From assembly GCA_000002445.1 (NCBI GenBank), contig CH464491.1, positions 3,584,001 through 3,648,000 on the forward strand: a stretch of DNA of 64,000 nucleotides. The letters are read 5' to 3'. Position 1 is the first letter of the stretch. Every line of letters begins with the position of its first letter. The notes under the pieces are model-generated. The model searched no databases, had not been told where the DNA came from, and was given only the letters and a program-made list of their open reading frames with translations. Below are positions 1 to 64,000 of this stretch, in pieces. Both the position numbers and the translations under genes were made by a program. The DNA comes from Trypanosoma brucei (lineage: Eukaryota).

Positions 1-1562
1 ACGCCTTTCAGCATGCCGAGTTGTTCAGGGGGAATAGTTCGCGTCATCTCTTGTTGCTTTTCGTCGCTTGCCATCAGTGGCCAACGCACCAAGGGCCTAT
101 AACCGTCTACATCTTGCACGCCGAAGCGTACCTCACAGATGGACCCGCTGAATACATTTTTCACGGCATTGGTTTCGTCCAGGTGGCCACCAACGTAAAG
201 GCGATGAGGCCACGCATTGAAAAATATAGGATTTTCTTGCTGCACAATAGTTAGCTGGACCACGGTTCCATCGAATATGCAGTTCAACTTACTCTCCTCC
301 AGGCTCTGCACGTGGAGTACAAAGTGATGAAATGATGTGGTGCCACCTGGTGATTGGTTAAGTGCAACAGGAAGCAAACAATCTAGAACACGGTTCGTTC
401 CGTCTCGAATGTAAATGCAAATACCCTCGCTGACGTCTTCCCTCTGAACCCACGAGATCTCGAATAACTGACCAACATCTAGGCGTCCGTCGTCGATGTG
501 GATGAGTGTTGCCTTGGGTGCTGTCCACTCAGGATTCTTCTTGAACCAAAAGTCCACCTTGAAACTTTTGATGACGTCCTCAAACTTCGGTATACCAGGT
601 AGTGCAATAAACGATGATGCGCCGTCAAAAACGAAATACTGCATCTCATCGCCCCATCCGTTTCCCTTTAGGGGTCGGATGGGCTCCTGGTTGACATCAC
701 TTTCCAAATTTTCCAGCGCAATGAGCGTTGACTTTCGTTTCAAGCGGGCGCTCTGTTGGGAGCTCCTGCCGCCCTCCCTCAATCGTCTTAGTGATGTCGT
801 CGCACTGTCGAATCGACTATGCGCCGCTTGATAAGGAGATCTACACCCGAGACAAGACCCCTTAGTGCACGGAGGTATCAGTTCCCCACGGTGCGTTGCT
901 GTCAAAATAGTGAAACGTTCCGTGGCCTTTCCCCGAGGACCAAGAAGGAATTTGTGCTCCTTTACCAGCGCCTTCAAACTTCGCGTCAGTTTTGCGGACA
1001 GGCGTATTGTGGCCTTGGTATTCTTATCCCCATCAGCTAACTTTCGTACAACGTCCCGCGAATGAGGTTTGTTTACTTCATTTTCCAACTGCAGAAGGCG
1101 TTGCATCTGTTTTTCCTTGGCAATTCCATCGGCAACGATGTGCATGGCGTTCTCGGCGCTTCTTTCAACTGCTTTTTGAATAACCCGGAGAACTTTCTCA
1201 AGAAACTTCTCCGCATTCACACCACGATTAATTATTGTGACGTTCTCCCGAGATGCTACGCGCGAACTTACATCAGACATAAGTACTTCGAGCGTGTTCC
1301 ACTCCTCGCTCGAGCTGGACGCCCCTTCCTCCACGGAAGCATCCATGATACCGTCAAAGGGCATTAGGAAGAATGAGCCGGCGCTAGCATCTGTTGAGGT
1401 GTCCTGCCTTGCCTCCTTCACAGCCTCGGGCTCTGGAGGCGGTTGTCGGGTATCATAGTAAACCGCCGTTGGACCAGCGAACGTTGTCAGTTGGTACCGT
1501 TTGCCCTTATTTTCCACCTTGGTAGCCTCATCATCCTCTACTATAGCGAGAATGAGCACCAT
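1..1562 (-). CDS. 3'-truncated conserved hypothetical protein with a concanavalin A-like/LamG-type domain in its C-terminal half. The start codon is at 1562-1560 and the gene runs off the window.
   Basis: I reverse-complemented 1..1562 by hand and found one continuous frame with no stop. It begins MVLILAIVEDDEATKV. The region GDEMQYFVFDGASSFIALPGIPKFEDVIKSFKVDFWFKKNPEW ... ICEVRFG has the LamG/pentraxin-like beta-sandwich signature. On the plus strand there are only short overlapping ORFs. The upstream intergenic region (1563-1700) is purine-rich on the plus strand, which gives a pyrimidine tract on the minus strand. Confidence 0.7.
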   Translation of the reverse strand, partial: MVLILAIVEDDEATKVENKGKRYQLTTFAGPTAVYYDTRQPPPEPEAVKEARQDTSTDASAGSFFLMPFDGIMDASVEEGASSSSEEWNTLEVLMSDVSSRVASRENVTIINRGVNAEKFLEKVLRVIQKAVERSAENAMHIVADGIAKEKQMQRLLQLENEVNKPHSRDVVRKLADGDKNTKATIRLSAKLTRSLKALVKEHKFLLGPRGKATERFTILTATHRGELIPPCTKGSCLGCRSPYQAAHSRFDSATTSLRRLREGGRSSQQSARLKRKSTLIALENLESDVNQEPIRPLKGNGWGDEMQYFVFDGASSFIALPGIPKFEDVIKSFKVDFWFKKNPEWTAPKATLIHIDDGRLDVGQLFEISWVQREDVSEGICIYIRDGTNRVLDCLLPVALNQSPGGTTSFHHFVLHVQSLEESKLNCIFDGTVVQLTIVQQENPIFFNAWPHRLYVGGHLDETNAVKNVFSGSICEVRFGVQDVDGYRPLVRWPLMASDEKQQEMTRTIPPEQLGMLKG

Positions 1563-1907
1563 AACAGTTCTCTTACCCTACCTTACCTTCCTCTTCTGTC
1601 AACGAAACGGAAAAAGCAACAAGTGCGAAGGATGAGCGTCACCTGGCCTCGTGGGTACGCGCAGCTAAGGAACCAAGCCAAAGTTTTTGTTGTTTAGATA
1701 CTCGGACTTTTCTATACATGTATTAATACATGCACGTATCAACCCTTCTTCAGATATGAATAAGTACCGGCCCATTCTCTACAACCACTGTTGGGAGACG
1801 GAGACAACGAGCGGGGCCTTGATGGCTGTCACTTTCTTTCCCCTGCACCAAAGCTACGAGGGTACGAAAGTTACGCCCGATCACTCCGCAACATCGTCAT
1901 GCCGATC

Positions 1908-2927
1908 TCAACCCTTTACCCGCTTCTTCTTTTTCCTCATGGCCCTTCCATTCTGCTCAAGTGAATTCTGTATCATGCAGAAATAGTTTGAATCCATTCT
2001 TTCGTGAACTCGAAATTCTACTAATTGCTTATTCTCAAGCAAAAGGGCAACAATGAGTGGGGCCGCCTCCGGGGTTATAATATTAAAGTCCATATCTACC
2101 GATGTTAGGGTACTGCTTTTGCCAATCCCTAAGCAAAACTCTCGAACTGCCTCGTAAGAATGCCCAAATCGTGTATCGGCTACATCGATCGACTCAATAG
2201 AGCTACTTAACCCCAATGCCGTACCAATGTGTTTTATCCCCTCGGGACCAATAGCGTTACCTCGAAGGGAAAGGAAACGGATATTAGAGCCTCGCAAGGC
2301 GCCCTCGGCGAGAGCTTCAGCGCCCACACTTTCAATGCCACAGTGCTGCAGCGAAAGCTCCCCCAGTGTCCCATTCCATCGAAGGGCACTTGCAAGTGCT
2401 TTCGTTCCCACGTCACCCAGTGGATTGAAGTCTAGAACGCAGCGGCTAAGAGTCTCGCACTCCATGAGAAGTGTGCCAATATGTTTCACACCGTTTGCCC
2501 CAATTTGGCACCCAGGAACTTCAACGCACTGAACGCCAAAAGGGTTTTTACCCGCCATCGGTTTGTATGTGCGAATGAAGTTCACAACAACGAGAATGCC
2601 ATCATCACCTATTGAGCAGTGGTGCAACTGAATCACACGGAGGAATGGATACATAGGAAGAATATCCATGAAGAGGGCTCTCAGATCGCTATGAGAGATG
2701 TTGCCATGAACAAATAGTGGTACAAACGGGATATTTGGCTGGTCACCATCCCTCACGCGTTGATATTCCACTTTTACACGCTTACTGAAGGGCGCGATGA
2801 ACTCCCCAAGTACGGCACACTGTTCCAGAAGCCGCTTTAAGTCCACGTCGGCGTTCAGTTCCTGGGCCGGTGTCAATGTTGCGCCCTTCACAATCTCCTT
2901 CTGAGGAGGCGCATTTTTCCTACTCAT
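1908..2927 (-). CDS. leucine-rich repeat protein (ribonuclease-inhibitor-like LRR)
   Basis: 339-aa ATG ORF. It has repeated L-x-x-L-x-L-x-x-N/C-x-I/L units (LSLQHCGIESVGAEALAEGALRGSNIRFLSLRGNAIGPEGIKHIGTAL...). It lies in the same minus-strand array as its neighbours. Confidence 0.8.
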   Translation of the reverse strand: MSRKNAPPQKEIVKGATLTPAQELNADVDLKRLLEQCAVLGEFIAPFSKRVKVEYQRVRDGDQPNIPFVPLFVHGNISHSDLRALFMDILPMYPFLRVIQLHHCSIGDDGILVVVNFIRTYKPMAGKNPFGVQCVEVPGCQIGANGVKHIGTLLMECETLSRCVLDFNPLGDVGTKALASALRWNGTLGELSLQHCGIESVGAEALAEGALRGSNIRFLSLRGNAIGPEGIKHIGTALGLSSSIESIDVADTRFGHSYEAVREFCLGIGKSSTLTSVDMDFNIITPEAAPLIVALLLENKQLVEFRVHERMDSNYFCMIQNSLEQNGRAMRKKKKRVKG

Positions 2928-3257
2928 TGACTATTGTTGAAAAAGGAGTGTATTTGTACAACTGATCGTGGTCGCGCTGCACACCCGCGAGAAAGGAAGG
3001 TAAGGGCAACGTGGACATCCAACTTTTTCTGAAAGCAAAGAATTGCGTGAAGAGACACAACTGTTAGGTAACGAACGACACGGTCGGCCCACCCTAGGTG
3101 GCCATTTAAGAAAGAAACTTCGTCACAGAGGGGAGTGAAGAAAAGTATAGGCGGTCCTTGGAACGAGTGAACCATCTATAGTTCGTCTTTACATTGCAAT
3201 CAGCGTAAAAGGTACACGGGTCCTCTCTACAACTTATTTAACTGCTGCAGATGCGCT

Positions 3258-3848
3258 CTATTGCTCATATCCTGAGCTGAAAAACATCTGGCGGAATTCT
3301 AACAGATCGATTGTATCGTTCTCATCAGTTTCGAGGGAGGCAAGGACCTGCTCTGCCGCGACGACTTCATCATCACTTAGCTGAAGAGTTTTTTGCATGC
3401 CTGCAAGCAGCATTGGGATCGACTCACGGGGCATTCTTCCCTCACCGTTCATGTCATACTCATTTAAGACACTTCGAACGATATCATGATCTTCTTGGTC
3501 CGCAGGCAATGTTGTATCCATAACTTCAACGTCACATTGCCCACCCTCTGCGTGGCGGTCTAGAGTCCTGCATTCCCCTTCTTCCTCTATAAACCGCCCA
3601 TCCTTGTCAAAGGGTGCTGCTTGGCCGCAGAGAGCTGCAAAGAAATTGGCGCTGTACTTGTAAAGATCAGCCGGTCTATCCCTGAGGATTGCCTTGGTGT
3701 ACTGCTTCATAATTGTCCCCAACTCCGGGGGAACATTAACTTGTTCCACGCAAAAAATCGACTCCATGGCTGCCTTAACTAAAGCACTTCTTGGGCTTTG
3801 AAAATTAGATGGGAGTAACTGTAGTGAGGAATGAAACATACAACTCAT
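3258..3848 (-). CDS. RIIa (PKA regulatory-subunit dimerisation/docking)-domain protein with a C-terminal EF-hand-like loop. It is probably flagellar.
   Basis: The track ORF 3258..3878 starts on TTG, so I re-anchored to the first in-frame ATG at 3848. The segment PPELGTIMKQYTKAILRDRPADLYKYSANFFAAL fits the RIIa/DPY-30 helix pair. The C-terminal TDENDTIDLLEFRQMF resembles an EF loop. Confidence 0.6.
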   Translation of the reverse strand: MSCMFHSSLQLLPSNFQSPRSALVKAAMESIFCVEQVNVPPELGTIMKQYTKAILRDRPADLYKYSANFFAALCGQAAPFDKDGRFIEEEGECRTLDRHAEGGQCDVEVMDTTLPADQEDHDIVRSVLNEYDMNGEGRMPRESIPMLLAGMQKTLQLSDDEVVAAEQVLASLETDENDTIDLLEFRQMFFSSGYEQ

Positions 3849-4932
3849 GCGTACGTCCCGAAGTGCAATACCATTCAAAAATATGAGTCACGTCGGTAAA
3901 GAAAGTGAGAGAACAGATGACCTTCACCACAGCACTGTGATCGGCCTAATGACATACTAGTACCAGACAAATCATCGCTTTATGCTTTTGCGCGCACTGA
4001 ACGGCGACCGAAACTCGAATTTATACTTGACTTGTCCCCCCCTCAGAACAACCTTACCAAATATTAATGACCGCTCCCGCTTCCATCTATTTTATTTTTT
4101 ATTTTTTGCACACCATTCCCTCCTCCCCGACAGTCACATTACAGTGTTCCTGCGCGAAGCACCCAAGGATGCGATACAAGTGTACGTAGAATTCAGGATA
4201 CATTAATATCAACAAACGCCTTTCCTGGAGGGGAAGAGGGTGCACACATCTCGCGCGAGACTAGGAGACTACCCCCCGTTCGTTATTGTCGGACTACTGG
4301 GGCCACACAGAAAATCCAAAGGTAAACTGTCTGTGATTACGAATGGCGAGGCTAACAAACAAACAAGGGAGGCAGATACGAACCTGCACACAGTTTCCGC
4401 CATTCAGCAAGGCTCCTCGTAACATGTACGGGAGCTAGTTGAGTGGATAAAATGAGTGAGTTAGACCCCACTCCCCTTTTATTTAGTCACACTACGCGTG
4501 GGCCTGCAAAAATGACGTAAAACCAGTTACCGCCATGGGTGCACGTGCAGACAGAAAACACTGCAGGTGTACGGCATCCGAGTGTTTCGCGCCCCGTTGA
4601 GATGGATACTGTCCCGCAGATAGTTTATTCCACAAAACCCATAAAGTTCCAATCGCCTACATTCCCTAGTGAGCCCACCACATGTGAAACAGTGTAACAG
4701 GGCGTAATAAAGAAAGTCTTCAAGGGCGGTGCAGAATAGTGATTCAATTCGAGAAACTGCTTGATAACAGTATTGAAGAAGAGAATTACATATAACAGTG
4801 TAAACGGATGAGAATGCAGTGGGGTATCAAGGGTGTGAAAAACAAAGGCAAACAAAAACAGATAAGAAAGTTTTGAGAAATACGACCTCCAGGTTGTTAA
4901 CCTATGCCACGCAGAGCTGGTGAGCAGCGACA

Positions 4933-7197
4933 CTACTGGGAAAGGTGTGACAAAGTGGCTGCTTGATCTAACACAATTTGCTGTAGGCGTTCTTTGGATG
5001 AGAGGGCTTCTGACAGAGACGCTTGTGCCGCCTCCAACTCGGTCATGCACCTCTCCTTCGTGTCTCTCTCCCTCTGCAGCTGCTCCTGCACGGTTCGAAG
5101 TAAAGACTCCCTTTCTTGAAGGGCCACCTGGGCGGCTTTCACTTCTCCCTGAAGAGAGCTAAATTTTTCATCATGCTCGGATGACAACATTCCCCTTACA
5201 ACCAGGCGAGCGTTCGTATCTTCCAGCTCACGACATCGACGAGAATCTGCCTCGTATGCTGACTGCACGCCTGAAAAGTCGTGTTGTAGCGACTCGTACC
5301 GATGCTGAAGGAGCACACACTCGTTCTCTTTCAAAATGAGCTGCTTGCTAAGCTCAGCAAGGCTTTGTTGCAGCTCATCTGCGGCTCGATCTTTAGCCAA
5401 CGAAACTTGTTGCAATTCTTCGCAAGTTGTCTCTAGTTGAGCCACTCGGGACGTTGACTGCACGAGTTTCCGATGGAGTTGGTCGTTTTCATATTCGTAG
5501 GTCTGCAAATCGAGACAACTCTGTTGATCTCTGCGGTGGAGTTGACTAACTTGTTCCTGCAGGTATATAATGCTTTGCTCCTTAGAAGAAAGCGTTGCAC
5601 GCACTACCTCCAATTCGCGCTCTATCGTCCTCTGAGCATCACGCTGCGATTCAGCCTCCTTCACTGCATTTTGATAGGCCGAAAGAACTTCTTGCAACTC
5701 ACCGTCTTTCGCTTTGAGAGAATATGCAAGTTGAGTTTCATGCCGAAGAAGCCTTTGCTGCTCAGTGACGAGCTTCTCATTCTCGTTCGCTAATTGCCCG
5801 ACTTGTTGATTGCAGTAGTTTTTGTTTGCCACAAGTTGATCCATATCTCTTTGAAATTGCTGTAGTCGCTCCTCCATGCCCTTCTTCTCACGCTCGAAGC
5901 TAAAAGAGGATGCTATCAGCTGCTGTTTCTCATCTTCAACGTTTGCCAACCGAACATGTAGCTCTCGTTCTGACGCCGCGTACTGACTGCACTTTTGCTG
6001 CAGAGATCGCACCTGAAGGGACAGCTTTTCCGCGTCATCACTCAACAATCTCTTATGTTCAGCCTCCTCTTCTAGCCGTTTCTTTGTTACCTCAAGGATG
6101 GAAACGGTCTCTCCGTGGATAGCCGAAATGTCGTCTATACGGCCCCTCAAATCATCACATTCGGCGCACTTAATTTCCAGCATATGTGCCAAACTCTGCA
6201 CAGAATGGGTTGTAGGATCGTTCAACTGGTTGCACGAATCCACTTGACATTCTTTCGCAGCAAGAGGTACGACATCCGTTTGGACCGAAGAAGACACCTG
6301 AGGAAGAGTGTCAGTTTGTGTCTCCGTGTGGACCTTTTGACTACTCATTCCGCTACGTAAGTTAGCGAGCTCCCTGCGAAGCGACGACCTTTCGTCGGAC
6401 AAGACTTGAATGACTTCCTGAAGGCCTTTGATTTGTGCATTACTAACGGTATGTTCCTGCGATGCCACTTGCAGTGCTTCAGATGTCTCGTTTTTCCGCT
6501 CCTTAATAACAGCCTCTAATTTTCGGATTTTTGCCAGGAAATTGTTTTTCTCTATGAGTAAAGAACTTTTTTCTGATAGAGCGGTCGCAAGCTGGCTTTC
6601 AAGAGTTTTTGTTCGAGCAGCCATGTCTTCTCCATCAGCCAAGTGATTCTTCCGTCCTCTCAATTGTTCAGTTAGAAGGCGATTTTCCTTCTCCCGAAGT
6701 TGAAGTTTATCGTTATACTCTATGGTCATTACACGTAGTTCCTCTTTTCCCGCTGCGCGGACGGCGTTAACCTGTTGTTCTAGTCGTTCCACCTCATTGT
6801 GCAGGAAAGTAATTTGTGAAAGTAGATGAGCGGTATTACCGTCCGTTATGCTGTCCGGTTTTGTTTTTCCGTCCCCACTGCGTGATCTGAGATTCGAAAT
6901 TTCCTGTAAGCAAGCAGTGAGGTGTTTGTTCTTGTCGGCAAGTTGGTCCTCAAGTGCTGTAATGATAGCCGGGCTATCAACTTCCGGGGTTTCGTCAATA
7001 AGTTTCTGCCATGCCTTCTCGGGAAATGAGTTCAGACACTTGTTCAGTGTAACACGTTGCTGTCCAAAGCATAGGTCTGGCTTCGTAACGGACATGTGTA
7101 GATAATTTTTAAGCTGAGCAATCTCGACCTCTTGAGCTTCACATTCCACTCTCAAAGCCCGATTTTCGCTCAACACTACTTCATCGGTTGATGCCAT
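4933..7197 (-). CDS. large coiled-coil protein (hypothetical, 754 aa)
   Basis: Uninterrupted ATG ORF. It shows heptad-like E/Q/L/R-rich composition throughout, e.g. LEQQVNAVRAAGKEELRVMTIEYNDKLQLREKENRLLTEQLRGRK. Every plus-strand ORF across it is under 110 aa. Confidence 0.75.
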   Translation of the reverse strand: MASTDEVVLSENRALRVECEAQEVEIAQLKNYLHMSVTKPDLCFGQQRVTLNKCLNSFPEKAWQKLIDETPEVDSPAIITALEDQLADKNKHLTACLQEISNLRSRSGDGKTKPDSITDGNTAHLLSQITFLHNEVERLEQQVNAVRAAGKEELRVMTIEYNDKLQLREKENRLLTEQLRGRKNHLADGEDMAARTKTLESQLATALSEKSSLLIEKNNFLAKIRKLEAVIKERKNETSEALQVASQEHTVSNAQIKGLQEVIQVLSDERSSLRRELANLRSGMSSQKVHTETQTDTLPQVSSSVQTDVVPLAAKECQVDSCNQLNDPTTHSVQSLAHMLEIKCAECDDLRGRIDDISAIHGETVSILEVTKKRLEEEAEHKRLLSDDAEKLSLQVRSLQQKCSQYAASERELHVRLANVEDEKQQLIASSFSFEREKKGMEERLQQFQRDMDQLVANKNYCNQQVGQLANENEKLVTEQQRLLRHETQLAYSLKAKDGELQEVLSAYQNAVKEAESQRDAQRTIERELEVVRATLSSKEQSIIYLQEQVSQLHRRDQQSCLDLQTYEYENDQLHRKLVQSTSRVAQLETTCEELQQVSLAKDRAADELQQSLAELSKQLILKENECVLLQHRYESLQHDFSGVQSAYEADSRRCRELEDTNARLVVRGMLSSEHDEKFSSLQGEVKAAQVALQERESLLRTVQEQLQRERDTKERCMTELEAAQASLSEALSSKERLQQIVLDQAATLSHLSQ

Positions 7198-7401
7198 TCT
7201 ATAAAGCTATTCGCAACGCAAATTGACAAGTGGTTAGAAAAGTGGGTAAACAAGCGGCCATAGCAAAAGAAAAAGCGAATGGAGAAGTATAGCACCAAGT
7301 CAACCACCCCCGTGAAGTGGCGCGCATATTTATTCGATTGAGTCGAACGCACACTGAACGGGAAAGAGACAAAACAAGAGAAAAAATTTGCGTTAGCAGA
7401 G

Positions 7402-7959
7402 TCATCTTTCTTTGTTGAGAAACTCTGCCCGCTGTTTTGCGAACAACTCTTTCTCGAGTTTCTTAATACGCTTATTGTTATAACTCTCTGCCGCTACTAC
7501 CAGTACTGGCACTGTAATTAGGCCTAAACAACATCCACAAGCGAAAACAAGACCAACCTTCGCTGGGATGCGGTTCTTTGGGCTTCTAAAAGCGTACACG
7601 GCAGCAGCAAAACTTCCCACAATAATCCCCGCGTCCAATCCCCGTTGCATTGGTTCACAGGAAAGAAAGAATCGCCACTGCTGTGAAAGCGCTCTTCTCT
7701 TTGCATCCCCGACGTTGAGACCCTCCTGTTCTATTATGTACTGTTTGAGATCCTTGACTTCGGAATCAGGATAAAGCTTACCCCTGTCTCGCTCGTCCTG
7801 AATGGCTGACATCATTTCCAGTGTCTCCTTTTTAGCAACCTTGTACCGCCCACTTCTTATGAGGTCGTCGATATTGGTAGACTCATGCTCGGTTGCTACA
7901 CGGCCTTCCGAACTGATTTCATTTGGCTCTTGTTTCTGGGTGCTCTGAAGGTGACCCAT
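7402..7959 (-). CDS. small membrane protein with two C-terminal transmembrane helices (hypothetical)
   Basis: The track ORF starts on TTG at 8055. The in-frame ATGs are at 8040 and 7959. A pyrimidine tract followed by AG on the minus strand (revcomp of ~7985-8011) lies between them, so I favour 7959 (MGHLQSTQKQEP...). The C-terminus has two hydrophobic helices (GIIVGSFAAAVYAF and VGLVFACGCCLGLITVPVLVVAA) separated by a short basic loop. Confidence 0.55.
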   Translation of the reverse strand: MGHLQSTQKQEPNEISSEGRVATEHESTNIDDLIRSGRYKVAKKETLEMMSAIQDERDRGKLYPDSEVKDLKQYIIEQEGLNVGDAKRRALSQQWRFFLSCEPMQRGLDAGIIVGSFAAAVYAFRSPKNRIPAKVGLVFACGCCLGLITVPVLVVAAESYNNKRIKKLEKELFAKQRAEFLNKER

Positions 7960-8445
7960 AGTACTACGTGACAACGGTAAAAGAAAAAAGAGGAAGATAT
8001 TGCCAATCACAAGGAAGCATGCATCGTGGTGGTAGCACATAAACAACAGTAACAAAAGATGCGCGAGATACCTCTACTCTTAAGAACATAGTATATTCAT
8101 TCGCTGCATGCAGATACTCATCGCCCGCCATTACCTCCCAAAGCATAGTGAACGCATGCACAACATGAGCGGTATTAAACGGCGACGAAAGGGGTTCAAA
8201 TAGCCGCTGATGCTTGTACCAAAACAAACAAGCGTACAATAATGAAATAATGGGGGGAAAACAACCGACGGCATTTTCAATCGCTAAAAACCGTCACGTT
8301 ACAACACGGACTCTTCGTGCACGGTTGTGACAGCTAATATATTATGACATCAAGAGTGGCAGCAAAGATAAGGTAACAGCATCCCAATAAAGTGAGGGGA
8401 AAACGGGGTGATGATGCACCCGCACCGAATATCAAACAATTTACA

Positions 8446-8455
8446 GGGGGGGGGG
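8446..8455 (+). repeat. G10 homopolymer
   Basis: Read directly: acagggggggggggtgtaa. Confidence 0.95.
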
Positions 8456-10909
8456 TGTAATCCCATAGACTCGCATAATGGAAGACACGCTCTAACAAAT
8501 ATATTTCACGTACTGTTGTTACGATACACATGAGAAAAAAATTCGGGGTAGCAGTTCAGGGCAAGCAAAGAGTCGCACGGAATGAGAGAGAATGGGAAAG
8601 AGATATCCCTCGCTACGTATTGGCCGTGCCTTGGCAAACAGGGGCGATGTATCTTTGACAAAACCGGTGAATAGGGGTCCACATCTCATAATCGGCGAAA
8701 CAACGGCCGGGTGCTACAAAATATGAATCACCAGAACAACTATTTGGTCGACGCAACCACTTGTTTATCATACCTTTCGGAGCGGTACAGGAAAATGTTT
8801 CAAGCAGAAAACAGATCCCTTTTTACGCAGAGCAACATATTACTTGCCAAGTGACAAAACAACCACGGCACCACCACCTATTATAAACGATTGATGATTC
8901 ATTAAGCATGATAAACTAAAGTTTTTACTGGTGAAGAATCAATTAACCATTACGTTGCAGCATATGTCGCAAAGCACATAAATGCCCCCATTTACATAAA
9001 TTTCAGGAAAAAAAAACCAACCCTCTCTAGGAACAACCCCCGGTCGTCGAGCCGCCAGCAATTAAACTTATCGCAGGCGGCACCTTCATATTGGAAGGGA
9101 AGGAGACAAACTGATAACCGATAACAACATTACAGGTGTCTGACACAACCCACAAAAAGTAAGCAAACCGTGCGACACAACGATGACAGCACATCGAACA
9201 CAAAAAAGAAAAAAAATAAACACAATCAAAGAGAAGCAAAGGAAACACCGAAAAACATTTGGTGCTCACCAGAGGGGGTTGGTAGAAAAGTAAACAGCCC
9301 CCGAGGTAGCATTTCGCTATTGTCTGCTTAGTATTGAGATAATAACAGTCTTCTAGTAGTGGCTTGTAGGAATAATACGCGCGACGATTCTCTTTCAAAG
9401 TGTTGGCAAGCTAACTCGGTTCCAAAAGAGGACCGAAGGAGCGAATCAACAACGAGGGCAAATTACTTAGAGTATATCCATCTGTCCTGAATCCGACGGT
9501 AAGTCACACATATGCACTTTAAAAGGCTCCTCGAGTATCGGCAGGGGGCTCGGAACGCACTTGCTCTCAACGACCTAACCAATCAGAGACCACGAACTAA
9601 GAAAAAAAAAGGGTGCCACAATAATGTAAAAGAAGCAGATTTGCCAGACCGCTCATTGAGTCGAAAGATATTTGTACCGTTTGCCGTACAGATAGTTCAT
9701 CGGTATCCGACATACTCTTCCGGGATCGCAGCGCATGCATTGCCATCCATTGATAAATCGTAATCGATGCAATCGCCACTAACGGCCGCAATTAAGAGAA
9801 TCAGCTCTCCACTATCTAAACTCTTAAGAACATAACCAACACAGCGTAGACAGCTCCCTCACGGGGACACCGGACCCATATCGAGCATCAATTGACTCCC
9901 ACACACAACCCTATTCACTGTAGCCAACACAGGCATTCCCATATTGACGGACCGCTATGATCGAGTAACATTCTTAACGCCGAAACGGTGAGGCACAACC
10001 CACGAAAATATAAAACAACACCCCCTTAGGAATGAGCCAGCAGGCCTCCGGTGCGAGCGCACAAAAAACCCAACGGAACATCCCCCGAATAACCGGCCGA
10101 ACAGCGGCGTCAACCCGCGGCATCGGGGTCTCTCAACAAAACAAAGGACGCGCCAGCATTCTTCATTTGAGAACCGAGCCCTCCGATACCAAGAAATGGG
10201 AGGCGACCCATGGTCCACCGGGTGGGCACACCAGAGTCTGATCCTGCGATTGAAACCCCCGCCCCGCGTAAGGGATCTCCCCAAGAGGAAGCAAGCGATC
10301 CACAGCAAAGGACAGACTCCTCCAGCCCCACCCCCACACGAGGTGGAGTCGGTGTCCCCCTCCCTACTCCGAAGTAAGTGCAAGCACTCTTCACCGGGGG
10401 AAGAGGGCGGACAGCCGAATGTGGAGCCCTGCCACGGACTAGCCAACAGCACCGAAGGCTACATGACTAGTAGCGCATCTGCACGAGCGGCACCGCACCG
10501 GGTGTTAAAAACTGTAGACCGTATGGGTCGTGGGGGAAAGTGGCACCGCAGGGGCGTAGGGTCCCGTTTTTTCTTCTCGCATTGCGGTGTCAAGCCCTCC
10601 CCTCCATGTGCGCCGCGTTTCTGCAACTGTAGGACCCCCACTGGGCCCGCCGGCGCCACCGGTGCTCGCTATCGGTTGCTTGGTGTGTATGTGTCCTTTC
10701 CCAGTCTTCGCACTTTGGGGTGTTCACGTATGGTTCTGGCGGTGCCGGCTCCGCCGTGGCGGGAACGATCCGCTAGGCGGGCAACGGCGTTGTTGCAGTT
10801 TTGCTACTTGGGTGATGGCGGACCGTCTGTTTGTGTATGAGCGGAAGTTTTTACTCGCGCTAGCGCATTTGGCACACCGCCTTTGGGATGGTCAGAAGTT
10901 TTTGCACGC

Positions 10910-10924
10910 GGGGGGGGGGGGGGG
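10910..10924 (+). repeat. G15 homopolymer inside the GC-rich island of the strand-switch region
   Basis: Read directly: cacgcg then 15 g then atgcg. A C8 run follows at 11088-11095 (tagtcccccccctccc). Confidence 0.95.
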
Positions 10925-12111
10925 ATGCGTTCTGAATTGCACTTTTCCTGTGCATCCGTTGAGGTCGGCTATTTTCAGGGTTGGTTGGTCGTTTGCAACT
11001 TTTGCCATCCGTCGGGTAACAAATTGCCATGTATTTCAGGGAGGTGTGCGAGTCCGAGGATGGTGCGGTGTGTCATGTTGCTGTAGTCCCCCCCCTCCCA
11101 AATGCGGAGGAGCTTGTAGCGTGGAATGAGTTTGCTCAATTTACGTGGTAGCCTTGTTTTTGTGTATCCATATGTAGGGGAGGAGCTGTCAGCAACCCTT
11201 ATGGCCGGAGAGCATACACAGTCAGTACACCGAGGTTGAATGCAGTTGGGGAGCTCTCCGGTTCGATTACAGCGTGGATGCAAGTTGTTGTTTTTGTTCC
11301 CGTGCCCCCATAGTCGTGAAGTTGTGTTGCTCAAGCGCGCTGCGACAGAGTAACTGATGAATCTTTTATTGTACTAAACCTATGTAACCGCCCCTCCTCC
11401 GCAATACACAAAAAAGAGCCACCTTGCAACTAGCTCCGAAAATCGGACTAGCTTTTTTCAGACGTATGCGTTGCCCCACGCTGATACACGGGTTCCGAAT
11501 GCGAGCTATGTCAAGCAACCTTTGTTTAAGTTTGTGGTTGCACCTTTGTAATGCGCCATCGTGGCTATGTGGTTATGCGACCACCTCGCCAGCTGTAGGC
11601 GTCTCCTCTCCCTCATGACCCAAATTTTTGGGATGGAGCGACGGGACGTTGAGTTTTTTTGTTTGCTTAGAAAACATTACTGTACAGCGCTCCACAGAAC
11701 TACGCAGTAGCATCTCCCTGTGGCTGAAGATATCAATTTAGCCGTTAGTGTAAGGTTGGAACCTCAGGTGTTTTGTTATCACGTTTCGGTTCCTTGCGCC
11801 GAGAATTTCCGCGAGTAGAGGTGCCGGTTGTGAATATTTTGTTGCGTAGTTCTATCTTACTGCCTTATCCACATGCTTTAACAGCAGCACCCTAGTGCAA
11901 AGCGAAGTAGGATTTGTGCGCCCCTGAGACAGTGCAGCACGATATGACATTCATTTGTGAAGGTGATGTGGAGGAGAAACCAACAGGTTCCAGTATCGCA
12001 ACCTCTCATATCGGGTGCCAGCAGTTTTGAAAGAACCACCACTGCTGCTGCCATCGGATGTTGTAGACTTCCTATTTGTAAGTGAAGGTGCGGTTTGTTC
12101 GTTTCCCCTAC

Positions 12112-12127
12112 TTTTTTTTTTTTTTAG
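12112..12127 (+). promoter_or_regulatory. T14 polypyrimidine tract plus AG. It is the probable SL trans-splice acceptor for ODC.
   Basis: cttttttttttttttttag at about 155 nt upstream of the ODC ATG. This is the classic trypanosomatid acceptor context. Confidence 0.5.
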
Positions 12128-12282
12128 AGACCGCGGGGAGGGCTTTCCTTGCTTCCCAGAAATATTATGTTTAAACACGCATGTGCGTCGGTAGCAAGCC
12201 TGGTAAAATTTGTCTGTACCATTTCCAATGAAGCGGTAGGGAAAGAGGCGGTACTGGGGAGGGATTAAGCAGTAAGGCAAAT

Positions 12283-13620
12283 ATGACCACCAAATCAACC
12301 CCCTCTTCTCTCTCTGTGAATTGTCTTGTAGCACAAACGGAGAAATCTATGGACATTGTCGTGAACGATGACTTGAGTTGTCGCTTTCTTGAAGGGTTTA
12401 ATACGAGGGATGCCCTCTGTAAAAAGATCAGTATGAATACGTGTGACGAAGGTGATCCGTTTTTTGTTGCCGATCTCGGGGACATTGTAAGGAAGCACGA
12501 AACATGGAAAAAATGCCTTCCCCGCGTCACGCCGTTTTACGCGGTCAAATGCAACGATGACTGGCGCGTACTTGGAACGCTGGCGGCTCTCGGCACGGGA
12601 TTTGATTGTGCTAGCAACACTGAGATACAACGTGTGAGAGGCATTGGTGTGCCACCGGAAAAAATAATATATGCGAACCCTTGTAAACAAAATTCACACA
12701 TACGGTACGCGCGTGATAGCGGCGTTGATGTCATGACATTTGATTGCGTGGATGAACTGGAAAAGGTCGCTAAAACGCATCCAAAGGCAAAGATGGTATT
12801 AAGAATTTCTACGGATGATTCGTTGGCTCGATGCCGTCTCAGTGTGAAGTTTGGTGCAAAGGTGGAAGACTGTAGGTTTATCTTGGAGCAGGCAAAGAAA
12901 CTGAATATCGACGTCACTGGTGTGAGTTTTCACGTGGGAAGCGGATCTACAGATGCCTCTACCTTCGCTCAAGCCATATCTGACTCCCGTTTCGTTTTCG
13001 ACATGGGTACTGAGCTTGGGTTCAATATGCACATTCTTGATATCGGTGGTGGGTTTCCAGGGACGAGGGATGCACCACTTAAATTTGAAGAGATTGCTGG
13101 TGTCATCAACAATGCGCTGGAAAAACATTTTCCACCTGACCTCAAGCTTACCATTGTTGCCGAGCCGGGAAGGTACTACGTTGCTTCAGCTTTCACACTT
13201 GCCGTAAATGTTATTGCCAAGAAGGTGACACCAGGGGTTCAGACCGACGTCGGTGCCCATGCTGAATCAAACGCACAGAGTTTTATGTATTATGTGAATG
13301 ATGGCGTGTATGGTTCATTTAATTGCATCCTGTATGACCACGCAGTCGTCAGGCCTTTGCCCCAGAGGGAGCCAATCCCCAATGAAAAGCTCTATCCCTC
13401 AAGTGTATGGGGTCCCACATGTGATGGTCTTGATCAGATAGTTGAACGATACTATCTTCCCGAGATGCAAGTGGGGGAATGGCTGCTCTTTGAGGATATG
13501 GGTGCCTACACGGTCGTAGGAACTTCTTCCTTTAATGGATTCCAGAGTCCGACTATTTACTATGTAGTCTCCGGGCTACCAGACCATGTTGTCCGGGAGT
13601 TGAAAAGTCAAAAATCATAA
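12283..13620 (+). CDS. ODC: ornithine decarboxylase (PLP-dependent, alanine-racemase fold)
   Basis: 445-aa ATG ORF. It is essentially identical, as far as I can recall, to the published T. brucei ODC ([26 protein letters not shown] ... PFYAVKCND ... [35 protein letters not shown] ... [16 protein letters not shown]). It includes the ~20-aa N-terminal extension, and an alternative internal ATG sits at 12349. It has the PLP-binding lysine motif (FYAVKCN) and the CDG active-site motif. Confidence 0.95.
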
Positions 13621-14763
13621 ATGGAAGCGAAGGTGCATAATACGGGCCCAGCTCGTTGGGTCTCTGAGCAATGAAAGAAGGGGCTTTACCACCAGGTGTT
13701 GCTTCCTTTGGTAATATATTTGGTCTGTTCTTGACCCTGCTGTTAGCTTTTTGCCCTTTGTGAGCTTAACGACTCAACTATCAGCGACTACATCTCACAA
13801 GTCATATGTCCATGACTCCCCCAAAATAGGCTCCGTGAGGGCCCTGTGACGGGGGTACATTGAAGCCTCTGGAGTTGTTGAGAGACAGAAGACAGTCGTG
13901 TGTGTTTGTGTGAGGGAGTGATTAGTGGAAAATTCAATGAACAGAGGAAAATAGGGAGCAAGTTTTTGGTATTGATAGGGATGCTTGTAATGGTAACTTT
14001 TTACTTAATTTTTTGAGTTGTACGTGACTGAATGCAGGCAACAGTTTACTGGTAGTTGCGTTTTTCCTTTCAGTTGTGCAGTTGGACATTCAAATGTCGA
14101 GCACTTTTCTGTTGTTTGACAACCCATCTTCATTTTCCCTGTGGTGTAGCATATTGCAACTGGCCGCATAGACAAGGTGGGAAAGGTATAGGTCTCAACA
14201 TCTTTAGTTTAGGCTTCTGCTTATTTGTTATAATTTTGATTAATGTGGTGTGGGGAGTGCCCCGAAAAAAAAAAAAACGAAAAACATTGTATTGTACGTT
14301 CTGTAAAGGCACGACAACGTAAGTGGGCCTCTGGGAGCTGGAAACGGGGGTTGCGGCCAAGCTGTGGCTTCACGTATTGGTCGGTGGAAGCTGCTTTCCG
14401 TAGTGTAGCTGACTTCATTCACGAAGGAAGGGGATCATAATAATGTATGTTGACCATCCTCCCTTCGGTGGTGAGCTGTTTGGCTATCCCGTAGCTATCG
14501 AAACGAGTAGGGAACAATTATTAGAGTCGTGTCAAATCGTTTTCCGTAGTGCCACAAACGAGAGAAGTGGGTGCGGAAGTGTTCGGAATAGGTGAGCAGA
14601 CAACGACCTTCCTCCGCTCGACCGCTTGATATGTTGTCAAACGTGGTCGATCGGTGGGAAAAGAGATGGTTCACCTTTCTTGGGAGGAGATGCGTTTCAC
14701 GATTTTTCTTAGCATTGTCCTGTCGCCTAATGATACGTCCTAACGTAGTGGAGTGTGTGTATA

Positions 14764-14775
14764 GGGGGGGGGGGG
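14764..14775 (+). repeat. G12 homopolymer in the ODC-GRESAG4 intergenic region
   Basis: Read directly: gtatag, then 12 g, then cggctgccgcg. Confidence 0.9.
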
Positions 14776-16638
14776 CGGCTGCCGCGCTGTGTGAACTGGC
14801 CGCAATGGTATCTTCCATTAGGTTAGATCTACGGAGTGAGTGACCCGAAGAGCCTGACATGGGCATGAAGCGCTCGCAAACTAGGTGTCGATGATTGTTT
14901 TCCCCTGCCGAGTCCGGTTGTCCGATTATACAAGAATTTTGACGTTATGAGGGCAAAGACGGAACCCATTTATTGGGCGGAACGCTCTTGTAGGATGATT
15001 CCACCTTGCTTGCGAAGGGATGATCTTCTTCGCATAGTGGGTACAGTGGCCGTTGCTTTTTATTTGAGCTGACATTTCGATATTACCGTTTCCAGGGCGC
15101 ACCACCTTGATTCACGATTGCGTAAAGGTGAGTGCGCAGACTCTTTTGTCCATCCTTTTTAGCGGTGCGAAGTCTAGTAATAATTTAAATACCCCTTCGA
15201 TACGTGTGTATGATCTTCCCCTTTCACCAACTGAGTGTTTAGGAACTAAGCACTGGGTATTGGAGTAAAGAAGCGCGTGTACGGGTGCCACTGTGCTGTA
15301 CTGTATCTGCGCAAGCTGGTTATTTTCCACGGGGAGGAGCCTTTGACGCGTGGGCTGTGCCAGCCAACGGCCACCTTCCTGGATTATTTCGTTGGGGCAT
15401 CATCATTGGAAATTTATTTGGATCACATCAACTCTGACAATCCTACCCATGCTCCGGGAGCCTATGCGAGCGGTCTTTCTTACGTTACCTCTGCACATAT
15501 TTTGTCATCCGTTAGGTGTCTAGCTTCATATAACATTTGAGGGTACATTCCTCTGTCTCAGATGTCATTGTCACTCATCCCTTTGATCAGCATGGGGAGG
15601 TGTTGGAGCTCGGATGGCGATTGAAGAGGGAATAGCGCGCGTTCTCCATGCGCAGATGGAGGTAATGGGCCAAGAAAATTTGAGTGTGCGTAATTTCTTG
15701 TGACCTTCTAACCAAGGGACGGTGTGCTCCCTGGAGCCACTGGGGCTTACTTTCTGCACTTCATGCAGGCTTATACCACACGTTCTGGAACGGGGGTTGC
15801 CTCGCCTTCATGAGGTGGTAGCTATCCTTTCGCTCGGTAGTCATGGGGCTGATTCCTATTTCTTCACGCGCTAACTGCCGAAATTAGAACTGTTATGACA
15901 AACTGGAGTGGCCGCGACAAGATGCTTTCTACAGGATTCAATGGAGTATCTTGACTTCGTGCGAGCTACGTCCACTTACTTCCAAACACACCGAAACAGC
16001 AGAGTCTGAACCAGCAATTCGGTGTTGCGCGCGTGTGTGGGAGGAAACGGCGTGTGGATTCGTGTTGCCACTTTTATGAGATGGGGATTGTATGTAACGT
16101 AACAACACTAAATATGCGATGCCGAAAACTGGGGATGAGCGACTCAGTCACGAAGACCACAGAAGTATTCAGTTGGGAGCGGGGGCTCATTTCTCAACCA
16201 AACTATATTCTCCAGGTCGCGACTCAGTAGGTGACAGTATAAGGGGCCTTATTCGTCTTTTGGTATTCCTACTGGACGTGATGCTTGCTTTTGTGTAGCC
16301 TGTGGTGTCATCCCTCCCATGTGACAGCAGGAATGAGATGCCGCAAATCGTGTTGGACTCCCGTCTTTTTGTAATTAACTCGCTGCGGCCCCCACACGGG
16401 ACTCCGCATCGCAGCATGAACCGATGCCTGAGCTTCGGTCCTCTTCAGTCGATCGGCGCACTGCCACAGGAAAATTTTGCTTTATCATTCCTAACACCGC
16501 TTTGTCTCTCAGTTCGTAATCTGCTCTCCGTTTCAAACCTGTTTTCTGAAGGACATACACGTAGGCAACAACGAAAACGATTACAAAAGTACCTCAGTGA
16601 AAGAGTTTCCGAGTGGTGCTATTTATACTTGCGGGGAG

Positions 16639-19600
16639 ATGACCACCACGAAGGCTTCGTGTCTTATATCCAGTGACAGTGCCCTTCGCCGAAATTCCAT
16701 TGTCGCCACGGCACCATTGCTGCTGCTACTGGCGCTAACGTTGCCTGTCGGTAATGGGGAGGTCACGCAAGTGAACGTCCTATCTCTCATGTACACCACT
16801 GAATTTCCCGTGGAGGACGCCGTTTTATTTGATAAAGGACTTAACGTTTCATTAATGGCGCGCCGTTTGGAGCTCAAGGGGCAAGTGAAAGTTGAGTTTA
16901 TTCGTCCTGCAGCACCTAACTCTCCAATAGATGTCGCAATCGAGCAGGGTGCTCAGCAGAGTGTAGGCAAACTATTGCTTGTTCTTGGTCCGCTGGGCGA
17001 CGATAACATCCAAATATTTAAAGGTGCGATGGAAGAGCATGAGTTAGTCGCCTTTACCCCTATTGCCACTTCAAGTGAGGGCTACGGCTGGGATCCTCAT
17101 CTCTACTACTTGACTGTTGGGCCGGATGCCGAGCTGATGGCTCTCGTTCGCTACGCTGTTGGTGTGTTGGGTCTTCAGCGGGTAGGCGTGATGTACGTGA
17201 AAGATACGTCGTTCAGCAGGAAATCATTTGAGTTCGTGGAGAAGCTGATGATGAGGATGGGTCACAACATAAGTTGCGTGTTCGCCCCAGAAAGTGGCTT
17301 CTCTTCTGCAGGTAATAAGGTCTCTTTGGACTCGGAATGGGAGCAATTCGCCGCTGCACTTCCACAGGCGATACTGTTGCTTGGTCCGCGCGGCCGCGAT
17401 AGTAGATGGTTTGTCATGCGGGTAGCAGAGGACAATCGGACATCGCGCTCACATTTGCTTGCGCAGTCAGGGTTACAGAGCTTTTTGCTGAAGACATGGT
17501 GCGAAGCATTGGAGGCGACGGGCGCTGAGTTTAGGACTGGACAGGTGATCTTCTCAGGGACGAATCCTCTGGCATGCGACACAGAGTACAAGGCGGTACA
17601 ACGGTTTATCGATGAAACAAAAAGGTATCTAGGAAACGAGGAGGAGGGGAGTGAGGACGCAGGGGCGGGAGGCCTCTCCAATGATACTGGGGGAGAGATG
17701 ATGATGCTTGGTTGGATGACTGGTGAGGTCATTTCTGCGGCACTGGGCAACAGTAGGGTTGTGAGCAACCGCACAGCTTTTATGGAATCCTTATATTATC
17801 AACGTCGTTACGTAGTAGATGACCTCGTGATCGGTGATTACGGCAACGAATGTGGGGAGGAGGCAATTCGGCAGGGTGCTGTCTGCCGCTGCAACCAGGG
17901 TGGAAGTATGGTTTACATGAAGGAAATGGTTAGTAAGACCCTGCTAAGGCCAGTGACTGCGGGTTATGTGACTTTAGGTATGTCGCGGTGCTCGAGGGAA
18001 TCTTTGCAACTTAATGCGCCTTTAAATGCTCTTCTTCTGCTTATGCAGGACGATGACGTTGCGCTAAGAGCAAACGTGGATTGGGACGTTGGCGCATCTG
18101 CTAGTGTGGGGAACGGGCACCTCACCGTGCATGACAGACTGTTTTTACACTCTTTCCTTGCGACATCAGACGCCGCCGCCAGTATTCTGCAGCAGCTGCT
18201 CAGTGTCAGGATTGTGTCGGCTGTGTTTGGTGTCGTCAGCGACGACATGCTCGAAATAGAGGGTATGACTTTCTTCGATCCGATAACAACTACTCCCCGT
18301 CTAACTAAGCCGAGGAAAAATGTTATTTACCTCTCTCCCACGATGGAACAGCAACTTTATGTGCTTGCAGAGTACCTTTACAGCAATCCGCCCCCGAGTG
18401 TCAAAGCCATCATACGGAGCAAGGAGGCTTCCGAAATTTCAAAGCTGCTGAGAAAGACGCTTCTAACGTTTGATGCCCCTTTGAGCCCCGCAGACATCCT
18501 TGATGATGATGATGAATTGGGCGACTACCTTCCGACGGAGGGAGATGTAATGGTCATCGGCCTCACCAAGTCTGATGTGGGGACGATCGCGGAGCACCTC
18601 GAGACTTTTGAGGAGAGTCGGGTGTTTTTGATCTTCTCTGAATTAGCGTTGCTGTTTGAGGAGTTGAGAGCGGCATTCAGGAACAAAGCGTCCGCCCATC
18701 GCCTCGTGTTTGCTACCAACTTACCCCACTGGGCGGAAATCGAAATGCCAACGGACCGAGTAGATAATCTTAATTCTGTCGTCCCAGATCGGTCACTGTG
18801 GTCTCCCATGGCGTTGCTCGGTTTCGTCACCGGACGGTTGATGGAGTCAATTTTGGAGCGCATGGAGAACGTGAACCCTGGACTACTGGCGGATTTATTC
18901 TTCAAGGAGAGCCTCATTACTGTCGACGGAATGTGGTACGGACCGTACACTGATGATTGTGATATCGGCAAACCAATTGAAGGAAACCACTGCATCCATA
19001 ATTATGGAGCCACGCATATATCCGTGTGGTCGATGGCCCGTGTACTGAGATCGGACGTTCCACTGCTACAAAATCCCACAACACCATCGATGGAATACAT
19101 CGACCCCGACGCTATTGTATTGACTGGTGCGGCCATCGCTGGCATTGGCATTGCTGTGTTCGCCTCCTTGTTGCTCCTCGCCGCGCTTGGGGCCTTATTA
19201 TACTTTACGATGAACAGAACCCGTGACAACGCCAGTGCGCCGAAGGAGCCGATGGAGCCCGTCACGATCATCTTTACTGACATTGAAAGCAGCACTGCTA
19301 TATGGGCTGCACACCCTGAGCTGATGCCCGATGCCGTTGCCGCTCACCACCGCGTAATCCGCCGCTTGATTGAAAAATACGACTGCTACGAGGTGAAAAC
19401 CGTTGGCGACTCGTTCATGATTGCTTGCAAAGGTGCGTACCCGGCCGCGCGGCTCGTGTGGGAGCTCCAAGTATCGTTCTTGAATCATGATTGGGGAACA
19501 GGCGTGTTTGATGAGATTTATCGTGACGCTGAAAGGGAGAGGCGGTCAGAGGACCGTGAATACAACCCACCAACTGCATATCTGGACTCCGAAGTGTACA

Positions 19601-20283
19601 GTCGTTTGTGGAATGGCCTGCGTGTACGTGTTGGAATCCACACCGGATTGTGCGACATCCGACGCGATGAGGTAACGAAGGGTTACGACTACTACGGCCA
19701 GACAACAAATATGGCTGCGCGGACGGAGAGCGTGGCAAATGGCGGTCAGGTGCTGATGACGCGTGGGACGTACTTTTCGCTTAGCTCAACTGAGCGTCAA
19801 GAGTTTGGTGTCACGTCTCTCGGCTTGGTTCCGCTCCGCGGTGTGCCCGAACCCGTGGAGATGTACCAGTTGGATGCCGTTGCCGGCCGTGTCTTTGCCC
19901 CGCTACGCTTTGATAGAGAAGCCTGTTGCGAGCAGGAGGACGGGACTAGCACTTCCGCCAGTGACCACGGCTCCACAGTGGCCGAGCTAAGTGAATCAGC
20001 TCAGTGGGTTGTTGCTTCTTTGCGGGCTGTGCTTCGCGCATTCAGCACATCTCAGCGCCAAAAACTGCTTATGCCCATTTGTGAGCGTTGGAACGTGTCG
20101 ATACCGCGAAAACCTCTGCCCATGTGGGGTGAAGAACACTGTGAGGCGATTATGCGGTCTATCGGGGCAAAGATTGGCTCCGTCGTGGACCACCCCGCCG
20201 CAACTGACGCCACGATGACGGGGAGCACTGTGACAAATGATTCGGTGATATTCATATCCGGAAACCCCGAAGCGCAGCGGTGA
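16639..20283 (+). CDS. GRESAG4: receptor-type adenylate cyclase (GRESAG4 family). It has an extracellular periplasmic-binding-protein-like domain, a single TM, and a class III cyclase catalytic domain.
   Basis: The track ORF starts on GTG at 16597, and the first in-frame ATG is at 16639 (MTTTKASCLISS...). The N-terminal signal peptide is ATAPLLLLLALTLPVGNG. The TM helix is TGAAIAGIGIAVFASLLLLAALGALLYF. The catalytic core is VTIIFTDIESSTAIWAAHPELMPDAVAAHHRVIRRLIEKYDCYEVKTVGDSFMIACK ... YGQTTNMAARTES, which is typical of trypanosome GRESAG4/ESAG4 cyclases. Confidence 0.9.
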   Translation: MTTTKASCLISSDSALRRNSIVATAPLLLLLALTLPVGNGEVTQVNVLSLMYTTEFPVEDAVLFDKGLNVSLMARRLELKGQVKVEFIRPAAPNSPIDVAIEQGAQQSVGKLLLVLGPLGDDNIQIFKGAMEEHELVAFTPIATSSEGYGWDPHLYYLTVGPDAELMALVRYAVGVLGLQRVGVMYVKDTSFSRKSFEFVEKLMMRMGHNISCVFAPESGFSSAGNKVSLDSEWEQFAAALPQAILLLGPRGRDSRWFVMRVAEDNRTSRSHLLAQSGLQSFLLKTWCEALEATGAEFRTGQVIFSGTNPLACDTEYKAVQRFIDETKRYLGNEEEGSEDAGAGGLSNDTGGEMMMLGWMTGEVISAALGNSRVVSNRTAFMESLYYQRRYVVDDLVIGDYGNECGEEAIRQGAVCRCNQGGSMVYMKEMVSKTLLRPVTAGYVTLGMSRCSRESLQLNAPLNALLLLMQDDDVALRANVDWDVGASASVGNGHLTVHDRLFLHSFLATSDAAASILQQLLSVRIVSAVFGVVSDDMLEIEGMTFFDPITTTPRLTKPRKNVIYLSPTMEQQLYVLAEYLYSNPPPSVKAIIRSKEASEISKLLRKTLLTFDAPLSPADILDDDDELGDYLPTEGDVMVIGLTKSDVGTIAEHLETFEESRVFLIFSELALLFEELRAAFRNKASAHRLVFATNLPHWAEIEMPTDRVDNLNSVVPDRSLWSPMALLGFVTGRLMESILERMENVNPGLLADLFFKESLITVDGMWYGPYTDDCDIGKPIEGNHCIHNYGATHISVWSMARVLRSDVPLLQNPTTPSMEYIDPDAIVLTGAAIAGIGIAVFASLLLLAALGALLYFTMNRTRDNASAPKEPMEPVTIIFTDIESSTAIWAAHPELMPDAVAAHHRVIRRLIEKYDCYEVKTVGDSFMIACKGAYPAARLVWELQVSFLNHDWGTGVFDEIYRDAERERRSEDREYNPPTAYLDSEVYSRLWNGLRVRVGIHTGLCDIRRDEVTKGYDYYGQTTNMAARTESVANGGQVLMTRGTYFSLSSTERQEFGVTSLGLVPLRGVPEPVEMYQLDAVAGRVFAPLRFDREACCEQEDGTSTSASDHGSTVAELSESAQWVVASLRAVLRAFSTSQRQKLLMPICERWNVSIPRKPLPMWGEEHCEAIMRSIGAKIGSVVDHPAATDATMTGSTVTNDSVIFISGNPEAQR

Positions 20284-23200
20284 AAACCACTCCACGAACT
20301 AATGACAGGGGAAGGAATCGTGAGGTAAGCCCATTTAGGGGCCTACCGATGTAGGGCAGTGTAGTTAATAGAATGCTATTACTTTTCCCCCAGACTTTTG
20401 AAAACGCTTACGGTGACGGCGTGTGATTTGTTTTAAACCAGTTTTCGCTAATAATTTTGTCACTGCGCCGCTCAGGGATGTGAGATTGTATACTGTGTGG
20501 CGTACCCCTTCGGCAGTGGCAATAAGCGTTCGACCTTCACCCGTGACCGCAGACTGTCGCGCCGGTGGAATATGTGATTTTTTGTTTTTCTTCCTTCCTT
20601 TCTTTCTTTTTTTTTTTCCTGAGCGTACGCGATTTACTCCATACGGCGGCAACTTTTTCCTTATTTATATGCATATATATATAAATCGTACCCTAAAGTT
20701 GTGCACGTGCTATTTGCATATATTTGTTTTTTTGTCATTGGTCTTCCAGCGGTGAATACGCGTTTACACCTTTAACGTGCAAAGATTGCATGCCTAACTC
20801 TGTGTCAAACGTGTTATCGCAGGGAACACTCCTTCTTGGTACCAAACACTTTCGTGTGTTGGGGCGTATCGCCGCGTACCTTCCATGCACCGCTCATATC
20901 TCGGGGCATTGTTATTTTTTAAAGACATCGATCGTATGACTTTAGTGAGTGTTATGACTTTCGTTTTTCTCGAGCTTCCGTGTTTACCTCCTGCCGTTGT
21001 CGTTATTTTTGACATTTGTTTCACTAATTCTCCTATTATTATGTTACATGGGTTAGCCCAGCTGCGAGAGCCACCGCGCCCTCGCTACAATTTCTTCTCC
21101 CGCTTCTCGGCTGCCCATCCACCAAGCAAAACCTATCGAGCAATATGAAGTGGGTGTGTACCATGCTAAGTTTGTTGTTCGGTTTCGCGGCGCTGCAGCC
21201 CCTAGTTTCTCTGATCCTCTTTAAGTTTCAGCAGGCCTTCTCCCTTCACTCCTTAGGCACCTGTATTATAGTTTGTCGCACGGCAACGGCAGTTGTGTAT
21301 ACGCTGCCGTCGTAATCGGTGCACGTTATCACTGGGTGTGGTGTATCCGGCCAATCTTGCATGTTAGGGTGCATTATCCCGTATTAGTTCCCATGGTGTT
21401 TAGTAAGTGAAGCAACGCAAGCACCATTGTTTCAGCCGAGCTGCTGGGGACGATTATGTCTTGGCCCTTGTGGAACACTTATGTTTTAAACGTTTTTAAT
21501 ACGAGGCAACGTAAGTATTCGTACCCCAAGAGAAACCTCGTTGCCCACCAGTCAGTTTTTTCCTCGGCGAAGTAGTGAACGCATCCCCCATCCTGTCGAC
21601 AATGCTTGTGGAGAGGCCCACTCATAATTGTGTGATGACGCGCAGTGCCTTCGTATTGATGTCTTCACTGGTGCGGGCGGGGCCGATTCTCAAGGTCCGA
21701 GGGTCACTAAGCTATTCAGCACGTATTGTGGGCTCTTTTTTCTCCCCACTGAGCTGCGTGAAACGCCTGCAACCCCGCACGGCTATAATATCAACCCCAT
21801 GACGTAGAGCAGCCTGCGGGAGGAGTCTTTTCGCGTTTTTGCGTATGGCAGTTGAGCCACCCGTGACGAAGCTGTGTCTGACCCAGGAAATGCGATTTAG
21901 CCTTCGGTCGAGGGAGTTCACTGTGGTTATGAACGGTACTGATCCAAAAACTGACCTCCGCGTTGCCCCGCAGGTCATGGAAATAGTTTCTAGCCATGTG
22001 TTGCTAACTGTATAAGGAGTGTTCCACCAAACCAGTTAGGTGGGGTTATATTTTGCATTGACTTAGTGCCACGATGATTTACACATGATCCGCCGATTCG
22101 GACGTTCTTGTATAGTTTGCATGCCTCCGCTTCTTTTTGTTTCTTCACCATATTTCACCAAACAGCTGTGTCACAGCATTTGCTGTTGAGTGTTTGGAGC
22201 CCTGACTGTTCTGGCTCAAGTAAGTTGTCGAGTTGATGCTTCAGGTTCCTTACAATCATCCTTTCCATTAGCTTGCAGAGGGCACTCATAGGGTCAGTGG
22301 CCGGGACGATGCGCCTTTGTTGCGTGTTCGTTTGGCTGAAGGGTTGGTATTATAACGTCCCTTCTCCTCTGTTCTAGCATTTTGCACGCTTCATACGGTG
22401 CTTAAGCATCCCTAGTAAGCATTCTCTCCTGGAACCACGGCCACTGTACATAAATTGGCCTGGTGCTAACTTCGGTTCTCCCAGGGTAAACCGTTTGGGT
22501 TCACAATTCCTCATGCTTGGTTGTTTCGTCCTTGAAGCTTCTGCCGTCATTGTCAACCCCTTCCTGCACATTTCCAGAATCACGTCCTCTTAACTTTGTC
22601 AATGGGTGTGCATTAACAACTGCTACTGTACTGGTCGATGGCCTCGTTGCAAGCACCGCATTCACTAGGTCGCAGCTTTCGGGTTCTGTGATCCCTGCTC
22701 CCAGTGTTGTTTTCCTTCATTTGACGGTCGTTTCTGTAACCACACCTCTAATTTTGTGTATCTTCGCTAGCTTTCCCCCTTTCCCTCTCTTTTAACATTC
22801 CTTTTCCCTATCTTCTGGGAGCCTGCGGAAGGAATGGTCAAGCCTTTACGCACTGTCAGGTAAGATAAAATAACCATTATAATCCTTGTTTTCGTATCAC
22901 ACCTAAGATAAGTATCGCAAAGAGTGAGTTTTTAAAACGCCCACCCAACCCAACTGTCACCGCCTCCGCACCAGAGCCGGGTAAGGTCATTTCCAGCACT
23001 TTCCTTATCGTCGGTAAATTTACTTCCATATATTTGAGGACTCGCATTTACCAACAATACCCTTTCCCCAACGATGCAAACGATGGATATGATAGCCACG
23101 ACAAAGGTTGAAATTATTAAGTTTCCCGCTCTTTTTCTTCCATTTAACGCAGAAAGACAGGGTAAAGATAATTCAGATTTGTTAGTTCCTACGTCCGGAA

Positions 23201-23796
23201 ATGTGGCACACGCATGTTGCCTTTAGTTACCTTTTCTCGTTCGGTTCCATTTTCGCTAAAAAAAAATAATACGGGTTTACTCACCTCATCCACTTCTCTC
23301 GGAGAACATTTCGGCATTTTCTTTTGCTCCCACGCGTAGGTTTACCGTTAAAATGTTGTCACTTTTATCCCACGCGACTAATGCCGTGCGGTGGCCACAG
23401 TAATTAACTTTGGCATTCGCGTCGATGCCTGTTTCGGTTGTGATTCAATTGCGATCGGTGATTGAATTCAGTTTTGAGATTCAGCCTCTTACCCAACGTT
23501 CTCTGGTCGTGGCCACTCCTGGCGGTGGGGCCCGTTTGCGCTCGATTTTTTGTTGTTTCCAGTTGCGGTAAGTGTGTAGGGGCAAATGTAAATTTGCATC
23601 CCTTGGTTGTGCATTAGTTTAGCCGATATCCCCTTATGCTCTCCTCTTCGTGGGTCGTTTGTTACGCCCGTATTGTCCCTGATCCTGTATCGGCGCCCGT
23701 AAGCGCTTGAAAGAGTGCGCTTTTCCGATGTTCCGGAATCTAGATGTCATTTTGCGGTCTGCTTATTCACTGTGCTGGTGTGGTTTCCCTAGAATG

Positions 23797-23831
23797 TGGA
23801 ATACCCCCTCCACAAAAGAGAGGGGGTATTC
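23797..23831. repeat. perfect 13-bp inverted repeat (hairpin) with a 9-nt spacer
   Basis: ggaataccccctc cacaaaaga gagggggtattcc. The arms are exact reverse complements. Confidence 0.9.
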
Positions 23832-25982
23832 CAACGCGATTCTTTCGGCTGCAAGAACTATTCTCGTCTAAATCGGCGTCGCGATGTGCACGTAGCCTAA
23901 TTTGCGTTATTTCAACGGAGCTGTGCGACCTCAGGGGCGGTTTCGGCCACAGGAGCCAATGCGGACACACCCTTTTCAGCCGAGGGGGCGCAAGGTCGTT
24001 GCCGCCTCCCCTTTCCGTAGTAACTGATAACCGTCCGCCCACCCCATTGGAAAGGACTTGGACGCATGGAGATGCTCAGCTTTGTTCGTGACGATGCACT
24101 GAGCCCTCATGCCGCTTTGGGGGTGGATTCCCCCGTCATGAGCTGGCGGGTGCGGGCTGAATTGGGTATTAGTCCAGTGGTGCGCGCCCCTCTTGGGGTG
24201 ATGCGGACATCTGCTTCTCGTTTGGTGAGGGCGCTGCAGCTGTCATTTGTTTGAAACGCTGGGAGGCAACCAGGGCCCGCGGGGTTGTCAACTGAGGCGG
24301 CGCCGCCTTTGGTCGCGACGTGGTCACATGCGCGCACCCAGTGGTTACTGGACACCGCCCGACTTTGGTGTGCACTTCCGCTATGGACAGGGCAGGTTGG
24401 TCATACGTGTGTTTCCGGGATGGGCGGACGAGAGTGACTGTTTTCCGGCATCTACCTTGAAGGCAAAGGCTCCACGATATTTTGGAAAACGGTACGCGGG
24501 GGACATCTTTCGTGGCCATTGGGGAGGTGGTTCGCCACTTCTTTAATGCCTCTGGTGGCCAGGTTGGGGTCCACATCAGGTTTTGTGAGAACGTACTTGA
24601 TCAGGCGGTATCACCCCCTTTTTCCGCCACTGCTTGCGTATCTTCGGTGATGGAGCAGCACCCCGGCGTCTGCGGCCACGGGCCTTTTTGCAGGGATCTT
24701 CGCACATGTGACAGCAAATGCACTCTCAGTGAAATACGCGGAGGGTTGGGTATGTTTCTTGAATGTTCTGTGCGACCTACTGTCAAGTTTGAATCGTTTA
24801 CAGTTCTAGTTTGTTCACTAGATGTGTCAGTTAGCACGACTTCCCTCCTTTTTGTGCCCATTAAAATTATTCATTAGAAACCACCACTTGTTGCTCTGTT
24901 TTAGTCCGGCACCGCTCGTTGACGCATTGGTTGACCTGCTTTCTTGGTCGCTTGCCCGGGTACCATCGCCCTGGCAGCAGACAAGCCACCCCCTCGAAGT
25001 GTCGTTGTATGATTTAGCACTTACTTATTGCGACTGTTCGAACATTGCTTTTCTTTTCAGAAGGTCCGCATCGGCTGCACGGCAGTGCTTTAGCTATTTT
25101 GAGTCAGTGCATGTGTGGTTTCCACCACCTCGGTGTACGTGCAGAGGGATGGCACTCGGTGATGGGGGTCGCGGGTGAATAAAAGACGCATTTAGCTGAT
25201 AGTTTCAAAGAAAACGTTCGAACCATATATACATTTTTTGTGGGTCAAACACAAATTTAAGTTTTGCGTTACTATATTTTCGGACAGTAATCAGTATGCC
25301 AACTATTGTCCCCTCGGAGGAAGGATGCAAGTACTTTTTGTTACCATTTCACTCTGTACCTTGCGTGCAATATTTAGATGCGCTTTCCATTTTTTTTTTT
25401 AGAAATTCTTGCTCCCACAATGCGCCGATAACACGGTGTTGCCCTTTGGTCTGAGGGGAAGACGGAAGGGTATAGAAAGGCCCTCTCATGAGGGAATTTA
25501 TGGGGAATTATGTACAGTGCGGCGTAGCATCGTGGTTCCATGTATTGCGTTTATGACATACGAGAAGGGACCTACCATGTATGTGTTTAGGAACGAGGTT
25601 ATGTGGGAGAATGTACACATTTTGGGGGCAACTTGATTTTTTTTTTTTACCTTCCCCCCTGTGCCTGCACCTCATTTTTGTGTACGTCGAGCGTATTAAG
25701 TTGTTTTCATATACATTCTCTAAGTTTCTGTTCCGCATTGTTTCTATTTACATTCTGGACGACACGGTTTATCGGCCAAGGCGTTGCATAAAATTTGATG
25801 ACCGCAGTGCCGGCGCCCCAAAACCCTTTTCCGCATTAAGGATTTTTCTTACCAAAGAATGTTCCGCGGCGAGAGCACAATCTGAAGCAGTTAGTTATTA
25901 CTTTTTTCTTACCAACATTTCATTCGTTTTATTAACTTTTTCACTGTTTCCACCCATTTAGAGTTCTCGGAGTAGTTCAACC

Positions 25983-26579
25983 ATGTCAGAGAGATATCAA
26001 CAGTTAATGAAGTTAATTGTTGTTGGAGATAGCGGCACAGGTAAATCGTCTCTTTTACACCGCTTTGTTGAGGACACATTTTCAGAGGAACGAGCGCAAA
26101 CTATTGGTGTTGAGTTTGGATCAAAGATTATTGAGTTATCAGGACGTAGGATCAAATTGCAAATATGGGATACAGCCGGTCAAGAAAGATACAAATCAGT
26201 TACAAGAAGTTATTACAGGGGAGCAGTTGGCTGCCTCATTGTGTATGACATTACAGAACGCACCTCCTATGAAAGTGTTCCACAGTGGCTGAACGACGTT
26301 CGGCAACTTGCAGGACCGGATGTAGTTGTCATGCTGATTGGAAACAAGAGTGACATGTCAAAAAATAGAGCCGTTCAACATAACGAGGCTTCTTTGTTTG
26401 CCCTAGAGAACAAACTACTCCATTTTGAGACGTCTGCTTCCACCGGCGAGTTTGTGACTGATGCTTTTTTAAAAGTAGCCAAAACTGGTTTGAGTTTGGG
26501 CACCGATGACAACGACGGGGAAAATGGGCATGCAGAAACTTTGTATGATGGTCCGAAACGGTTTTCGTGTGCTTGTTAG
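25983..26579 (+). CDS. Rab-family small GTPase (Rab2/Rab4/Rab14-like)
   Basis: G1 motif GDSGTGKSSLL. The effector region is TIGVEF. G3 is WDTAGQE, G4 is GNKSD, and G5 is ETSA. There is a C-terminal CAC prenylation motif. Confidence 0.9.
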   Translation: MSERYQQLMKLIVVGDSGTGKSSLLHRFVEDTFSEERAQTIGVEFGSKIIELSGRRIKLQIWDTAGQERYKSVTRSYYRGAVGCLIVYDITERTSYESVPQWLNDVRQLAGPDVVVMLIGNKSDMSKNRAVQHNEASLFALENKLLHFETSASTGEFVTDAFLKVAKTGLSLGTDDNDGENGHAETLYDGPKRFSCAC

Positions 26580-26883
26580 GTATTTGGATTCAAAATCCTT
26601 TTTGCTCTACCGTAGAACCTCCATTCTTATGATTATTCACTTTTTGTTCGTGCTATTTTGTTTTCCGTATGCCGCAGTTGTTTAGTGCATTCTGACGTTT
26701 CCATTGTTGATAATATATATATCCCAGATGCACGTGCATATATACATATATACATTCTTCTACCGGTATCAACAAAGAGAAAAGAGGGAAATTATCTCAA
26801 ACATTCACCTTAATTACTTTTTTTTTTTTTGCTATATTCGTTTGTAGCATTTTTATTCTTCGGATTGTCGTAGGGCTGTGTAC

Positions 26884-27669
26884 ATGATTTCACGGAGGAG
26901 CTTTGTACTGGCTAGAGGTAGGTCGAGAGGTAGTGAAAGCTGGACGGTTGAAAATCTCGCCGAAAGGGTGTTTGTGTGGAGTCCGCGGTTGTTTAGCTTC
27001 TCGCACCGCACACTTTCGAGTATTCGACACCCTTATATCGCTGTTGTTAATGATATGGTGGATTCAGGTGGGCATAAAAAAAGCAAACGTGTTGAGTTGC
27101 TCTTAGGTGCGTTGACGGAGTCTCGCGATGAAGAGAAGAAGTGGATGCGGATTTCACTGATGTTCGATTCGATGCTAACGGCAGATGTTGTGGACAAGCT
27201 ACGGCGTAAGGTCTCGCTCAATATTGATGTTATGATGCGTATAGAGGTGCTTTGGAATGGTTTAGGCGGCGTTGCGCATGAGGTTGTTAAAGAGGATGGA
27301 TATAAAGCCTTTCATTACAAACTTTACTCGTATTTATTAAATATAGACGACGTCAGCGTAGTCACATCTACTTCAACCGCCATATCAGAAGACTATGCCT
27401 ATGATGAGAGAGGAAACAATGGAGTGACTTTTGAATTCTTCGCTGTTTCTATGCTTGAGCTGGCTGACAACTGGACCAGAACAAGGGATACGAATGATTT
27501 TGTCAACTTTTTAACGGACATATATGAACGTTGTGTAAAAACTAAGCAAAGGCCCATAGTACGTGGCATTCTTCCTAGGTGCGAAAAAACAGCCTACTTC
27601 TCCGGTGGGATAATACGTAAAGTGGTTGAAGGAGACACTGTGACTTACGTAAAGGCAAAGCAAAGCTGA
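26884..27669 (+). CDS. hypothetical protein (262 aa from the first ATG)
   Basis: The track ORF starts on GTG at 26878. There is an ATG at 26884, directly after a T-rich tract and AG (…tttgtag…). I recognise no domain. It is in array orientation. Confidence 0.5.
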   Translation: MISRRSFVLARGRSRGSESWTVENLAERVFVWSPRLFSFSHRTLSSIRHPYIAVVNDMVDSGGHKKSKRVELLLGALTESRDEEKKWMRISLMFDSMLTADVVDKLRRKVSLNIDVMMRIEVLWNGLGGVAHEVVKEDGYKAFHYKLYSYLLNIDDVSVVTSTSTAISEDYAYDERGNNGVTFEFFAVSMLELADNWTRTRDTNDFVNFLTDIYERCVKTKQRPIVRGILPRCEKTAYFSGGIIRKVVEGDTVTYVKAKQS

Positions 27670-27932
27670 TCCCCCCTACCCACTTCTAGTTGTGACTGCC
27701 AAGATATGTATTTGATTGGATGTACACTACTGCTATTACCGACTAACGGCATTCGACCCCCGGTTGACAGTGAAGTTTACGTATTGTAAGTGTCTTCTCA
27801 CAATGTGTTTTTTCATTTGATTAGGTATTCCCTTTCTTTTTTCTCACAGAGGGTTTCTTCTCGTTTGAGAGTTAACAGGAAGTAGCGGAAGGGGTGGTAT
27901 CTCTGTTGTGCAGTTACCTTGAAAGCTAAGCA

Positions 27933-29006
27933 ATGTCCACAAGTGGCATAGTCCGACGTCTTGATGAGGGGATGTTTACCGTATATCCGTACCATTCAGG
28001 TTGGATCGTCGCACCGATTTTACTGCTGCTTTCAGCGGCGTTTGTACCCGTTGGTGTCCTTATCATAAAGGAGAGCGACTCTCTTCTTGAAGTTAGCGTG
28101 AGTTACGGGGGAGTAAATAAGTATACATATCGCGTTGATGCTGAGGATAAGTATCCACATAAATTCTCCTTCAACGGCTCAAATTACTCCACGGGCGCAA
28201 CGACGGCAATATCATTTAAAATAAATGAAACCGTTCGTCAGCCTGTATACATGCAATACCGTGTGACTGGGTTTTTTCAAAATTATCGGAGATACAGGTC
28301 CTCACAGGACTATAACCAGCTGCTGTACAACCCTCGCTCAGTTTCTCAGGACTGCGAGCCGTTCAGGTATCCTGGCGAGGTGCACAAGGCTGCTGAAACA
28401 GGCAATGTGTACTTTCCGTGTGGGTCAATAGCGTGGAGCCTATTTAATGACTCGTTTAAGCTGTACAAGGGGAATGCCACGAGCACACTCAACGATTCTG
28501 AACTAATTTGCGATGGATCTGCATTTGATGCTGATGGCAAGAGTTCGGTGGGCCATTCTTGCAGGAAAAACGGCATCGCCTCAAACGGTGACATTAAACT
28601 GTTTCGTAGCGCGAAAGAACCCGAAGATGAGGGTATTTGGTCGAGTAAAGGCAAAAGTTCCTCTGATGATCCTTACAGGAAAGAAGGATATTACTACGGC
28701 GAGCCTGGGCATCGAATACCCTCCGTAAGAGATGAAGATTTCATAGTCTGGGCGTCGCTGGGCTATACGTCAGAGGTGACAAAGATGTATCGCATCATCG
28801 AAAAGGACTTGGAGCAGGGTGACTACAGAGTAGAAATCGTGGAAAATTTTGACGTTTACTCGTTCAAAGGGGAGAAATACGTGGTTCTGACAACGCGATC
28901 GTGGTTCGGAGAGAAGAATCATGAAATGGGCATCACATTTCTTGTTGTGGGATGCATCTCGTTTGTTCTTGGCTTAGGTGTTATCATCCAGCAATGGGTT
29001 CTTTAG
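27933..29006 (+). CDS. CDC50/LEM3 (TMEM30) family protein, the beta-subunit of P4-ATPase phospholipid flippases
   Basis: It has two TM helices: an N-terminal WIVAPILLLLSAAFVPVGVLII and a C-terminal ITFLVVGCISFVLGLGVII. These flank a large loop carrying CDC50 signatures (FFQNYRRY, PCGSIAWSLFNDSF, DEDFIVWASLGY, TRSWFGEKN). Confidence 0.85.
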   Translation: MSTSGIVRRLDEGMFTVYPYHSGWIVAPILLLLSAAFVPVGVLIIKESDSLLEVSVSYGGVNKYTYRVDAEDKYPHKFSFNGSNYSTGATTAISFKINETVRQPVYMQYRVTGFFQNYRRYRSSQDYNQLLYNPRSVSQDCEPFRYPGEVHKAAETGNVYFPCGSIAWSLFNDSFKLYKGNATSTLNDSELICDGSAFDADGKSSVGHSCRKNGIASNGDIKLFRSAKEPEDEGIWSSKGKSSSDDPYRKEGYYYGEPGHRIPSVRDEDFIVWASLGYTSEVTKMYRIIEKDLEQGDYRVEIVENFDVYSFKGEKYVVLTTRSWFGEKNHEMGITFLVVGCISFVLGLGVIIQQWVL

Positions 29007-29515
29007 GTTGCGTGTCAAAAATTTGGCTGGTAATGTGTCGCGCTAGATCTTCAGTTAATTGTTTTGTGCTTTCTATGTTGTCTTAATCCTTGGACTGCTA
29101 CGTTGTATGTACCTATATATATGTATTTGGTACGTAGGTATTTAATTTTACTCCACCACATTCAGAGGTTTCTCCCTTTTTTGTCTGCTGGAAGTTATTG
29201 GGAAGCTGTTTGAGCGCTTCATTCATGTTCACGATTTATCTTTTTCTAAATGTTGCTTACCTTTACTTTGTTTGTCCAGAAGGATATGTCTTTCTGTCCC
29301 GCTGGTCCCTCGTGTTGAGAGGAAAGAGGGTCTTCCCAATATGTGATCAAGTGTATATTACGTTATTATTATTATTATTTGCTTCTTACCGAATTTGCTA
29401 CGGAGCACATGTGTATGTTTTATCGTTTCTTATTCACCTTTTCCATTAAAGAAAGAGAGCCCACAAAAAGTGAAGTTTGCCTAACTTAAGGGAAGGTTTT
29501 ACTAACCGGAAATAA

Positions 29516-29968
29516 ATGTCGTGGCAGTCCTACGTCGACGACAGCCTTGTTGGCAGTGGTTTCATGCACAGCGCAGCGATCGTTGGTCTTGCTGATGGGA
29601 GTTACTGGGCGTATGGAGGAACATATGTGCCGCAGCCTGAGGAGGTAACACACATTCTCAAGTGTCTGGAGAATTTCTCGCTCGTACAAAGTTCCGGTGT
29701 AACCATCTGTGGTGTCAAGTTCTTCGGTCTTCAGTCAGGATCCGAAGGTCAGATGAAGTACATATTCTTTAAGAAAGGAGCCGCAGGGGGTTGCATATAC
29801 ACTTCCAAACAAACTGCTATTATTGCTGTTTACGGCAACCCTGGTGATGCATCAGCCTTGCAGCAGGATCTCCAGAAGACCGAAGCTACATATGTGGCTG
29901 TCAATCCGGCAGACTGCAACACGACAGTAAAGAGAATTGCGGAGTATTTGATTAGCTTGGACTACTGA
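29516..29968 (+). CDS. profilin
   Basis: MSWQSYVDDSLVGSG... is a canonical profilin N-terminus. It is 150 aa and ends in the C-terminal helix KRIAEYLISLDY. Confidence 0.9.
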   Translation: MSWQSYVDDSLVGSGFMHSAAIVGLADGSYWAYGGTYVPQPEEVTHILKCLENFSLVQSSGVTICGVKFFGLQSGSEGQMKYIFFKKGAAGGCIYTSKQTAIIAVYGNPGDASALQQDLQKTEATYVAVNPADCNTTVKRIAEYLISLDY

Positions 29969-30181
29969 AGTCTGGTTCCATAATAGTGTTGCTTCGCTTT
30001 CTTTTTATTCGAACCTATCAATTAGAAAATTCATATTCGCCACTTTTAGTTGCTCGGTGCACCTGAAGTTTAAATACATGCTCTCGTATGATTCTTCGCT
30101 TGTATTATATTATATGTTTACTTCTCGCTTCTTTTGCCTTTCTTTTTTCTTTTTTAAAAAAGCCTTTTTCAGGGAGCTGTA

Positions 30182-30358
30182 ATGCACTTATGCCGGGGCG
30201 GTTACGTTTGCTCCTGCGGGCGGCTGATGTGCCCCGGATGTTCTAGGTTGTGTCTTGCCTGCAACCAGCTGGTATGTGCCAACTGCATCCCACTCACGAT
30301 GACCCACTGCTTGCGGTGTTCCCTGGCTTACATACGTAATACTCGTTGCCAGATGTGA
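30182..30358 (+). CDS. 58-aa cysteine-rich micro-ORF (13 Cys). It is a possible small zinc-binding protein.
   Basis: My own translation is MHLCRGGYVCSCGRLMCPGCSRLCLACNQLVCANCIPLTMTHCLRCSLAYIRNTRCQM. The ATG lies 11 nt after a ~50-nt polypyrimidine tract that ends in AG (30121-30171). It is below the 60-aa cutoff of the track. Confidence 0.3.
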   Translation: MHLCRGGYVCSCGRLMCPGCSRLCLACNQLVCANCIPLTMTHCLRCSLAYIRNTRCQM

Positions 30359-30667
30359 TTATTAACCCTTCATTGGGCTTGCCGGTTCGTGCTCGCAGAG
30401 AACTTACATTTGTATCACCTTCGTTCATGGTGAGACATCTCTTTCACTTACGCCCCCCTGCTTTTCATCCCCCTTAGCGCCTTCTCCCTTCTCCCATTTA
30501 CTTCGGCCTCTGGTTGCTCTACCCTCATTATTGTCTCCAAACTCGTGCTTAACCACTGTTCACCGGATAGTACACTGTATTGGTGCGCTGTAATGCTTCG
30601 TTGCCACTCTAACTCTGGAGAACGAGGTGCGACTGTGGTGGGAGTCCATTTTAGGTGATTAGGGAAG

Positions 30668-31096
30668 ATGTTATGGAGAAATATCTCTCGATGCCTGCTT
30701 CCCCAAGCGAAGTACACTTCCTTCACAGTCCAGTCAACATACACCCTTTCCCTCGGGAAACGCTCTGCACCCTGGGGGGAGGAGAAGAGAATGCCGACAC
30801 TGCTCATTGATGCACCGAAACCAGAGGCGCTGTCATGTGGAACAGGACAACCCGCCCAGCGTGGACGTCGAAAGCCGTTAGTATGGAAGCGAAGACACCC
30901 ATGGTTTGACAGGCAGTGGTCCTTGGATCTGAAGCGTGTGAAGAAGGGACCCTCAACTCCCCAATTCCCAGAAGGTGTGCCCTTCACGCAAATAAGGTCG
31001 TTTCAATCCTTTGCGGGGAGATCATGGAAAATTAATGCCGGCCGCCGGAGGAAGATCCGGCTTTCACTTAAGCGGGGACGTCGGAAGCTGTTGTGA
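30668..31096 (+). CDS. hypothetical very basic protein (142 aa). It may be spurious.
   Basis: ATG ORF in array orientation. It is R/K-rich (…RGRRKPLVWKRRHPWF…GRRRKIRLSLKRGRRKLL). A 179-aa ORF on the opposite strand overlaps it. I recognise no domain. Confidence 0.25.
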   Translation: MLWRNISRCLLPQAKYTSFTVQSTYTLSLGKRSAPWGEEKRMPTLLIDAPKPEALSCGTGQPAQRGRRKPLVWKRRHPWFDRQWSLDLKRVKKGPSTPQFPEGVPFTQIRSFQSFAGRSWKINAGRRRKIRLSLKRGRRKLL

Positions 31097-32285
31097 GTGT
31101 CTCCCTCCGCTCCATGGTCGCGCGTATTTTATTCAGGGTATGTGGGTCATGCGGTAGAGGTGCCTACCGTAGTGAAAAGACGTTCGCTGTCGTTCGTTGA
31201 TACGCTTTTTCTCTGTTGTCACTTCGTGTTTTCTCAATCGCGATCGCGTTTCATGATTGGTAACATTTCTACATACCTGCCATTTTTGTTCTCAAGGGGT
31301 GAAAGCAAGGAATGCACACGCGAGCATTCTCCATCATTCATATTTCGCCTCATTGTCAATAGGGGATTACCATGTCTGATGCGCCATCCGCGGTGATGCC
31401 GTTGCGTTTAATGTGACAAAGCGGGTTGACAATTCTCTCATTCTCTGTTTCCCACTTTCGTTTTTCCACTTCGATTTTGATCATTGCTGCGCAGGGGATC
31501 TGACAATATATACCGTTGCAGTTTTGGAGATGATGAGCAGGTGCGTGAGCTGGTCCCCTTTTTGACGTTTTCCACCGTTACCGACTTCCCCTTCGTATAT
31601 CTGTGTGACACCTAGTGTGGAAGTATTTCCGATATCGTTGTAGATATTTTTTAAAGACAGTCTTGTGTACACCTACCAATTGTCTCTCTTCCCGTCCACA
31701 TGAGCTGCGCCCGTGTTCTTTTAGGCGCCGGCTCGGGGTAGTAGTACCTGTTGTGTTCTATTGTGATGCATTACCGTAATTCATCTTGCCCTTTGAGTGT
31801 TTACCAACTGCTTGCTTTCGGGCGGTGAAGTCTCTCAACGGCGTAAAAAAAAAGAAAGGAACAAGATTTTCTGTCTGTGGTAAATATTGTTTAGTTTCTG
31901 GAATTTATGGGATGTTTGGCAGCAGAATGGTTTCTTTTTCTCACTGCAGCTTATTTGAATATGCCTCATACGACCTGAGCGGTCATACACCATGTGGAAC
32001 AGAATAAAGCCCTTTGGCTAAACTTTGTGGGGTTAGGATTTTTGGTGGATGCTTATCTAATGTGGATAGGGATGATGGACGGATTGGTGGGATAGTTATA
32101 TTATTATAATACATGTATTTTTTTTTTTTTTACCGAATCGACGATGATTTAGCCCTTGACAGCCCTCTTCTCAGTGTTGTTACCTTGGTTACCGCCCACT
32201 CTGCTATCAGAAGGGCAGGTTGCGCAACAACTTTTCTTTTCTTGATGTTCCGCGGATAGGCGCTGTCATAGGCAGATACTAACCA

Positions 32286-32612
32286 ATGGATTCTGAAGTC
32301 TGCGATGACGAAACCAACAACTGGAGGGCATGTGTTGAAGACAATCTTAGTGCTCCCGATTTGGATAGAAAGTGTAGCAAATATATCGATTCATTTAACA
32401 GGTGTATTGCCTCGTGGCGCACAAAGGTTGGCTATGACGTGAAGGTAAGGGGCGAAAATGAAGGTGAGCCTCCACCGCAGTGTGCTGCGATGTCTTGTCT
32501 CATCGGTGCTTGTCTTCGGAAGAATGGGTACAGCTTTGAGCGATGTAAGCTTCCCATGCATTACTTTAAACATTGCGTGAAGAGCTTCTATGGCTCCGAA
32601 TACGTCACGTAG
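32286..32612 (+). CDS. twin Cx9C (CHCH-domain) protein, probably in the mitochondrial intermembrane space
   Basis: There are three Cx9C spacings: CSKYIDSFNRC, CAAMSCLIGAC and CKLPMHYFKHC. It is 108 aa. Confidence 0.7.
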   Translation: MDSEVCDDETNNWRACVEDNLSAPDLDRKCSKYIDSFNRCIASWRTKVGYDVKVRGENEGEPPPQCAAMSCLIGACLRKNGYSFERCKLPMHYFKHCVKSFYGSEYVT

Positions 32613-32836
32613 GCATTCCCCTGTTTCAATTTGAAGGGATATTGAGGTCGAATTTACTTCGCTACTTGGTAGTACTTTGTTTTCGAAAGATTACTTGTTT
32701 CCCTACGCCTCTTATCTTCGATCGCACGTTTCTCACGCGCGTGGTGCCCGTCCGTTTTTTCGGTGGCCGCTCTTGATAGTAATTATCTAGACGATGAAAA
32801 TACTTGCGCTTTTCTTCCTAAGAGTTTCCCAAGGGA

Positions 32837-34507
32837 ATGGATATATTTAGTGCTCTTTCCACGGGAGCCAAATTTGAGCCCAAGAAACATGGAACTGCCA
32901 TAAAGCGCTTCCGGCAGGCAAGTGGCAACAGGGAACAAACGGGGGCCCTGAATCTTGTGAGCCTTTCTCGAGGTAGCGTAGAGCTCCCAACGCCCAGCCA
33001 TACCCTCGAAATATTTGGTGTGCCAAAGAGGATGAGGTGCCAGGAAACTTCCGCCGAGGGGGACGAGGAGTCCAGAGGACGGTGTGACACAGATACTTCC
33101 AGTGCTGCAACTGGTCACAAACCTCTTAAAAACATGTCCGTGAAGAGGAGACGTAACATTTGGAGAAAGAATGAACTGGATGTCACAGGTATGGACGTAC
33201 CGCAGCCTATTGAACACTTCTCCCAACTCCTCAGGCCCCCACTTTCGCTTGATGAGTGTCTCATCTCCAATCTCTTTGAGCGGAACCACCGTATCCCGAC
33301 TCCAATACAGATGCAGACTATTCCTTGCTTGGTTCAGGGGAGGGATGTGCTAGCGTGCGCCCCCACAGGGTCCGGCAAAACAGTTGCCTTTCTTATCCCC
33401 ATGTTTGCTCGTTTGGGGAAGCCTGATAGGGATGCCGGGGTGCGTGCGTTGATAATTACCCCCACAATGGAACTGGCAGAGCAAATCGAGCGAGAGGCGT
33501 TTTTTCTCCTCAAAGGGAAAAGGTGGAAGTTGGTCCAACACGGGCAGACAACTCGAAACAAGGACATATTCATTACCACGCCTGGACGGGTGTCGACGTT
33601 ACTAGAGAGGAAGTTAGTTGATCTTAGTAACATTCAGTATCTCGTTTTTGACGAAGGAGATCGCCTGTGGGACTCTTCGACTGACAATCTCAGGGTGATG
33701 GATATTGTCCTTACGGCGTGCACTTATAAGGAGAAGGTTGTTGCTTTGTTTACAGCCACATTAAGTGAAAAAATTGAAGCAGCTGCACGATCTGTGATGG
33801 GTCCCGATCCTGTTCGGATCATCGTTTCTGGTCGTGCGAAGGCGAACAAGAATGTGAAGCAGGAACTTGTGTTCTGTGGTAATGAGCTTGGGAAGGTTGT
33901 GGCGATACGTAACATTGTGCGTGAGGGTGTGACACCACCTGTGCTTATCTTCGTTCAGAGCATCGAGCGAACAAAGGAGCTTCATGAAGAGATACAATGC
34001 CAGGGGCTTCGTATTGCCATTATGAATGCGAAGATGACACATGAGGAACGAGACGAAACTATGATGAATTTCCGGCTTGGAAAAATATGGGTACTCGTGA
34101 CTACTGAGCTTCTTTCACGGGGCATAGACTTCAAGAACGTTGGCACGGTTATAAATTTTGATATACCGACGACGGTGGAGTCCTACATCCACCGCGTTGG
34201 GAGGTGTGGAAGGGCTGGGAAGACAGGTAAGGCCATAACATTTTTTACTGAGGACGACAAACATCGTATCCCCCCTATCGCCCGTGTGATGAAAGAATCT
34301 GGGAGCCCCATCGAGGATTGGATGTTGGAAATAAAGACTCACCGTAGTGTCCGCCGCCGACTTCAGCGCACTACACCGCATCGGATGATAGTCAGTACAA
34401 GAAAGAGGATGCTCGTTGCGGATCAGCGAATGAAGCGGCAACTTCGGCGACTAGAGTACGAAAATGCACAAAAGGCTGAAGGCCAAGGCGTGGAAGAGGT
34501 GCAGTAG
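32837..34507 (+). CDS. DEAD-box (DEGD variant) ATP-dependent RNA helicase
   Basis: The Q motif and motif I are PTPIQMQ…APTGSGKT. Motif Ib is TPGR. Motif II reads VFDEGD rather than DEAD. Motif III is TATLS. Motif VI is HRVGRCGRAG. There is a K/R-rich C-terminal tail. Confidence 0.9.
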   Translation: MDIFSALSTGAKFEPKKHGTAIKRFRQASGNREQTGALNLVSLSRGSVELPTPSHTLEIFGVPKRMRCQETSAEGDEESRGRCDTDTSSAATGHKPLKNMSVKRRRNIWRKNELDVTGMDVPQPIEHFSQLLRPPLSLDECLISNLFERNHRIPTPIQMQTIPCLVQGRDVLACAPTGSGKTVAFLIPMFARLGKPDRDAGVRALIITPTMELAEQIEREAFFLLKGKRWKLVQHGQTTRNKDIFITTPGRVSTLLERKLVDLSNIQYLVFDEGDRLWDSSTDNLRVMDIVLTACTYKEKVVALFTATLSEKIEAAARSVMGPDPVRIIVSGRAKANKNVKQELVFCGNELGKVVAIRNIVREGVTPPVLIFVQSIERTKELHEEIQCQGLRIAIMNAKMTHEERDETMMNFRLGKIWVLVTTELLSRGIDFKNVGTVINFDIPTTVESYIHRVGRCGRAGKTGKAITFFTEDDKHRIPPIARVMKESGSPIEDWMLEIKTHRSVRRRLQRTTPHRMIVSTRKRMLVADQRMKRQLRRLEYENAQKAEGQGVEEVQ

Positions 34508-35437
34508 GACGAGGTTGTACGGTCTGGGAACTAACCATGTACTAATTAATAGTAAACGCAGCGCTTTCGAACAACATAACCTGTATCGGCCGCGTAGTCT
34601 CATTGCCCTTGCCTCTTTTCAACCCATTGATTAAAAAGGTCTGTGGCGGCGCCCGTGACCCCGTTGCAGTAGGATTACATCGGCAACACACTGTGTAGTA
34701 AGACATTTAATAATGTTTTAAAACAAATACGTGACGATAAATGGTGCTGAAGTGCGTTGCGTGCACCTGTTACCAAGAGGGTGAAGTGTGAGTACGTGAG
34801 GCTAGTGGGTGAGCCTAAACTCTTCCAATGTGTTGTTTTTAAAGATGAATTCATCGTCACATTTGCATTTCCTAACTTTTTTCTTTCTGGTTGAGCAAGG
34901 AGCCGAAGAAAGTGAGTTAGAAAGGAGTAGAGATGCATCTTTTTTTTTATTATTATTTTGTATTAGGATGCGGGAGTGTTCTCTCGGATGTGCGCGTGTG
35001 TGCCACAGCCGTCTCCGTTGTTGGCAACCAGGGGGAAAACCAGGGGGCCCATGCGCATTCGTCAGAAGTTCATTTCACATCCCGCGGGTAGCTGAAGGCT
35101 GTCAGGAAAAGCATGGCCAGGTACCCCCAACCCAATCGTGATTATGATGAGTGTGTGTGTGTTCACTTACCGGTGCTCTGGCATATTACGGGAGACGATT
35201 GATGTGCCCCTCACTCGGCAGGTGTTAGGGGGTGCGTTTGAAACAATCCAACAAGCCTGAGGTTCTCTTATTTCCAAAACCACGTGAGTTAAACCTACTC
35301 GGTTTGCTACCCGTTTCCATCCGATGAGCAAAGGGGCAGCGCATCAAATTTTCTTTGATTTGGTTACCATAAATAGCTGTTCTTCCGTTTTTTCTCGAAA
35401 AAAAAATGAAGCGTAACTGGTGAAGAAGGTATTAGTG

Positions 35438-36592
35438 ATGGATTTAGGGGAAGATTCGACACTGCTCGCTGTGGCCCTGGATGGTGAGGACAAATATTGG
35501 CTTTGCCAACCCGTAACCGGTAAAAGACTTGGTCCTGAATGGAAGTTTTGTACTTGTTACTGGCTTTATCTTTTGGGGGACAACGAAGACCATGGAGACA
35601 AACCATGGTATAGAGAAGACTTGGGCGATATACTTGAAATCGGCTACAACGAGACCTCAAGAATTGGAAGGTACTCGGTCATCGATGATGCAGTGAAAGC
35701 AAAGAAATTCGTTGTGGAGGAAGGTGGTGTATCTAGAACCTTCTTCTTCATTGGCAACGACGAGCGTGAGGCCCTAGACGCCAAGTTTGAAGATCTTCTC
35801 AAACGCGAGGCGGCGCTTGCATCACACAAACCAGATGACGATGGTGATAAAGTGCAATCAAGTGTGAAGGCGAGCAAAGCCACCGCGGCAGAATACCCAA
35901 CCGTTAACTCCGACTCTGGACCCGGTAATGGTAAGCAAGTGGGTAACGAGGAAGTTTTTGCATGGCGAGAGCGGTACATTGTTGAACACGGGAACCGCAT
36001 TTTTTTCGTGTGCCCTGATGTTGATGGCAATAGCAGTGGGTTCAGAGTGGAGCGAATTGTGCGCAACGGCATGACGATTTTCTTGCTCTTCCACGATGAA
36101 GCTTCCCTTCCGTGTAGGGTAAGTGAATCGCATATTGGGGAGAAAGTTATCCATACTTCCATAATGAAAAACAGTGAGGGTAAAGTACTCATCATGAGCA
36201 CCCGGAAGCCTAATGAACCTATGTCAAAGAAAAAGGAGCGTGTCGAAACTCCTCCCCCCGAACCCCCACTCAAGGTTCAGAAAAAGGAATCTGTGAAAAC
36301 CACTGCTTCACACGATACCCCACTTAAGGCGATCGGAGTGAATATGTGGGTCGATTTTAAGGGGAAGGTGGAGGGCGTAACAGGTTTGGTGAATTCATTC
36401 CCCTTTTCAGGGGAGGTTGGAAACAAGATGCGTACGAGTGTTTTTCCTGGTGGCGTTTGTGTTACTTACGATTCTTCTATCGCGGCGAAGTTCGCGTTGA
36501 AGAAAAAGGCCGTTTCTTCTCCTACGGACAACGACATGGTTGGTTTGCTGGAAAATATACAACTGGCTAAGGAGCAGTTCAGTACTATTTAA
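35438..36592 (+). CDS. hypothetical protein (385 aa from the first ATG)
   Basis: The track ORF starts on GTG at 35420, so I re-anchored to the ATG at 35438. It is a long frame in array orientation with no recognisable domain. The antisense ORF 35644..36273 is low-complexity. Confidence 0.6.
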   Translation: MDLGEDSTLLAVALDGEDKYWLCQPVTGKRLGPEWKFCTCYWLYLLGDNEDHGDKPWYREDLGDILEIGYNETSRIGRYSVIDDAVKAKKFVVEEGGVSRTFFFIGNDEREALDAKFEDLLKREAALASHKPDDDGDKVQSSVKASKATAAEYPTVNSDSGPGNGKQVGNEEVFAWRERYIVEHGNRIFFVCPDVDGNSSGFRVERIVRNGMTIFLLFHDEASLPCRVSESHIGEKVIHTSIMKNSEGKVLIMSTRKPNEPMSKKKERVETPPPEPPLKVQKKESVKTTASHDTPLKAIGVNMWVDFKGKVEGVTGLVNSFPFSGEVGNKMRTSVFPGGVCVTYDSSIAAKFALKKKAVSSPTDNDMVGLLENIQLAKEQFSTI

Positions 36593-36815
36593 TGCAGGTG
36601 AGGAAACAAATGGACGAAGCTTCTGCGGTTCATGATTGCTGGCCAGCAGGGGGCCCCACTGTGTTCGGTGCGATCCATTTTTTTTTCTGCTGATTTGTGT
36701 TTTCGTTTCTTTTTGTGGCGGGGGGAAGAAGTGAGTGGGGGAGGGCTGCGTATGTTTCTACCTTTTCTTATGTCCTCATTACCTTCTCCTGCAGCGACTA
36801 GCATCGAGGGGAAAC

Positions 36816-37757
36816 ATGTGGCGCTTTCGAGCGGTGTCGGCAATTGCTCCACGTGGTTGTTTCAGGTGCGTGTTTCAGAGCAAAGCCTTCGCTGCTGCCA
36901 GCAAAACCCTCCCTTGTACTCCAGAAGGGAAAAACCCGTATGATGTTCTTGAAGTCACTGTTACTAATTCTACGACACTGAACGACATATCGAAGCAGTT
37001 TAGAGAGCTTGTGGTCAGAAACCATCCCGACCAGCCTTGTGGGTCACACGAAAAGATGTCTGAGCTTAACGCAGCGTACAAAATTGTGAAGGAGCACCAC
37101 GAGGGCGTCCTCCGACGCTTGAAGGAGTACGAGGCTGACACTAAGGGGAATGAGGCCTTCCAGCAGCACAGGCGGTCGCGGGCTCAGGATGATAGGGATT
37201 TAGGTCGGACCGGTGGTGTATTCCGCAGGAACGCCAGGGCGGCGGAGCAAGCTTCTGCTTCTAAGAAGGCTCGTTCCTTACAGGAAATCACATCGTCGTG
37301 GAGCCGTTACAGGGAGGACACTGAGCATGCTGTTACCAGTATGTGCAATCGGTACGAGCTAGCCGTGGAAAAGGGATGCTTTTTTCGGAAGACGTCGATG
37401 CTTAACGAAATAACTGTGCGGGAAAGATGGCTACGGAAGAGTTACATCAAGGCGGTATGGGAGGAAGTTCACGAGCTACGAGGGGAATTGCTTCGTCGAG
37501 GGGCACGGAGTTCCCAGCAGTCTCAACTTGCGGAGGAGATGGTGTCCTTCGCGTCAGCAACTCAGAGGAAGTTGAATGAAGACTTTCAGCGGCTCACTCA
37601 GTTGAGTGTACAGTCACAAACCCGTCTGTTTCTTCAGAGAATATTAGTTGCGTTAGTCACGGTGGTTGTGTTTATTAAGTTGTGGCAGAGTTTGTTGTCA
37701 GGCATGTTCAGGAATTCCTTGACTGTGCGGTTTCGACAAGGGATTTTGAGCCATTAA
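36816..37757 (+). CDS. J-domain (DnaJ) protein. It has a predicted N-terminal mitochondrial presequence and a C-terminal TM anchor.
   Basis: The track ORF starts on GTG at 36735, and the first ATG is at 36816, immediately after ccttctcctgcag. The J domain is NPYDVLEV…RNHPDQ…ELNAAYKIVKE, with an HPD tripeptide. The N-terminus MWRFRAVSAIAPRGCFRCVF is Arg-rich and amphipathic. The C-terminal helix is ILVALVTVVVFIKLW. Confidence 0.8.
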   Translation: MWRFRAVSAIAPRGCFRCVFQSKAFAAASKTLPCTPEGKNPYDVLEVTVTNSTTLNDISKQFRELVVRNHPDQPCGSHEKMSELNAAYKIVKEHHEGVLRRLKEYEADTKGNEAFQQHRRSRAQDDRDLGRTGGVFRRNARAAEQASASKKARSLQEITSSWSRYREDTEHAVTSMCNRYELAVEKGCFFRKTSMLNEITVRERWLRKSYIKAVWEEVHELRGELLRRGARSSQQSQLAEEMVSFASATQRKLNEDFQRLTQLSVQSQTRLFLQRILVALVTVVVFIKLWQSLLSGMFRNSLTVRFRQGILSH

Positions 37758-38014
37758 GCGCCGCTGCTTACCGTGTGTGCTGGACAAACGGCCTCACTAT
37801 CGGATTCATGGTGATGTTTTAACCCTGCACTTCAAAAAGCCTATCAACTCTTTAGTAGTTGTCGTTGTGTATCGGACCCGATTTGGTCAGTTTGCCGCTG
37901 TTGTTGTAATACTTTTTCCGCTTCTGCCTTCGCCAGTCGATGTCCTATTTGCCTTTCCTTGCTTATTTTTCTTTTCCCCGCCATTCTAGGGTCAGGGTCA
38001 CACGGCACATTTGT

Positions 38015-40102
38015 ATGTCCTTTATCGGCCGCCGTTCGCCCATGGGAAGCTTGGACCGGGCTGCACAAACGGCCATGGCAATCGAGCTGGGCGCTTCCTT
38101 TGATCCCTTTGACGGAGTTGGAGCCAACGAAGTTGGACAGGTGCGACTGCGGTGGTGGGCGGATCATGTGGAACAGGAGCTCGACGCAAACCGTAGTCCA
38201 TTTGTCGCGGCGGAGATATTACTTAAACAGATGAATGAGTATGGAAATTCTTCTGATGAGTTGGAGGAACTTCTCCTAGCAACAATCCTTCCGGTACTCA
38301 GTCGCTGCACTTCTTACTTGGGAACCTACGGTGACGTATTTAATAAGGCTCTAAATGAGGTCATTCCCGCCATCATGTTTACGAGGACGCTAGCAACAAG
38401 TCACGGTGAGGTCCTCCAGCGGAGGTCATACGCCGAATGTTTCGCCTCTATTCTATGCAAATTTCAGTACCACGTGAAGCTGTCTTATTCTCTAAACCGA
38501 CGCGCCACGTTGGAGGACAGTGTGATGACCCGCGTCGTTCGGAGGCTTGACAACTTATGGATGAGGATGTGTTTCAGAGCGTGGAGGGCGCTGCGGAATA
38601 GCGTGGCTACGACCAAACGAAGCTTCCAGCGTTTGGCGAATAGAGGTGCTGCTTTGACTGTCGTGCCTGGACATATCCGGATGTGGCGCCGTCACGCCCA
38701 CTACGTGACACTAAAGGAGAAGTTATCCAAACACACTGCCCTAAACCAAGAGCTGGACAATTTGTATGCTGCCGAGCAGGCGGCCAAGAGTAGCCATGAA
38801 AGTATCATCCAGGAAGTTGAGGAAAAGAATAGGCTCATTAGTTTGACTACAGAGCGTTGCATGGAGGCGGAAGCCCGATTGGGTGAGCTTCAAAGTTTGA
38901 TGGAGGAGACAACTTCATCTCTGGAGGGTCATTGGAAGCAATGGAAAATAGCCATCAACTGTCTGTTTGGTGACGGCCGCGACAGCCTACCACCTGTGCA
39001 TGGAAATCTTCGCTCTGATCTTCAATCTATTGCGCAGAACATAACTGACACTGCTTTGCTTTTCCTGAAAGAGGCGAAAAAGCGCAAATGGAAGATGGAA
39101 AAAAGTACAATTGCCCAATACGTGAACCAAATGGGATTAGAGAAATGTGAAAACCAACAAACGGGACTTGATGACATTATTTCCACCCTCAGCCGTGTGT
39201 GTAAGCCAGTCATGCCGCCATTGCGCCTTCTTGACTTGATACGTGAAGATCAAGAGAAGTACGATCTAACTATTAAGTTTTTGTCGTGCGTGAACGGTGG
39301 TGGGCATTGTTCCCTTTTCATGAATGGCCACACGCTCGATGATGATGAGTTAAGTGTGGAAGGCGTACGGGACTTTGGAGTAAAGATGGTTTCACATGTC
39401 ACGGAGGGCGTAGGTAGTTTTCAGGTATGCCCTGATGCCAACGAGGATTATTTAAAGGCAATTCAAACCTGCTTAGCAGCAGATGAGCTTACCAAGGTGC
39501 ACGATTACCTGAGTAGAGTTTTCTTTGCCCTAGCGACGGGTGGTTTGCCTCTCAACAGGGAGAAAATTGAAAGGTGCATTGATAACCTTGTTGAGCCCCA
39601 TCACCGTCAGGTTGTGCATGCATTATATCCCTCGCAAGGAATAAAGAATTTTGCCGATTTAAGAAGTTACCTAACAAGGGTATCCAACTTTTGTCTATGT
39701 ACAATCACAACGTTGGTTGAATGCATTGAGAATCACTACGACGCAGATCCGAAGGAGGACCTTTTCTCTGTGCTGTTTGAGGAGGATGTTGTTACGTTCT
39801 TTGAGGAGCACGAAAAAGACATTCACAGGCTATTTGGGATGTTTAGAGACAAGAGGTTCCCTATGCTTCTGTCAAAAAGCCTCATCAAGCCGTTTTTGGT
39901 TGAGAAGTTTAATCTACTAGATAGTGAAGTTGATACTTTATTCCAACTCGGTGCCACTCCGGAGAAAATTACGAGGGATGAGTTCAAGAATTTCTTGACT
40001 GTACTTGCCGCGTTTTACACACCTTCTCCTTTTGTCCCACCGGTGAAGAAACTAGCAAGTGTGATAATGCAGTGCTCAGTTTCCTCAAAAGACGAGGCGT
40101 AG
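38015..40102 (+). CDS. hypothetical protein (~695 aa) with a central coiled-coil segment
   Basis: The track ORF begins at ATG 37940, but codons 1-25 lie inside a polypyrimidine tract ending in tctag/ggtcag. That is likely 5'UTR and splice acceptor, so the next in-frame ATG at 38015 is the more probable start. I recognise no domain. The coiled-coil stretch is LNQELDNLYAAEQAAKSSHESIIQEVEEKNRLISL. Confidence 0.65.
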   Translation: MSFIGRRSPMGSLDRAAQTAMAIELGASFDPFDGVGANEVGQVRLRWWADHVEQELDANRSPFVAAEILLKQMNEYGNSSDELEELLLATILPVLSRCTSYLGTYGDVFNKALNEVIPAIMFTRTLATSHGEVLQRRSYAECFASILCKFQYHVKLSYSLNRRATLEDSVMTRVVRRLDNLWMRMCFRAWRALRNSVATTKRSFQRLANRGAALTVVPGHIRMWRRHAHYVTLKEKLSKHTALNQELDNLYAAEQAAKSSHESIIQEVEEKNRLISLTTERCMEAEARLGELQSLMEETTSSLEGHWKQWKIAINCLFGDGRDSLPPVHGNLRSDLQSIAQNITDTALLFLKEAKKRKWKMEKSTIAQYVNQMGLEKCENQQTGLDDIISTLSRVCKPVMPPLRLLDLIREDQEKYDLTIKFLSCVNGGGHCSLFMNGHTLDDDELSVEGVRDFGVKMVSHVTEGVGSFQVCPDANEDYLKAIQTCLAADELTKVHDYLSRVFFALATGGLPLNREKIERCIDNLVEPHHRQVVHALYPSQGIKNFADLRSYLTRVSNFCLCTITTLVECIENHYDADPKEDLFSVLFEEDVVTFFEEHEKDIHRLFGMFRDKRFPMLLSKSLIKPFLVEKFNLLDSEVDTLFQLGATPEKITRDEFKNFLTVLAAFYTPSPFVPPVKKLASVIMQCSVSSKDEA

Positions 40103-40371
40103 CTTTTGTGTGCGATGTACTGTAGATATGAGCAAAAAACATATATATGCTTTGTGTAACTATTCATTTGTATGCACATATTGTGCCTGTTCACTTTAAG
40201 GAGCTTACTACTAGAAATACGTTCTGATTAACAAAACATTCTTTGGGATTAATTTCTCCCCTCCACTTCCCTTCCCCTCCCTTTTGTTTTTGTTTTTGCT
40301 TTTGGATTTATTTTTAGCCTTCCTGGCTAGTGAGAAAGCTGTGGGTGAGGGAGAGTGGTATGTGAAGCCAA

Positions 40372-41343
40372 ATGTACTCATGTAAGACGGCCCACACCAC
40401 ATTTGTGCACCACATGGCGGTCAACTCATCGGGCACGTTGCTTGCATCAGGTTCCAGCGACAAGGGAGTAAACGTATTTTATCGTCCTCCATCCGAAGTG
40501 GTAACAGGATCGTGGTCCCTTTGCTGTGTGTTGAAAGACCACGTTGCTACAGTCACCCGCGTCGCTTGGTGCCAGCATCGAGAGCACGGATCTATGCTTG
40601 CAACTGTTGGTGCCGATCGTTGGATATATGTCTACAAGATAAACGTCACAACTCAAGATGGAAAGGTAGTGGGTAATGCTGTGCGGTACTCACCAGTGCG
40701 GGGGTATGAAAAAGACGTTATTACGGATGTGGCGTTTGTCCCGCCTCGGCAGCACCAGGTGCTTCTTCTCTCCACCGCCTCTCTGGATGGCTGGGTGCGG
40801 CTGTACGACATACAGCCGCTGCAATTTCTTTGTAAGTACACGGTGACACAAGAGTCGGACATTTGTAGGCCTTTGGGAACCCGCAGTGGTGGCATCACAT
40901 CCACTGCATGGTTCCCCAGCTCAGTTGATGAAACGATGACTCTGGCGGTTGGTTGCATGAACGGGTGTTTTTACCTTTACAAGTTTTGTAAGGAAAGAAA
41001 CCAATTTAAGCGGGTGTATAACGCTCTTCCGCAACGCATAGAATCAACGATCCATCACATAGTTTGGGCTCCGCCCGTGGGAAGGTGCTTTCAGTTACTC
41101 TCTCTGTGCTGTCGCAGTTCGGTGTATATTGTTAGGTTGAACTGTGTGTCACCAAGTGTTGAGGATTACCAGTGCGAAGTGTTTGTTTGGCCACACGGGG
41201 CAGTCTGTACGGCGTGGAGCCATTCTGCGACGCTGTTGTATTTGATTGATGACGATAACCCGCCAAGGGTGACCGTTCTTCAAGCGAGGGACCTCACTGA
41301 TCACCAGTCGTGGGAAAAGTTGCTAAGTAAGCCAACCGAATAA
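40372..41343 (+). CDS. WD40 repeat protein. It has Sec13/Seh1-like architecture, and this assignment is tentative.
   Basis: HTTFVHHMAVNSSGTLLASGSSDKGVNVF and HVATVTRVAWCQHREHGSMLATVGADRWIYVYK resemble the first two blades of Sec13/Seh1. The 323-aa length fits a single six- or seven-blade propeller. Confidence 0.7.
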   Translation: MYSCKTAHTTFVHHMAVNSSGTLLASGSSDKGVNVFYRPPSEVVTGSWSLCCVLKDHVATVTRVAWCQHREHGSMLATVGADRWIYVYKINVTTQDGKVVGNAVRYSPVRGYEKDVITDVAFVPPRQHQVLLLSTASLDGWVRLYDIQPLQFLCKYTVTQESDICRPLGTRSGGITSTAWFPSSVDETMTLAVGCMNGCFYLYKFCKERNQFKRVYNALPQRIESTIHHIVWAPPVGRCFQLLSLCCRSSVYIVRLNCVSPSVEDYQCEVFVWPHGAVCTAWSHSATLLYLIDDDNPPRVTVLQARDLTDHQSWEKLLSKPTE

Positions 41344-41672
41344 ATGAGGTCAGTAGAGGGGGGAGGAGATTCCGCGTACATACATAGGCGTGAGCCCCCC
41401 CTTTTTGTAGGCTACATATTGTAGGGACTTGAAAAGTTTTACTCCCTGAACTTTGTAGTTGACGGCAGTTGGCCCCGATGCGTCCAGTCGCGGTAAGGAC
41501 GGTGTGTCAATCATCTTTTTTGGTTGGTCCACTGCTCGTCCTGGGGTTGGAACCCGATATTCCCCTCGTTTGACCCCCAATCTTCTATGCCTCTTTCTCT
41601 CTTGGTTTCACTTCTGTGTCATCGCTTACTGTAGGAACCACTTCCTTCCTTCTTTGAAGCATCTAACACAAA

Positions 41673-42470
41673 ATGCATAACAGCAGGTCCACCATCGAGA
41701 TGGGCTTTTGCTCTGTTCATCGTCGCAAGCGAGCCAGAGCAGATTTAGTGCCACTGGATAATAACCCCGGGCATATGCGCTGTAAGAACCACAAGGAGTG
41801 CCGCCAGCGAACTGAGGTGGAATTGGTCTTATGCAGTGTGCACAATCGGCGCAGAAGCATCACGCAGATGAAGGAGGTGCGGAAGGGAGTATTCGAGTGC
41901 CTGCCCCAACATACTTGCCGTGGTCAGTTCAACGATTCTGGTATTCAGTCGCCAGCTCCACCTTCTTCCAACGCTAATGCGGTGGCCTCCTCATACGGTA
42001 TACCACAGAGAGGCAGTCGCCCCCAGCAGGGGCCAAGGGAGCATCATCCGGCACCGACGGTAAGCGTGGCGTGGGCGCCAACGTCCAGTCGTTCACGGCA
42101 TGACAACTTAGTGGGCTCGTCAGATTGGGCACAGGTTGACCGTAAGACATGGTGTGCGAGACATGGTAAATTAACATCGCAGTGTGAGCTGGTTAAGGAC
42201 TGCTGCTACGTTTGCTATGACGAGTCAACTTGCCTTTCGACTGCATTAGAGTTGGCGTCAGACCTTATGGCAAAGGGCTGCAAGGAGCTACTGTGTTCGA
42301 AACATAACTCATTGCGCCTTTTGGAATTTCTGGAGAGAACTCCCGATAAACTAGGGTACCAATGTGTTGCTGGTCATCGTTGCCGTGGAACGCTTGACAG
42401 TTGCCGGGAACCAGTCCCGGAGCGTGGAGCTCATCCCACAAGGGATGCCGTATCATCTTTCTTCATTTAA
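41673..42470 (+). CDS. hypothetical Cys/His-rich protein
   Basis: 265-aa ATG ORF preceded by a pyrimidine tract and AG (cttccttccttctttgaag). It has repeated C-x2-H-x-RR-like units (FCSVHRRKRA, LCSVHNRRRS, CARHGKLTSQC, CSKHNSLR) that suggest zinc binding. I cannot assign a family. Confidence 0.55.
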   Translation: MHNSRSTIEMGFCSVHRRKRARADLVPLDNNPGHMRCKNHKECRQRTEVELVLCSVHNRRRSITQMKEVRKGVFECLPQHTCRGQFNDSGIQSPAPPSSNANAVASSYGIPQRGSRPQQGPREHHPAPTVSVAWAPTSSRSRHDNLVGSSDWAQVDRKTWCARHGKLTSQCELVKDCCYVCYDESTCLSTALELASDLMAKGCKELLCSKHNSLRLLEFLERTPDKLGYQCVAGHRCRGTLDSCREPVPERGAHPTRDAVSSFFI

Positions 42471-43517
42471 TCTCCCGGAGGGTTAAGTTTAACGGTGAAT
42501 GGACTGATTGCCTTATTTCTTACTACCCCACATCTTTACCGGCGTGTGTTTCTCGCTCTCTTTCTTCACATGGGGCGCAGTATCATTTTCCAATTGTTTC
42601 TTATGGCGACACTGAACTCTAGCATGTTTTTTTCTTTTCATTGATTGGTTTGTTACCGAAACGGTTGACTGCACCTCTCAGTACCTGCGGTGTTCTGCTG
42701 AAACTCAACCTTCGCAGAAAAATTAGGGTGTGGTACCTGCGGGTTGTGGCCCTGTGGTAGTTCCCCGCATTGGCCGACAAATTGTGGAGGACCATGATCG
42801 GATCGTATGAAGTTATTTGCTATATTTCCGGTGCTGGTCAACGTGGGGACGGAGGGGGCAGGCGATGTTGGCTCTCCCGCTGTCAAATGAAGGTTATGGT
42901 CCGTTGGCGTGGGACAAGCCAAGCCAATTCGGTAGTGTGAGAGCTCCCCTTAACTTCAGCACGAGATTAATGGGAGCAAACGAGCTGTGAATTGAAGTTT
43001 CCTCGAGTATGTACTGCTGGACGCTGGCACGGTTCCGCCTCTCGCTCCTTTCCCCTCTCCTTGTCGTGGGTCGTTCACCGGAGTTTACTGTACTTTGACT
43101 TTGGAATTCCTAAAGAACTTCGCGCACTTCACCAGCGTTTCCTGTGTATGATTAAAGAGGTATGCTCAACACTACGATCAACATTGAAATTCAAGGTTTC
43201 GTTGTTTCCTTTGCTGAGCAGCACTTGCGTATGGCTTCATCGGCGGAACAGTGGGTGGTTCACATCGAGCTATGTCTGGTGCGAGTGCGCGCTAGCATTT
43301 TTTTTGTCCTTTAGTGCCGCTGAAACACGCGGGATACCACCTGATGCTTCAGTAAAGGCAGGTCGTATTTGTGTCACTTTGGCGTTTGCGTGGTGCGTAG
43401 TGCCGAGGTCAGGCAGGCGGACAAGGCGACGGTTCATTCCCATTTTCTTTCTTTGCCCCACTTTGCCCTTTTTAAACATAATCTGCAGTTCCCACTGTTG
43501 AGTTGGATAAACTGAGT

Positions 43518-44087
43518 ATGGTCAACGCGACTCCCGATATGGCAAGGTACTGCTGTGCAGTTATACACAGCAAGTTGCGGGGGGAGAAGACTCCTGAGCC
43601 CCCAGCTAGCATTACAAACGAGCCCAGCCCCATTTTTGTTTCCTTGAAGACTCTGGACGGCGACTTGCGCGGGTGCATTGGCAACTTCTCGGCTGAACCG
43701 TTGCACAAGCAGCTCAGGGACTACGCGGTCGCTGCGGCATTTCAAGATAACAGGTTTCCTTCAGTCACTCTCGCAGAGCTTCCTATGCTCAGTTGTTCGG
43801 TCTGCCTGCTTCACTCGTTTGAGAAGGCCCACAGATGGGACGACTGGGAAATTGGCGTTCATGGGATAAGGATCCGGTACAAGAACTACAGTGCAACGTA
43901 CCTTCCCTCTGTAATGCCCGAGCAAAGGTGGGATCATATTCAGGCAATCCGAAGTCTGATGAGGAAGGCCGGATGCGGAGAAGAGGTTTCAGACGCCATT
44001 CTTAACGAATTGGATGTAACGCGCTATCAGGAAAGCAAGAGTACTGTAGCCTTCAAATCGGCCAACCTTGGTTCACTACCTTGCTGA
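43518..44087 (+). CDS. AMMECR1-domain protein
   Basis: The track ORF starts on TTG at 43503, and the first ATG is at 43518. The conserved AMMECR1 core is LRGCIGNF…, and the length fits. Confidence 0.85.
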   Translation: MVNATPDMARYCCAVIHSKLRGEKTPEPPASITNEPSPIFVSLKTLDGDLRGCIGNFSAEPLHKQLRDYAVAAAFQDNRFPSVTLAELPMLSCSVCLLHSFEKAHRWDDWEIGVHGIRIRYKNYSATYLPSVMPEQRWDHIQAIRSLMRKAGCGEEVSDAILNELDVTRYQESKSTVAFKSANLGSLPC

Positions 44088-44512
44088 GTTATAACTGATT
44101 AGCGTGTTGATGCACTACAGATTGTAGCGGGACTCCGGTTCCGTTCCTTCGTCTTACGTTTGCGCACACAACACTGACTGTGTTGGGGTGTGGGGTTGTA
44201 TATCGGCAGCTTCGTTCCTAAATCTTGGCCACACACCAAGGAAGGGAAACAAAATAGCTGCGTTAAAGTTCTGCGATTTACACTCTCCTTTACTTTTCCC
44301 CTTGTTAGTCTACGTACGCGAGTCCTCAAGAGTACAACATATGCAGAAGCGAGGCACCAGTCGTGCATTAGGGATGCTTTTGATCAAGACGCGACGCGCC
44401 CCATTGTTTCTGACTTGCGAACGTGATTCATTTCCAGCCCACGGCTACACAAAGTTGCCTCTTCACCTTTTCATCACCTTCGTTCTTGATATCACTATAG
44501 TTGTAGGGGCTG

Positions 44513-45997
44513 ATGTCGCGCGATCCGCCAGGGGAAGGGGGTGAGTCGTCGCCCGTCTGTGCCGACATGAGTATAGATAAGTTTTCTATTCTAACTCCAG
44601 AGAAGCAAACCTTCAAGAAGAAAGACCAATCCAAAGTGGACGGCTTTCTTGACAGGATGCGCCAAAGGATTCATTGCACCTTTTGTGGTGGCGCGAAGTG
44701 CAAGCACGAGAATTGGGAATCCTTGAAGGAGAAGCGATACAAGACGGCAATCGAGGGACTGATATCAAGTTGGGTGGGAGACGATGTAATTGCAAGCCAA
44801 AGGCCGTCAACATCTCTCTTCAGAAAGTATTCGCTTATTGAGCAGTTTCGAGAAAAACGAATCACCGGTGTGTTAAATTTGCAGGAGAAAGGTGAACACG
44901 CGAGTTGCGGTCCCGACGGTATCTACGCATCGACAGGATATAGCTACAGCGGTGAGCAAGACCTTATGAGGCACCAGATTAGTTACTACGAATTCCCTTG
45001 GCCTGATATGACGGCCCCGAAACAGGACATTGTACTACGTAGTGTCCAAGTAATGGATTCTCATGTTAAGAAATCGGGGAAGGTGCTGGTCCATTGCCAC
45101 GCCGGTTTGGGTCGCACCGGTCTGATGATAGCTTGCTATCTGCTTTATGCACAGAAGATGCCAAGCGCGGATGTAATCGAACTCGTACGGCAAATGCGGC
45201 CGGGTGCGATACAAACGTCGAGGCAGGTGAAATTTATACACGACTTTGAGTCGCACCTGTGGAGGCTCTCACACACGTTTCGTGTTGAGGTATCTGAATC
45301 CGCTTTAGATATTGATTTGTTCTTGAAAAAGCAGCGGCTGCTCCTGCATGGAGACCATGCAGATTCTTATCGTTTTATCCCGATGACAATCCACCTTATT
45401 TTGTGTCAGTTGTTAAACCTCACAAAGGCGAATCCTTCTAACTCGGAGCTGTCCGTTAAATCTCTTGGCTCTGGCAGACTACCGGAAGGATCAGCATTAA
45501 ATGACGTACGACGCTCCATCAACCGACGTACTTTTGATGCAACATCGGTGAATGATGTCAAGCTTCTTAGTTACTTAGTGTGGGATTGGTTCAAGTCCCT
45601 CTCATTCCCGGTCTTAACACCTGATGAAGCTTCCGCAATCGTTGCCTACATGCGCCAACCACCCGGGGAGCGGATCGCACTGCCAACGTTTATAAGGACA
45701 ACCTTGAGGTTGTCCGTTGTTCAGACACTCGGGATGGTCTTGTCAGCATATCACATCATTTGTCTTAACATAAAGGAATCTCTGAAAGTGAGGGCACTAC
45801 GATGCCTCACGGACTCATTCACCACCGTGCGTGATGGTGTCACAGTAAGAGGAGAGCCAGGAACGTTTGGACTTCTTTATGAATTCTTTGTAGACTGGGC
45901 TAGGTTGGATCAAGGTGGATGCTTTGATCTTGGCGGAGCTGGCTACCAAGACCATACAATTAGTGGGATCGCGGAAGAGTCTGCAGATGTGCTCTGA
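44513..45997 (+). CDS. protein tyrosine phosphatase, PTPDC1-like (CX5R active site)
   Basis: IASQRPSTSLFRKYSLIEQFREKRITGVLNLQEKGEHASCG and VLVHCHAGLGRTGLMIACYLLYAQKMPSADVIELVRQMRPGAIQTSRQV align closely to PTPDC1-family phosphatases. HCxAGxGRT is the catalytic loop. Confidence 0.85.
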   Translation: MSRDPPGEGGESSPVCADMSIDKFSILTPEKQTFKKKDQSKVDGFLDRMRQRIHCTFCGGAKCKHENWESLKEKRYKTAIEGLISSWVGDDVIASQRPSTSLFRKYSLIEQFREKRITGVLNLQEKGEHASCGPDGIYASTGYSYSGEQDLMRHQISYYEFPWPDMTAPKQDIVLRSVQVMDSHVKKSGKVLVHCHAGLGRTGLMIACYLLYAQKMPSADVIELVRQMRPGAIQTSRQVKFIHDFESHLWRLSHTFRVEVSESALDIDLFLKKQRLLLHGDHADSYRFIPMTIHLILCQLLNLTKANPSNSELSVKSLGSGRLPEGSALNDVRRSINRRTFDATSVNDVKLLSYLVWDWFKSLSFPVLTPDEASAIVAYMRQPPGERIALPTFIRTTLRLSVVQTLGMVLSAYHIICLNIKESLKVRALRCLTDSFTTVRDGVTVRGEPGTFGLLYEFFVDWARLDQGGCFDLGGAGYQDHTISGIAEESADVL

Positions 45998-47038
45998 GGT
46001 TCTTTTCCATCCCTCTCATTTTTTTCAAACAGACAGCGATCCGTTGTACCTATTTACGATTGTGCGTCCGTGCCTACCTTAAGGTGAATATGTGCTGCGT
46101 TGAGACCGGATATTTTACCGTGTAAAGTACTTTCAAACTACAGATTCTCTAAGTGGCTGTGCTAACACGACGAGAGGGTTGCCACCGGCGGCTGAGGACG
46201 GCTGATGAAAAAGGAAGATCGAGTGGAGGGCAATAGTGCTCGGTTCCCTCGCCCTCGGAGACAACGTCGTGTCCTCCTCTAGTATGGTTTTCCCTCTCTT
46301 TCAGTACCCTTTAAGCAAATTCTATATGTAACACCTATAGATAAATAAAGTGTGCGAGTTCATCTGGCGTTACCTCTGCGATTTGCGTTATTGCGATTCT
46401 TCGGATAGACAAATGTATTGCCTTGAATACAGTGTATTGGCATCCCGTGGGGGTCCAAGCTGACCTTCTACTCCAATTCTTCTTTGTAGTGTTGCAACTG
46501 TAAAAAAAGCAAAAAAATGTTTTGTATTTTGCCTGCTGTCCGACTCCACCATGTTGTGGGGGCGGCATTCCCTCCGCACCAGCATCTTCTTCGGTTGTTG
46601 AGGGTTCACTGTCCGGTGCTTTCGCTTTGCGTTCGTTTTGAGGATTACTTCTTAGCGGCCTGCATTGTTTTCCTCATTCCTGATCTCCCGTTGTTCTACC
46701 CGCTTTTCTTTTCTTACCATTGTGTATGTTTTTTTCTTTTCTTTTTTGTTCCTCGTGTAATCCCCATTTTCTTATTTCTTTATTATTACTACTTAGGGGT
46801 AAACCGTGGCCTATGTACTGAGCTTTTCCACTGATAACGGGCACTTACCTGTGCTCACCGTTGCATTGGGCGGACTTATGTGCGTATTTCATATTTATGC
46901 GTTTTTGTTTATTTGCATGCAATTGGTATTGATGTTGAATTATACCCCTCTTTTATGGTCGGTTTTCGTTTCCCCTCTGCCAATAAGTGTGCATTTTCCC
47001 CCTTTCTTTAACTTGCCTATCGTTTTGTGTAGGGAGCT

Positions 47039-47845
47039 ATGCTTAGGCGTGTCCCGAGGGTCTTGCAGAAGGGTGAAAGGGGACTTTACTTTCCCATCAA
47101 TCATCGTATAGTTGACCACAGAATTGCACCTGGTGTGACTGTAGAAGAGACAGATGTGCAGTCCCGTTACAGGCGGGAGCTGCGCACAAATTTTGCAACG
47201 GGCGAGACACGGCAAACGATAGCACCTCCGTGGAGTGCCCGCGAACGGCCAACGCATTTTTTTTCGCTTCGGCTCCCTTCTAGGAACTCTGTAACCCTGC
47301 GAGTAAAGGAAATGCATAACCATTTACTTTTTTCTCACCAGCAATGTGCACCGATGCTGGTTTCCCCAACGAAGTTGCACATTACATTGGGAGTGATGAC
47401 GATTCCCGAGAATTCTCGGGAAGAACTTGTGAAAAATATCCAGCAGTCAATGTCTGAGACCTTTGCATGCGTCCAACCGCTGCAACTTCGTTTCAGGGGG
47501 CTCGGGACGTTTGACTTCGGTCGCGTTTTATTTATTCGCGTTGTGCCTGAGGCAGACTTTGGGAGGCTGGAACGTGCTGTTTGCGATATTAGGAGGCGTG
47601 TGGGTGGTGTTTTGGGAGTCGACTTGAAGGGAAATCCTCATGACTCCTACGTTCCACACGTGACGGTGGCGAAGATACGCCCCAATCAACGGCAACAACT
47701 TGGAGACACAATACCTCAGTCATTGTGGGCTGACTACCAGCACCATGATTTTGGTGATGTGACTTTATCGACGGTGGACCTCTGCCGTATGAAGGGTTCA
47801 CCGGATGGTTATTATCACACCGAGGGCGCTGTGCACTTATCGTAG
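47039..47845 (+). CDS. 2H phosphoesterase superfamily protein (LigT/AKAP7-CPDase-like)
   Basis: It has two H-x-T/S-x motifs at the expected spacing (KLHITLGV and VPHVTVAK). THFFSLRL is an N-terminal beta strand typical of the fold. Confidence 0.7.
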   Translation: MLRRVPRVLQKGERGLYFPINHRIVDHRIAPGVTVEETDVQSRYRRELRTNFATGETRQTIAPPWSARERPTHFFSLRLPSRNSVTLRVKEMHNHLLFSHQQCAPMLVSPTKLHITLGVMTIPENSREELVKNIQQSMSETFACVQPLQLRFRGLGTFDFGRVLFIRVVPEADFGRLERAVCDIRRRVGGVLGVDLKGNPHDSYVPHVTVAKIRPNQRQQLGDTIPQSLWADYQHHDFGDVTLSTVDLCRMKGSPDGYYHTEGAVHLS

Positions 47846-48133
47846 TTGGTGGTTTTGTGTGCGTGTACACACATTCCCATATATTTGTGGAAAGAATTGC
47901 CTGGGACCGATGGACAAACTCATATCACGCGCTTCTCATTTGCTGCCACCATTGTCAGCGTTGTTTCCACCTTTGTTCTAAAGGTTGGTTTGGGATATCG
48001 CAATTTTTAAAAATGAATTTCACTTAGTGCGCGTTTGTGCTTTCCCTCCTTTCTCATGTGTTTCTTTACGCCTTACTTTCTTTTCACAACGCATCACAGA
48101 CCAACAAGTGCACAAAGTGGGTAATTAGTAGGG

Positions 48134-48694
48134 ATGGAAGGGCCCAAGTTAAAGGGCGCGGCGAGATGTGCGGCAGTGGAGAAGGTTGAGTCTAAAACAC
48201 AACTGTCAATAGCCATATCTGAGAAGCATAAGGCACAACTGCGAGAGGCGTTTGATTTCTTTGACTCAGACGGTACTGGCCGCATCAATGCGCAGGATGT
48301 TAAAGTTGCTTTTTGCGCTCTTGGCTATGAGGTGGGGAAGGAGGAGTTAACTCACCTCCTTCGACAGGTTGGCGCGTCCACTACTGGAGTGATTGACTTC
48401 AATGATTTTTACAGCGTTATTATCGCGAAAATAATGCAACGTGAAAATCGTTCTGAGGCTATACGTGCCTTCAAATTAATAGATACAGGTGAGAAGGGGT
48501 ATATAAATGTAGATGATCTTCGTCCCATCGCTGCCTCGCTACAAATGAACTTGACAGATGATGAATTGGCGGAGATGGTTCTCTTCGCACATCCTTCTGC
48601 AACGTACAGTAAAGCTGACACGGAAATGAAGGACCCTCTCACAGTGAGCGAGGAGGAGTTCCTGAAGCTAATGAATCGAGCCCATGTGTACTAA
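48134..48694 (+). CDS. centrin/caltractin-like EF-hand protein
   Basis: There are four EF-hand-like segments. The first and third, DSDGTGRINAQD and DTGEKGYINVDD, are canonical Ca-binding loops. It has a centrin-like basic N-terminal extension. Confidence 0.85.
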   Translation: MEGPKLKGAARCAAVEKVESKTQLSIAISEKHKAQLREAFDFFDSDGTGRINAQDVKVAFCALGYEVGKEELTHLLRQVGASTTGVIDFNDFYSVIIAKIMQRENRSEAIRAFKLIDTGEKGYINVDDLRPIAASLQMNLTDDELAEMVLFAHPSATYSKADTEMKDPLTVSEEEFLKLMNRAHVY

Positions 48695-48926
48695 AAAAAA
48701 AAGAAGACTGTAACAACACTACCTCTTTGACCTATCCATGTATAAAATATATCATTCAAATATGTGCGTCAAAGTCACAGCTATGGCAATATTTATAAAT
48801 GCAGCCGCTCTTTCTGCGTGATAGGGGAGGGGATATGCGGGTTTTTCCCTATTTTTTGTCGTTTAGTGTGTGCTAGTTAGGGTGTGGGGCGTTTTGTATC
48901 GTGTTGCATGAACGTGACTGCATAAA

Positions 48927-49724
48927 ATGTCCGTTGTTGGTGTCTCTTCCTATTTTCTCTGGACCCAAAAGGGGAATACCGTGCTGCCGTTGGTTCGCGG
49001 TAGCGGGTTTCTGGTTCCCTTTCAGAAACTTAACGGTTTTTATAAGTACCATGTGCTGAGCGCGGCGCATGTAACTTGCCCCGTTAGATACCGGCAGGTG
49101 TACGGCAATACGGTTGGGCTGCGGGCAATCGGGGAGCGACACGTAAGCACGCGACTGTTGAAACTGGGCGCCGGTCCCGCGCTGGAAGCATCGATTGATA
49201 TGGAGTTTACACAGAATTATCTTCCTAACGTGGATGTATCGTCCCTCAGATGCAAGGACGAGAAGCAGATGAACGAACTGGGTCTAGAGGCAGTTAAGCT
49301 GGACATGGATCCAATTGAAGACGGGACGGAGCTCATATTCCGGGGAGTAGAAGCGTCGGAGGAGAGGAGCAATCCCAACGATGACGGCCTTCGTCTCTCA
49401 GAGGTTTCCATTCCTGGGGAATGCAAGGCAGCATTTGTGTCAACTGATTACGGTACAGTGGTTCTTGCTTCTTTAAAGTCAGCGCTCTCGCTTAGTATGT
49501 GTGGCGGGCCTGTCATACGCAAATCCAGTGGTGGTTGTGTTGGTGTGATCGTTGCGAAGGCGATGTGTAGTGCTCCCCCGCGTGATCCGCATGTGCGTTC
49601 ACTCTACGAGGACCCATGGTTGGATTTGTCGGAGCACAAGGATCTTCGGGGGTTGGGGGAACTGAGCGCGGCCTTTGTTCCTGTATGTGAATTTTACGGC
49701 CCGCTCCGGCGGTGTGAAATGTGA
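48927..49724 (+). CDS. Trypsin-fold (PA clan) protein with Cys at the nucleophile position. It is an HtrA/S1C-like degenerate or Cys-type peptidase.
   Basis: GSGFLV…HVLSAAHV matches the His-motif strand of S1C peptidases. LSMCGGPVI aligns with GNSGGP, with Cys in place of the catalytic Ser. Confidence 0.5.
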   Translation: MSVVGVSSYFLWTQKGNTVLPLVRGSGFLVPFQKLNGFYKYHVLSAAHVTCPVRYRQVYGNTVGLRAIGERHVSTRLLKLGAGPALEASIDMEFTQNYLPNVDVSSLRCKDEKQMNELGLEAVKLDMDPIEDGTELIFRGVEASEERSNPNDDGLRLSEVSIPGECKAAFVSTDYGTVVLASLKSALSLSMCGGPVIRKSSGGCVGVIVAKAMCSAPPRDPHVRSLYEDPWLDLSEHKDLRGLGELSAAFVPVCEFYGPLRRCEM

Positions 49725-50033
49725 AAAACACAAAGAATCCCCTCTTAGTGCGGTCGTGCCTCATTTCTCTAGTTTCTGTCGCGCTGGCGTCGCGACGCTT
49801 CGGGTGCATGGTTGGGTAAGATCATTTTTTTTCTTTCCAAATGACGGTGCTGCCTTGATTACTCTGGTGACACAAATAATCGTCTACCTTTCTCTCCCAT
49901 TTCCCCCCATTCATTTCGTGTCTGTTACTCCTCTCGTTGTTCGTTTTATTGTGTAATGGGTTCAAGTGTTACTGTCTGTTGTCTCGTGGAAGTTAGCATT
50001 TGTAGGGTCGGCTCATTCAGGAGTGGGTTTAAC

Positions 50034-53000
50034 ATGTCTAAGAAACACCAAGGGGCGGAGAACATTCGGGTGGTTATTCGCTGCCGTAATCTGTTGGGAT
50101 TTGAAACAGAGAGGGGTGACAAGGCCCTTGTGCGGCTTGATCTTGCTACTAACCAGGTTATCGTGCAGCATCCAATTGGTGACGCTGATGTTTTTGCATT
50201 TGATGCCGTATATAACAACACTTACACCCAGCGTGATCTCTTTCTGCAGGAGGTGCAGCCGCTTGTTGAAGCGGTTTTGCAAGGGTATAACGCAACGGTC
50301 TTTGCTTATGGACAGTCTGGCTCCGGTAAGACACACACAATGACTGGTAAACTGAATGATCAGGAAATGTGGGGTATGATGCCGCAGGTTGTAAATCACC
50401 TCTTCAACGAGATCAAGAAACTTACGTCAGCAACAAGAACGTACAAAGTAAAGGTCTCTTATATAGAATTGTATAACGGCAAATCGCGCGACCTCCTTTC
50501 AGCTAAACAGGGTAATCTTGAGATTAAACAGAATATGGCGAAAAACTTCTACGTCAAGGGTGCGGAGATGCCGGAGGTGACGAACTTTGGTGAGGCTCTT
50601 CGTTGGTTTAACGCTGGAACGGATCGTCGACAGACCGCATCAACGGACCTTAACGATAATAGCAGTCGATCGCACTCGCTATTTACCCTCCAGGTGGAAC
50701 AGTTTGACTTTGAACAGGATCCCAGCGCACCGATAGTTCTCACGAGCAAAATTAACCTCGTGGACCTTGCTGGGTCGGAGAAGCTAAGTAAGACAAACGC
50801 TACCGGAGAAACCGCAAAGGAGGGTTGCAACATTAACTTGTCACTTTCTGCGCTGGCAACTGTCATCGACACTATTGTGAAGGGAGGCAAGCACATTCCC
50901 TACCGTGGATCGCCCTTGACGATGCTCCTGAAGGACTCGTTAGGTGGAAACGCGAAGACTGTTATGTTTGCTAACATTGGTCCTTCGGACAAGAATATTT
51001 CCGAAACTATATCCACTCTTAGATTTGCTCTTCGAGCGAAGGAGATCGAGAACAAACCTATCAAGAACTTGGACCCAAAGGATGCACGCATCCAAGACTT
51101 ACTTGACCAAATTGCAGATCTGAAGAGTCGCATGGGAGATGTTGATCTCAACAAAGAGGACCAACTTAAACAGCGCATAGAGGAACTAGAGATTGAAAAT
51201 GCGGATCTCCGTGGGGGTAGTGACAAGAACAATCTCGAACTTGAAGAAAATTGCCGGAACCTTCAGGCACAATTGGAGAAAGTAAATGAAGCGCTTGTAG
51301 AGAAGCAGAAAGAGGTTGCGAAGGAGGTAGACGCCCGTGCGATGGTGGAGTGGAATCTTCAAAATGAAACGAGCCATGTTCAGGACTTGCGCTCTGTTGC
51401 TATTAATTTTATCAGGCGGGTCTGTTCAGAGAGTCAGTTGAAAGATATACGCGCCAAAATGCCCCAGGATGGTTCGTATAACGTTAAGGACGAAACATGG
51501 GACGTGAAAGAGATACGGTTCTGCCTTGACGAGTTCACTGCAATGTACGAATCAATGAGAACATCGTCGTACACGCGGGAGGACTTGGAGCAATACGCAC
51601 AGAAGGCAGCGGTGAGCCTCCAAGAACAGGCACAGCGGCAACTCCATGAGGCTGTGCGCTCCCGTGATGAGTTGGCGCGGCAGCGCCAGGAGGACTCTGC
51701 TAAGCGGGCTGCTGAAAGTGAGTTACTCTCGCAGCTGAAGGTGGAGGTTAATTCTCTCAAGGATGAAAACGCGAAGTTGCGCGATAAGATTGAGCGCGAT
51801 CAGGAACGGATTAAAGCCAAGGTGGCTAAGAGTAAAGAGGAATATAAGACAGTGGCGGAGCAGTTGGAGCGCACCAAGTCCGTGGTAACAGAGAAGGAGA
51901 GGGACATAGAGCGGTTGAAGAAGATGCTCGAAGAAAGTGGTAGCAGCACGCCGGGAAACACGCAGTCAGCGTGGGCTACCAGCGAGGAACGCGCCAATCT
52001 CTTGCGAATGTTGGAGGAGGAGAAAAATGCAAGGAAGGATTTAGAGTCGTGTGTGAGGGAGACGAACGTTTCGCTTCGTCGGTACGGTGTGTGTATCAGC
52101 CAGTCCAAAGCTCCTGCAACTAGTGAGGGTGAATCCGCTGCCGAGAATGCCGAAGCCTTCATTCTCCAGGCTGCATCTGAAGAGCCTATTGACGGTGACC
52201 TCTATTCTCAGTTCCAGCAGCAGATACGAGTGATGCAGCGCCTGACACAACTTCGTCACCAGCAGCAGAAGAAACTAGGCGATATGGTAAAGAAATACGA
52301 GCTCCTCAAGACAGGAAAGGTAACCTCGAATCACGTCGCCCCGCCCGGAGCTGCGGCGCAAGGGGGTGGTGTGGATGAAACAACGGCTCAGCAAATCAAA
52401 GAGTTACTGCGGAAGAAAGATGATGAAATTGAACGGATAACACAAGAAAAGGAGAAGACCTGTGATAAGATTGTGAAAAAACTGAACAAAAGTGAAATGA
52501 AAATAAGGGAGTTGGAGACAGCACTCGAAGAGGAACGTGCACAATTTACAGAGGAGCGTCAGGTGCTGGATAGTGAGAATCAGGAACTTCAGAAATTCAA
52601 CCAGCAGCTGTCCGTAGAAGTGGAGATGCTTCGTGCTCAGCTGAATGTTGTTAAGGAGGAGATGTCCTCTTTGGAGCGAGCGAAGGCGGCTGAGTTGGAG
52701 CGGTGGAAAGAGGAGGAAGAGGACTACAACACGCGGATTAATGAAATGCGTTCCAGCATGTCTGCGTACGATGAGCTGCAAAAGAGCTATGATCGCTTGC
52801 AGCAGCAACTCCAGCACGCGGAGGCTGCACTGAAAGAGAAGACTGACAATCTCGAAAATAATAGGCAGATTATTAAGTGGTCGAATTCCCTCCTTTCTGC
52901 GGAGAAGGAGAAGGTGGAGCAAATGGAAATGATGATGAAGCGACAGGAGGAGGAGATGCGCCGGCATGAGGAGCAACTTCGCTCTGAAATGGTGGATGAG

Positions 53001-53303
53001 ATCAATAAGCAGGTGGTGGCGAACAACCGCCGCCTACAGGACCAGGCCGCCCAGTTTCAGGATATTATTTCTCAAGAACAAGAAAAACAGAAGTCTATCG
53101 TAAAGAAGGTTAAAGCCGCAAGAAAAGACGCCCAAAAAGCAGCGCAACGGTACGATGAGATGATTCTGGAGAATGAGTCACTGTTGTCCAAGCTGGAGGA
53201 GTTGAAGGTGAACTCTATGCGTATTTTCTTGGAAAAACAGGAGGCACAAAGGGAGCTGGACGCGTTACGTCCGTCACGAGTCGCCGCGACGCGGCGTCTC
53301 TGA
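50034..53303 (+). CDS. Kinesin with an N-terminal motor domain plus a long coiled-coil stalk
   Basis: P-loop GQSGSGKTHTM. Switch I is NDNSSRSHS. Switch II is LVDLAGSE. There is about 700 aa of coiled coil after it. The track ORF starts 26 codons upstream at 49956, but the motor begins at MSKKHQGAENIRVVIRCR, so I take the ATG at 50034 as the likelier start. Confidence 0.9.
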   Translation: MSKKHQGAENIRVVIRCRNLLGFETERGDKALVRLDLATNQVIVQHPIGDADVFAFDAVYNNTYTQRDLFLQEVQPLVEAVLQGYNATVFAYGQSGSGKTHTMTGKLNDQEMWGMMPQVVNHLFNEIKKLTSATRTYKVKVSYIELYNGKSRDLLSAKQGNLEIKQNMAKNFYVKGAEMPEVTNFGEALRWFNAGTDRRQTASTDLNDNSSRSHSLFTLQVEQFDFEQDPSAPIVLTSKINLVDLAGSEKLSKTNATGETAKEGCNINLSLSALATVIDTIVKGGKHIPYRGSPLTMLLKDSLGGNAKTVMFANIGPSDKNISETISTLRFALRAKEIENKPIKNLDPKDARIQDLLDQIADLKSRMGDVDLNKEDQLKQRIEELEIENADLRGGSDKNNLELEENCRNLQAQLEKVNEALVEKQKEVAKEVDARAMVEWNLQNETSHVQDLRSVAINFIRRVCSESQLKDIRAKMPQDGSYNVKDETWDVKEIRFCLDEFTAMYESMRTSSYTREDLEQYAQKAAVSLQEQAQRQLHEAVRSRDELARQRQEDSAKRAAESELLSQLKVEVNSLKDENAKLRDKIERDQERIKAKVAKSKEEYKTVAEQLERTKSVVTEKERDIERLKKMLEESGSSTPGNTQSAWATSEERANLLRMLEEEKNARKDLESCVRETNVSLRRYGVCISQSKAPATSEGESAAENAEAFILQAASEEPIDGDLYSQFQQQIRVMQRLTQLRHQQQKKLGDMVKKYELLKTGKVTSNHVAPPGAAAQGGGVDETTAQQIKELLRKKDDEIERITQEKEKTCDKIVKKLNKSEMKIRELETALEEERAQFTEERQVLDSENQELQKFNQQLSVEVEMLRAQLNVVKEEMSSLERAKAAELERWKEEEEDYNTRINEMRSSMSAYDELQKSYDRLQQQLQHAEAALKEKTDNLENNRQIIKWSNSLLSAEKEKVEQMEMMMKRQEEEMRRHEEQLRSEMVDEINKQVVANNRRLQDQAAQFQDIISQEQEKQKSIVKKVKAARKDAQKAAQRYDEMILENESLLSKLEELKVNSMRIFLEKQEAQRELDALRPSRVAATRRL

Positions 53304-53479
53304 TAGTGAAGTAAAATAACTTACGTGGGTGGAGTGCATATGTGGGAGGCCACGCCTACACCAGCACACGCACACACGTACACACGCACAAACACATGTG
53401 ATTGCACATTTAATATGTTCCGTACACTCAAATGTACTTAGTATATGTTTAGGTGTATCTAACCTATGTGTACATATAA

Positions 53480-53500
53480 GTGTGTGTGTGTGTGTGTGTG
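53480..53500. repeat. (GT)10 microsatellite
   Basis: Read directly in the kinesin 3' flank. There is also CA-rich sequence at 53350-53400. Confidence 0.9.
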
Positions 53501-53895
53501 CATTAGTAGAGTTGGGTAGCTGCTTACAGCTCCGATATTGGTGTTTATTTTTCCTGCCTGCTACTTCGGTGTGTCTGGTTATAAGTGGTACCGAGGTGGT
53601 GAGGCAAGTGCCGACTTGTTGAGTTGTATGAGGAGAAACAGTGTTATGATATTGTGCTATTGGAAAGATAATAACAGTGACAAGATACATTTTGCTGTTG
53701 CGGATTGCTTTCCCCCCCTCTTTTTTCCCTCTCTAACGATTTTCCTTTTTTTCTTTTTGCTGGCGGGGGCATGTGAGTTCCCTTCAAGAACTTGTGTGCG
53801 CATTCCAGTGAGTGCTCTTTCTTCACTCTCATCTGATATTGTCACCATTTCTACACGCTCGTTCTCTACTATTTTTCCCCGTATGTCATTAGCAA

Positions 53896-54576
53896 ATGGT
53901 GCGGGACACGAGTCGACATGTGTCTGTTGTAAAATCCAGACCAACCAAGGAGGCGGTGAAGGAGCAGGAAACAGCTTTGAAGCGCAGTAAGCGCAGCAAA
54001 TTCACACCGAAATCTTCCCACAGTAAAGGGAACCCTATCCACAGAACGTTGAAGTATCATGAGAAGAAGCTCCTCCGCAAGCATGATTTCATGCAATACC
54101 CGCAAGACAATTGGCACGAGCCCTTCTGTATTACAAAATATCATTTAGAGGATCGTGAAGATTACCGCCGTTACCTGCGTCTAGTGGGACTCATTCGACA
54201 ACTGTTGACACATCTTCGCTACCTCCCAGCTGATAGTAAGATACGGATACAAATAACGCAACAGATTCTGGACAAACTTTATGCTATGGGTTTGATTAAC
54301 GAAAAACTTGGACTTGCTGAGGTTGACAAGGTCGGTGTCGAAGTATTTTGTAAGCGGCGGCTTCCAACAGTTCTCCGTGATCTTAACATGGCTCCTAACT
54401 GCAAGATTGCGGCAGATTTTGTGCATCATGGCCATGTGAGAGTAGGAACTTCTCAAATTAGGGACCCCGCGTTTCTTGTTCCAAGAGACTTGGAGGATTA
54501 CGTCACGTGGATGCCCGGTTCAAAGGTGAAGCAACACGTGGACACATTTAACGTACAGCGGGACGATTACGAGTAA
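53896..54576 (+). CDS. IMP3: U3 snoRNP protein Imp3 (ribosomal protein S4/S9-family, S4 RNA-binding domain)
   Basis: LKYHEKKLLRKHDFMQY matches the Imp3 N-terminal motif. The S4 domain is RRLPTVLRDLNMAPNCKIAADFVHHGHVRVGTSQIRDPAFLV. An ~45-aa basic N-terminal extension precedes it. Confidence 0.85.
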   Translation: MVRDTSRHVSVVKSRPTKEAVKEQETALKRSKRSKFTPKSSHSKGNPIHRTLKYHEKKLLRKHDFMQYPQDNWHEPFCITKYHLEDREDYRRYLRLVGLIRQLLTHLRYLPADSKIRIQITQQILDKLYAMGLINEKLGLAEVDKVGVEVFCKRRLPTVLRDLNMAPNCKIAADFVHHGHVRVGTSQIRDPAFLVPRDLEDYVTWMPGSKVKQHVDTFNVQRDDYE

Positions 54577-55115
54577 CACCCGCAACTCTGGGGCGCATGG
54601 ATATTTTTCAACACTTGCGTCTTGGATATATATATATATATATATTATAATTCTGTTAAACACCGAGAGTGAAATTACAAAAGGGGAGCTCACGGAAGTT
54701 AATACGTTCCTCTACCTTTGTACATGTTATTGGTCAGTTCTTGCTGCTACCAATAAAACAAAAACAAGAGTTGTGCGTGCACATTTTGTGTGTCTGTGTG
54801 TAACACTGACAATTTATGTTTTAGTTTGTGTATGATTATTTCCTCTCTTTCTCCGCTTTTTTTTTGATTCTTTTTTATTCCTCCCATTGTTATTATTTCT
54901 TTAGAAGGGAGAAAACTTCGCAACTACTTTAAGGAAGAGTTGGAAGTCGGCTTCAGCTGACTCTAACGGCTGCATACTTGCCCTGGCGCCTTCATCGATT
55001 GAAAAGAAAGTAGAAAGGACGCGGAAAGGAGGCGAGACTTGGAGAGGAAGAGGAAAAAAAAAAGAAAACCACATTTTTCGTTTGTTTAGTCCCGTAAACT
55101 TAAACTGTTATCACC

Positions 55116-55766
55116 ATGTCCACTGACCGTTCATCTCGTCGCAAGGAAATGGACTTCATGAAACTCATGAATGGTCCGCGAAAGGTGCACCCATCGGACT
55201 CCGTCTCCGAGTTTTGGGTGGAGTTTTGTGGTCCTGAGGGAACTCCATACGAAGATGGCGTATGGTACATCCACGTGCAACTTCCCGCAGAGTATCCCTT
55301 CAAATCTCCATCCATCGGTTTTAGCAATCGTATTTTCCATCCAAATGTGGATGAGTCGAGCGGTTCTGTTTGCCTCGATGTAATTAACCAAACATGGACA
55401 CCGATGTATGAACTTCACAACATTTTTGATGTGTTCCTCCCGCAGCTGCTACGGTACCCTAATGCCTCTGATCCCTTAAACTCTGCGGCTGCAAGTAAGT
55501 TAATTCACGACCCTATTGGCTACGTTACATTTGTGCAAGATCACGTAGCGGAGTATGCAACACGGAGGGTTGCACTGCAAAGTATTCCTTCAGGTTTCCG
55601 GCCTCAGGGTAACGGCGCGTCCTCAGCAGCGGAGGTTAAAAATAACATATCCAGTGAGGAGGATTCCACCGCTACTCCTAAAGGACTGACAGAAATCACA
55701 ACTCCGCATGTTGTAAGTGAAGGAGGGGAGGAAGAGGAGTATGAACCTGACGCAATTGACATCTAA
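55116..55766 (+). CDS. ubiquitin-conjugating enzyme E2, UBE2H-like
   Basis: [41 protein letters not shown]…[16 protein letters not shown] is near-identical in pattern to the UBE2H/UBC8 core, with the HPN motif and active-site Cys. There is an acidic C-terminal extension. Confidence 0.9.
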
Positions 55767-56399
55767 GCAGTGGGGGATATATTTATATATTTCTATATTT
55801 CTATATTTGTATATGTGAGAGAACGTATGAAAGTTGAGGGAAGCGGAGGGAGCGAAGGGAGGGGAGGAAAAGAAAAAAAAAGAAGAGCAAAACAAGGATA
55901 AGGGGGGAATCGCTTTTCTTTTTCTTTTTTGTGTTTTATTTATTTATTTTTCCAGATGACCATACAGACATCACATCTACCCGGAGTGAAGTTAGAATTC
56001 AGTGAAGATAAACCCTTATGCAATTTCCTCTATAGGTGGATGCATATGCATAAGAGAATATATACGCGTACATCTATGTATCGGCTAATTAGCGCAGTCA
56101 CCCCGTCAAAGGGGAATAAAGAAAAGTGAAAGGAAAGATGTGAGGAAAAAGTTAAGCAAGGGAGATAAAGTATTAGACAAATAAAGGAGAAGGGGGAGGT
56201 GGAAAAGAAAAAAAAACAAAGGAAGTGGAATATTTGTCGGTCGAAGTGCTTTCTTTTGCCTCTTTTTTTTTGTGTGTTATTTAGGGAAACTCGCAGCCAC
56301 ACTCATTTCTTAGTTGCATGGTCCTTTGTATGTACACATATTTTTTAACAGCACTCGAATGCCATGTTCAACTTGCTTTTTTTTCTTCTCTCCTTGCCT

Positions 56400-57215
56400 A
56401 TTTCACACTTTCATTGTTTTTGTTCTCGTCTGTTTGTTTGACTGTTTCTGATTGCTTTTGATGCGTCGTTGTCGCCAATCAGCACTATTTCTCTATGCCT
56501 TTTTTCTTTCTTTCTTTCTCTTTCTCTTTCTCTTTCTTATATTCCGTTTCTTTTCTGTTTGCTTGTTGTTTTTTCCTCAAGTTATTGTTGCTGTTCCAGT
56601 TCTTCACCTAACTTCCCTTCTTCACTCTTGTTTTTGTTAGGAACTCGAGTCTTTTTTTTTCTTGACATTATGTGATGCTTTCCCCCTCTCGTTTTTTTTG
56701 TGAAGTATCTCATCATTCTCAGTTCTTCTTTTTTTCTTTTTTTTATTCCTCCCCATTTATTTAATTTGTTTGCGTTTTTAGTTTTAGTTTCGGTTTTTTT
56801 CCTTTCTTTTTTTTCTTTTTTTCTTTTTTTCTTTTTACTGTTGTTTGTTTATACTCCTTCTCTTGGTCTTTGTTATTATTGTTCAAGTTGGGACCTGCGT
56901 GCCACTCTACACGTTGGGGCACTGCCTTTAGCGCCTCCCGGCACGTTATATACAGATTTTTTTAAAAATTTCGTGTGTGTTTAAAGAACAGAAAAGAAAG
57001 AAAAAAGGCGGAGGGAGAGGGGATAGACGCCTTTAAGTTCCCCCCTCCCCCCGCAAAAAAAAAAAGGAAAAAGGGAAAAAGAAAAAAAAGAAAAAGGAAA
57101 AAAAAAGGAAAAGTTAACAAAATGTTAAAAAAAAAAGTGAAATCGAAATTTGATGTGTTTATCAGTATGCAGAGGGAGGGAAAAAGTGGAGAAACCGAAG
57201 GGAAAATAAGGATCC
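56400..57215. repeat. Strand-asymmetric low-complexity block. It is about 480 bp C/T-rich, then about 230 bp A/G-rich.
   Basis: 56400-56880 is almost purely pyrimidine on the plus strand (ttcttt, tctc repeats). 56985-57215 is almost purely purine (aaagaaaaaaggaaaaag…). TA-rich (tatataaa)n sits at 57224-57270 and (tttg)4 at 57271-57287. Confidence 0.85.
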
Positions 57216-58848
57216 ACACACACATATATATATATATAAATATATAAATATATAAATATATAAAAATATATTTGTTTGTTTGTTTGTGTCGGGCATAAGA
57301 GAAGGGGACGGAATGGAAAAGAAAGAGGAGTATCGTTTTTTTAAATTTATGATCCCATTGTTTTTTTTTCATATTATTTTCCCTCTTTTCCTCCGTTTCT
57401 TCGTTACTTTCCTTTCCACTCCTTCGTGTTAGTGTGGAATATTGTTCAGAACTCCAATGATCCACTTTCTCGTTTTCTTTCGTTCTCCGAGCAAAATTAT
57501 CCCCCCTCCCCATTTTTTTTTTCACTTCACCACAGATTCCAGTCTAAACTCTTTCACCTGTGGCTGGATGCTTTCCAATTTATACGGTTGTGCTTTGCTT
57601 TGCTTTTTTTCTTTATTTGAGTGGCGTCTCGATGCTTATCTTTTTTTTTTATCTGATATGCAACCCATTCTCTTTTTCTATCCTCTCTTTGCGATACCAT
57701 TCCACTTGACAGAGTACAATACATTTTGTGGCACCAGGGTAATTAAATACCCCAAGGAAAGGAGGAAAAAGAATTAATGCATTGAAAGGACCATTGTGTG
57801 CGCTGTGCTCGGTTGCGAGATGAAAGTTTTCTTTTTTTCTTTTTTTTTTAAAAATGCTGCAGCCGCTAGCAACAAGTGATGGGATGCGGGTGACTCCCCG
57901 AAAGCATCACATCTCGGTAAAGCAACCACTCCGGAATTATATGGAAAAAAAATATATAAATATATATATGTGTGCGCGCTTGTGTACACGTGCCCTTCGT
58001 AGTTAAAAATATATGGACAGCAACTTCATGTGTATGCGTGCCGTGCAGGGGGAAAAAGTCGTACAACGTTCCGGAGTGTTATGTTGTCGTGTTTCAAAAT
58101 TAATAATTGGCGTGTTGCGATTCGGTAACTTCATTCGGAAATTATGATACCAGGCGTTTTTTTTTCTCTGTTGTGAGGAGAGGTGGTCTTCTCTATTGCT
58201 GCTTTCCTGATGGCTCTAGTCGTCTGCATGGTGGGATTTCATTTCTCGTTAAGCGACATTGTTGTGTGATAGTCTCATGCTGCTCTCCACTCTCAGCTGT
58301 TATATGGTGTTTTACAGGATTCTCTTCTGTCACATCTCAGGCATCGAATTTTGGGTTAGTTTAATTGTTCTTTTTTGTGATCTCGAGAAGTATCACATTT
58401 GAGGGGCGTCCAGTAGGAGGAGGTGTTGCCTGTTGGAGGCGAAAGGTTCTTATTGCAAAATGGAAATTTATTGCAGTTCGTCGGTGGAAATGCGGTGAAT
58501 CTTGAAGAGGAAAAATTTGTATTGCCCTTTCTTTTTTTCTTTTTTTTTTTGAAAAATGCTCGCGTTTGCGCTGGATGATATGGGCTTCTTGGTTCCTGGT
58601 TCTTGGTGCTGTCGATGTTTGTTTTTGTTGTTTAGTTGGGGGTGACTGACCGTTCCGGTATCCGACTTCAATTTACTTCGTTGTGAGCTGCACACTCAGC
58701 AACTGTTTTGACTCCTCCCTTCCATTTCAGCATCTGTACACATACAGTTTCCCTCCTCTTTATCTGATTTAAACGGACCGGTGGAAACGCTGAATAACAA
58801 AGTGTGGAGAGTAGGCTATTACTTGCGGCCTTAGTTTACCATCGAAAC

Positions 58849-59664
58849 ATGCATTCGTCACCAGCGACGAGTCAAGATGGTTTCTTGTTGGACTTTAGTT
58901 TGTACCGTGTCGCGAAGTACATTCGTTTATTAGGCTACAACGCGGTGTGCGACAGTCAGCTGTTCCGAAGGGATATGGTGAACAGGGCCGTGAAGGACAA
59001 CTTAGTGCTAGTTACCTCAAGCTGCGCTTTAATCGAACAGGCTAAGGCTCATAATAGAACTGTGCAGAAGCACCGCAGCGTCATTGGCGGGGGGAAAACT
59101 GTTGTGGCATACGACTCGGATGGCGAATCTATTTACTCTGAGGGCGACGACGATATGAGAGAAATTACGTTTTATGAACTCGCGCACCCCACTGCGGACA
59201 ACTTTTTCACACTGATGGTGGATGCTATTCGGACGCTCGGCCTACTTTATCGCAGGGATCGTATCTTTTCGCGCTGTGTCATGTGTAATGAGGTGCTCGT
59301 TGAAGTAGTTAAAGAGGATGTCAAGGAAGACGTCCATCCAAAGGTATACGAAGTCTATGATGCATTCACTCGCTGCCCTGCATGTAGGAAGGTTTTTTGG
59401 GGAGTTGACAATGGTAAGGTCATCAATTACACGGCTTTCCGCACTCTAGAGACGCTACAACGCCTCTTTGAAGCCGCAATGGGGCCTGATCTACGACCAC
59501 CACGCATTTCTCATCTTTGTTATTTTCGTTCTTTCCCCAGGCGGGTGCATTCAACTGTATTTTCTTACCTCTCCGATGCTGACCTGCGGGTTTTGTCAGT
59601 TGTAGTACCAAAACTTAAGGATCTATCCGACGCTGTGAAGAAGCGGTCCCAGTCGGTTCGGTGA
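58849..59664 (+). CDS. Mut7-C (PIN-like) ribonuclease-domain protein with a C-terminal zinc ribbon
   Basis: The track ORF starts on GTG at 58804, and the first ATG is at 58849. FLLDFSLYRVAKYIRLLGYNAV…LVLVTSS fits the Mut7-C/DUF82 N-terminal core. RCVMCN…CPACRK is the C-terminal Zn ribbon. Confidence 0.75.
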   Translation: MHSSPATSQDGFLLDFSLYRVAKYIRLLGYNAVCDSQLFRRDMVNRAVKDNLVLVTSSCALIEQAKAHNRTVQKHRSVIGGGKTVVAYDSDGESIYSEGDDDMREITFYELAHPTADNFFTLMVDAIRTLGLLYRRDRIFSRCVMCNEVLVEVVKEDVKEDVHPKVYEVYDAFTRCPACRKVFWGVDNGKVINYTAFRTLETLQRLFEAAMGPDLRPPRISHLCYFRSFPRRVHSTVFSYLSDADLRVLSVVVPKLKDLSDAVKKRSQSVR

Positions 59665-59915
59665 CACGAAGTGAATGACTTCTTCGTCTTTTTGGTCCTT
59701 CCCATGTTCTGGGCATTGGGATGTTTTTTTTTTTTTTTGCGGTTTACCTGTATCCAAACACTCATTGTACCGGTCTCTTGCTCCTTACAATGTAATGCCA
59801 ACTTGTGTGGTCGCCATCTTTTGTTTCATTTGTTTGCTTTTCCCTCTCCTCTCCTTTTCTTTCTGTTTTTTTTTGTTTTTACACCCGTGCGCGCTATTGT
59901 ATGCCTTCAACATAG

Positions 59916-60299
59916 ATGAGTGTTAGGAAGCCTATAACGCCGTTGGATGTTCTTCGCAACTGTCGCGCCAAAGTAGTTTCTGTTGAGCTGGCGGGCGGTG
60001 AAACCATCAATGGCACGGTTGTGCGCGTGGACCGGGCGATGAATATGGTTTTGAAGCAGTGCATTCGGACATCAGCTGATGGTGAAGCGTTTTGGCGCTC
60101 ACGTGAGTCCCTCATCCGCGGTGCGAGTGTTAGAAACGTTCGTATGGATGAACGGGCTGTGATAATTGCGGATGCTCAGCTTCGTGAGGTCACAAGCAAG
60201 AGCAAGAACAAGAACAGGGTCAAGGCTAAGAGCAACGATAAGCAGCAGGGGGAAAGGAAAGCTACGTTGAGCGGTGAAAAGCGTAACCGCGGGAAGTAA
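59916..60299 (+). CDS. Sm-like protein (Sm fold, SmD1-like pattern) with a lysine-rich C-terminal tail
   Basis: The Sm1 motif is VVSVELAGGETINGTVVRVDRAMNMVL. The Sm2 motif is ESLIRGASVRNV. The C-terminus is K/N-rich. Confidence 0.7.
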   Translation: MSVRKPITPLDVLRNCRAKVVSVELAGGETINGTVVRVDRAMNMVLKQCIRTSADGEAFWRSRESLIRGASVRNVRMDERAVIIADAQLREVTSKSKNKNRVKAKSNDKQQGERKATLSGEKRNRGK

Positions 60300-60728
60300 A
60301 GCATTTTCCCGTCGTGGTACTTACGGGATCGATCCCCAATCAACTTCATTAGCGTCCGCCGTGCCCATGAAAACCCAAGCGGCGTCTCCCCATATCTTCA
60401 GCAGTCGCGTATTTTGAATTCTCAGTGCGCTCAGTGTGGTGAGGTATCGGTTGTGGAGAGACAGAAGCCATAGGAACGAGAGGTATGCCTTCGTATTGTA
60501 TTGTTCTTTTTCCCCCTTGAACATCCAGTGTGTACTATACTGGGTGGTGCAACCTTTTTTTTTTTGTTGTAGGGGGTTTCGTGAATGACATTGTTTACTC
60601 TAACTGCTGTCTTTGTGTTTCTCGCCTTTGGTGACTGGATTGCGTGTCGCTTTGACTTTTTTCTTTTTCTTTTTTGAAGCATGAGTGTTACGCTTGTCCA
60701 TAGTTGTTTAGATAGCTGAAATCGTGAT

Positions 60729-62267
60729 ATGGATTCAAAGGGACGCGGTTCCAAGGCCAACGCACTTGGGTGCGCGAACGTTGTGGGCACCGCAGCAAAT
60801 GCGGTCACCAACAATAACGGCAGTAACAGCAACCAACACCCTTATGCCCGACGTCATGTGAACAACAGCGGGGGTGCCTTTGTGAATGCCTTTCTTGCCT
60901 CCCCCACTTCTTTGTATAACACCCCGCAGCCCGTTGATCCCTATCGCCAGGCACTATCTAATCCATTTCCGTCGGCACCTTACACAACTGTGGGGCATTT
61001 ATTCATGAGTAGTGCCGTCAGGAATGCTCGGCCTAATGTATCCTTTCGGTCACGCTCTCCAGCTCGGAACACCACTGTTGTTACGAGCCCCAAGTTCGCT
61101 CACTACACCACCATATACAACATCGAGAACGAGGCGAGCCCCAGCAGCATGAACCCTAAGGTAAGAACGCAGGTTTATCAGACAACAACGAGAATGGCGG
61201 GGACTAGCATGGCCCTCAGGCGTCTCGTTAAGATGTCTACCACCGCGGAGGAATGCGCTGCTGTCAGCGAGTTGTTTCGGCAATATCGTCATCCTAATTT
61301 AGTTCCTCTGACCAATGTCTTGGTAACAGACGAATTTGTAATGGGAAGTGCCGACGTCATCATGGAGTATAAGTTCATAACAGGTGCGAAAAGTTTGAAT
61401 GAGGCTTTCATCAACGAGGGGAAGGCAACGGAGGGACTTTTATGGTCCTTTGCTTGTCAGATGGTTAGCCTCATGCGTGCGTTTCACGAGACGTCTACAC
61501 CACTGCGCGGTCTCCACTGGACAAAGATACTTTTTGTTCCGGTATCTTCCCGATTTTACTTCAGTGGTGTAGGGTTTATGGATGTCATGGAGCCGAAGGG
61601 ATCTGCGCACCAGTCGGCGGCTTTAATGAAGCATGATATTCAGTCTCTGGGGTTGCTCCTTCTCCAACTTTCTACGGGGAATAGCAACGCCAAACCTGAA
61701 GACTTTACCGCTCAACCTGCGAAGGGCTACTCAGGCATCTTTTGGTTGCTCGTAAAGGCATGCATAGACGGCACCGCAGATGTGGTAACTTTGTGCCGTG
61801 CTTTGGGGGAACGAATGTCGATGGAGGTTGCACATCAAGAGGGGCATGCAGATCGCTTGATTTCGCAGTGCGGAAAGGAAGCTCACAATGGTCGGATCAT
61901 GCGGCTGATGATCAAACTCAATTTCGTGCTTGAGTCCCTCCATGACTTTCCCGAACACAGCGCGGAAGCCAACAATCGTTATGCGCTTCGCCTCTTCAGT
62001 CAATACGTGTTCAACCAAGTTGACGAGCGACATCGGACGCGTTTGGATTGGGGGCATGTATTTCATTCTTTAAATAAGCTTGACTGTGGATCTGAGGAGT
62101 TGGTGCAATTAATTGGAAATGACGAAAGTAACACAATCCTAGTCATTTCGTACCGTGATCTGAGAGACACACTCGAAAGAGCCTTTGAACAACTTCAGCC
62201 CCCTCCGAACGAGGGGGACGTGCAACCCTTCACAGTTACGGTGGGAACGACATCGGCAACGTTGTAA
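60729..62267 (+). CDS. PAN3-like pseudokinase (poly(A) nuclease PAN2-PAN3 subunit). The assignment is tentative.
   Basis: The N-terminal region is low-complexity N/S/P-rich. The central region has a kinase-like fold (RHPNLVPL…MEYKFITGAKSL) but lacks a canonical catalytic loop. The C-terminal knob-like segment is WGHVFHSLNKLDCGSEELVQLIGNDESNTILVISYRDLRDTLERAFEQL, reminiscent of PAN3. Confidence 0.55.
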   Translation: MDSKGRGSKANALGCANVVGTAANAVTNNNGSNSNQHPYARRHVNNSGGAFVNAFLASPTSLYNTPQPVDPYRQALSNPFPSAPYTTVGHLFMSSAVRNARPNVSFRSRSPARNTTVVTSPKFAHYTTIYNIENEASPSSMNPKVRTQVYQTTTRMAGTSMALRRLVKMSTTAEECAAVSELFRQYRHPNLVPLTNVLVTDEFVMGSADVIMEYKFITGAKSLNEAFINEGKATEGLLWSFACQMVSLMRAFHETSTPLRGLHWTKILFVPVSSRFYFSGVGFMDVMEPKGSAHQSAALMKHDIQSLGLLLLQLSTGNSNAKPEDFTAQPAKGYSGIFWLLVKACIDGTADVVTLCRALGERMSMEVAHQEGHADRLISQCGKEAHNGRIMRLMIKLNFVLESLHDFPEHSAEANNRYALRLFSQYVFNQVDERHRTRLDWGHVFHSLNKLDCGSEELVQLIGNDESNTILVISYRDLRDTLERAFEQLQPPPNEGDVQPFTVTVGTTSATL

Positions 62268-62837
62268 TCAATGCGTTCATACGTTCGGGTTGTGCGGTGG
62301 ACCAAAAGGTGCATGCGCGACAACATGAGGTCCAGGTATGAGAAGGGAGTATTTTTGTTCCTTTTCTGCCCCTTCTGCTTTTCCTCCTTCCCCCCTTCCT
62401 TTGTTACGTGGGGTTAACATTAACCCATTTTATATGCCGTTGAGTCTGAGGTGTCCGCTGGGCCCGTTCTTCTTTGTGGATTCTGACGATAATTCTTCTT
62501 TCTTTTTTCTCCCCTTCACTTTCCTTTTTTTTTCACTTTTTTTAGGTTTGTCGGGTTGATAGCAACTCCAGGAACAAAGGTGGAAGGGGACTTGCTTAGC
62601 GTCCTTGTTGCGTCAGACGGGAGGTGTATAGTTTGTCTCGTTCTTCTTTTTGCTTTAGCTCTGAAGGGGAGGTCTTGTCCTAAACAAAATAAAATAAAGG
62701 GAGGTCAGTTGTTGCCTGTCAGACACACGGTAACCATTTAGGATCCTCCTCAGTTATTAGGGCCAGGTGTGAGTTGCATAGACGCTCCCAAATACGCATA
62801 CGCGTTTAAACTTAACACAGCAGAAAGGGAATTAACC

Positions 62838-64000
62838 ATGACGGAAATGACGAAGGATGTTTTGATCGCCGCGTGCAAAAAAAACGGCGGTTACGCGGCT
62901 CCTCGTCTAAATGATCAACTTTTCCTTCAATGTCGTGGGTTCCTCCGTATCGAAAATCTTGAGGAATATGTAAATCTAAAGGTTTTGTGGCTGGAGCAGA
63001 ATGCCATTAGCGATTTTTATGGAATAGAGACACTACAGCAGTTAGTTTCTTTGTTTGTGCAAAACAATACAATTTCATCCCTCGACACACTTCCCCCGTT
63101 GAATGGTCTCCGCGTGCTTAATATATCTCACAACTACCTGACTTCCCTTTCGGGTATTGCAGCGGGATGCCCGCAATTAGAAACACTTCAGGCGTCCCAT
63201 AACCGTATTGGAAGTCTGAAAGAATGCTGCAGCCTTTGGGATCTCAAAGACACCCTGACGAGTGTGGATCTTTCCTTCAACAAAATCGAGATTGGGGAGG
63301 GTGATATGGGACCAGTGGAGTTTTTTGGACAGTTGCCGAATGTGAGCGTCATCTATTTTCATGGAAACCCCGGAAGTCATGGCATGAAGGGTTACCGCCG
63401 TAGTATGATTCTCCATTTACCACAGCTAAAGTACTTGGATGAGCGACCCGTCTTCACTGAGGAGCGACGTGTTGTGGAGGCGTGGGGTAGTGGAGGGGAG
63501 GCTGCGGAGGGACGTGAGCGTGAGGCCATTCGTAAGGAGAAAAAGGACCACTTGCAGAGTTGTGTAAAGGTTTTGTATGACCGTATGGAGGAAAACAGGG
63601 AGGTTAGGGACCGATTGACAAAACAGTGGGAGGAGAGGAGAGCAGTGGAAATGGAGTGGTGGAAGGAGGAGCGGCGCAAACAACGTACCCAAGTGAGTGA
63701 GCTTGAGGGTTCGGAGGAACTGTCGAGGAACCTCCTCACTGCGGCTGAAGAAGAAGAATATGCAACTATAGTGAAGGACTTCCGTGTGGGAGGGGATGCA
63801 ATTCGCGCTTCAGAGGTGGAACGCCGCAAAGCTTATGAACAACAACAGGCCGTTGAGGCTGTTCGAGCAGCTGCACTCAGAGAGATTGAGGAGGAGGAGG
63901 AGAAGGAAGGAGAGGCCACCGTGGAGGGGTCTGAACGTGCAGTTTTTCTTTCCGACGAGGATATGCTGCAGGAGGTGGAGGAGGAGATATTTAAGGTTCT
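62838..64000 (+). CDS. DNAAF1: Dynein axonemal assembly factor 1 (DNAAF1/LRRC50/ODA7) homologue. It is 3'-truncated by the window end.
   Basis: It is not in the ORF track because there is no stop in the window. My own translation is MTEMTKDVLIAACKKNGGYAAPRLNDQLFLQCRGFLRIENLEEYVNLKVLWLEQNAISDF…LNISHNYLTSL…LQASHNRIGSL…IYFHGNPGSHGMKGYRRSMILHLPQLKYLDERPVFTEERRVVEAWGSGG. This matches DNAAF1 LRR and LRRcap block for block. An E/R-rich coiled tail follows. Confidence 0.85.
   Translation, partial: MTEMTKDVLIAACKKNGGYAAPRLNDQLFLQCRGFLRIENLEEYVNLKVLWLEQNAISDFYGIETLQQLVSLFVQNNTISSLDTLPPLNGLRVLNISHNYLTSLSGIAAGCPQLETLQASHNRIGSLKECCSLWDLKDTLTSVDLSFNKIEIGEGDMGPVEFFGQLPNVSVIYFHGNPGSHGMKGYRRSMILHLPQLKYLDERPVFTEERRVVEAWGSGGEAAEGREREAIRKEKKDHLQSCVKVLYDRMEENREVRDRLTKQWEERRAVEMEWWKEERRKQRTQVSELEGSEELSRNLLTAAEEEEYATIVKDFRVGGDAIRASEVERRKAYEQQQAVEAVRAAALREIEEEEEKEGEATVEGSERAVFLSDEDMLQEVEEEIFKV

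Follow-up and report, generated by a model that had tools for sequence, protein, structure and literature searches.

What marks the places where Pol II begins to transcribe a trypanosome chromosome? Trypanosomes have few places at which transcription could be controlled. Pol II start regions belong to these, and the debate over what in their sequence determines them continues, with dispersed GT-rich elements set against discrete promoters. The question has a practical side at the gap upstream of ODC, the target of eflornithine, which heads a two-gene unit and has the promoter region directly upstream. We analysed this gap within 64,000 nucleotides of Trypanosoma brucei DNA (hereafter the window). 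Exact matches to the TREU927 proteins EAN80314-80317 place the window on chromosome 11 of T. brucei brucei TREU927, and the identity of ODC is backed by PDB chains. The Tb927_11_01_v4 coordinate equals the window coordinate plus 3,584,000, an offset that is constant across the v4 coordinates of three genes.

A sequence-only reading had proposed that the gap is a strand-switch region with mirror-image GT skew and a probable Pol II start zone. Our analysis leaves little doubt that the interval is a divergent Pol II transcription start region, extending from Tb11.01.5280 (Tb927.11.13710) to the ODC gene. This reading is supported and already known, correct but ordinary: the region was catalogued in 2010, when Tb11.01.5280 to 4720 (minus strand) and Tb11.01.5300/ODC to 5310 (plus strand) were listed as a "Divergent" pair (Kolev 2010 Table S14). 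That table is headed "putative" Pol II transcription units, and the flanking genes are its first genes as defined by 5'-triphosphate RNA-seq. The locus is a clean textbook example that adds no new kind of element; what is mildly new is confined to its GC island, whose composition is exactly mirror-symmetric. The features discussed below are collected in Table 1.

Table 1. Features of the divergent interval and its surroundings, in window coordinates
Feature	Position	Strand	Description
First leftward spliced-leader acceptor	7964-8003	-	AG at 7965-7964 and polypyrimidine tract (purine run on the plus strand)
G10 run	8446-8455	+	Non-coding strand of the leftward unit; within the outer left arm
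Outer left arm	8700-9699	-	Plus strand A-rich (A.36) and C-poor, giving a T-rich leftward coding strand; skew to -0.29
Inner left arm	9700-10499	-	Coding strand G.330, T.290, C.228, A.152
GC-rich island	9851-11150	.	Up to 62.2% GC; window mean 47.6% (sd 4.4)
Tb11.01.5290 (Tb927.11.13720)	10196-10840	+	"T. brucei spp.-specific" hypothetical, 214 aa; straddles the skew switch
C-run cluster	10311-10344	-	G-rich minus strand, G4Hunter -1.8; candidate G-quadruplex/G-tract on the leftward coding strand
Inner right arm	10500-11400	+	Coding strand G.329, T.289, C.230, A.152 over 10500-11299
G15 run	10910-10924	+	Rightward coding strand, 411 nt from the skew switch
C8 run	11088-11095	+	Conserved in all three Trypanozoon genomes; minus-strand G4Hunter -1.6
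First rightward spliced-leader acceptor	12300-12331	+	Polypyrimidine tract, AG at 12330-12331
G12 run	14764-14775	+	ODC-adenylate cyclase intergenic region, rightward coding strand; G4Hunter 2.16

Flanking transcription units and first splice sites

Two polycistronic clusters read outward from the common gap, with credible ORFs on the minus strand to the left of 7959 and on the plus strand to the right of 12349. As had been proposed, all ORFs of at least 180 aa before about 8000 (1908-2927, 3258-3878, 4933-7197 and 7402-8055) are minus-strand, and from 12283 on all are plus-strand except three shadow-type ORFs. The flank limits of 8055 and 12283, however, are not coding starts. They lie too far upstream, and the mapped spliced-leader acceptors fall inside the annotated ORFs: the 5' end of the leftward transcript is at 3591963 (window 7963) and that of the rightward transcript at 3596332 (window 12332; Kolev 2010 Table S1). 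The true first coding starts are the ATG of Tb11.01.5280 at 7959, a 185-aa form of which is annotated in T. equiperdum, and the ATG of ODC at 12349, which yields the 423-aa protein found in SwissProt and T. equiperdum. The annotated start codons of ODC and Tb927.11.13710 are thus set too far upstream and should be corrected. A T14 tract at 12112-12125 lies upstream of the first rightward polypyrimidine tract. Ahead of the TM-protein and BRCT genes, the leftward unit starts at a position that is conserved in both T. cruzi and T. theileri; the same probably holds for T. vivax.

Mirror-image composition and a GC-rich island

Calculating GT skew in sliding 500-nt windows showed that the proposed mirror image is real. 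The skew reaches -0.28 at 8751-9250 and -0.26 at 9751-10250 on the left, and +0.25 at 10501-11000 and +0.24 at 10751-11250 on the right; when oriented by transcription, these values rank in the top 0.8-1.6% against a background of windows from outside the interval (mean 0.072, sd 0.074). The cumulative GT curve of the entire 64 kb bottoms at 10499. An A/C-rich left arm exists, as had been claimed, but it spans about 8700 to 10499 and is not confined to 9000-9300; that spot is mainly A-rich, and it is the inner left arm that truly mirrors the right arm. Over 0.8 kb each, the coding-strand compositions of the two inner arms are equal to about 0.002. The strings quoted earlier as G/T-rich are present in the right arm, at 10674-10696 and 11044-11060. 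The symmetry is compositional only: a search for an inverted repeat between the arms found none, and k-mers shared between them did not exceed the expectation from composition (z 0.1-1.7). Skew alone is not diagnostic, because GT skew of comparable size also occurs in other T-rich intergenic regions of the window.

The switch lies inside the 1.3-kb stretch of highest GC in the 64 kb, in which the GT/AC skew flips at 10499/10500. A second GC island (23751-24750) sits at an internal head-to-tail start region and is a one-sided version of the same composition, without a strand switch. Both catalogued start regions in the window thus coincide with islands of about 1 kb and 60% GC with like strand-specific composition; the only other stretch of at least 56% GC is coding sequence. 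At the orthologous start, T. vivax carries a 3.3-kb GC-rich block with junk-like ORFs. Compared with T. b. gambiense, the interval shows 1.62% divergence against 1.10% for other intergenic DNA; since it diverges at least as fast, we see no discrete promoter element that is conserved.

The island could be the physical bidirectional core promoter, and such skewed islands a general, scorable signature of Pol II initiation in African trypanosomes, but we regard this reading as unlikely. The signature may then consist of about 60% GC with coding-strand G>T>C>>A, one-sided at internal start regions. If general, skewed GC islands would offer a sequence-only predictor of start sites and would point to a mechanism driven by composition, akin to that of CpG islands and complementing the GT-rich 10-mer model.

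Homopolymer runs, 10-mers and G-quadruplex potential

The G10, G15 and C8 runs lie exactly where the sequence-only reading had placed them, and C8 is indeed within the rightward arm. Only three G runs of at least seven occur in the 64 kb (at 8446, 10910 and 14764), all on the plus strand and at most 4.3 kb from the skew switch. The idea that the runs mark the inner edges of the arms does not hold for G10, which has the first leftward splice site about 480 nt away and the switch at a distance of 2 kb. G10 is also broken in T. b. gambiense DAL972 (G5AG2) and is probably incidental. G15 is a G14 in DAL972, and in T. equiperdum an assembly gap falls at that place. G12 may lie inside the broad start region. 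The region around the C-run cluster (10240-10380) is invariant in TREU927, DAL972 and T. equiperdum.

The G10 word, which occurs six times within G15, is by a wide margin the most enriched 10-mer in the 5' fifth (region 1) of start regions, with 132 coding-strand against 17 non-coding-strand occurrences (Wedel 2017 Dataset EV1). The coding-strand 10-mers of Wedel 2017 are strictly oriented at this locus: at 8700-10499 all seven lie on the minus strand, five of them in the inner left arm at 9700-10499, and at 10500-11400 all nine lie on the plus strand. Both arms together hold 16 in the predicted orientation and none in the opposite one. With the synthetic GT_210/GT_416 elements (Wedel 2017, EMBO J), the inner arms share an enrichment in coding-strand 10-mers, including G10, TGTGTATGTG, TGTGTGTGGG and TTTGTTTTGT, that is confined to the predicted orientation, whereas the natural arms are far sparser in these 10-mers (4-10 per kb) and more GC-rich.

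The suggested G-quadruplex potential is highest at G15, which scores the highest G4Hunter value of the window (2.44) and is the only site fitting the canonical pattern (at least four G3+ tracts with short loops). Otherwise the potential is only modestly above the window background: G4Hunter values of at least 1.5 occur at five interval sites, against about 1.6 expected from the window average, three on the plus strand (8433-8461, 10895-10939 and 12238-12264) and two on the minus strand (10311-10344 and 11075-11105). Published work finds that start sites are enriched in R-loops and in G4 ChIP signal.

Gene content of the gap and alternative explanations

The gap had been described as having no credible ORF. 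Strictly, one ORF is annotated there, Tb11.01.5290, but every coding test says that it is not a real gene. If it were instead a fast-evolving Trypanozoon-specific gene, the first of the rightward unit, the gap would shrink to about 2.2 kb and the start zone would lie to the left of 10196. Its annotation in TREU927, DAL972 and T. equiperdum speaks for this, as does the rarity of an ATG ORF of at least 214 aa in first-order Markov simulations of the GC island (just 2.2%) and the lack of any indel between TREU927 and DAL972. We nevertheless consider a real gene very unlikely indeed. Among 5.8 billion proteins, the ORF has no homologue outside Trypanozoon; it has no Pfam match and is listed without detectable transcript (Kolev 2010 Table S2). 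Divergence from DAL972 is 2.2% (0.2-0.7% in neighbouring genes), with three synonymous against 11 non-synonymous changes, and the DAL972 form has lost the stop codon and extends to 300 aa. GC at the three codon positions is flat (.60/.61/.62), without periodicity, and the codon-frame score (+0.12) is under those of all 15 real genes (+0.18 to +0.46). The ORF also spans the skew inversion, with its first half on the A/C-rich side. We judge that it evolves neutrally and is non-coding; Tb927.11.13720 is almost certainly no gene, and the annotation should be amended. A conserved gene hidden in the interval would have contradicted a start zone, and no real protein or RNA gene was found: the interval holds no tRNA and no Rfam match at gathering score or at E<=1, and no novel transcript is listed for chr11 3,592,040-3,596,283 (Kolev 2010 Table S7). 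The GC-rich core might alternatively be a decayed mobile-element or pseudogene relic that lies in the gap by chance, given that 60-62% GC is unusual for non-coding DNA of T. brucei and that the GC-rich block of T. vivax occupies the orthologous position. This is highly improbable: protein homologues are limited to the locus's own orthologues, only low-complexity runs resemble other parts of the window or the orthologous loci, tandem and inverted repeats are absent, and no relic was found in the interval of the 341-aa gene present here in T. cruzi and T. theileri. Nor would a single relic be expected to flip its composition exactly in mid-island.

Two further explanations accept the skew and differ on its cause. 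The mirror image could be a passive footprint of transcription- or replication-coupled mutation or repair asymmetry that enriches the non-template strand in G and T; the locus would still be a start region, with the start point fixed by chromatin or other factors and the GT arms not causal. Equal mutational pressure on either side predicts the near-identical arm compositions, and the arms share no motifs beyond composition, the interval evolves no more slowly than other intergenic DNA, a weaker positive coding-strand GT skew (mean 0.07) runs through both gene clusters, and the orthologous strand-switch regions of T. cruzi and T. theileri change skew sign alike without sequence similarity. These points make a passive origin possible, if on the doubtful side, for the skew is concentrated in a sharp peak no more than about 1 kb from the switch and is not spread evenly over the units, the G15 and G12 homopolymers are far beyond chance expectation, and synthetic GT-rich elements suffice for directional transcription and H2A.Z deposition (Wedel 2017). 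The switch point could also be a replication origin or ORC1/CDC6 site, with the inversion reflecting leading/lagging-strand bias. The sharp minimum of the cumulative skew looks like an origin signature, and according to the summary of Briggs 2018, ORC1/CDC6 is reported at all strand-switch regions, of which about 45 fire as origins; the same summary makes active origins a minority of strand-switch regions. We find this explanation quite improbable, in that the skew is strongest less than 1 kb from the switch and falls to the ordinary coding-strand level, unlike replication skew, and the one-sided island at the head-to-tail start without a strand switch fits transcription rather than replication. 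An origin here would be compatible with a divergent Pol II start region.

Proposed mechanism and comparison with known systems

A divergent Pol II start zone with GT-rich coding-strand arms, as originally proposed, is supported by the catalogued divergent pair (Kolev 2010 Table S14), the orientation of the 10-mers and G15. We infer exact start positions and a causal role of the arms from sequence features, as follows. Pol II would initiate dispersedly within the inner arms, leftward at about 9700-10499 and rightward at about 10500-11400. The G/T-rich coding strand and the G and T homopolymers may disfavour canonical nucleosomes, and the arms may bias the direction of initiation and promote deposition of H2A.Z/H2B.V, by analogy with the synthetic GT-rich elements, which are sufficient for orientation-dependent transcription and H2A.Z deposition (Wedel 2017). 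The first trans-splicing of the primary transcripts would take place at 7963 for the leftward unit and at 12332 for the rightward one, which would comprise two genes only, ODC and an adenylate cyclase, before a second, internal start region is reached. A start region of this type would be expected to show enrichment of H2A.Z, H2B.V, H4K10ac and BDF3; in the SPARC study, SPARC and RPB1 give one or two narrow peaks.

Under the model of sequence-specific 75-bp Pol II core promoters (Cordon-Obras 2022, Cell Rep, as summarised in later work), two opposed direction-specific promoters would be expected in a divergent region; no conserved block stands out in the interval. According to the SPARC study, the motifs of Cordon-Obras 2022 are not found under most RPB1/CRD1 peaks. 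Mammalian CpG-island bidirectional promoters resemble the locus in their GC-rich island of about 1-1.5 kb, in dispersed initiation (predicted here) and in an excess of G over C on both non-template strands downstream of the centre; in T. brucei, positive GC skew does not obviously dictate R-loops (Briggs 2018). Unlike in mammalian CpG islands, CpG observed/expected here is about 0.84-0.98, not above the window value of 0.93, and the T. brucei units are polycistronic and trans-spliced.

In Leishmania major, studies of chromosomes 1 and 3 reportedly found a divergent switch with homopolymeric G:C tracts near the mapped start sites. The parallel is with another genus, lacks sequence similarity and is set against a much higher background GC in Leishmania.

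The closest counterparts are the other divergent start regions of T. brucei (Siegel 2009; Kolev 2010; Wedel 2017), from which this one differs in nothing essential. They share clusters that diverge from a gene-free gap of a few kilobases, coding strands that are G/T-enriched and carry G runs at their 5' ends, the lack of a conserved discrete motif, and first trans-splice sites at the edges. The gap here carries no protein, tRNA, snRNA or rRNA genes, unlike the start types located next to tRNA, snRNA or rRNA genes. Its local particulars are the single central mirrored GC island, the spurious ORF over the switch, the stray G10 on the non-coding strand and the two-gene rightward unit.

Divergent strand switch and base composition

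The gap between the two divergent gene clusters of the window is a strand switch without a gene, containing a central GC island whose outward strands are G/T-rich in mirror image and a G15 run on the rightward coding strand, and it is already listed in the literature as a putative divergent Pol II start. Credible ORFs lie on the minus strand left of ~8000 and on the plus strand from 12283 rightward, the layout described in the sequence-only reading. The mirror-image GT skew proposed there was reproduced in 500-nt windows (-0.28 at 8751-9250 and -0.26 at 9751-10250, then +0.25 at 10501-11000), and over the full 64 kb cumulative GT reaches its minimum at 10499. Taken along the direction of transcription, the skew of the arms ranks among the highest 0.8-1.6% of all 500-nt windows that lie outside the gap (background 0.072 +/- 0.074). 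T-rich intergenic stretches elsewhere in the window reach similar GT values, so the skew by itself is not unique to the gap. Indeed, the strongest skew of the window (+0.39, 33% GC) lies at 56300-57000, a T-rich intergenic or 3'-UTR stretch that is not a start region; promoters are therefore not identifiable by GT skew alone.

What is unique to the gap is the skew combined with high GC. The inversion falls inside the highest-GC stretch of the window, which reaches 62.2% GC against a window mean of 47.6% (sd 4.4), and the true mirror pair is formed by the two inner arms, whose outward strands have closely matching base composition (see table). The A/C-rich spot at 9000-9300, previously taken as the leftward arm, is part of a zone farther out in which A predominates (A.36). 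The symmetry of the arms is one of composition only. Searches for inverted and direct repeats gave short matches at chance level alone, so no palindrome underlies the mirror image. Reverse-complement k-mer sharing between the two arms (z 0.1-1.7) did not exceed composition-matched simulations, and the internal island at 23751-24750 likewise had nothing in common with them beyond composition. Additionally, a tandem-repeat search returned only the G15 run and one A-rich 9-mer, and CpG observed/expected was not elevated.

Features of the window discussed in the text (window coordinates)
Feature	Position	Strand	Description
Tb11.01.5280, annotated N-terminal extension	7960-8040	-	27 codons
G10 run	8446	+	
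Left arm, outward strand	9700-10499	-	G.330, T.290, C.228, A.152
GC island, bidirectional	9851-11150		up to 62.2% GC
Tb11.01.5290, 'T. brucei spp.-specific protein'	10196-10840	+	214 aa in TREU927 and T. equiperdum, 300 aa in DAL972
Right arm, outward strand	10500-11299	+	G.329, T.289, C.230, A.152
G15 run	10910	+	G4Hunter 2.44
ODC, annotated N-terminal extension	12283-12348	+	22 codons
ODC, annotated ORF	12283-13620	+	445 aa
G12 run	14764-14775	+	G4Hunter 2.16
Second ORF-free gap	20756-25982		5.2 kb, inside plus-strand cluster
GC island, one-sided	23751-24750		0.8-1 kb, 56-62% GC; G.32, T.25, C.26, A.18

Homopolymer runs and G-quadruplex potential

The G10, G15 and C8 runs are positioned exactly as first reported. 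Besides G10, G15 and G12, no G run of at least 7 occurs in the 64 kb; the plus strand carries all three, none of them more than 4.3 kb from the skew switch. The G10 run had been placed at the inner edge of its arm; its actual distance from the switch is 2 kb, and for the leftward unit it is on the non-coding strand. In T. b. gambiense G10 reads G5AG2, G15 is G14 and C8 is the same. The G12 run, located between the ODC and adenylate cyclase genes, may be part of the broad start region. In the T. equiperdum OVI assembly, N-gaps coincide exactly with G15 and with the A-rich run near 9200 (L001 8549-8579 and ~6853-6870, corresponding to window 10888-10925 and 9184-9209). The coincidence suggests that short-read assemblies break at these homopolymers, whose lengths in draft genomes are therefore unreliable.

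The canonical G-quadruplex pattern occurs in the gap at G15 alone, which also gives the G4Hunter maximum of the window. Scores of at least 1.5 occur at five sites in the gap, including a minus-strand site at 10311-10344, against ~1.6 expected from the window average. The predicted scores are thus compatible with the earlier suggestion of a G-quadruplex at G15, with only a modest enrichment.

Starts of the flanking genes

Genome coordinates were taken from the tables of Kolev 2010. The v4 positions of Tb11.01.5280, 5290 and 5300 equal the window position plus 3,584,000 in three of three cases, and exact-sequence look-up of the window ORFs recovered the TREU927 proteins EAN80312 and EAN80314-80317, the exact matches including the ornithine decarboxylase (ODC, Tb11.01.5300), a 754-aa BRCT protein and the 214-aa hypothetical Tb11.01.5290. 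The constant offset and the protein matches therefore identify the window as Tb927_11_01_v4:3,584,001-3,648,000. The ODC ORF also matches PDB chains 1njj, 1f3t and 2tod at E ~1e-296.

Spliced-leader acceptor sites map to 3591963 (window 7963) and 3596332 (window 12332), both inside the annotated flanking ORFs (Kolev 2010, Table S1), and both show an AG and a polypyrimidine tract in the sequence. The real start codons are therefore at 7959 (185 aa) and 12349 (423-aa ODC), forms that agree with T. equiperdum and SwissProt annotation, and the first splice sites of the two units are 4.37 kb apart. The annotated N-terminal extensions of both genes are non-coding because the acceptor sites fall downstream of the annotated ATGs; that of ODC is really the polypyrimidine tract and AG. 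The JBP1 gene (Tet_JBP and DB_JBP1 domains; L002/L003 18407-20935) lies ~8 kb left of the window start and belongs to this leftward polycistron, with a few genes between it and the divergent start region upstream.

Coding potential of the gap

The view that the gap holds no credible ORF was upheld by coding tests of Tb11.01.5290, with the caveat that databases annotate this one, and a hidden conserved gene was not found. Outside Trypanozoon, a search of 5.8 billion proteins gave no homologue of Tb11.01.5290, and Pfam found no domain in the six ORFs of the gap, this one included. Compared with DAL972 (T. b. gambiense), it carries 14 substitutions in 645 nt (2.2%), 3 synonymous and 11 non-synonymous, including loss of the stop codon, whereas neighbouring genes diverge by 0.2-0.7%, mostly at synonymous sites. 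Its GC content is flat across codon positions (.60/.61/.62), and its codon-frame score (+0.12) is below those of all 15 real genes of the window (+0.18 to +0.46). Markov simulations of the island produced an ORF of this length in 2.2% of runs, a frequency that is mildly unusual at a single locus and unremarkable over ~150-200 start regions. Furthermore, Tb11.01.5290 is among the ORFs with no detectable transcript (Kolev 2010, Table S2), and the gap has no novel transcript in Table S7 of that study. That the ORF is free of indels was considered as an argument for coding and rejected as not significant, with ~1.8 indels expected. Scans for tRNA and tmRNA found none, and Rfam searches were likewise empty, both for the whole window at gathering score and for 7900-12400 at E<=1.

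Evidence for a Pol II start region and alternative explanations

The reading of the locus as a probable Pol II start zone agrees with Kolev 2010, who catalogued it as a putative divergent Pol II start. Wedel 2017 reported that coding-strand-enriched 10-mers cluster in the 5' fifth of start regions, G10 being by far the top one (132 coding vs 17 non-coding), and that synthetic GT-rich elements give orientation-dependent transcription and H2A.Z deposition. When the window was scanned with the 157 10-mers of that study, 8700-10499 contained 0 on the plus and 7 on the minus strand, and 10500-11400 contained 9 on the plus and 0 on the minus strand, over a background of ~0.5-1.8 per kb. Later work describes two core promoters of opposite orientation in divergent regions, narrow RPB1/SPARC peaks that share no common motif, and R-loops and G4 ChIP signal at start sites. 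A full-text literature search found no mention of the gene IDs of the locus, and the G4 ChIP and SPARC supplements have no entries for its genes. The element type, the compositional signature and this very locus are already in the literature; the finding is correct and known.

We infer that initiation would be dispersed across the two inner arms, favoured by nucleosome-unfriendly G/T homopolymers and H2A.Z deposition; strand composition would set its direction, and the first processing events would occur at the two mapped acceptor sites. In the main rival reading, which is not exclusive of a start region, divergent transcription may have left the skew as a passive mutational footprint. The exact symmetry of the arms, their lack of motifs and the fast evolution of the gap fit this rival; the gap differs from DAL972 by 1.62% (70 substitutions, 12 indel events) against 1.10% in other intergenic DNA, a difference that is not significant; this comparison shows no sequence constraint in the gap. 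The rival is weakened by the sufficiency experiments of Wedel 2017. A replication origin is a less likely explanation of the gap, as are a real gene, despite the database annotation, and a mobile-element or pseudogene relic; tblastn with the 341/342-aa membrane protein of T. cruzi and T. theileri and with other neighbours found no relic there.

A second catalogued start region in the window

The second ORF-free gap corresponds to an 'Internal' Pol II unit that starts at Tb11.01.5320 (Kolev 2010), so the ODC-side unit is only two genes long. The composition of the island within this gap is that of the right arm. Both catalogued start regions of the window thus coincide with ~1-kb, 60% GC islands of like coding-strand composition, a coincidence seen at these two regions that we did not find described in the papers examined.

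Comparison with other trypanosomes

Synteny of the leftward-side genes for the TM protein and the BRCT protein extends to T. cruzi, T. theileri and T. vivax. For the first two of these species, the unit begins just upstream of the two genes, where GT skew changes sign. A blastn search of the gap against the rest of the window and the T. vivax, T. cruzi and T. theileri loci matched poly-A/T runs only. The orthologous strand-switch region (T. cruzi L006/L007 1-9250; T. theileri L008 1-7900) is a synteny break at which the leftward unit is kept and the opposite side is lineage-specific, with RHS, DGF-1 and DUF7578 in T. cruzi, GP63 in T. theileri, and ODC and adenylate cyclase in T. brucei. In both T. 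theileri and T. cruzi the first gene, which separates the TM-protein gene from the switch, encodes the 341/342-aa membrane protein; T. brucei lacks this gene. Upstream of the orthologous TM-protein and BRCT genes of T. vivax, a 3.3-kb block of 56-64% GC (L004 2750-6250) stands out from surrounding DNA of 30-40% GC. Databases annotate two ORFs in the block, of 246 and 298 aa, and their translations resemble GC-driven junk, much like Tb11.01.5290.

What the first reader, a model, noticed from the sequence alone, without database searches (positions are those of the whole stretch)
9950..11300. GC-rich island inside the strand-switch region, possible structured non-coding locus
The ~1.3 kb is conspicuously GC-rich relative to the rest of the window, with ccccgcc and ggcgg runs and the G15 tract. 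The only ORFs (10196..10840, 10587..11129, 9955..10452) are overlapping, P/R/G-rich, low-complexity frames on both strands. That is what GC-rich non-coding DNA produces by chance. Sequence such as …ggaggcgacccatggtccaccgggtgggcacaccagagtctgatcctgcgattgaaacccccgccc… looks more like a structured RNA than a protein gene. I looked for a telomerase-RNA template (ccctaaccc) and for tRNA A- and B-boxes and found neither, so its identity is open.
Basis: seen in the sequence. Interest (0 to 1): 0.5.

Follow-up and report, generated by a model that had tools for sequence, protein, structure and literature searches.

The report
Trypanosome bidirectional Pol II promoter core
The GC-rich island is the non-coding core of an already mapped two-way RNA polymerase II start region between two diverging gene clusters of Trypanosoma brucei, not a structured-RNA gene or a protein gene, so it is an ordinary, known kind of feature.

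Summary
Window 9950..11300 is the most GC-rich 1.35 kb of the 64 kb (0.571 vs 0.477), holds a G15 tract, and carries three overlapping ORFs.

The window is T. brucei chromosome 11 (Tb927_11_01_v4 3,584,001-3,648,000). The island sits midway between the first genes of two diverging polycistronic units: Tb11.01.5280 on the minus strand and ornithine decarboxylase on the plus strand. Kolev et al. 2010 list both units as "Divergent" Pol II start units.

The island is two back-to-back arms. G/T-rich 10-mers lie only on the minus strand left of 10499 (68:0) and only on the plus strand right of it (53:0). That is the published "GT-rich promoter" signature.

No Rfam match, no excess folding stability and no listed transcript support a structured RNA.

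One ORF is an annotated gene (Tb11.01.5290, "T. brucei spp.-specific protein"). It is an orphan, lacks codon periodicity, diverges at the intergenic rate (3 synonymous : 10 non-synonymous codon changes vs T. b. gambiense), and is on Kolev's list of ORFs with no detectable transcript.

Verdict: known Pol II divergent transcription start region; the ORF is probably a spurious call. Low interest.

The parts
9750..10499 (-). Left promoter arm. It is A/C-rich on the plus strand, so G/T-rich on the minus strand, which is the sense strand of the leftward polycistronic unit (Tb11.01.5280 -> Tb11.01.4720). It contains several C4-C5 runs (G-runs on the sense strand).
   Evidence: 10-mers with >=9 G/T: 68 on the minus strand and 0 on the plus strand in 9750..10499. 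G+T fraction on the plus strand is 0.29-0.43 per 100 bp. C-runs are listed.
10450..10550 (.). Switch point of strand composition, the centre of the bidirectional region.
   Evidence: The cumulative keto-skew minimum of the first 30 kb is at 10499. GC skew and AT skew both change sign here. Left arm G+T is 0.371 and right arm 0.618, Fisher P = 2e-21.
10500..11300 (+). Right promoter arm. It is G/T-rich on the plus strand, the sense strand of the rightward unit that starts with ornithine decarboxylase (Tb11.01.5300 -> Tb11.01.5310).
   Evidence: 10-mers with >=9 G/T: 53 on the plus strand and 0 on the minus strand in 10500..10999. G+T is 0.56-0.71 per 100 bp.
10910..10924 (+). G15 homopolymer on the sense strand of the rightward unit. 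It is the only canonical G-quadruplex motif in the strand-switch region, and its length varies between strains.
   Evidence: One of three G3+N1-7 x4 motifs in the whole window. One G shorter in T. b. gambiense, and an N-gap in the T. equiperdum assembly.
10196..10840 (+). Annotated ORF Tb11.01.5290 ('T. brucei spp.-specific protein', 214 aa). Judged a spurious gene call that spans the switch point.
   Evidence: Annotation. It is an orphan with no Pfam domain. There are 3 synonymous and 10 non-synonymous codon changes against gambiense, where 74% non-synonymous is expected under neutrality. The stop codon and the upstream frame differ in gambiense, which has 300 aa. GC1-3 is flat and codon LLR is -0.135. 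It appears in Kolev 2010 Table S2, 'no detectable transcript'.
7402..7963 (-). First gene of the leftward unit (Tb11.01.5280, a conserved 185-aa transmembrane protein), with its spliced-leader acceptor site at 7963.
   Evidence: ORF and start codon. Conserved as far as Bodo. Splice site 3591963 and poly(A) site 3591332 in v4 coordinates (Kolev Table S1). Window position = v4 coordinate - 3,584,000.
12332..13620 (+). First gene of the rightward unit: ornithine decarboxylase (423-aa form from 12349), with its spliced-leader acceptor site at 12332.
   Evidence: Pfam PF02784/PF00278. 100% identity to a T. brucei ODC PDB chain. Splice site 3596332.

Best explanation
The island is the core of a divergent RNA polymerase II transcription start region (dTSR) of Trypanosoma brucei chromosome 11. 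It is two oppositely oriented, dispersed 'GT-rich' promoters set back to back.

Left of position 10499 the minus strand is G/T-rich. Right of it the plus strand is G/T-rich and carries the G15 tract. On each side, therefore, the sense strand of the outgoing polycistronic unit is G/T-rich.

By analogy with published experiments on other T. brucei start regions, such G/T-rich sense-strand sequence has three effects: it disfavours canonical nucleosomes, it promotes H2A.Z deposition, and it lets Pol II initiate at many sites with a directional bias.

The polymerase then runs about 2.5 kb leftwards to the first splice acceptor at 7963 (Tb11.01.5280) and about 1.8 kb rightwards to the one at 12332 (ornithine decarboxylase). 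RNA made upstream of those acceptors is not spliced-leader capped and is discarded. That is why no stable transcript is recorded from the island.

The long overlapping ORFs, including the annotated Tb11.01.5290, are side effects of GC-rich, strand-skewed (stop-codon-poor) DNA. They are not genes.

Shown here:
- the position between two mapped divergent units;
- the strand-specific G/T architecture;
- the absence of coding, RNA-family, folding and conservation signals.

Inferred:
- that initiation occurs inside the island itself;
- that H2A.Z, SPARC and Pol II peak here.
For: Location.
- The minus-strand genes 4933..7197 and 7402..7959 lie to the left. ODC (12349..13620) and a receptor adenylate cyclase (16597..20283) lie on the plus strand to the right.
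- Kolev et al. 2010 Table S14 lists Tb11.01.5280->4720 (-) and Tb11.01.5300->5310 (+) as 'Divergent' putative Pol II transcription units. The paper states that 5'-triphosphate reads were enriched at every divergent unit.

Architecture.
- Keto-skew minimum at 10499.
- G/T-rich 10-mers 68:0 on the minus strand left of it and 53:0 on the plus strand right of it.
- G15 on the sense strand.
- This matches Wedel et al. 2017. They found 10-mers made of long G or T stretches enriched on the coding strand at the 5' end of TSRs. Synthetic GT-rich elements drove orientation-dependent transcription and H2A.Z deposition.

Replicates.
- The other Pol II start listed in this window ('Internal', upstream of Tb11.01.5320) also has a GC-rich island at about 23900..24700. 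The 1351-bp window holding it (23371..24721) is the third most GC-rich in the window and the second most GC-rich outside genes.
- A T. melophagium divergent SSR on the same gene cluster shows a keto-skew flip with a GC spike of 0.53-0.65 against a locus mean of 0.385.

Not coding, not structured RNA.
Against: - I could not view 5'-triphosphate RNA, Pol II, H2A.Z or SPARC tracks for this locus. Placing initiation inside the island, rather than elsewhere in the 4.3-kb SSR, is an inference from composition.
- The island evolves at the neutral intergenic rate: 2.0 vs 1.65 substitutions per 100 bp, P = 0.36. It has no sequence similarity to the second island or to other species. Any function is therefore compositional rather than motif-based, and composition could be a consequence of initiation rather than its cause.
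- GC-richness as such, as opposed to GT-richness and G-runs, was not stated in the papers I could read.
- The T. cruzi counterpart is not comparable. Its GC-rich stretch is a DGF-1 gene fragment.
- The SPARC paper found no common motif under promoter peaks.
Confidence: 0.8

Rival explanations
1. Passive by-product. The GC-rich, skewed composition is a mutational footprint of long-term divergent transcription initiation (or of replication, R-loops or G4 formation) at this strand-switch region. The sequence itself contributes nothing to promoter function.
For: The divergence rate cannot be distinguished from other intergenic DNA. The two islands of the window share no motif, and there is no similarity to other trypanosomes. 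G-tract length drifts between strains. The SPARC study found no shared motif at promoters.
Against: Synthetic GT-rich sequences are sufficient for directional transcription and H2A.Z deposition in T. brucei. The same composition recurs at two other start regions examined here. Selection on composition need not lower the substitution rate measurably over 2% divergence.
Confidence: 0.12
2. A structured non-coding RNA gene. The island would encode a folded RNA of unknown family.
For: High GC content and local hairpin-like strings. One minus-strand window (10825..10974) reaches z = -2.65.
Against: No Rfam match at gathering score, and only E>2 noise hits to animal miRNA and lncRNA families. No tRNA. 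Mean folding z is -0.25/-0.48, no different from the flanks. Substitution rate is neutral. No homologous sequence in T. vivax (partial), T. melophagium, T. grayi or T. cruzi. No novel or non-coding transcript with coordinates in 3,593,xxx-3,595,xxx in Kolev Tables S7 and S11.
Confidence: 0.04
3. A real, lineage-specific protein gene (Tb11.01.5290, as annotated), possibly born de novo from promoter DNA.
For: It is annotated in TREU927, DAL972 and T. equiperdum. The stop-free run of 282 codons is longer than 98-99% of composition-matched shuffles.
Against: Only itself is found among 1.84 billion representatives. No Pfam domain. Codon changes are 3 synonymous to 10 non-synonymous against gambiense, compared with 12:6 in neighbouring real genes (Fisher P = 0.029), and fit the neutral expectation of 74%. 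A stop-codon loss and a 1-nt indel change the ORF to 300 aa in gambiense. GC1/2/3 is flat at 0.60/0.62/0.62 and the codon-usage LLR is negative, while all 18 real genes are positive. It is listed as giving no detectable transcript. It straddles the point where transcription directions diverge.
Confidence: 0.02
4. A chromosome-maintenance element: either a replication origin/ORC1-CDC6 site or a centromeric 'GC-rich strand-switch domain' of the kind described for T. cruzi.
For: T. brucei ORC1/CDC6 sites and origins map to PTU boundaries (abstract of PMC3607257). A T. cruzi centromere was mapped to a 16-kb GC-rich strand-switch domain (title cited).
Against: The island is 1.35 kb, not 16 kb. There are no tandem repeat arrays in 7000..13000 and no repeats in the SSR. 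To my own knowledge, T. brucei centromeres are large AT-rich repeat arrays. The supplementary files of the origin paper held here contained nothing for this locus. Origin activity would also be compatible with the promoter explanation rather than replace it.
Confidence: 0.03

Closest known systems
T. brucei divergent Pol II transcription start regions with GT-rich dispersed promoters (Siegel 2009; Kolev 2010, PMC2936537; Wedel 2017, PMC5579346)
   Same: [quoted passage not shown] This very SSR is listed as 'Divergent' in Kolev Table S14. G/T-rich 10-mers and a long G run are restricted to the sense strand on each side. There is no conserved motif and no stable transcript of its own.
   Different: Nothing essential differs. 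The literature I could read stresses GT-richness and G/C skew, not the raised G+C (0.57-0.65) seen here. Locus-level chromatin and TSS data were not checked.
Sequence-specific 'focused' Pol II core promoters of T. brucei (Cordon-Obras 2022, cited in PMC9566855 and PMC11796357)
   Same: Two oppositely oriented, direction-dependent promoters inside a divergent SSR.
   Different: The two islands in this window share no motif.
Mammalian CpG-island bidirectional promoters
   Same: A GC-rich, about 1-kb, motif-poor, nucleosome-unfriendly island from which transcription diverges, with G-skew on the sense strand and G4 potential.
   Different: CpG counts are not strikingly enriched (4-12 per 100 bp). 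There is no evidence of a link to DNA methylation. Trypanosome units are polycistronic, and published sense:antisense bias is 4:1. This is an analogy only.
Rfam structured RNA families
   Same: GC-rich sequence with local hairpin potential.
   Different: No covariance-model match, no excess stability, no conservation, no listed transcript.

Membership tests
T. brucei divergent Pol II transcription start region (dTSR) / GT-rich promoter | [quoted passage not shown] | tested here: met
   Minus-strand genes are to the left and plus-strand genes to the right. The first splice acceptors are at 7963 (-) and 12332 (+).
T. brucei divergent Pol II transcription start region (dTSR) / GT-rich promoter | Experimental mapping of Pol II initiation (5'-triphosphate RNA) to this SSR | tested here: met
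   Kolev 2010 Table S14 lists Tb11.01.5280->4720 and Tb11.01.5300->5310 as 'Divergent' units. The text states that enrichment was seen at every divergent unit. Resolution is at gene level only; no nucleotide coordinates were retrieved.
T. brucei divergent Pol II transcription start region (dTSR) / GT-rich promoter | G/T-rich 10-mers and G-runs enriched on the coding strand at the 5' end of each TSR | tested here: met
   68:0 (minus strand) left of 10499 and 53:0 (plus strand) right of it. G15 lies on the plus strand. The criterion comes from Wedel 2017.
T. brucei divergent Pol II transcription start region (dTSR) / GT-rich promoter | Enrichment of H2A.Z/H2B.V, H4K10ac, SPARC (SET27/CRD1) and Pol II | not testable with these tools
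   No ChIP tracks were available. The SPARC paper's supplements do not mention the flanking genes.
T. brucei divergent Pol II transcription start region (dTSR) / GT-rich promoter | Orientation-dependent promoter activity in a reporter assay | not testable with these tools
   This is an experiment and was not done.
Structured non-coding RNA gene | Match to a curated covariance model | tested here: not met
   There were 0 hits at gathering score in the window. In 9000..12300 only three hits appeared, with E = 2-4.8, to animal miRNA and lncRNA families. No tRNA or tmRNA.
Structured non-coding RNA gene | Folding energy beyond that of dinucleotide shuffles | tested here: not met
   16 island windows gave mean z of -0.25 (+) and -0.48 (-), with a minimum of -2.65. 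Flank means were -0.05 and -0.01.
Structured non-coding RNA gene | Sequence conservation or compensatory changes in related species | tested here: not met
   The rate against gambiense equals the intergenic rate. blastn and tblastx found no similarity to the T. vivax (1.45 kb only), T. melophagium, T. grayi or T. cruzi loci. T. congolense was not obtainable. There is too little divergence for a covariation test.
Structured non-coding RNA gene | A discrete stable transcript | tested here: not met
   No entry with chr11 coordinates 3,593,xxx-3,595,xxx appears in Kolev Tables S7 (novel transcripts) or S11 (non-coding). That covers procyclic forms only. Later lncRNA catalogues were not checked.
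Protein-coding gene (Tb11.01.5290) | Homologues or a domain | tested here: not met
   Only self among 1.84 billion representatives. No Pfam domain. The cluster holds only Trypanozoon copies.
Protein-coding gene (Tb11.01.5290) | Purifying selection and a stable reading frame | tested here: not met
   3 synonymous and 10 non-synonymous codon changes. Divergence is 2.17 substitutions per 100 bp against 0.44 in real CDS. The stop codon is lost and the N-terminal frame changed in gambiense.
Protein-coding gene (Tb11.01.5290) | Codon usage and 3-base periodicity typical of T. brucei genes | tested here: not met
   LLR per codon is -0.135, against +0.006 to +0.161 for 18 real genes. GC1-3 is 0.60/0.62/0.62, against about 0.55/0.40/0.52.
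Protein-coding gene (Tb11.01.5290) | Trans-spliced, polyadenylated mRNA | tested here: not met
   It is listed in Kolev 2010 Table S2, 'annotated ORFs not producing a detectable transcript'.
Centromere / tandem-repeat domain | Large repeat arrays or a multi-kb GC-rich degenerate-retroelement domain | tested here: not met
   TRF finds only the G15 run and two tiny A-rich repeats in 7000..13000. No repeat families were found. The island is 1.35 kb.
G-quadruplex-forming sequence | G3+ N1-7 repeated four times | tested here: met
   The G15 tract satisfies the pattern and is one of three such motifs in 64 kb. Formation in vivo was not testable. G4 ChIP peaks are reported as about 5-fold enriched at TSS/TTS in general.

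The most novel reading that the evidence does not exclude
Raised G+C may be a general sequence hallmark of trypanosome Pol II start regions, beyond the published GT-richness. The proposed hallmark is a compact core of about 1 kb (0.57-0.65 G+C against 0.38-0.48 background) placed exactly at the keto-skew switch. Such a core could be the nucleation site for SPARC and H2A.Z. All three start regions I could inspect show it: this dSSR, the internal start at about 23900..24700, and a T. melophagium dSSR. I found no paper stating it.

A rarer alternative, not excluded, is that the unusually long open frame (P about 0.01-0.02) marks de novo gene birth from promoter DNA.
Probability: 0.3. Interest if true: 0.4.

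Novelty: already known. Interest (0 to 1): 0.15.

Why it matters
It matters little beyond annotation hygiene.

- The locus is an instance of a well-studied class, the trypanosome Pol II transcription start region. This particular strand-switch region was already catalogued in 2010.
- It is a clean example of the two-arm GT-rich architecture, with a sharp switch point at 10499.
- There is further evidence that the reference-genome gene Tb11.01.5290 ("T. brucei spp.-specific protein") is a spurious ORF call inside a promoter.
- A modest lead: GC-rich cores may mark start regions generally. That could help predict start regions in trypanosomatid genomes that lack chromatin data.

Tried and rejected
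1. Rfam at gathering score on the whole window and at E<=10 on 9000..12300 gave nothing credible. ARAGORN found nothing.

2. Repeats and tandem repeats in the SSR: only short chance matches and the G15 run. This rejects a repeat element, centromere array or inverted-repeat structure.

3. Pseudogene idea. In T. melophagium, T. grayi and T. cruzi a 342-aa TPT-like gene sits upstream of the orthologue of Tb11.01.5280. tblastn found no remnant of it in the window, and tblastx of the SSR against those loci found nothing.

4. Orthologous intervals.
- T. equiperdum is 99.6-99.9% identical and uninformative.
- T. congolense could not be fetched (the TREU927 record also failed).
- The T. vivax contig ends 1.45 kb upstream of the gene.
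- The GC-rich stretch in T. cruzi is a DGF-1 fragment, so it is not comparable.

6. Literature.
- Siegel 2009 and Cordon-Obras 2022 are not held. The G-run claim of Siegel 2009 therefore rests on Wedel's citation and on my memory, and the Cordon-Obras motif could not be tested.
- The supplements of the replication-origin, SPARC and G4 papers gave nothing for this locus.

7. The sigma-70 promoter/terminator scanner was not used because it is irrelevant for a eukaryote.

8. Considered but not tested: the island as a relic of the GC-rich 5' UTR of a horizontally acquired vertebrate ODC. It lies more than 1 kb from the ORF, and neutral decay would have erased any similarity.
Full report
**Observation.** The sequence statements are correct.
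- Window 9950..11300 has G+C of 0.571 against 0.477 for the window. The most GC-rich 1351-bp window of all 64 kb is 9991..11341 (0.574), and 200-bp bins reach 0.63-0.645.
- The G15 tract is at 10910..10924 and is the longest G or C run present.
- The three ORFs exist as listed, and the quoted string lies at about 10199..10265.

**Where we are.**
- ORF 12283..13620 is ornithine decarboxylase (Pfam PF02784/PF00278). It is 100% identical to a T. brucei ODC PDB chain.
- ORF 16597..20283 is a receptor-type adenylate cyclase.
- Coordinates in the supplements of Kolev et al. 2010 (PMC2936537) place Tb11.01.5290 at Tb927_11_01_v4:3594196..3594840. That is window 10196..10840. The window is therefore chr11 v4 3,584,001-3,648,000.
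- Left of the island the genes are on the minus strand (754-aa protein 4933..7197; 185-aa transmembrane protein 7402..7959 = Tb11.01.5280, conserved as far as Bodo). Right of it they are on the plus strand.
- The published splice acceptor sites of the two first genes are at window 7963 (-) and 12332 (+). They also correct both annotated start codons.
- The island lies in the middle of this 4.3-kb divergent strand-switch region.

**Not a protein gene.** One of the ORFs is in fact annotated: Tb11.01.5290 / Q382G5, "T. brucei spp.-specific protein". It is also called in T. equiperdum, and as a 300-aa protein in T. b. gambiense. Five tests for coding function fail.
- *Homology:* no Pfam domain, and no relative other than itself among 1.84 billion representative proteins.
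- *Divergence:* aligned to the T. b. gambiense locus, the island has 2.0 substitutions per 100 bp. That matches other intergenic DNA (1.65; Fisher P = 0.36) and is 4.6 times the rate of neighbouring coding sequence (0.44; P = 5e-7).
- *Codon changes:* inside the ORF, 3 codon changes are synonymous and 10 are not. This fits the neutral expectation of 74% non-synonymous and differs from the 12:6 of the real genes (P = 0.029).
- *Frame stability:* in gambiense the stop codon is lost, and a 1-nt indel in an A-run joins a different upstream frame.
- *Codon usage:* codon-position G+C is flat (0.60/0.62/0.62). The leave-one-out codon-usage score is negative (-0.135 per codon), whereas all 18 real genes of the window score positive.

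Kolev's Table S2 also lists this ORF among annotated ORFs with no detectable transcript.

Long ORFs are expected here. All three stop codons need both A and T, and each arm of the island is poor in one of them. Stop density is 0.024 against 0.041-0.043 in other intergenic DNA. Block shuffles give a mean longest open run of 167-174 codons. The observed 282-codon run is still at the 98th-99th percentile, a small excess I cannot explain.

**Not a structured RNA.**
- Rfam gives no hit at gathering score in the window, and only E = 2-4.8 noise in 9000..12300. There is no tRNA.
- Sliding 150-nt minimum-free-energy z-scores against dinucleotide shuffles average -0.25 (+) and -0.48 (-) in the island, much as in the flanks. 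The minimum is -2.65.
- The island evolves neutrally.
- It has no nucleotide or translated similarity to the corresponding regions of T. vivax (only 1.45 kb available), T. melophagium, T. grayi or T. cruzi.
- Kolev's lists of novel and non-coding transcripts hold nothing with chr11 coordinates 3,593,xxx-3,595,xxx.

T. congolense was not obtainable.

**What it is.** The island is two arms with opposite strand composition.
- The cumulative (G+T)-(A+C) curve has its minimum at 10499. GC skew and AT skew both flip there.
- G+T on the plus strand is 0.371 in 9800..10499 and 0.618 in 10500..11299 (P = 2e-21).
- 10-mers with at least 9 G/T occur 68:0 on the minus strand in 9750..10499 and 53:0 on the plus strand in 10500..10999.
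- On each side, therefore, the sense strand of the outgoing gene cluster is G/T-rich. C4-5 runs lie on the left, and G runs including the G15 lie on the right.

This is the signature reported by Wedel et al. 2017 (PMC5579346).
- Pol II is enriched over about 2 kb there.
- Synthetic GT-rich elements drive orientation-dependent transcription and H2A.Z deposition, and are nucleosome-depleted.

A later paper summarises divergent SSRs as containing two oppositely oriented core promoters.

Kolev's Table S14 lists exactly these two units (Tb11.01.5280->4720 minus; Tb11.01.5300->5310 plus) as "Divergent" Pol II transcription units. The text states that 5'-triphosphate reads were enriched at every divergent unit.

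**Replicates.**
- The same table lists an "Internal" start before Tb11.01.5320. In the window this is the 5.7-kb gene-free gap 20284..25982. It holds a second GC-rich island at about 23900..24700 (0.53-0.64) with the same kind of overlapping ORFs. The 1351-bp window around it (23371..24721, G+C 0.554) is the third most GC-rich in the 64 kb. The two islands share no sequence.
- A T. melophagium divergent SSR bounding the syntenic cluster has a keto-skew minimum flanked by a 0.53-0.65 G+C spike, against a locus mean of 0.385.
- T. cruzi is not informative, because its GC-rich stretch is a DGF-1 fragment.

**Mechanism.**
- *Shown:* the position, the published unit-level mapping, the strand architecture, and the absence of coding and RNA signals.
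- *Inferred from the cited experiments on other loci:* the G/T-rich sense strands and G-runs exclude canonical nucleosomes, favour H2A.Z/H2B.V and SPARC, and allow dispersed, directionally biased Pol II initiation in both directions from around 10499.
- RNA made upstream of the first splice acceptors (7963 and 12332) is not capped by the spliced leader and is degraded. Kolev describes such SL-less, polyadenylated, heterogeneous species at start regions.
- The G15 tract can form a three-tetrad quadruplex on the non-template strand. G4 ChIP peaks are reported as about 5-fold enriched at TSS/TTS in general. Whether that matters here is unknown.

**Rivals.**
- The main one is that the composition is a passive footprint rather than a cause. 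It is supported by the neutral rate and the lack of motifs. It is opposed by the sufficiency of synthetic GT-rich DNA.
- A structured RNA and a real protein gene are each unlikely, for the reasons above.
- A centromere-like domain is rejected on size and lack of repeats.
- Origin activity was not testable and would not exclude the promoter reading.

**Novelty and score.** This is a known kind of element at a locus already catalogued, so "already known" and low interest. Two small by-products remain: the case against Tb11.01.5290 as a gene, and the untested generalisation that a compact GC-rich core marks start regions.

**Limits.**
- No locus-level ChIP or TSS tracks were available.
- Siegel 2009 and Cordon-Obras 2022 could not be read.
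- T. congolense was missing.
- The transcript evidence comes from one 2010 procyclic-form data set.

Noticed in passing
window 23900..24700 (within gene-free gap 20284..25982): A second GC-rich island (0.53-0.64 per 100 bp) carries overlapping 80-135-aa ORFs on both strands. It lies 1.3-2 kb upstream of the first gene of the unit that Kolev 2010 Table S14 calls an 'Internal' Pol II start (Tb11.01.5320->6250). It is G/T-rich on the plus strand and has no sequence similarity to the first island.
   Followed up: partly
window 9175..9324 (+), next to 9209..9515: The plus strand folds far better than shuffles (z = -4.5 in the scan, -5.3 with 200 shuffles). It abuts the longest stretch of the SSR with no change between T. 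b. brucei and T. b. gambiense (306 bp). There is no Rfam hit, and the minus strand (the one transcribed towards Tb11.01.5280) has z = -0.9. This may be an artefact of an A-rich stretch adjoining GC hairpins.
   Followed up: partly
window 12349..13620: The nearest relatives of T. brucei ornithine decarboxylase in the protein search are vertebrate ODCs at 63-66% identity. No other kinetoplastid appeared among the top 120 hits. This is consistent with the published idea of horizontal acquisition from a vertebrate.
   Followed up: no
window 7960..9950 vs L004:4580..5608, L005:65..1090, L007:8804..9838: In T. melophagium, T. grayi and T. cruzi a 341-344-aa TPT/EamA-like transporter gene precedes the orthologue of Tb11.01.5280 on the same strand. 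T. brucei has no trace of it (tblastn), so Tb11.01.5280 became the first gene of the unit.
   Followed up: partly
window 10910..10924, 14764..14775, 8446..8455, 12112..12125: Homopolymer tracts vary in length between T. b. brucei, T. b. gambiense and T. equiperdum. The G15 is one G shorter in gambiense and is replaced by an N-gap in the T. equiperdum assembly. The G12 between ODC and the adenylate cyclase is shortened in both.
   Followed up: yes
window 7402..8055 and 12283..13620: The longest ORFs overstate both first genes. Published splice acceptor sites (7963 and 12332) lie inside them, so the proteins start at 7959 (185 aa) and 12349 (423 aa). Some database entries still carry the long forms (212 aa and 247 aa for Tb11.01.5280; 445 aa for ODC in DAL972).
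   Followed up: yes
L004:3849..4580 (T. melophagium): A compact 730-bp divergent strand-switch region has a keto-skew minimum at 4098 and a 200-bp G+C spike (0.53-0.65) in a locus averaging 0.385. It is a miniature of the T. brucei architecture.
   Followed up: partly
window 9992..10840 (+): The stop-free run of 282 codons is longer than 98-99% of dinucleotide-preserving block shuffles of the same region, even though every other test says it is non-coding. This is a slight, unexplained depletion of stop trinucleotides.
   Followed up: partly

Follow-up and report, generated by a model that had tools for sequence, protein, structure and literature searches.

The ornithine decarboxylase (ODC) gene of Trypanosoma brucei is the first gene of a short polycistronic unit beside a divergent strand-switch region, and it encodes a 423 amino acid enzyme with vertebrate affinity. 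The locus lies in a 64,000-nucleotide stretch of T. brucei TREU927 chromosome 11 (Tb927_11_01_v4, 3,584,001–3,648,000), referred to here as the window, and positions are those of the window unless chromosome coordinates are quoted. As a whole, the locus is very probably best explained by the known ODC gene with its transcript path, an ancient transfer from the vertebrate lineage, and an ODC–cyclase pair that is specific to the lineage. Already published are the gene, where it truly starts, its place at the head of its unit, the hypothesis of a transfer, and the tendency of switch regions to collect lineage-specific genes; the place at the head of the unit is found in a supplementary table of Kolev 2010. 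The sole added value of this analysis is the combination of these published elements with a hint of an empty site in T. vivax.

Identity of the ODC gene and its product

The plus-strand open reading frame (ORF) at 12283–13620 consists of 445 codons and corresponds to Tb927.11.13730, also known as Tb11.01.5300. Residues 21–445 match the sequences of the T. brucei ODC crystal structures 1njj, 1f3t, and 2tod with a single mismatch (N137 versus I), and the PDB matches have an E value of 1e-296. These matches identify the gene directly as ODC, as the original prediction had stated. The ODC activity is that established for the crystallized and characterized T. brucei enzyme, which carries the PDB name "ornithine decarboxylase".

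Two functional motifs can be read in the translation, PFYAVKCN with the PLP-lysine and GPTCDGLD with the active-site cysteine. The Pfam domains PF02784 and PF00278 (Orn/DAP/Arg decarboxylase N- and C-terminal domains) are those of a 100%-identical protein (P0001), and they likewise occur in an identical 423 amino acid product annotated in T. equiperdum. An exact look-up of the 445 amino acid product returned no record, whereas the 423 amino acid form is on record. The latter length is also given for T. brucei ODC in PMC9149861.

Vertebrate ODC1 (human and mouse; PDB 2oo0 and 7odc) shares the fold, both Pfam domains, and 58–66% identity with the T. brucei enzyme. The two proteins align collinearly from the initiator Met onward and have the PLP-lysine and active-site cysteine motifs in common. 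They differ in gene structure and at the C terminus. In T. brucei, a single unbroken ORF gives a trans-spliced mRNA, whereas vertebrate ODC1 genes have introns. The T. brucei ORF stops a few residues past the end of the alignment. Mouse and human ODC have 461 amino acids, and the vertebrate C-terminal degradation tail is absent from T. brucei ODC. This tail is a degradation signal, and its absence makes the T. brucei enzyme stable, which explains the selectivity of eflornithine.

Splice acceptor and translation start of the ODC mRNA

The transcript map used here is taken from the literature (Kolev 2010, Tables S1, S2, S7, and S14) and describes procyclic forms only. In Table S1, which collects cases of a "misannotated start codon, acceptor inside the ORF", the ODC transcript spans 3596332–3598059. 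Published chromosome coordinates were converted to window coordinates with an offset of 3,584,000, and all eight of the published acceptor positions that were checked in this way fall directly after the AG that follows a pyrimidine tract. For ODC, the published 5' end at 12332 coincides with the position just past the AG at 12330–12331, and a pure pyrimidine tract of 17 nt (12299–12315) lies 14 nt upstream of this AG. The spliced-leader site is thus inside the supposed N-terminal extension, and the ATG at 12283 is therefore absent from the main ODC mRNA. Translation of ODC starts at the ATG at 12349 and yields 423 amino acids, leaving a 5' UTR of 17 nt (12332–12348). Kolev 2010 counts 532 T. 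brucei ORFs whose start codon was misannotated and lists ODC among them; it is typical of the class, with the acceptor inside the originally annotated ORF, and shows no difference from it.

The original prediction had favored a run of 14 T residues followed by AG (T14-AG) as the acceptor and a retained N-terminal extension of 20–22 codons. It had also pointed to another in-frame ATG at 12349, and this ATG is present, 22 codons past 12283, where it opens MDIVVNDD. An mRNA spliced at T14-AG (12126–12127) and translated from the ATG at 12283 into a 445 amino acid enzyme with a real 22-residue extension is very unlikely. The ORF is open from 12283, and the original gene description of 1987 reportedly used this long ORF. 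The T14 run (12112–12125) is directly followed by AG and makes a plausible acceptor; a T11-AG of the same form serves as a used acceptor at 25403. However, the mapped transcript start is 12332, ODC is on the published list of misannotated starts (Kolev 2010), and the "extension" encodes the pyrimidine tract and the acceptor AG. Splicing at T14-AG would also leave three upstream ATGs (12167, 12181, and 12228) before the one at 12283. Mouse ODC (7odc_A) residues 5–419 align with ORF residues 27–439, so that mouse Met1 is aligned with the Met of the 12349 ATG, and current annotations give 423 amino acids.

The long gene model is already largely refuted. The T14-AG is present as a sequence signal, but the published map reports no junction at it, the mapped primary site being 12332. 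The extension is not part of the main mRNA, and the choice between the two ATGs falls in favor of 12349 on the Kolev-mapped start. Trans-splicing is heterogeneous in T. brucei (Kolev 2010), and T14-AG or other upstream sites may see minor use, with rare translation from 12283.

Table 1. Features of the ODC locus and its surroundings in the window.
Feature	Position	Strand	Basis or remarks
Conserved 185 amino acid protein (starts MGHLQ), Tb11.01.5280, first gene of the leftward array	7402..7959	-	Orthologues; Kolev 2010
Divergent strand-switch region, 4.4 kb, bounded by the first spliced-leader site on each side	7964..12331	.	Skew flip, GC peak; without expressed gene
GC-rich core, presumed broad bidirectional Pol II start zone	9950..11350	.	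GC up to 0.59; Kolev Table S14
Spurious annotated ORF Tb11.01.5290, 214 aa, inside the GC-rich core	10196..10840	+	No Pfam match, flat GC
T14 run and AG, acceptor proposed earlier	12112..12127	+	Present in the sequence; the mapped primary acceptor is at 12330–12331
22 in-frame codons upstream of the real start ("N-terminal extension"), splice-signal region	12283..12348	+	Sequence; Kolev Table S1
Mature ODC mRNA, spliced-leader site to poly(A) site	12332..14059	+	Kolev Table S1
ODC coding sequence, Tb927.11.13730	12349..13620	+	423 aa and stop
Tb11.NT.167, processed transcript between ODC and cyclase	14150..15398	+	Kolev Table S7
Tb11.NT.168, processed transcript between ODC and cyclase	15516..16446	+	Kolev Table S7
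Receptor-type adenylate cyclase ACP5, Tb927.11.13740, last gene of the ODC unit	16639..20283	+	PF25493, PF25495, PF00211
Second GC-rich island, likely "Internal" start region heading the next unit	23500..24800	+	GC 0.56
Rab GTPase Tb927.11.13750 / Tb11.01.5320, heads the Rab / 263-aa / CDC50 / profilin array	25983..26579	+	Homology; PMC8384185 orthologue table

Strand-switch region and the ODC transcription unit

In the ORF map and by Pfam, all convincing genes to the left of the switch region are on the minus strand and all those to the right are on the plus strand (Table 1). Between about 9500 and 11500, the AT skew turns from +0.30 to −0.24 around a GC-rich island of 0.54–0.59, and the core of this island holds a G15 run (10910–10924) and a C8 run (11088–11095). 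The start-site assignment comes from the 5'-triphosphate RNA-seq of Kolev 2010, and Table S14 classes the units on both sides as "Divergent". The leftward array begins with the gene for the 185 amino acid protein (Tb927.11.13710 by ID arithmetic). Its published transcript start, 3591963 in Kolev Table S1, equals a spliced-leader site at 7963, and an AG with a pyrimidine tract is present at this acceptor.

The ORFs between the 185 amino acid gene and ODC are all in the GC-rich island, and they show no Pfam match and flat GC at the three codon positions. One of them, Tb11.01.5290, has GC1, GC2, and GC3 all at about 0.62 and is listed with "no detectable transcript" in Kolev 2010 Table S2. The T. 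equiperdum annotation still retains this ORF as a gene. Kolev Table S7 contains no novel transcripts in 8040–12283. Searches for tRNA and Rfam RNA genes gave none that explains either the divergent or the internal start region. ODC (Tb11.01.5300) is entered in Kolev Table S14 as the first ORF of a "Divergent" unit. The original prediction that ODC is the first gene of its polycistron and directly adjoins the switch region is therefore borne out, with no coding-like or transcribed ORF between them. Table S14 holds about 200 units by an approximate count, for about 8,960 mRNAs, so that a random gene would be first in its unit in roughly 2% of cases.

The ODC unit, with its end taken from Kolev Table S14, has two genes only, ODC and the receptor adenylate cyclase ACP5, a name that comes from the supplement of PMC8384185. 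The "polycistron" is thus two genes long, which qualifies the earlier description of ODC as an array head. The published acceptors of the two processed transcripts that lie between these genes, Tb11.NT.167 and Tb11.NT.168, agree with the AG and pyrimidine context, and 14150–16446 contains no plus-strand ORF of more than 90 amino acids. The following unit, from Tb11.01.5320 to Tb11.01.6250, is typed "Internal" in Table S14, and its initiation is likely to lie at about 23500–24800, a position drawn from base composition only. A self-BLAST of the window found no repeat common to the two GC-rich islands, and thus no sign of a duplicated promoter.

The expression path proposed for the locus begins with RNA polymerase II, which would start both ways in the GC-rich core of the switch region, so that ODC would be the first gene met by the rightward transcript. 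The spliced leader is added after the AG at 12330–12331 under the direction of the 17-nt pyrimidine tract, and the ATG at 12283 with the following 22 codons is discarded with the upstream RNA. The enzyme is then translated from the mRNA at 12332–14059. Besides ODC, the unit holds the two processed transcripts and the one cyclase, and the conserved Rab/CDC50/profilin array is headed by a separate internal start region.

Vertebrate affinity of ODC and proposed horizontal transfer

After T. brucei itself, the best 119 matches to the ODC sequence are all animal ODCs, almost all of them vertebrate, at 58–66% identity. In a library clustered at 50% identity, a bird ODC represents the T. brucei gene (596 bits). 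The next single-domain clusters reach 400–456 bits, and the named ones among them are invertebrate animals at 49–54% identity. No named kinetoplastid ODC is among the best matches, where about 20 of 150 representatives carry a name, and no ODC of T. congolense or T. vivax is among the best 120 or 150 matches. The global identity of T. brucei ODC is 59.7% to human ODC and 24.5% to L. donovani ODC, which bears out the original claim that the enzyme is more vertebrate-like than that of Leishmania. Leishmania ODC (LmjF.12.0280 / LdBPK_120105.1, 707 amino acids) catalyzes the same reaction and likewise serves polyamine and trypanothione synthesis. However, besides its low identity, it has an N-terminal extension of about 250 amino acids and, judged by gene ID, is encoded on another chromosome. 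It is not the closest relative of T. brucei ODC.

The tree of ODC is also vertebrate-affine. The sister group of T. brucei ODC is a purely vertebrate ODC family in 198 of 200 neighbor-joining bootstraps, in a tree with a simple distance correction that is made up of sequences other than those of kinetoplastids, cyclostomes, and invertebrate chordates. Jawed-vertebrate ODC1 forms a monophyletic group that excludes T. brucei in 100 of 100 bootstraps, and in none of 100 does T. brucei ODC join tetrapods or mammals. It is nested in no living vertebrate group, and hence no donor can be named. Of five mammal- or amniote-specific residues, a very small number of sites, T. brucei ODC has none, and in a thin relative-distance test it lies a little nearer to tetrapods than differences in rate would by themselves predict. 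For its position with respect to the antizyme-inhibitor paralogues, competing placements receive 42–46% versus 22–31%. The long branch of T. brucei ODC could be misplaced in this tree.

Under vertical inheritance without any transfer, T. brucei ODC would be a retained ancestral enzyme of eukaryote type and that of Leishmania merely very divergent; this reading is extremely unlikely. The composition and codon usage of ODC (GC 0.472, GC3 0.472, and codon-usage divergence 0.047) are all in the range of neighboring genes and cannot be distinguished from them, as vertical inheritance would have it. Nevertheless, vertical descent predicts a roughly equal distance to all animals, and vertebrate ODC1 (about 600 bits, 64–66% identity) is far closer than the invertebrate animal ODCs, an excess that disfavors it. 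The vertebrate grouping in the bootstraps also argues against vertical inheritance, as does the absence of ODC from T. cruzi and T. grayi reported in the literature. An ancient transfer would likewise be expected to leave no foreign composition, so that the native composition and codon usage speak neither for nor against it.

At the level of sequence, the affinity of T. brucei ODC is thus with vertebrates, and the best reading is an ancient transfer. The native ODC would have been lost first, and a gene from a vertebrate-lineage donor would then have entered the ancestors of the African trypanosomes. A transfer from a vertebrate source was put forward by Steglich & Schaeffer 2006. As far as their picture is summarized in PMC4413820, it is matched here, with T. 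brucei ODC sister to vertebrate ODC, un-nested in living vertebrates, and inside the animals. The same summary places the transfer before the salivarian radiation.

Synteny of the switch region in other trypanosomes

T. vivax, T. cruzi, T. theileri, T. grayi, and T. rangeli each have an orthologue of the 185 amino acid gene at this position, with 57–78% identity; the contigs of the last two end right at the switch region. In T. vivax, T. cruzi, and T. theileri, the 10 kb across the orthologous switch region contain no ODC. When the sequence beyond the switch region in six other loci was compared with the window by tblastx, nothing matched apart from the 185 amino acid gene, and a homologue query of three joined kinetoplastid-specific neighbors matched only the orthologues of a 754 amino acid protein. 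By ID arithmetic only, the T. congolense genes numbered 001004000 to 001004500 provide just enough space for ODC beside the cyclase. The original prediction had looked to the synteny of this array head. ODC at the syntenic position in all kinetoplastids with a kinetoplastid-like phylogeny, the outcome named as contrary to it, was not seen: within 10 kb, ODC is missing from the switch region in T. vivax, T. cruzi, and T. theileri, and its place in T. congolense rests on the gene numbering.

T. vivax appears to keep an empty site, with the Rab array directly across the switch region and neither ODC nor cyclase between. Its gene IDs 1114530, (1114540, 1114550), and 1114560 leave no room for either gene. 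This picture is built from consecutive gene IDs in a synteny-scaffolded assembly and a 10-kb view of a second assembly, which ends 3 kb beyond the GC-rich island. If the site is empty, either ODC came to its present position, newly or by relocation, after the T. vivax lineage had diverged, or T. vivax itself has lost or relocated the gene.

The switch region holds different genes in each trypanosome, with DGF-1/RHS in T. cruzi, GP63 in T. theileri, and ODC with the cyclase in T. brucei. Strand-switch regions have been described as "incubators of novelty" that "often harbour species-specific genes" (PMC4413820, citing Peacock 2007 and Jackson 2009), and the lineage-specific content of this locus in the three species fits that description. 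The locus differs in that the pair forms its own two-gene unit between the divergent and the internal start regions, a detail that is not spelled out in the literature examined. The ODC–cyclase pair is best read as a lineage-specific addition to this switch region.

Whether the present position of ODC also records its first integration is a separate question. The original prediction had regarded an array boundary as the least disruptive point for an insertion. The head position is compatible with insertion, but it does not establish the original integration site, and the switch region can only be inferred as the place of first integration. It comes close to an even chance that the array-head position is secondary or coincidental, with ODC acquired elsewhere and then moved, perhaps with the cyclase, or inserted only in the T. 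brucei/T. congolense lineage. The position would then be silent on the original transfer. The apparent empty site in T. vivax, set beside a transfer that PMC4413820, in its account of ODC, dates before the salivarian radiation, points in this direction. The turnover of genes in the switch region among T. cruzi, T. theileri, and T. brucei and the origin of the adjoining cyclase from a mobile, expanded family are also consistent with it. However, loss or relocation of ODC in T. vivax is equally possible, and a random gene would rarely be first in its unit.

A more specific course of events is unlikely. An ODC–cyclase cassette may have landed in an ancestral bidirectional promoter between a leftward 189 amino acid gene and the rightward Rab array and split it into the divergent (about 10000–11300) and internal (about 23500–24800) start regions. 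The ancestral form, with these two flanks directly on either side of the switch region, would still be seen in T. vivax.

Significance

If such a cassette insertion were true, some internal Pol II start sites of trypanosomes would be scars of gene insertion into switch regions, and ODC would have reached the site only after T. vivax branched off. Such a late arrival would mean that ODC was relocated, or else that the transfer took place later than the tree indicates and the basal placement of ODC is a long-branch artifact.

ODC is the target of eflornithine, a licensed sleeping-sickness drug, and the vertebrate-like ODC is a textbook example of host-to-parasite gene transfer. The genuine question raised by this locus is where, in a genome almost without gene-specific promoters, an acquired gene can land and be expressed. 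Switch regions offer ready-made bidirectional transcription, in which an incoming gene needs just a pyrimidine tract and an AG.

Position of ODC at the strand-switch region

The ornithine decarboxylase (ODC) ORF has 445 codons, and its residues 21-445 are those of the crystallised T. brucei enzyme (1njj, 1f3t, 2tod; E ~1e-296) except for N137 against I. Its base composition is native to T. brucei. The annotation of ODC at 3596283-3597620 (PMC2936537) gives a window offset of 3,584,000 on Tb927_11_01_v4, with which each of the window's eight published spliced-leader sites lies directly 3' of an AG preceded by a pyrimidine tract.

The AT skew changes sign, and GC content peaks at 0.59, at ~9500-11500. 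The 185-aa gene, a 754-aa coiled-coil protein, RSP11 and an LRR protein are encoded leftward on the minus strand; ODC, adenylate cyclase, Rab, CDC50, profilin, a DEAD-box helicase and others are encoded rightward on the plus strand. ORFs within the GC-rich island match no family, and their GC is flat over codon positions. The published transcript map lists Tb11.01.5290 without a transcript and no novel transcripts between 8040 and 12283, and it describes ODC as the "first annotated ORF" in a "Divergent" Pol II unit (PMC2936537). Composition, gene strands, the lack of a coding signature in the intervening ORFs and this listing together bear out the original prediction that ODC is the first gene past the strand switch. 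A random gene would head its unit with a chance of ~2% (about 200 units, an approximate count, against about 8,960 mRNAs). Three long G runs lie in or near the switch region. Such runs have been reported at T. brucei start regions.

Coordinates of features in the window and in orthologous loci of other trypanosomes
Feature	Position	Strand
RSP11 (Tb11.01.5260), listed ORF	3258-3848	-
RSP11 spliced-leader site	3818	
185-aa gene (Tb11.01.5280), listed ORF	7402-8040	-
185-aa gene spliced-leader site	7963	
G10; G15; G12	8446-8455; 10910-10924; 14764-14775	
Tb11.01.5290	10196-10840	
T14 run; its AG	12112-12125; 12126-27	
ODC (Tb11.01.5300) ORF	12283-13620	+
Pyrimidine tract (17 nt); first AG after it	12299-12315; 12330-31	
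ODC transcript (3596332-3598059)	12332-14059	
Second in-frame ATG	12349	
A13	14265-14277	
Tb11.NT.167	14150-15398	+
Tb11.NT.168	15516-16446	+
ACP5 (Tb11.01.5310)	16639-20283	
Second GC-rich island	~23500-24800	
Rab (Tb11.01.5320)	25983-26579	
CDC50-profilin pair	27933-29968	
DGF-1 or RHS genes, T. cruzi	L003 1767-3974; L004 6331-7680	
447-aa ORF and GP63 genes, T. theileri	L006 671-6668	
341-aa and TPT genes, T. cruzi	L004 8053-9078; 12504-13472	
341-aa gene, T. theileri	L006 7934-8962	
341-aa gene, T. grayi	L007 65-1090	
341-aa gene, T. rangeli	L008 354-1379	

The ODC unit terminates with the receptor adenylate cyclase ACP5, and the next unit, from the Rab gene onward, is typed "Internal" (PMC2936537). 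The second GC-rich island (GC 0.56), 3 kb past the cyclase, coincides with this "Internal" Pol II start region, so that ODC and the cyclase form a two-gene unit between two start regions. ODC heads its polycistron as proposed, but that polycistron comprises two genes only (PMC2936537). The window's self-comparison revealed no repeat common to both islands, and no tRNA or other RNA genes were found near them. Between ODC and the cyclase lie two processed transcripts published as "novel transcripts" (PMC2936537), Tb11.NT.167 and Tb11.NT.168, which have proper acceptor signals, contain no plus-strand ORF longer than 90 aa and are possibly non-coding. The A13 run, ~650 nt 3' of the ODC stop codon, is the sole A run of at least 10 in 8000-26000; it is tempting as a fossil poly(A) tail, yet after so long it is almost certainly due to chance.

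Start of the ODC mRNA and protein

The original prediction placed the ODC acceptor at a T14-AG motif and held that a 20-22 codon N-terminal extension is retained. The T14 run, its AG and the second in-frame ATG, 22 codons downstream of the first, are all present in the sequence. Kolev Table S1, which collects ORFs with a spliced-leader acceptor mapped inside the ORF, starts the ODC transcript at 12332 (PMC2936537), directly 3' of the first AG past a pure pyrimidine tract. T14-AG is therefore not the mapped acceptor, and its use would put three upstream ATGs ahead of 12283. The tract and its AG lie inside the supposed extension, which is therefore a translated splice signal. The mRNA has a 5' UTR of 17 nt and its first ATG at 12349, not 12283. 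By the alignment of mouse ODC (residues 5-419) with the ORF (residues 27-439), mouse Met1 falls opposite the Met at 12349. The current model has 423 aa (PMC9149861), as does the identical protein annotated in T. equiperdum. Upstream acceptors may be in minor use, since trans-splicing is heterogeneous and procyclic forms are the source of the data. RSP11 and the 185-aa gene also have published misannotated start codons (PMC2936537); their acceptors lie such that the listed long ORFs overshoot the real starts.

Origin of ODC

Among 5.8 billion proteins, the best 119 matches after T. brucei itself consist entirely of animal ODCs, nearly all of them from vertebrates, with 58-66% identity. In a 50%-identity library, a bird ODC (596 bits) stands for the cluster that holds this gene; at 400-456 bits come the next single-domain clusters, of which the named ones are tardigrade, bivalve, beetle and bee ODCs, and antizyme inhibitors 1 and 2 are more distant. 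No kinetoplastid ODC appears among the named best matches (only ~20 of 150 representatives are named). In neighbour-joining bootstraps over 404 aligned columns, jawed-vertebrate ODC1 forms a clade that excludes T. brucei (100/100), and 198 of 200 replicates give T. brucei a sister group made up purely of vertebrate ODC family members, its placement relative to antizyme inhibitors varying. Grouping with tetrapods or mammals was never recovered (0/100). Signature residues are consistent with this tree, but few. The vertebrate-like character noted earlier is thus confirmed, and the tree reproduces the published conclusion that the salivarian gene is the sister of vertebrate ODC and that, after ODC had been lost in Trypanosoma, it was reacquired, the donor being an ancient chordate and not any present-day host (PMC4413820). 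Identity is 24.5% to L. donovani ODC versus 59.7% to human ODC (PMC9149861), and ODC is missing from T. cruzi and T. grayi (literature including PMC4413820). A 727-aa "ornithine decarboxylase", PDB 9fos_A, matches T. brucei ODC at E = 4e-89 versus 7e-186 for human ODC; at that length it could be an enzyme of the Leishmania type.

Synteny across the switch region

The leftward array (188-aa gene, 753-aa gene, EF-hand/RSP11, LRR protein and 1630-aa gene) is kept in T. vivax, T. cruzi, T. theileri, T. grayi and T. rangeli. ODC was not found within 10 kb across the switch region in T. vivax, T. cruzi or T. theileri. T. cruzi has DGF-1 or RHS genes there, depending on haplotype; T. theileri has an uncharacterised 447-aa ORF and GP63 genes; in T. 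vivax, a GC-rich island lies 3-6 kb away from the 189-aa gene and is followed by 3 kb of oppositely skewed sequence without ODC. The contigs of T. grayi and T. rangeli stop at the switch region. None of these far-side flanks matches T. brucei plus-strand genes. In T. vivax, only two IDs lie between TvY486_1114530 (Tb927.11.13690) and the Rab gene, TvY486_1114560 (PMC8384185); judging from this numbering, these would accommodate the 754-aa gene and the 189-aa gene but neither ODC nor cyclase. In T. congolense, cyclase 001004400 adjoins Rab gene 001004500 (PMC8384185), and the three IDs between 001004000 and the cyclase would, by the same reckoning, leave exactly room for ODC.

The leftward array of T. 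cruzi, T. theileri, T. grayi and T. rangeli opens with a 341-aa gene (in T. grayi with faint TPT and EamA transporter matches), and a 304-322-aa TPT transporter gene follows the 753-aa gene in the first three. T. brucei and T. vivax are without both, and tblastn found no remnant in window 1-10000 or in the T. vivax locus L001. The CDC50-profilin pair is single-copy in the window; T. vivax seems to have tandem copies by orthogroup (TvY486_1114580/1114590 and 1114600/1114610; PMC8384185).

Significance of the ODC locus

Prior literature covers the ODC gene and its start, its place as first in the unit, and the hypothesis of transfer. ODC at the array head is a real observation, and its reading as a transferred insertion, the parts of which are published, is plausible. 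A newcomer at the switch region would be transcribed from the bidirectional start zone and would require nothing beyond a pyrimidine tract and an AG, which makes the argument that an array boundary is the least disruptive insertion point reasonable; the position does not show where ODC first integrated. T. vivax, with its seemingly empty site, points to ODC having arrived later, been relocated or been lost secondarily. As a lineage-specific element, the ODC-cyclase pair occupies a switch region whose content turns over in every lineage, in agreement with the published view that switch regions "serve as incubators of novelty" (PMC4413820). This switch region is a hot-spot for lineage-specific gene turnover, in which each lineage has its own multigene-family members.
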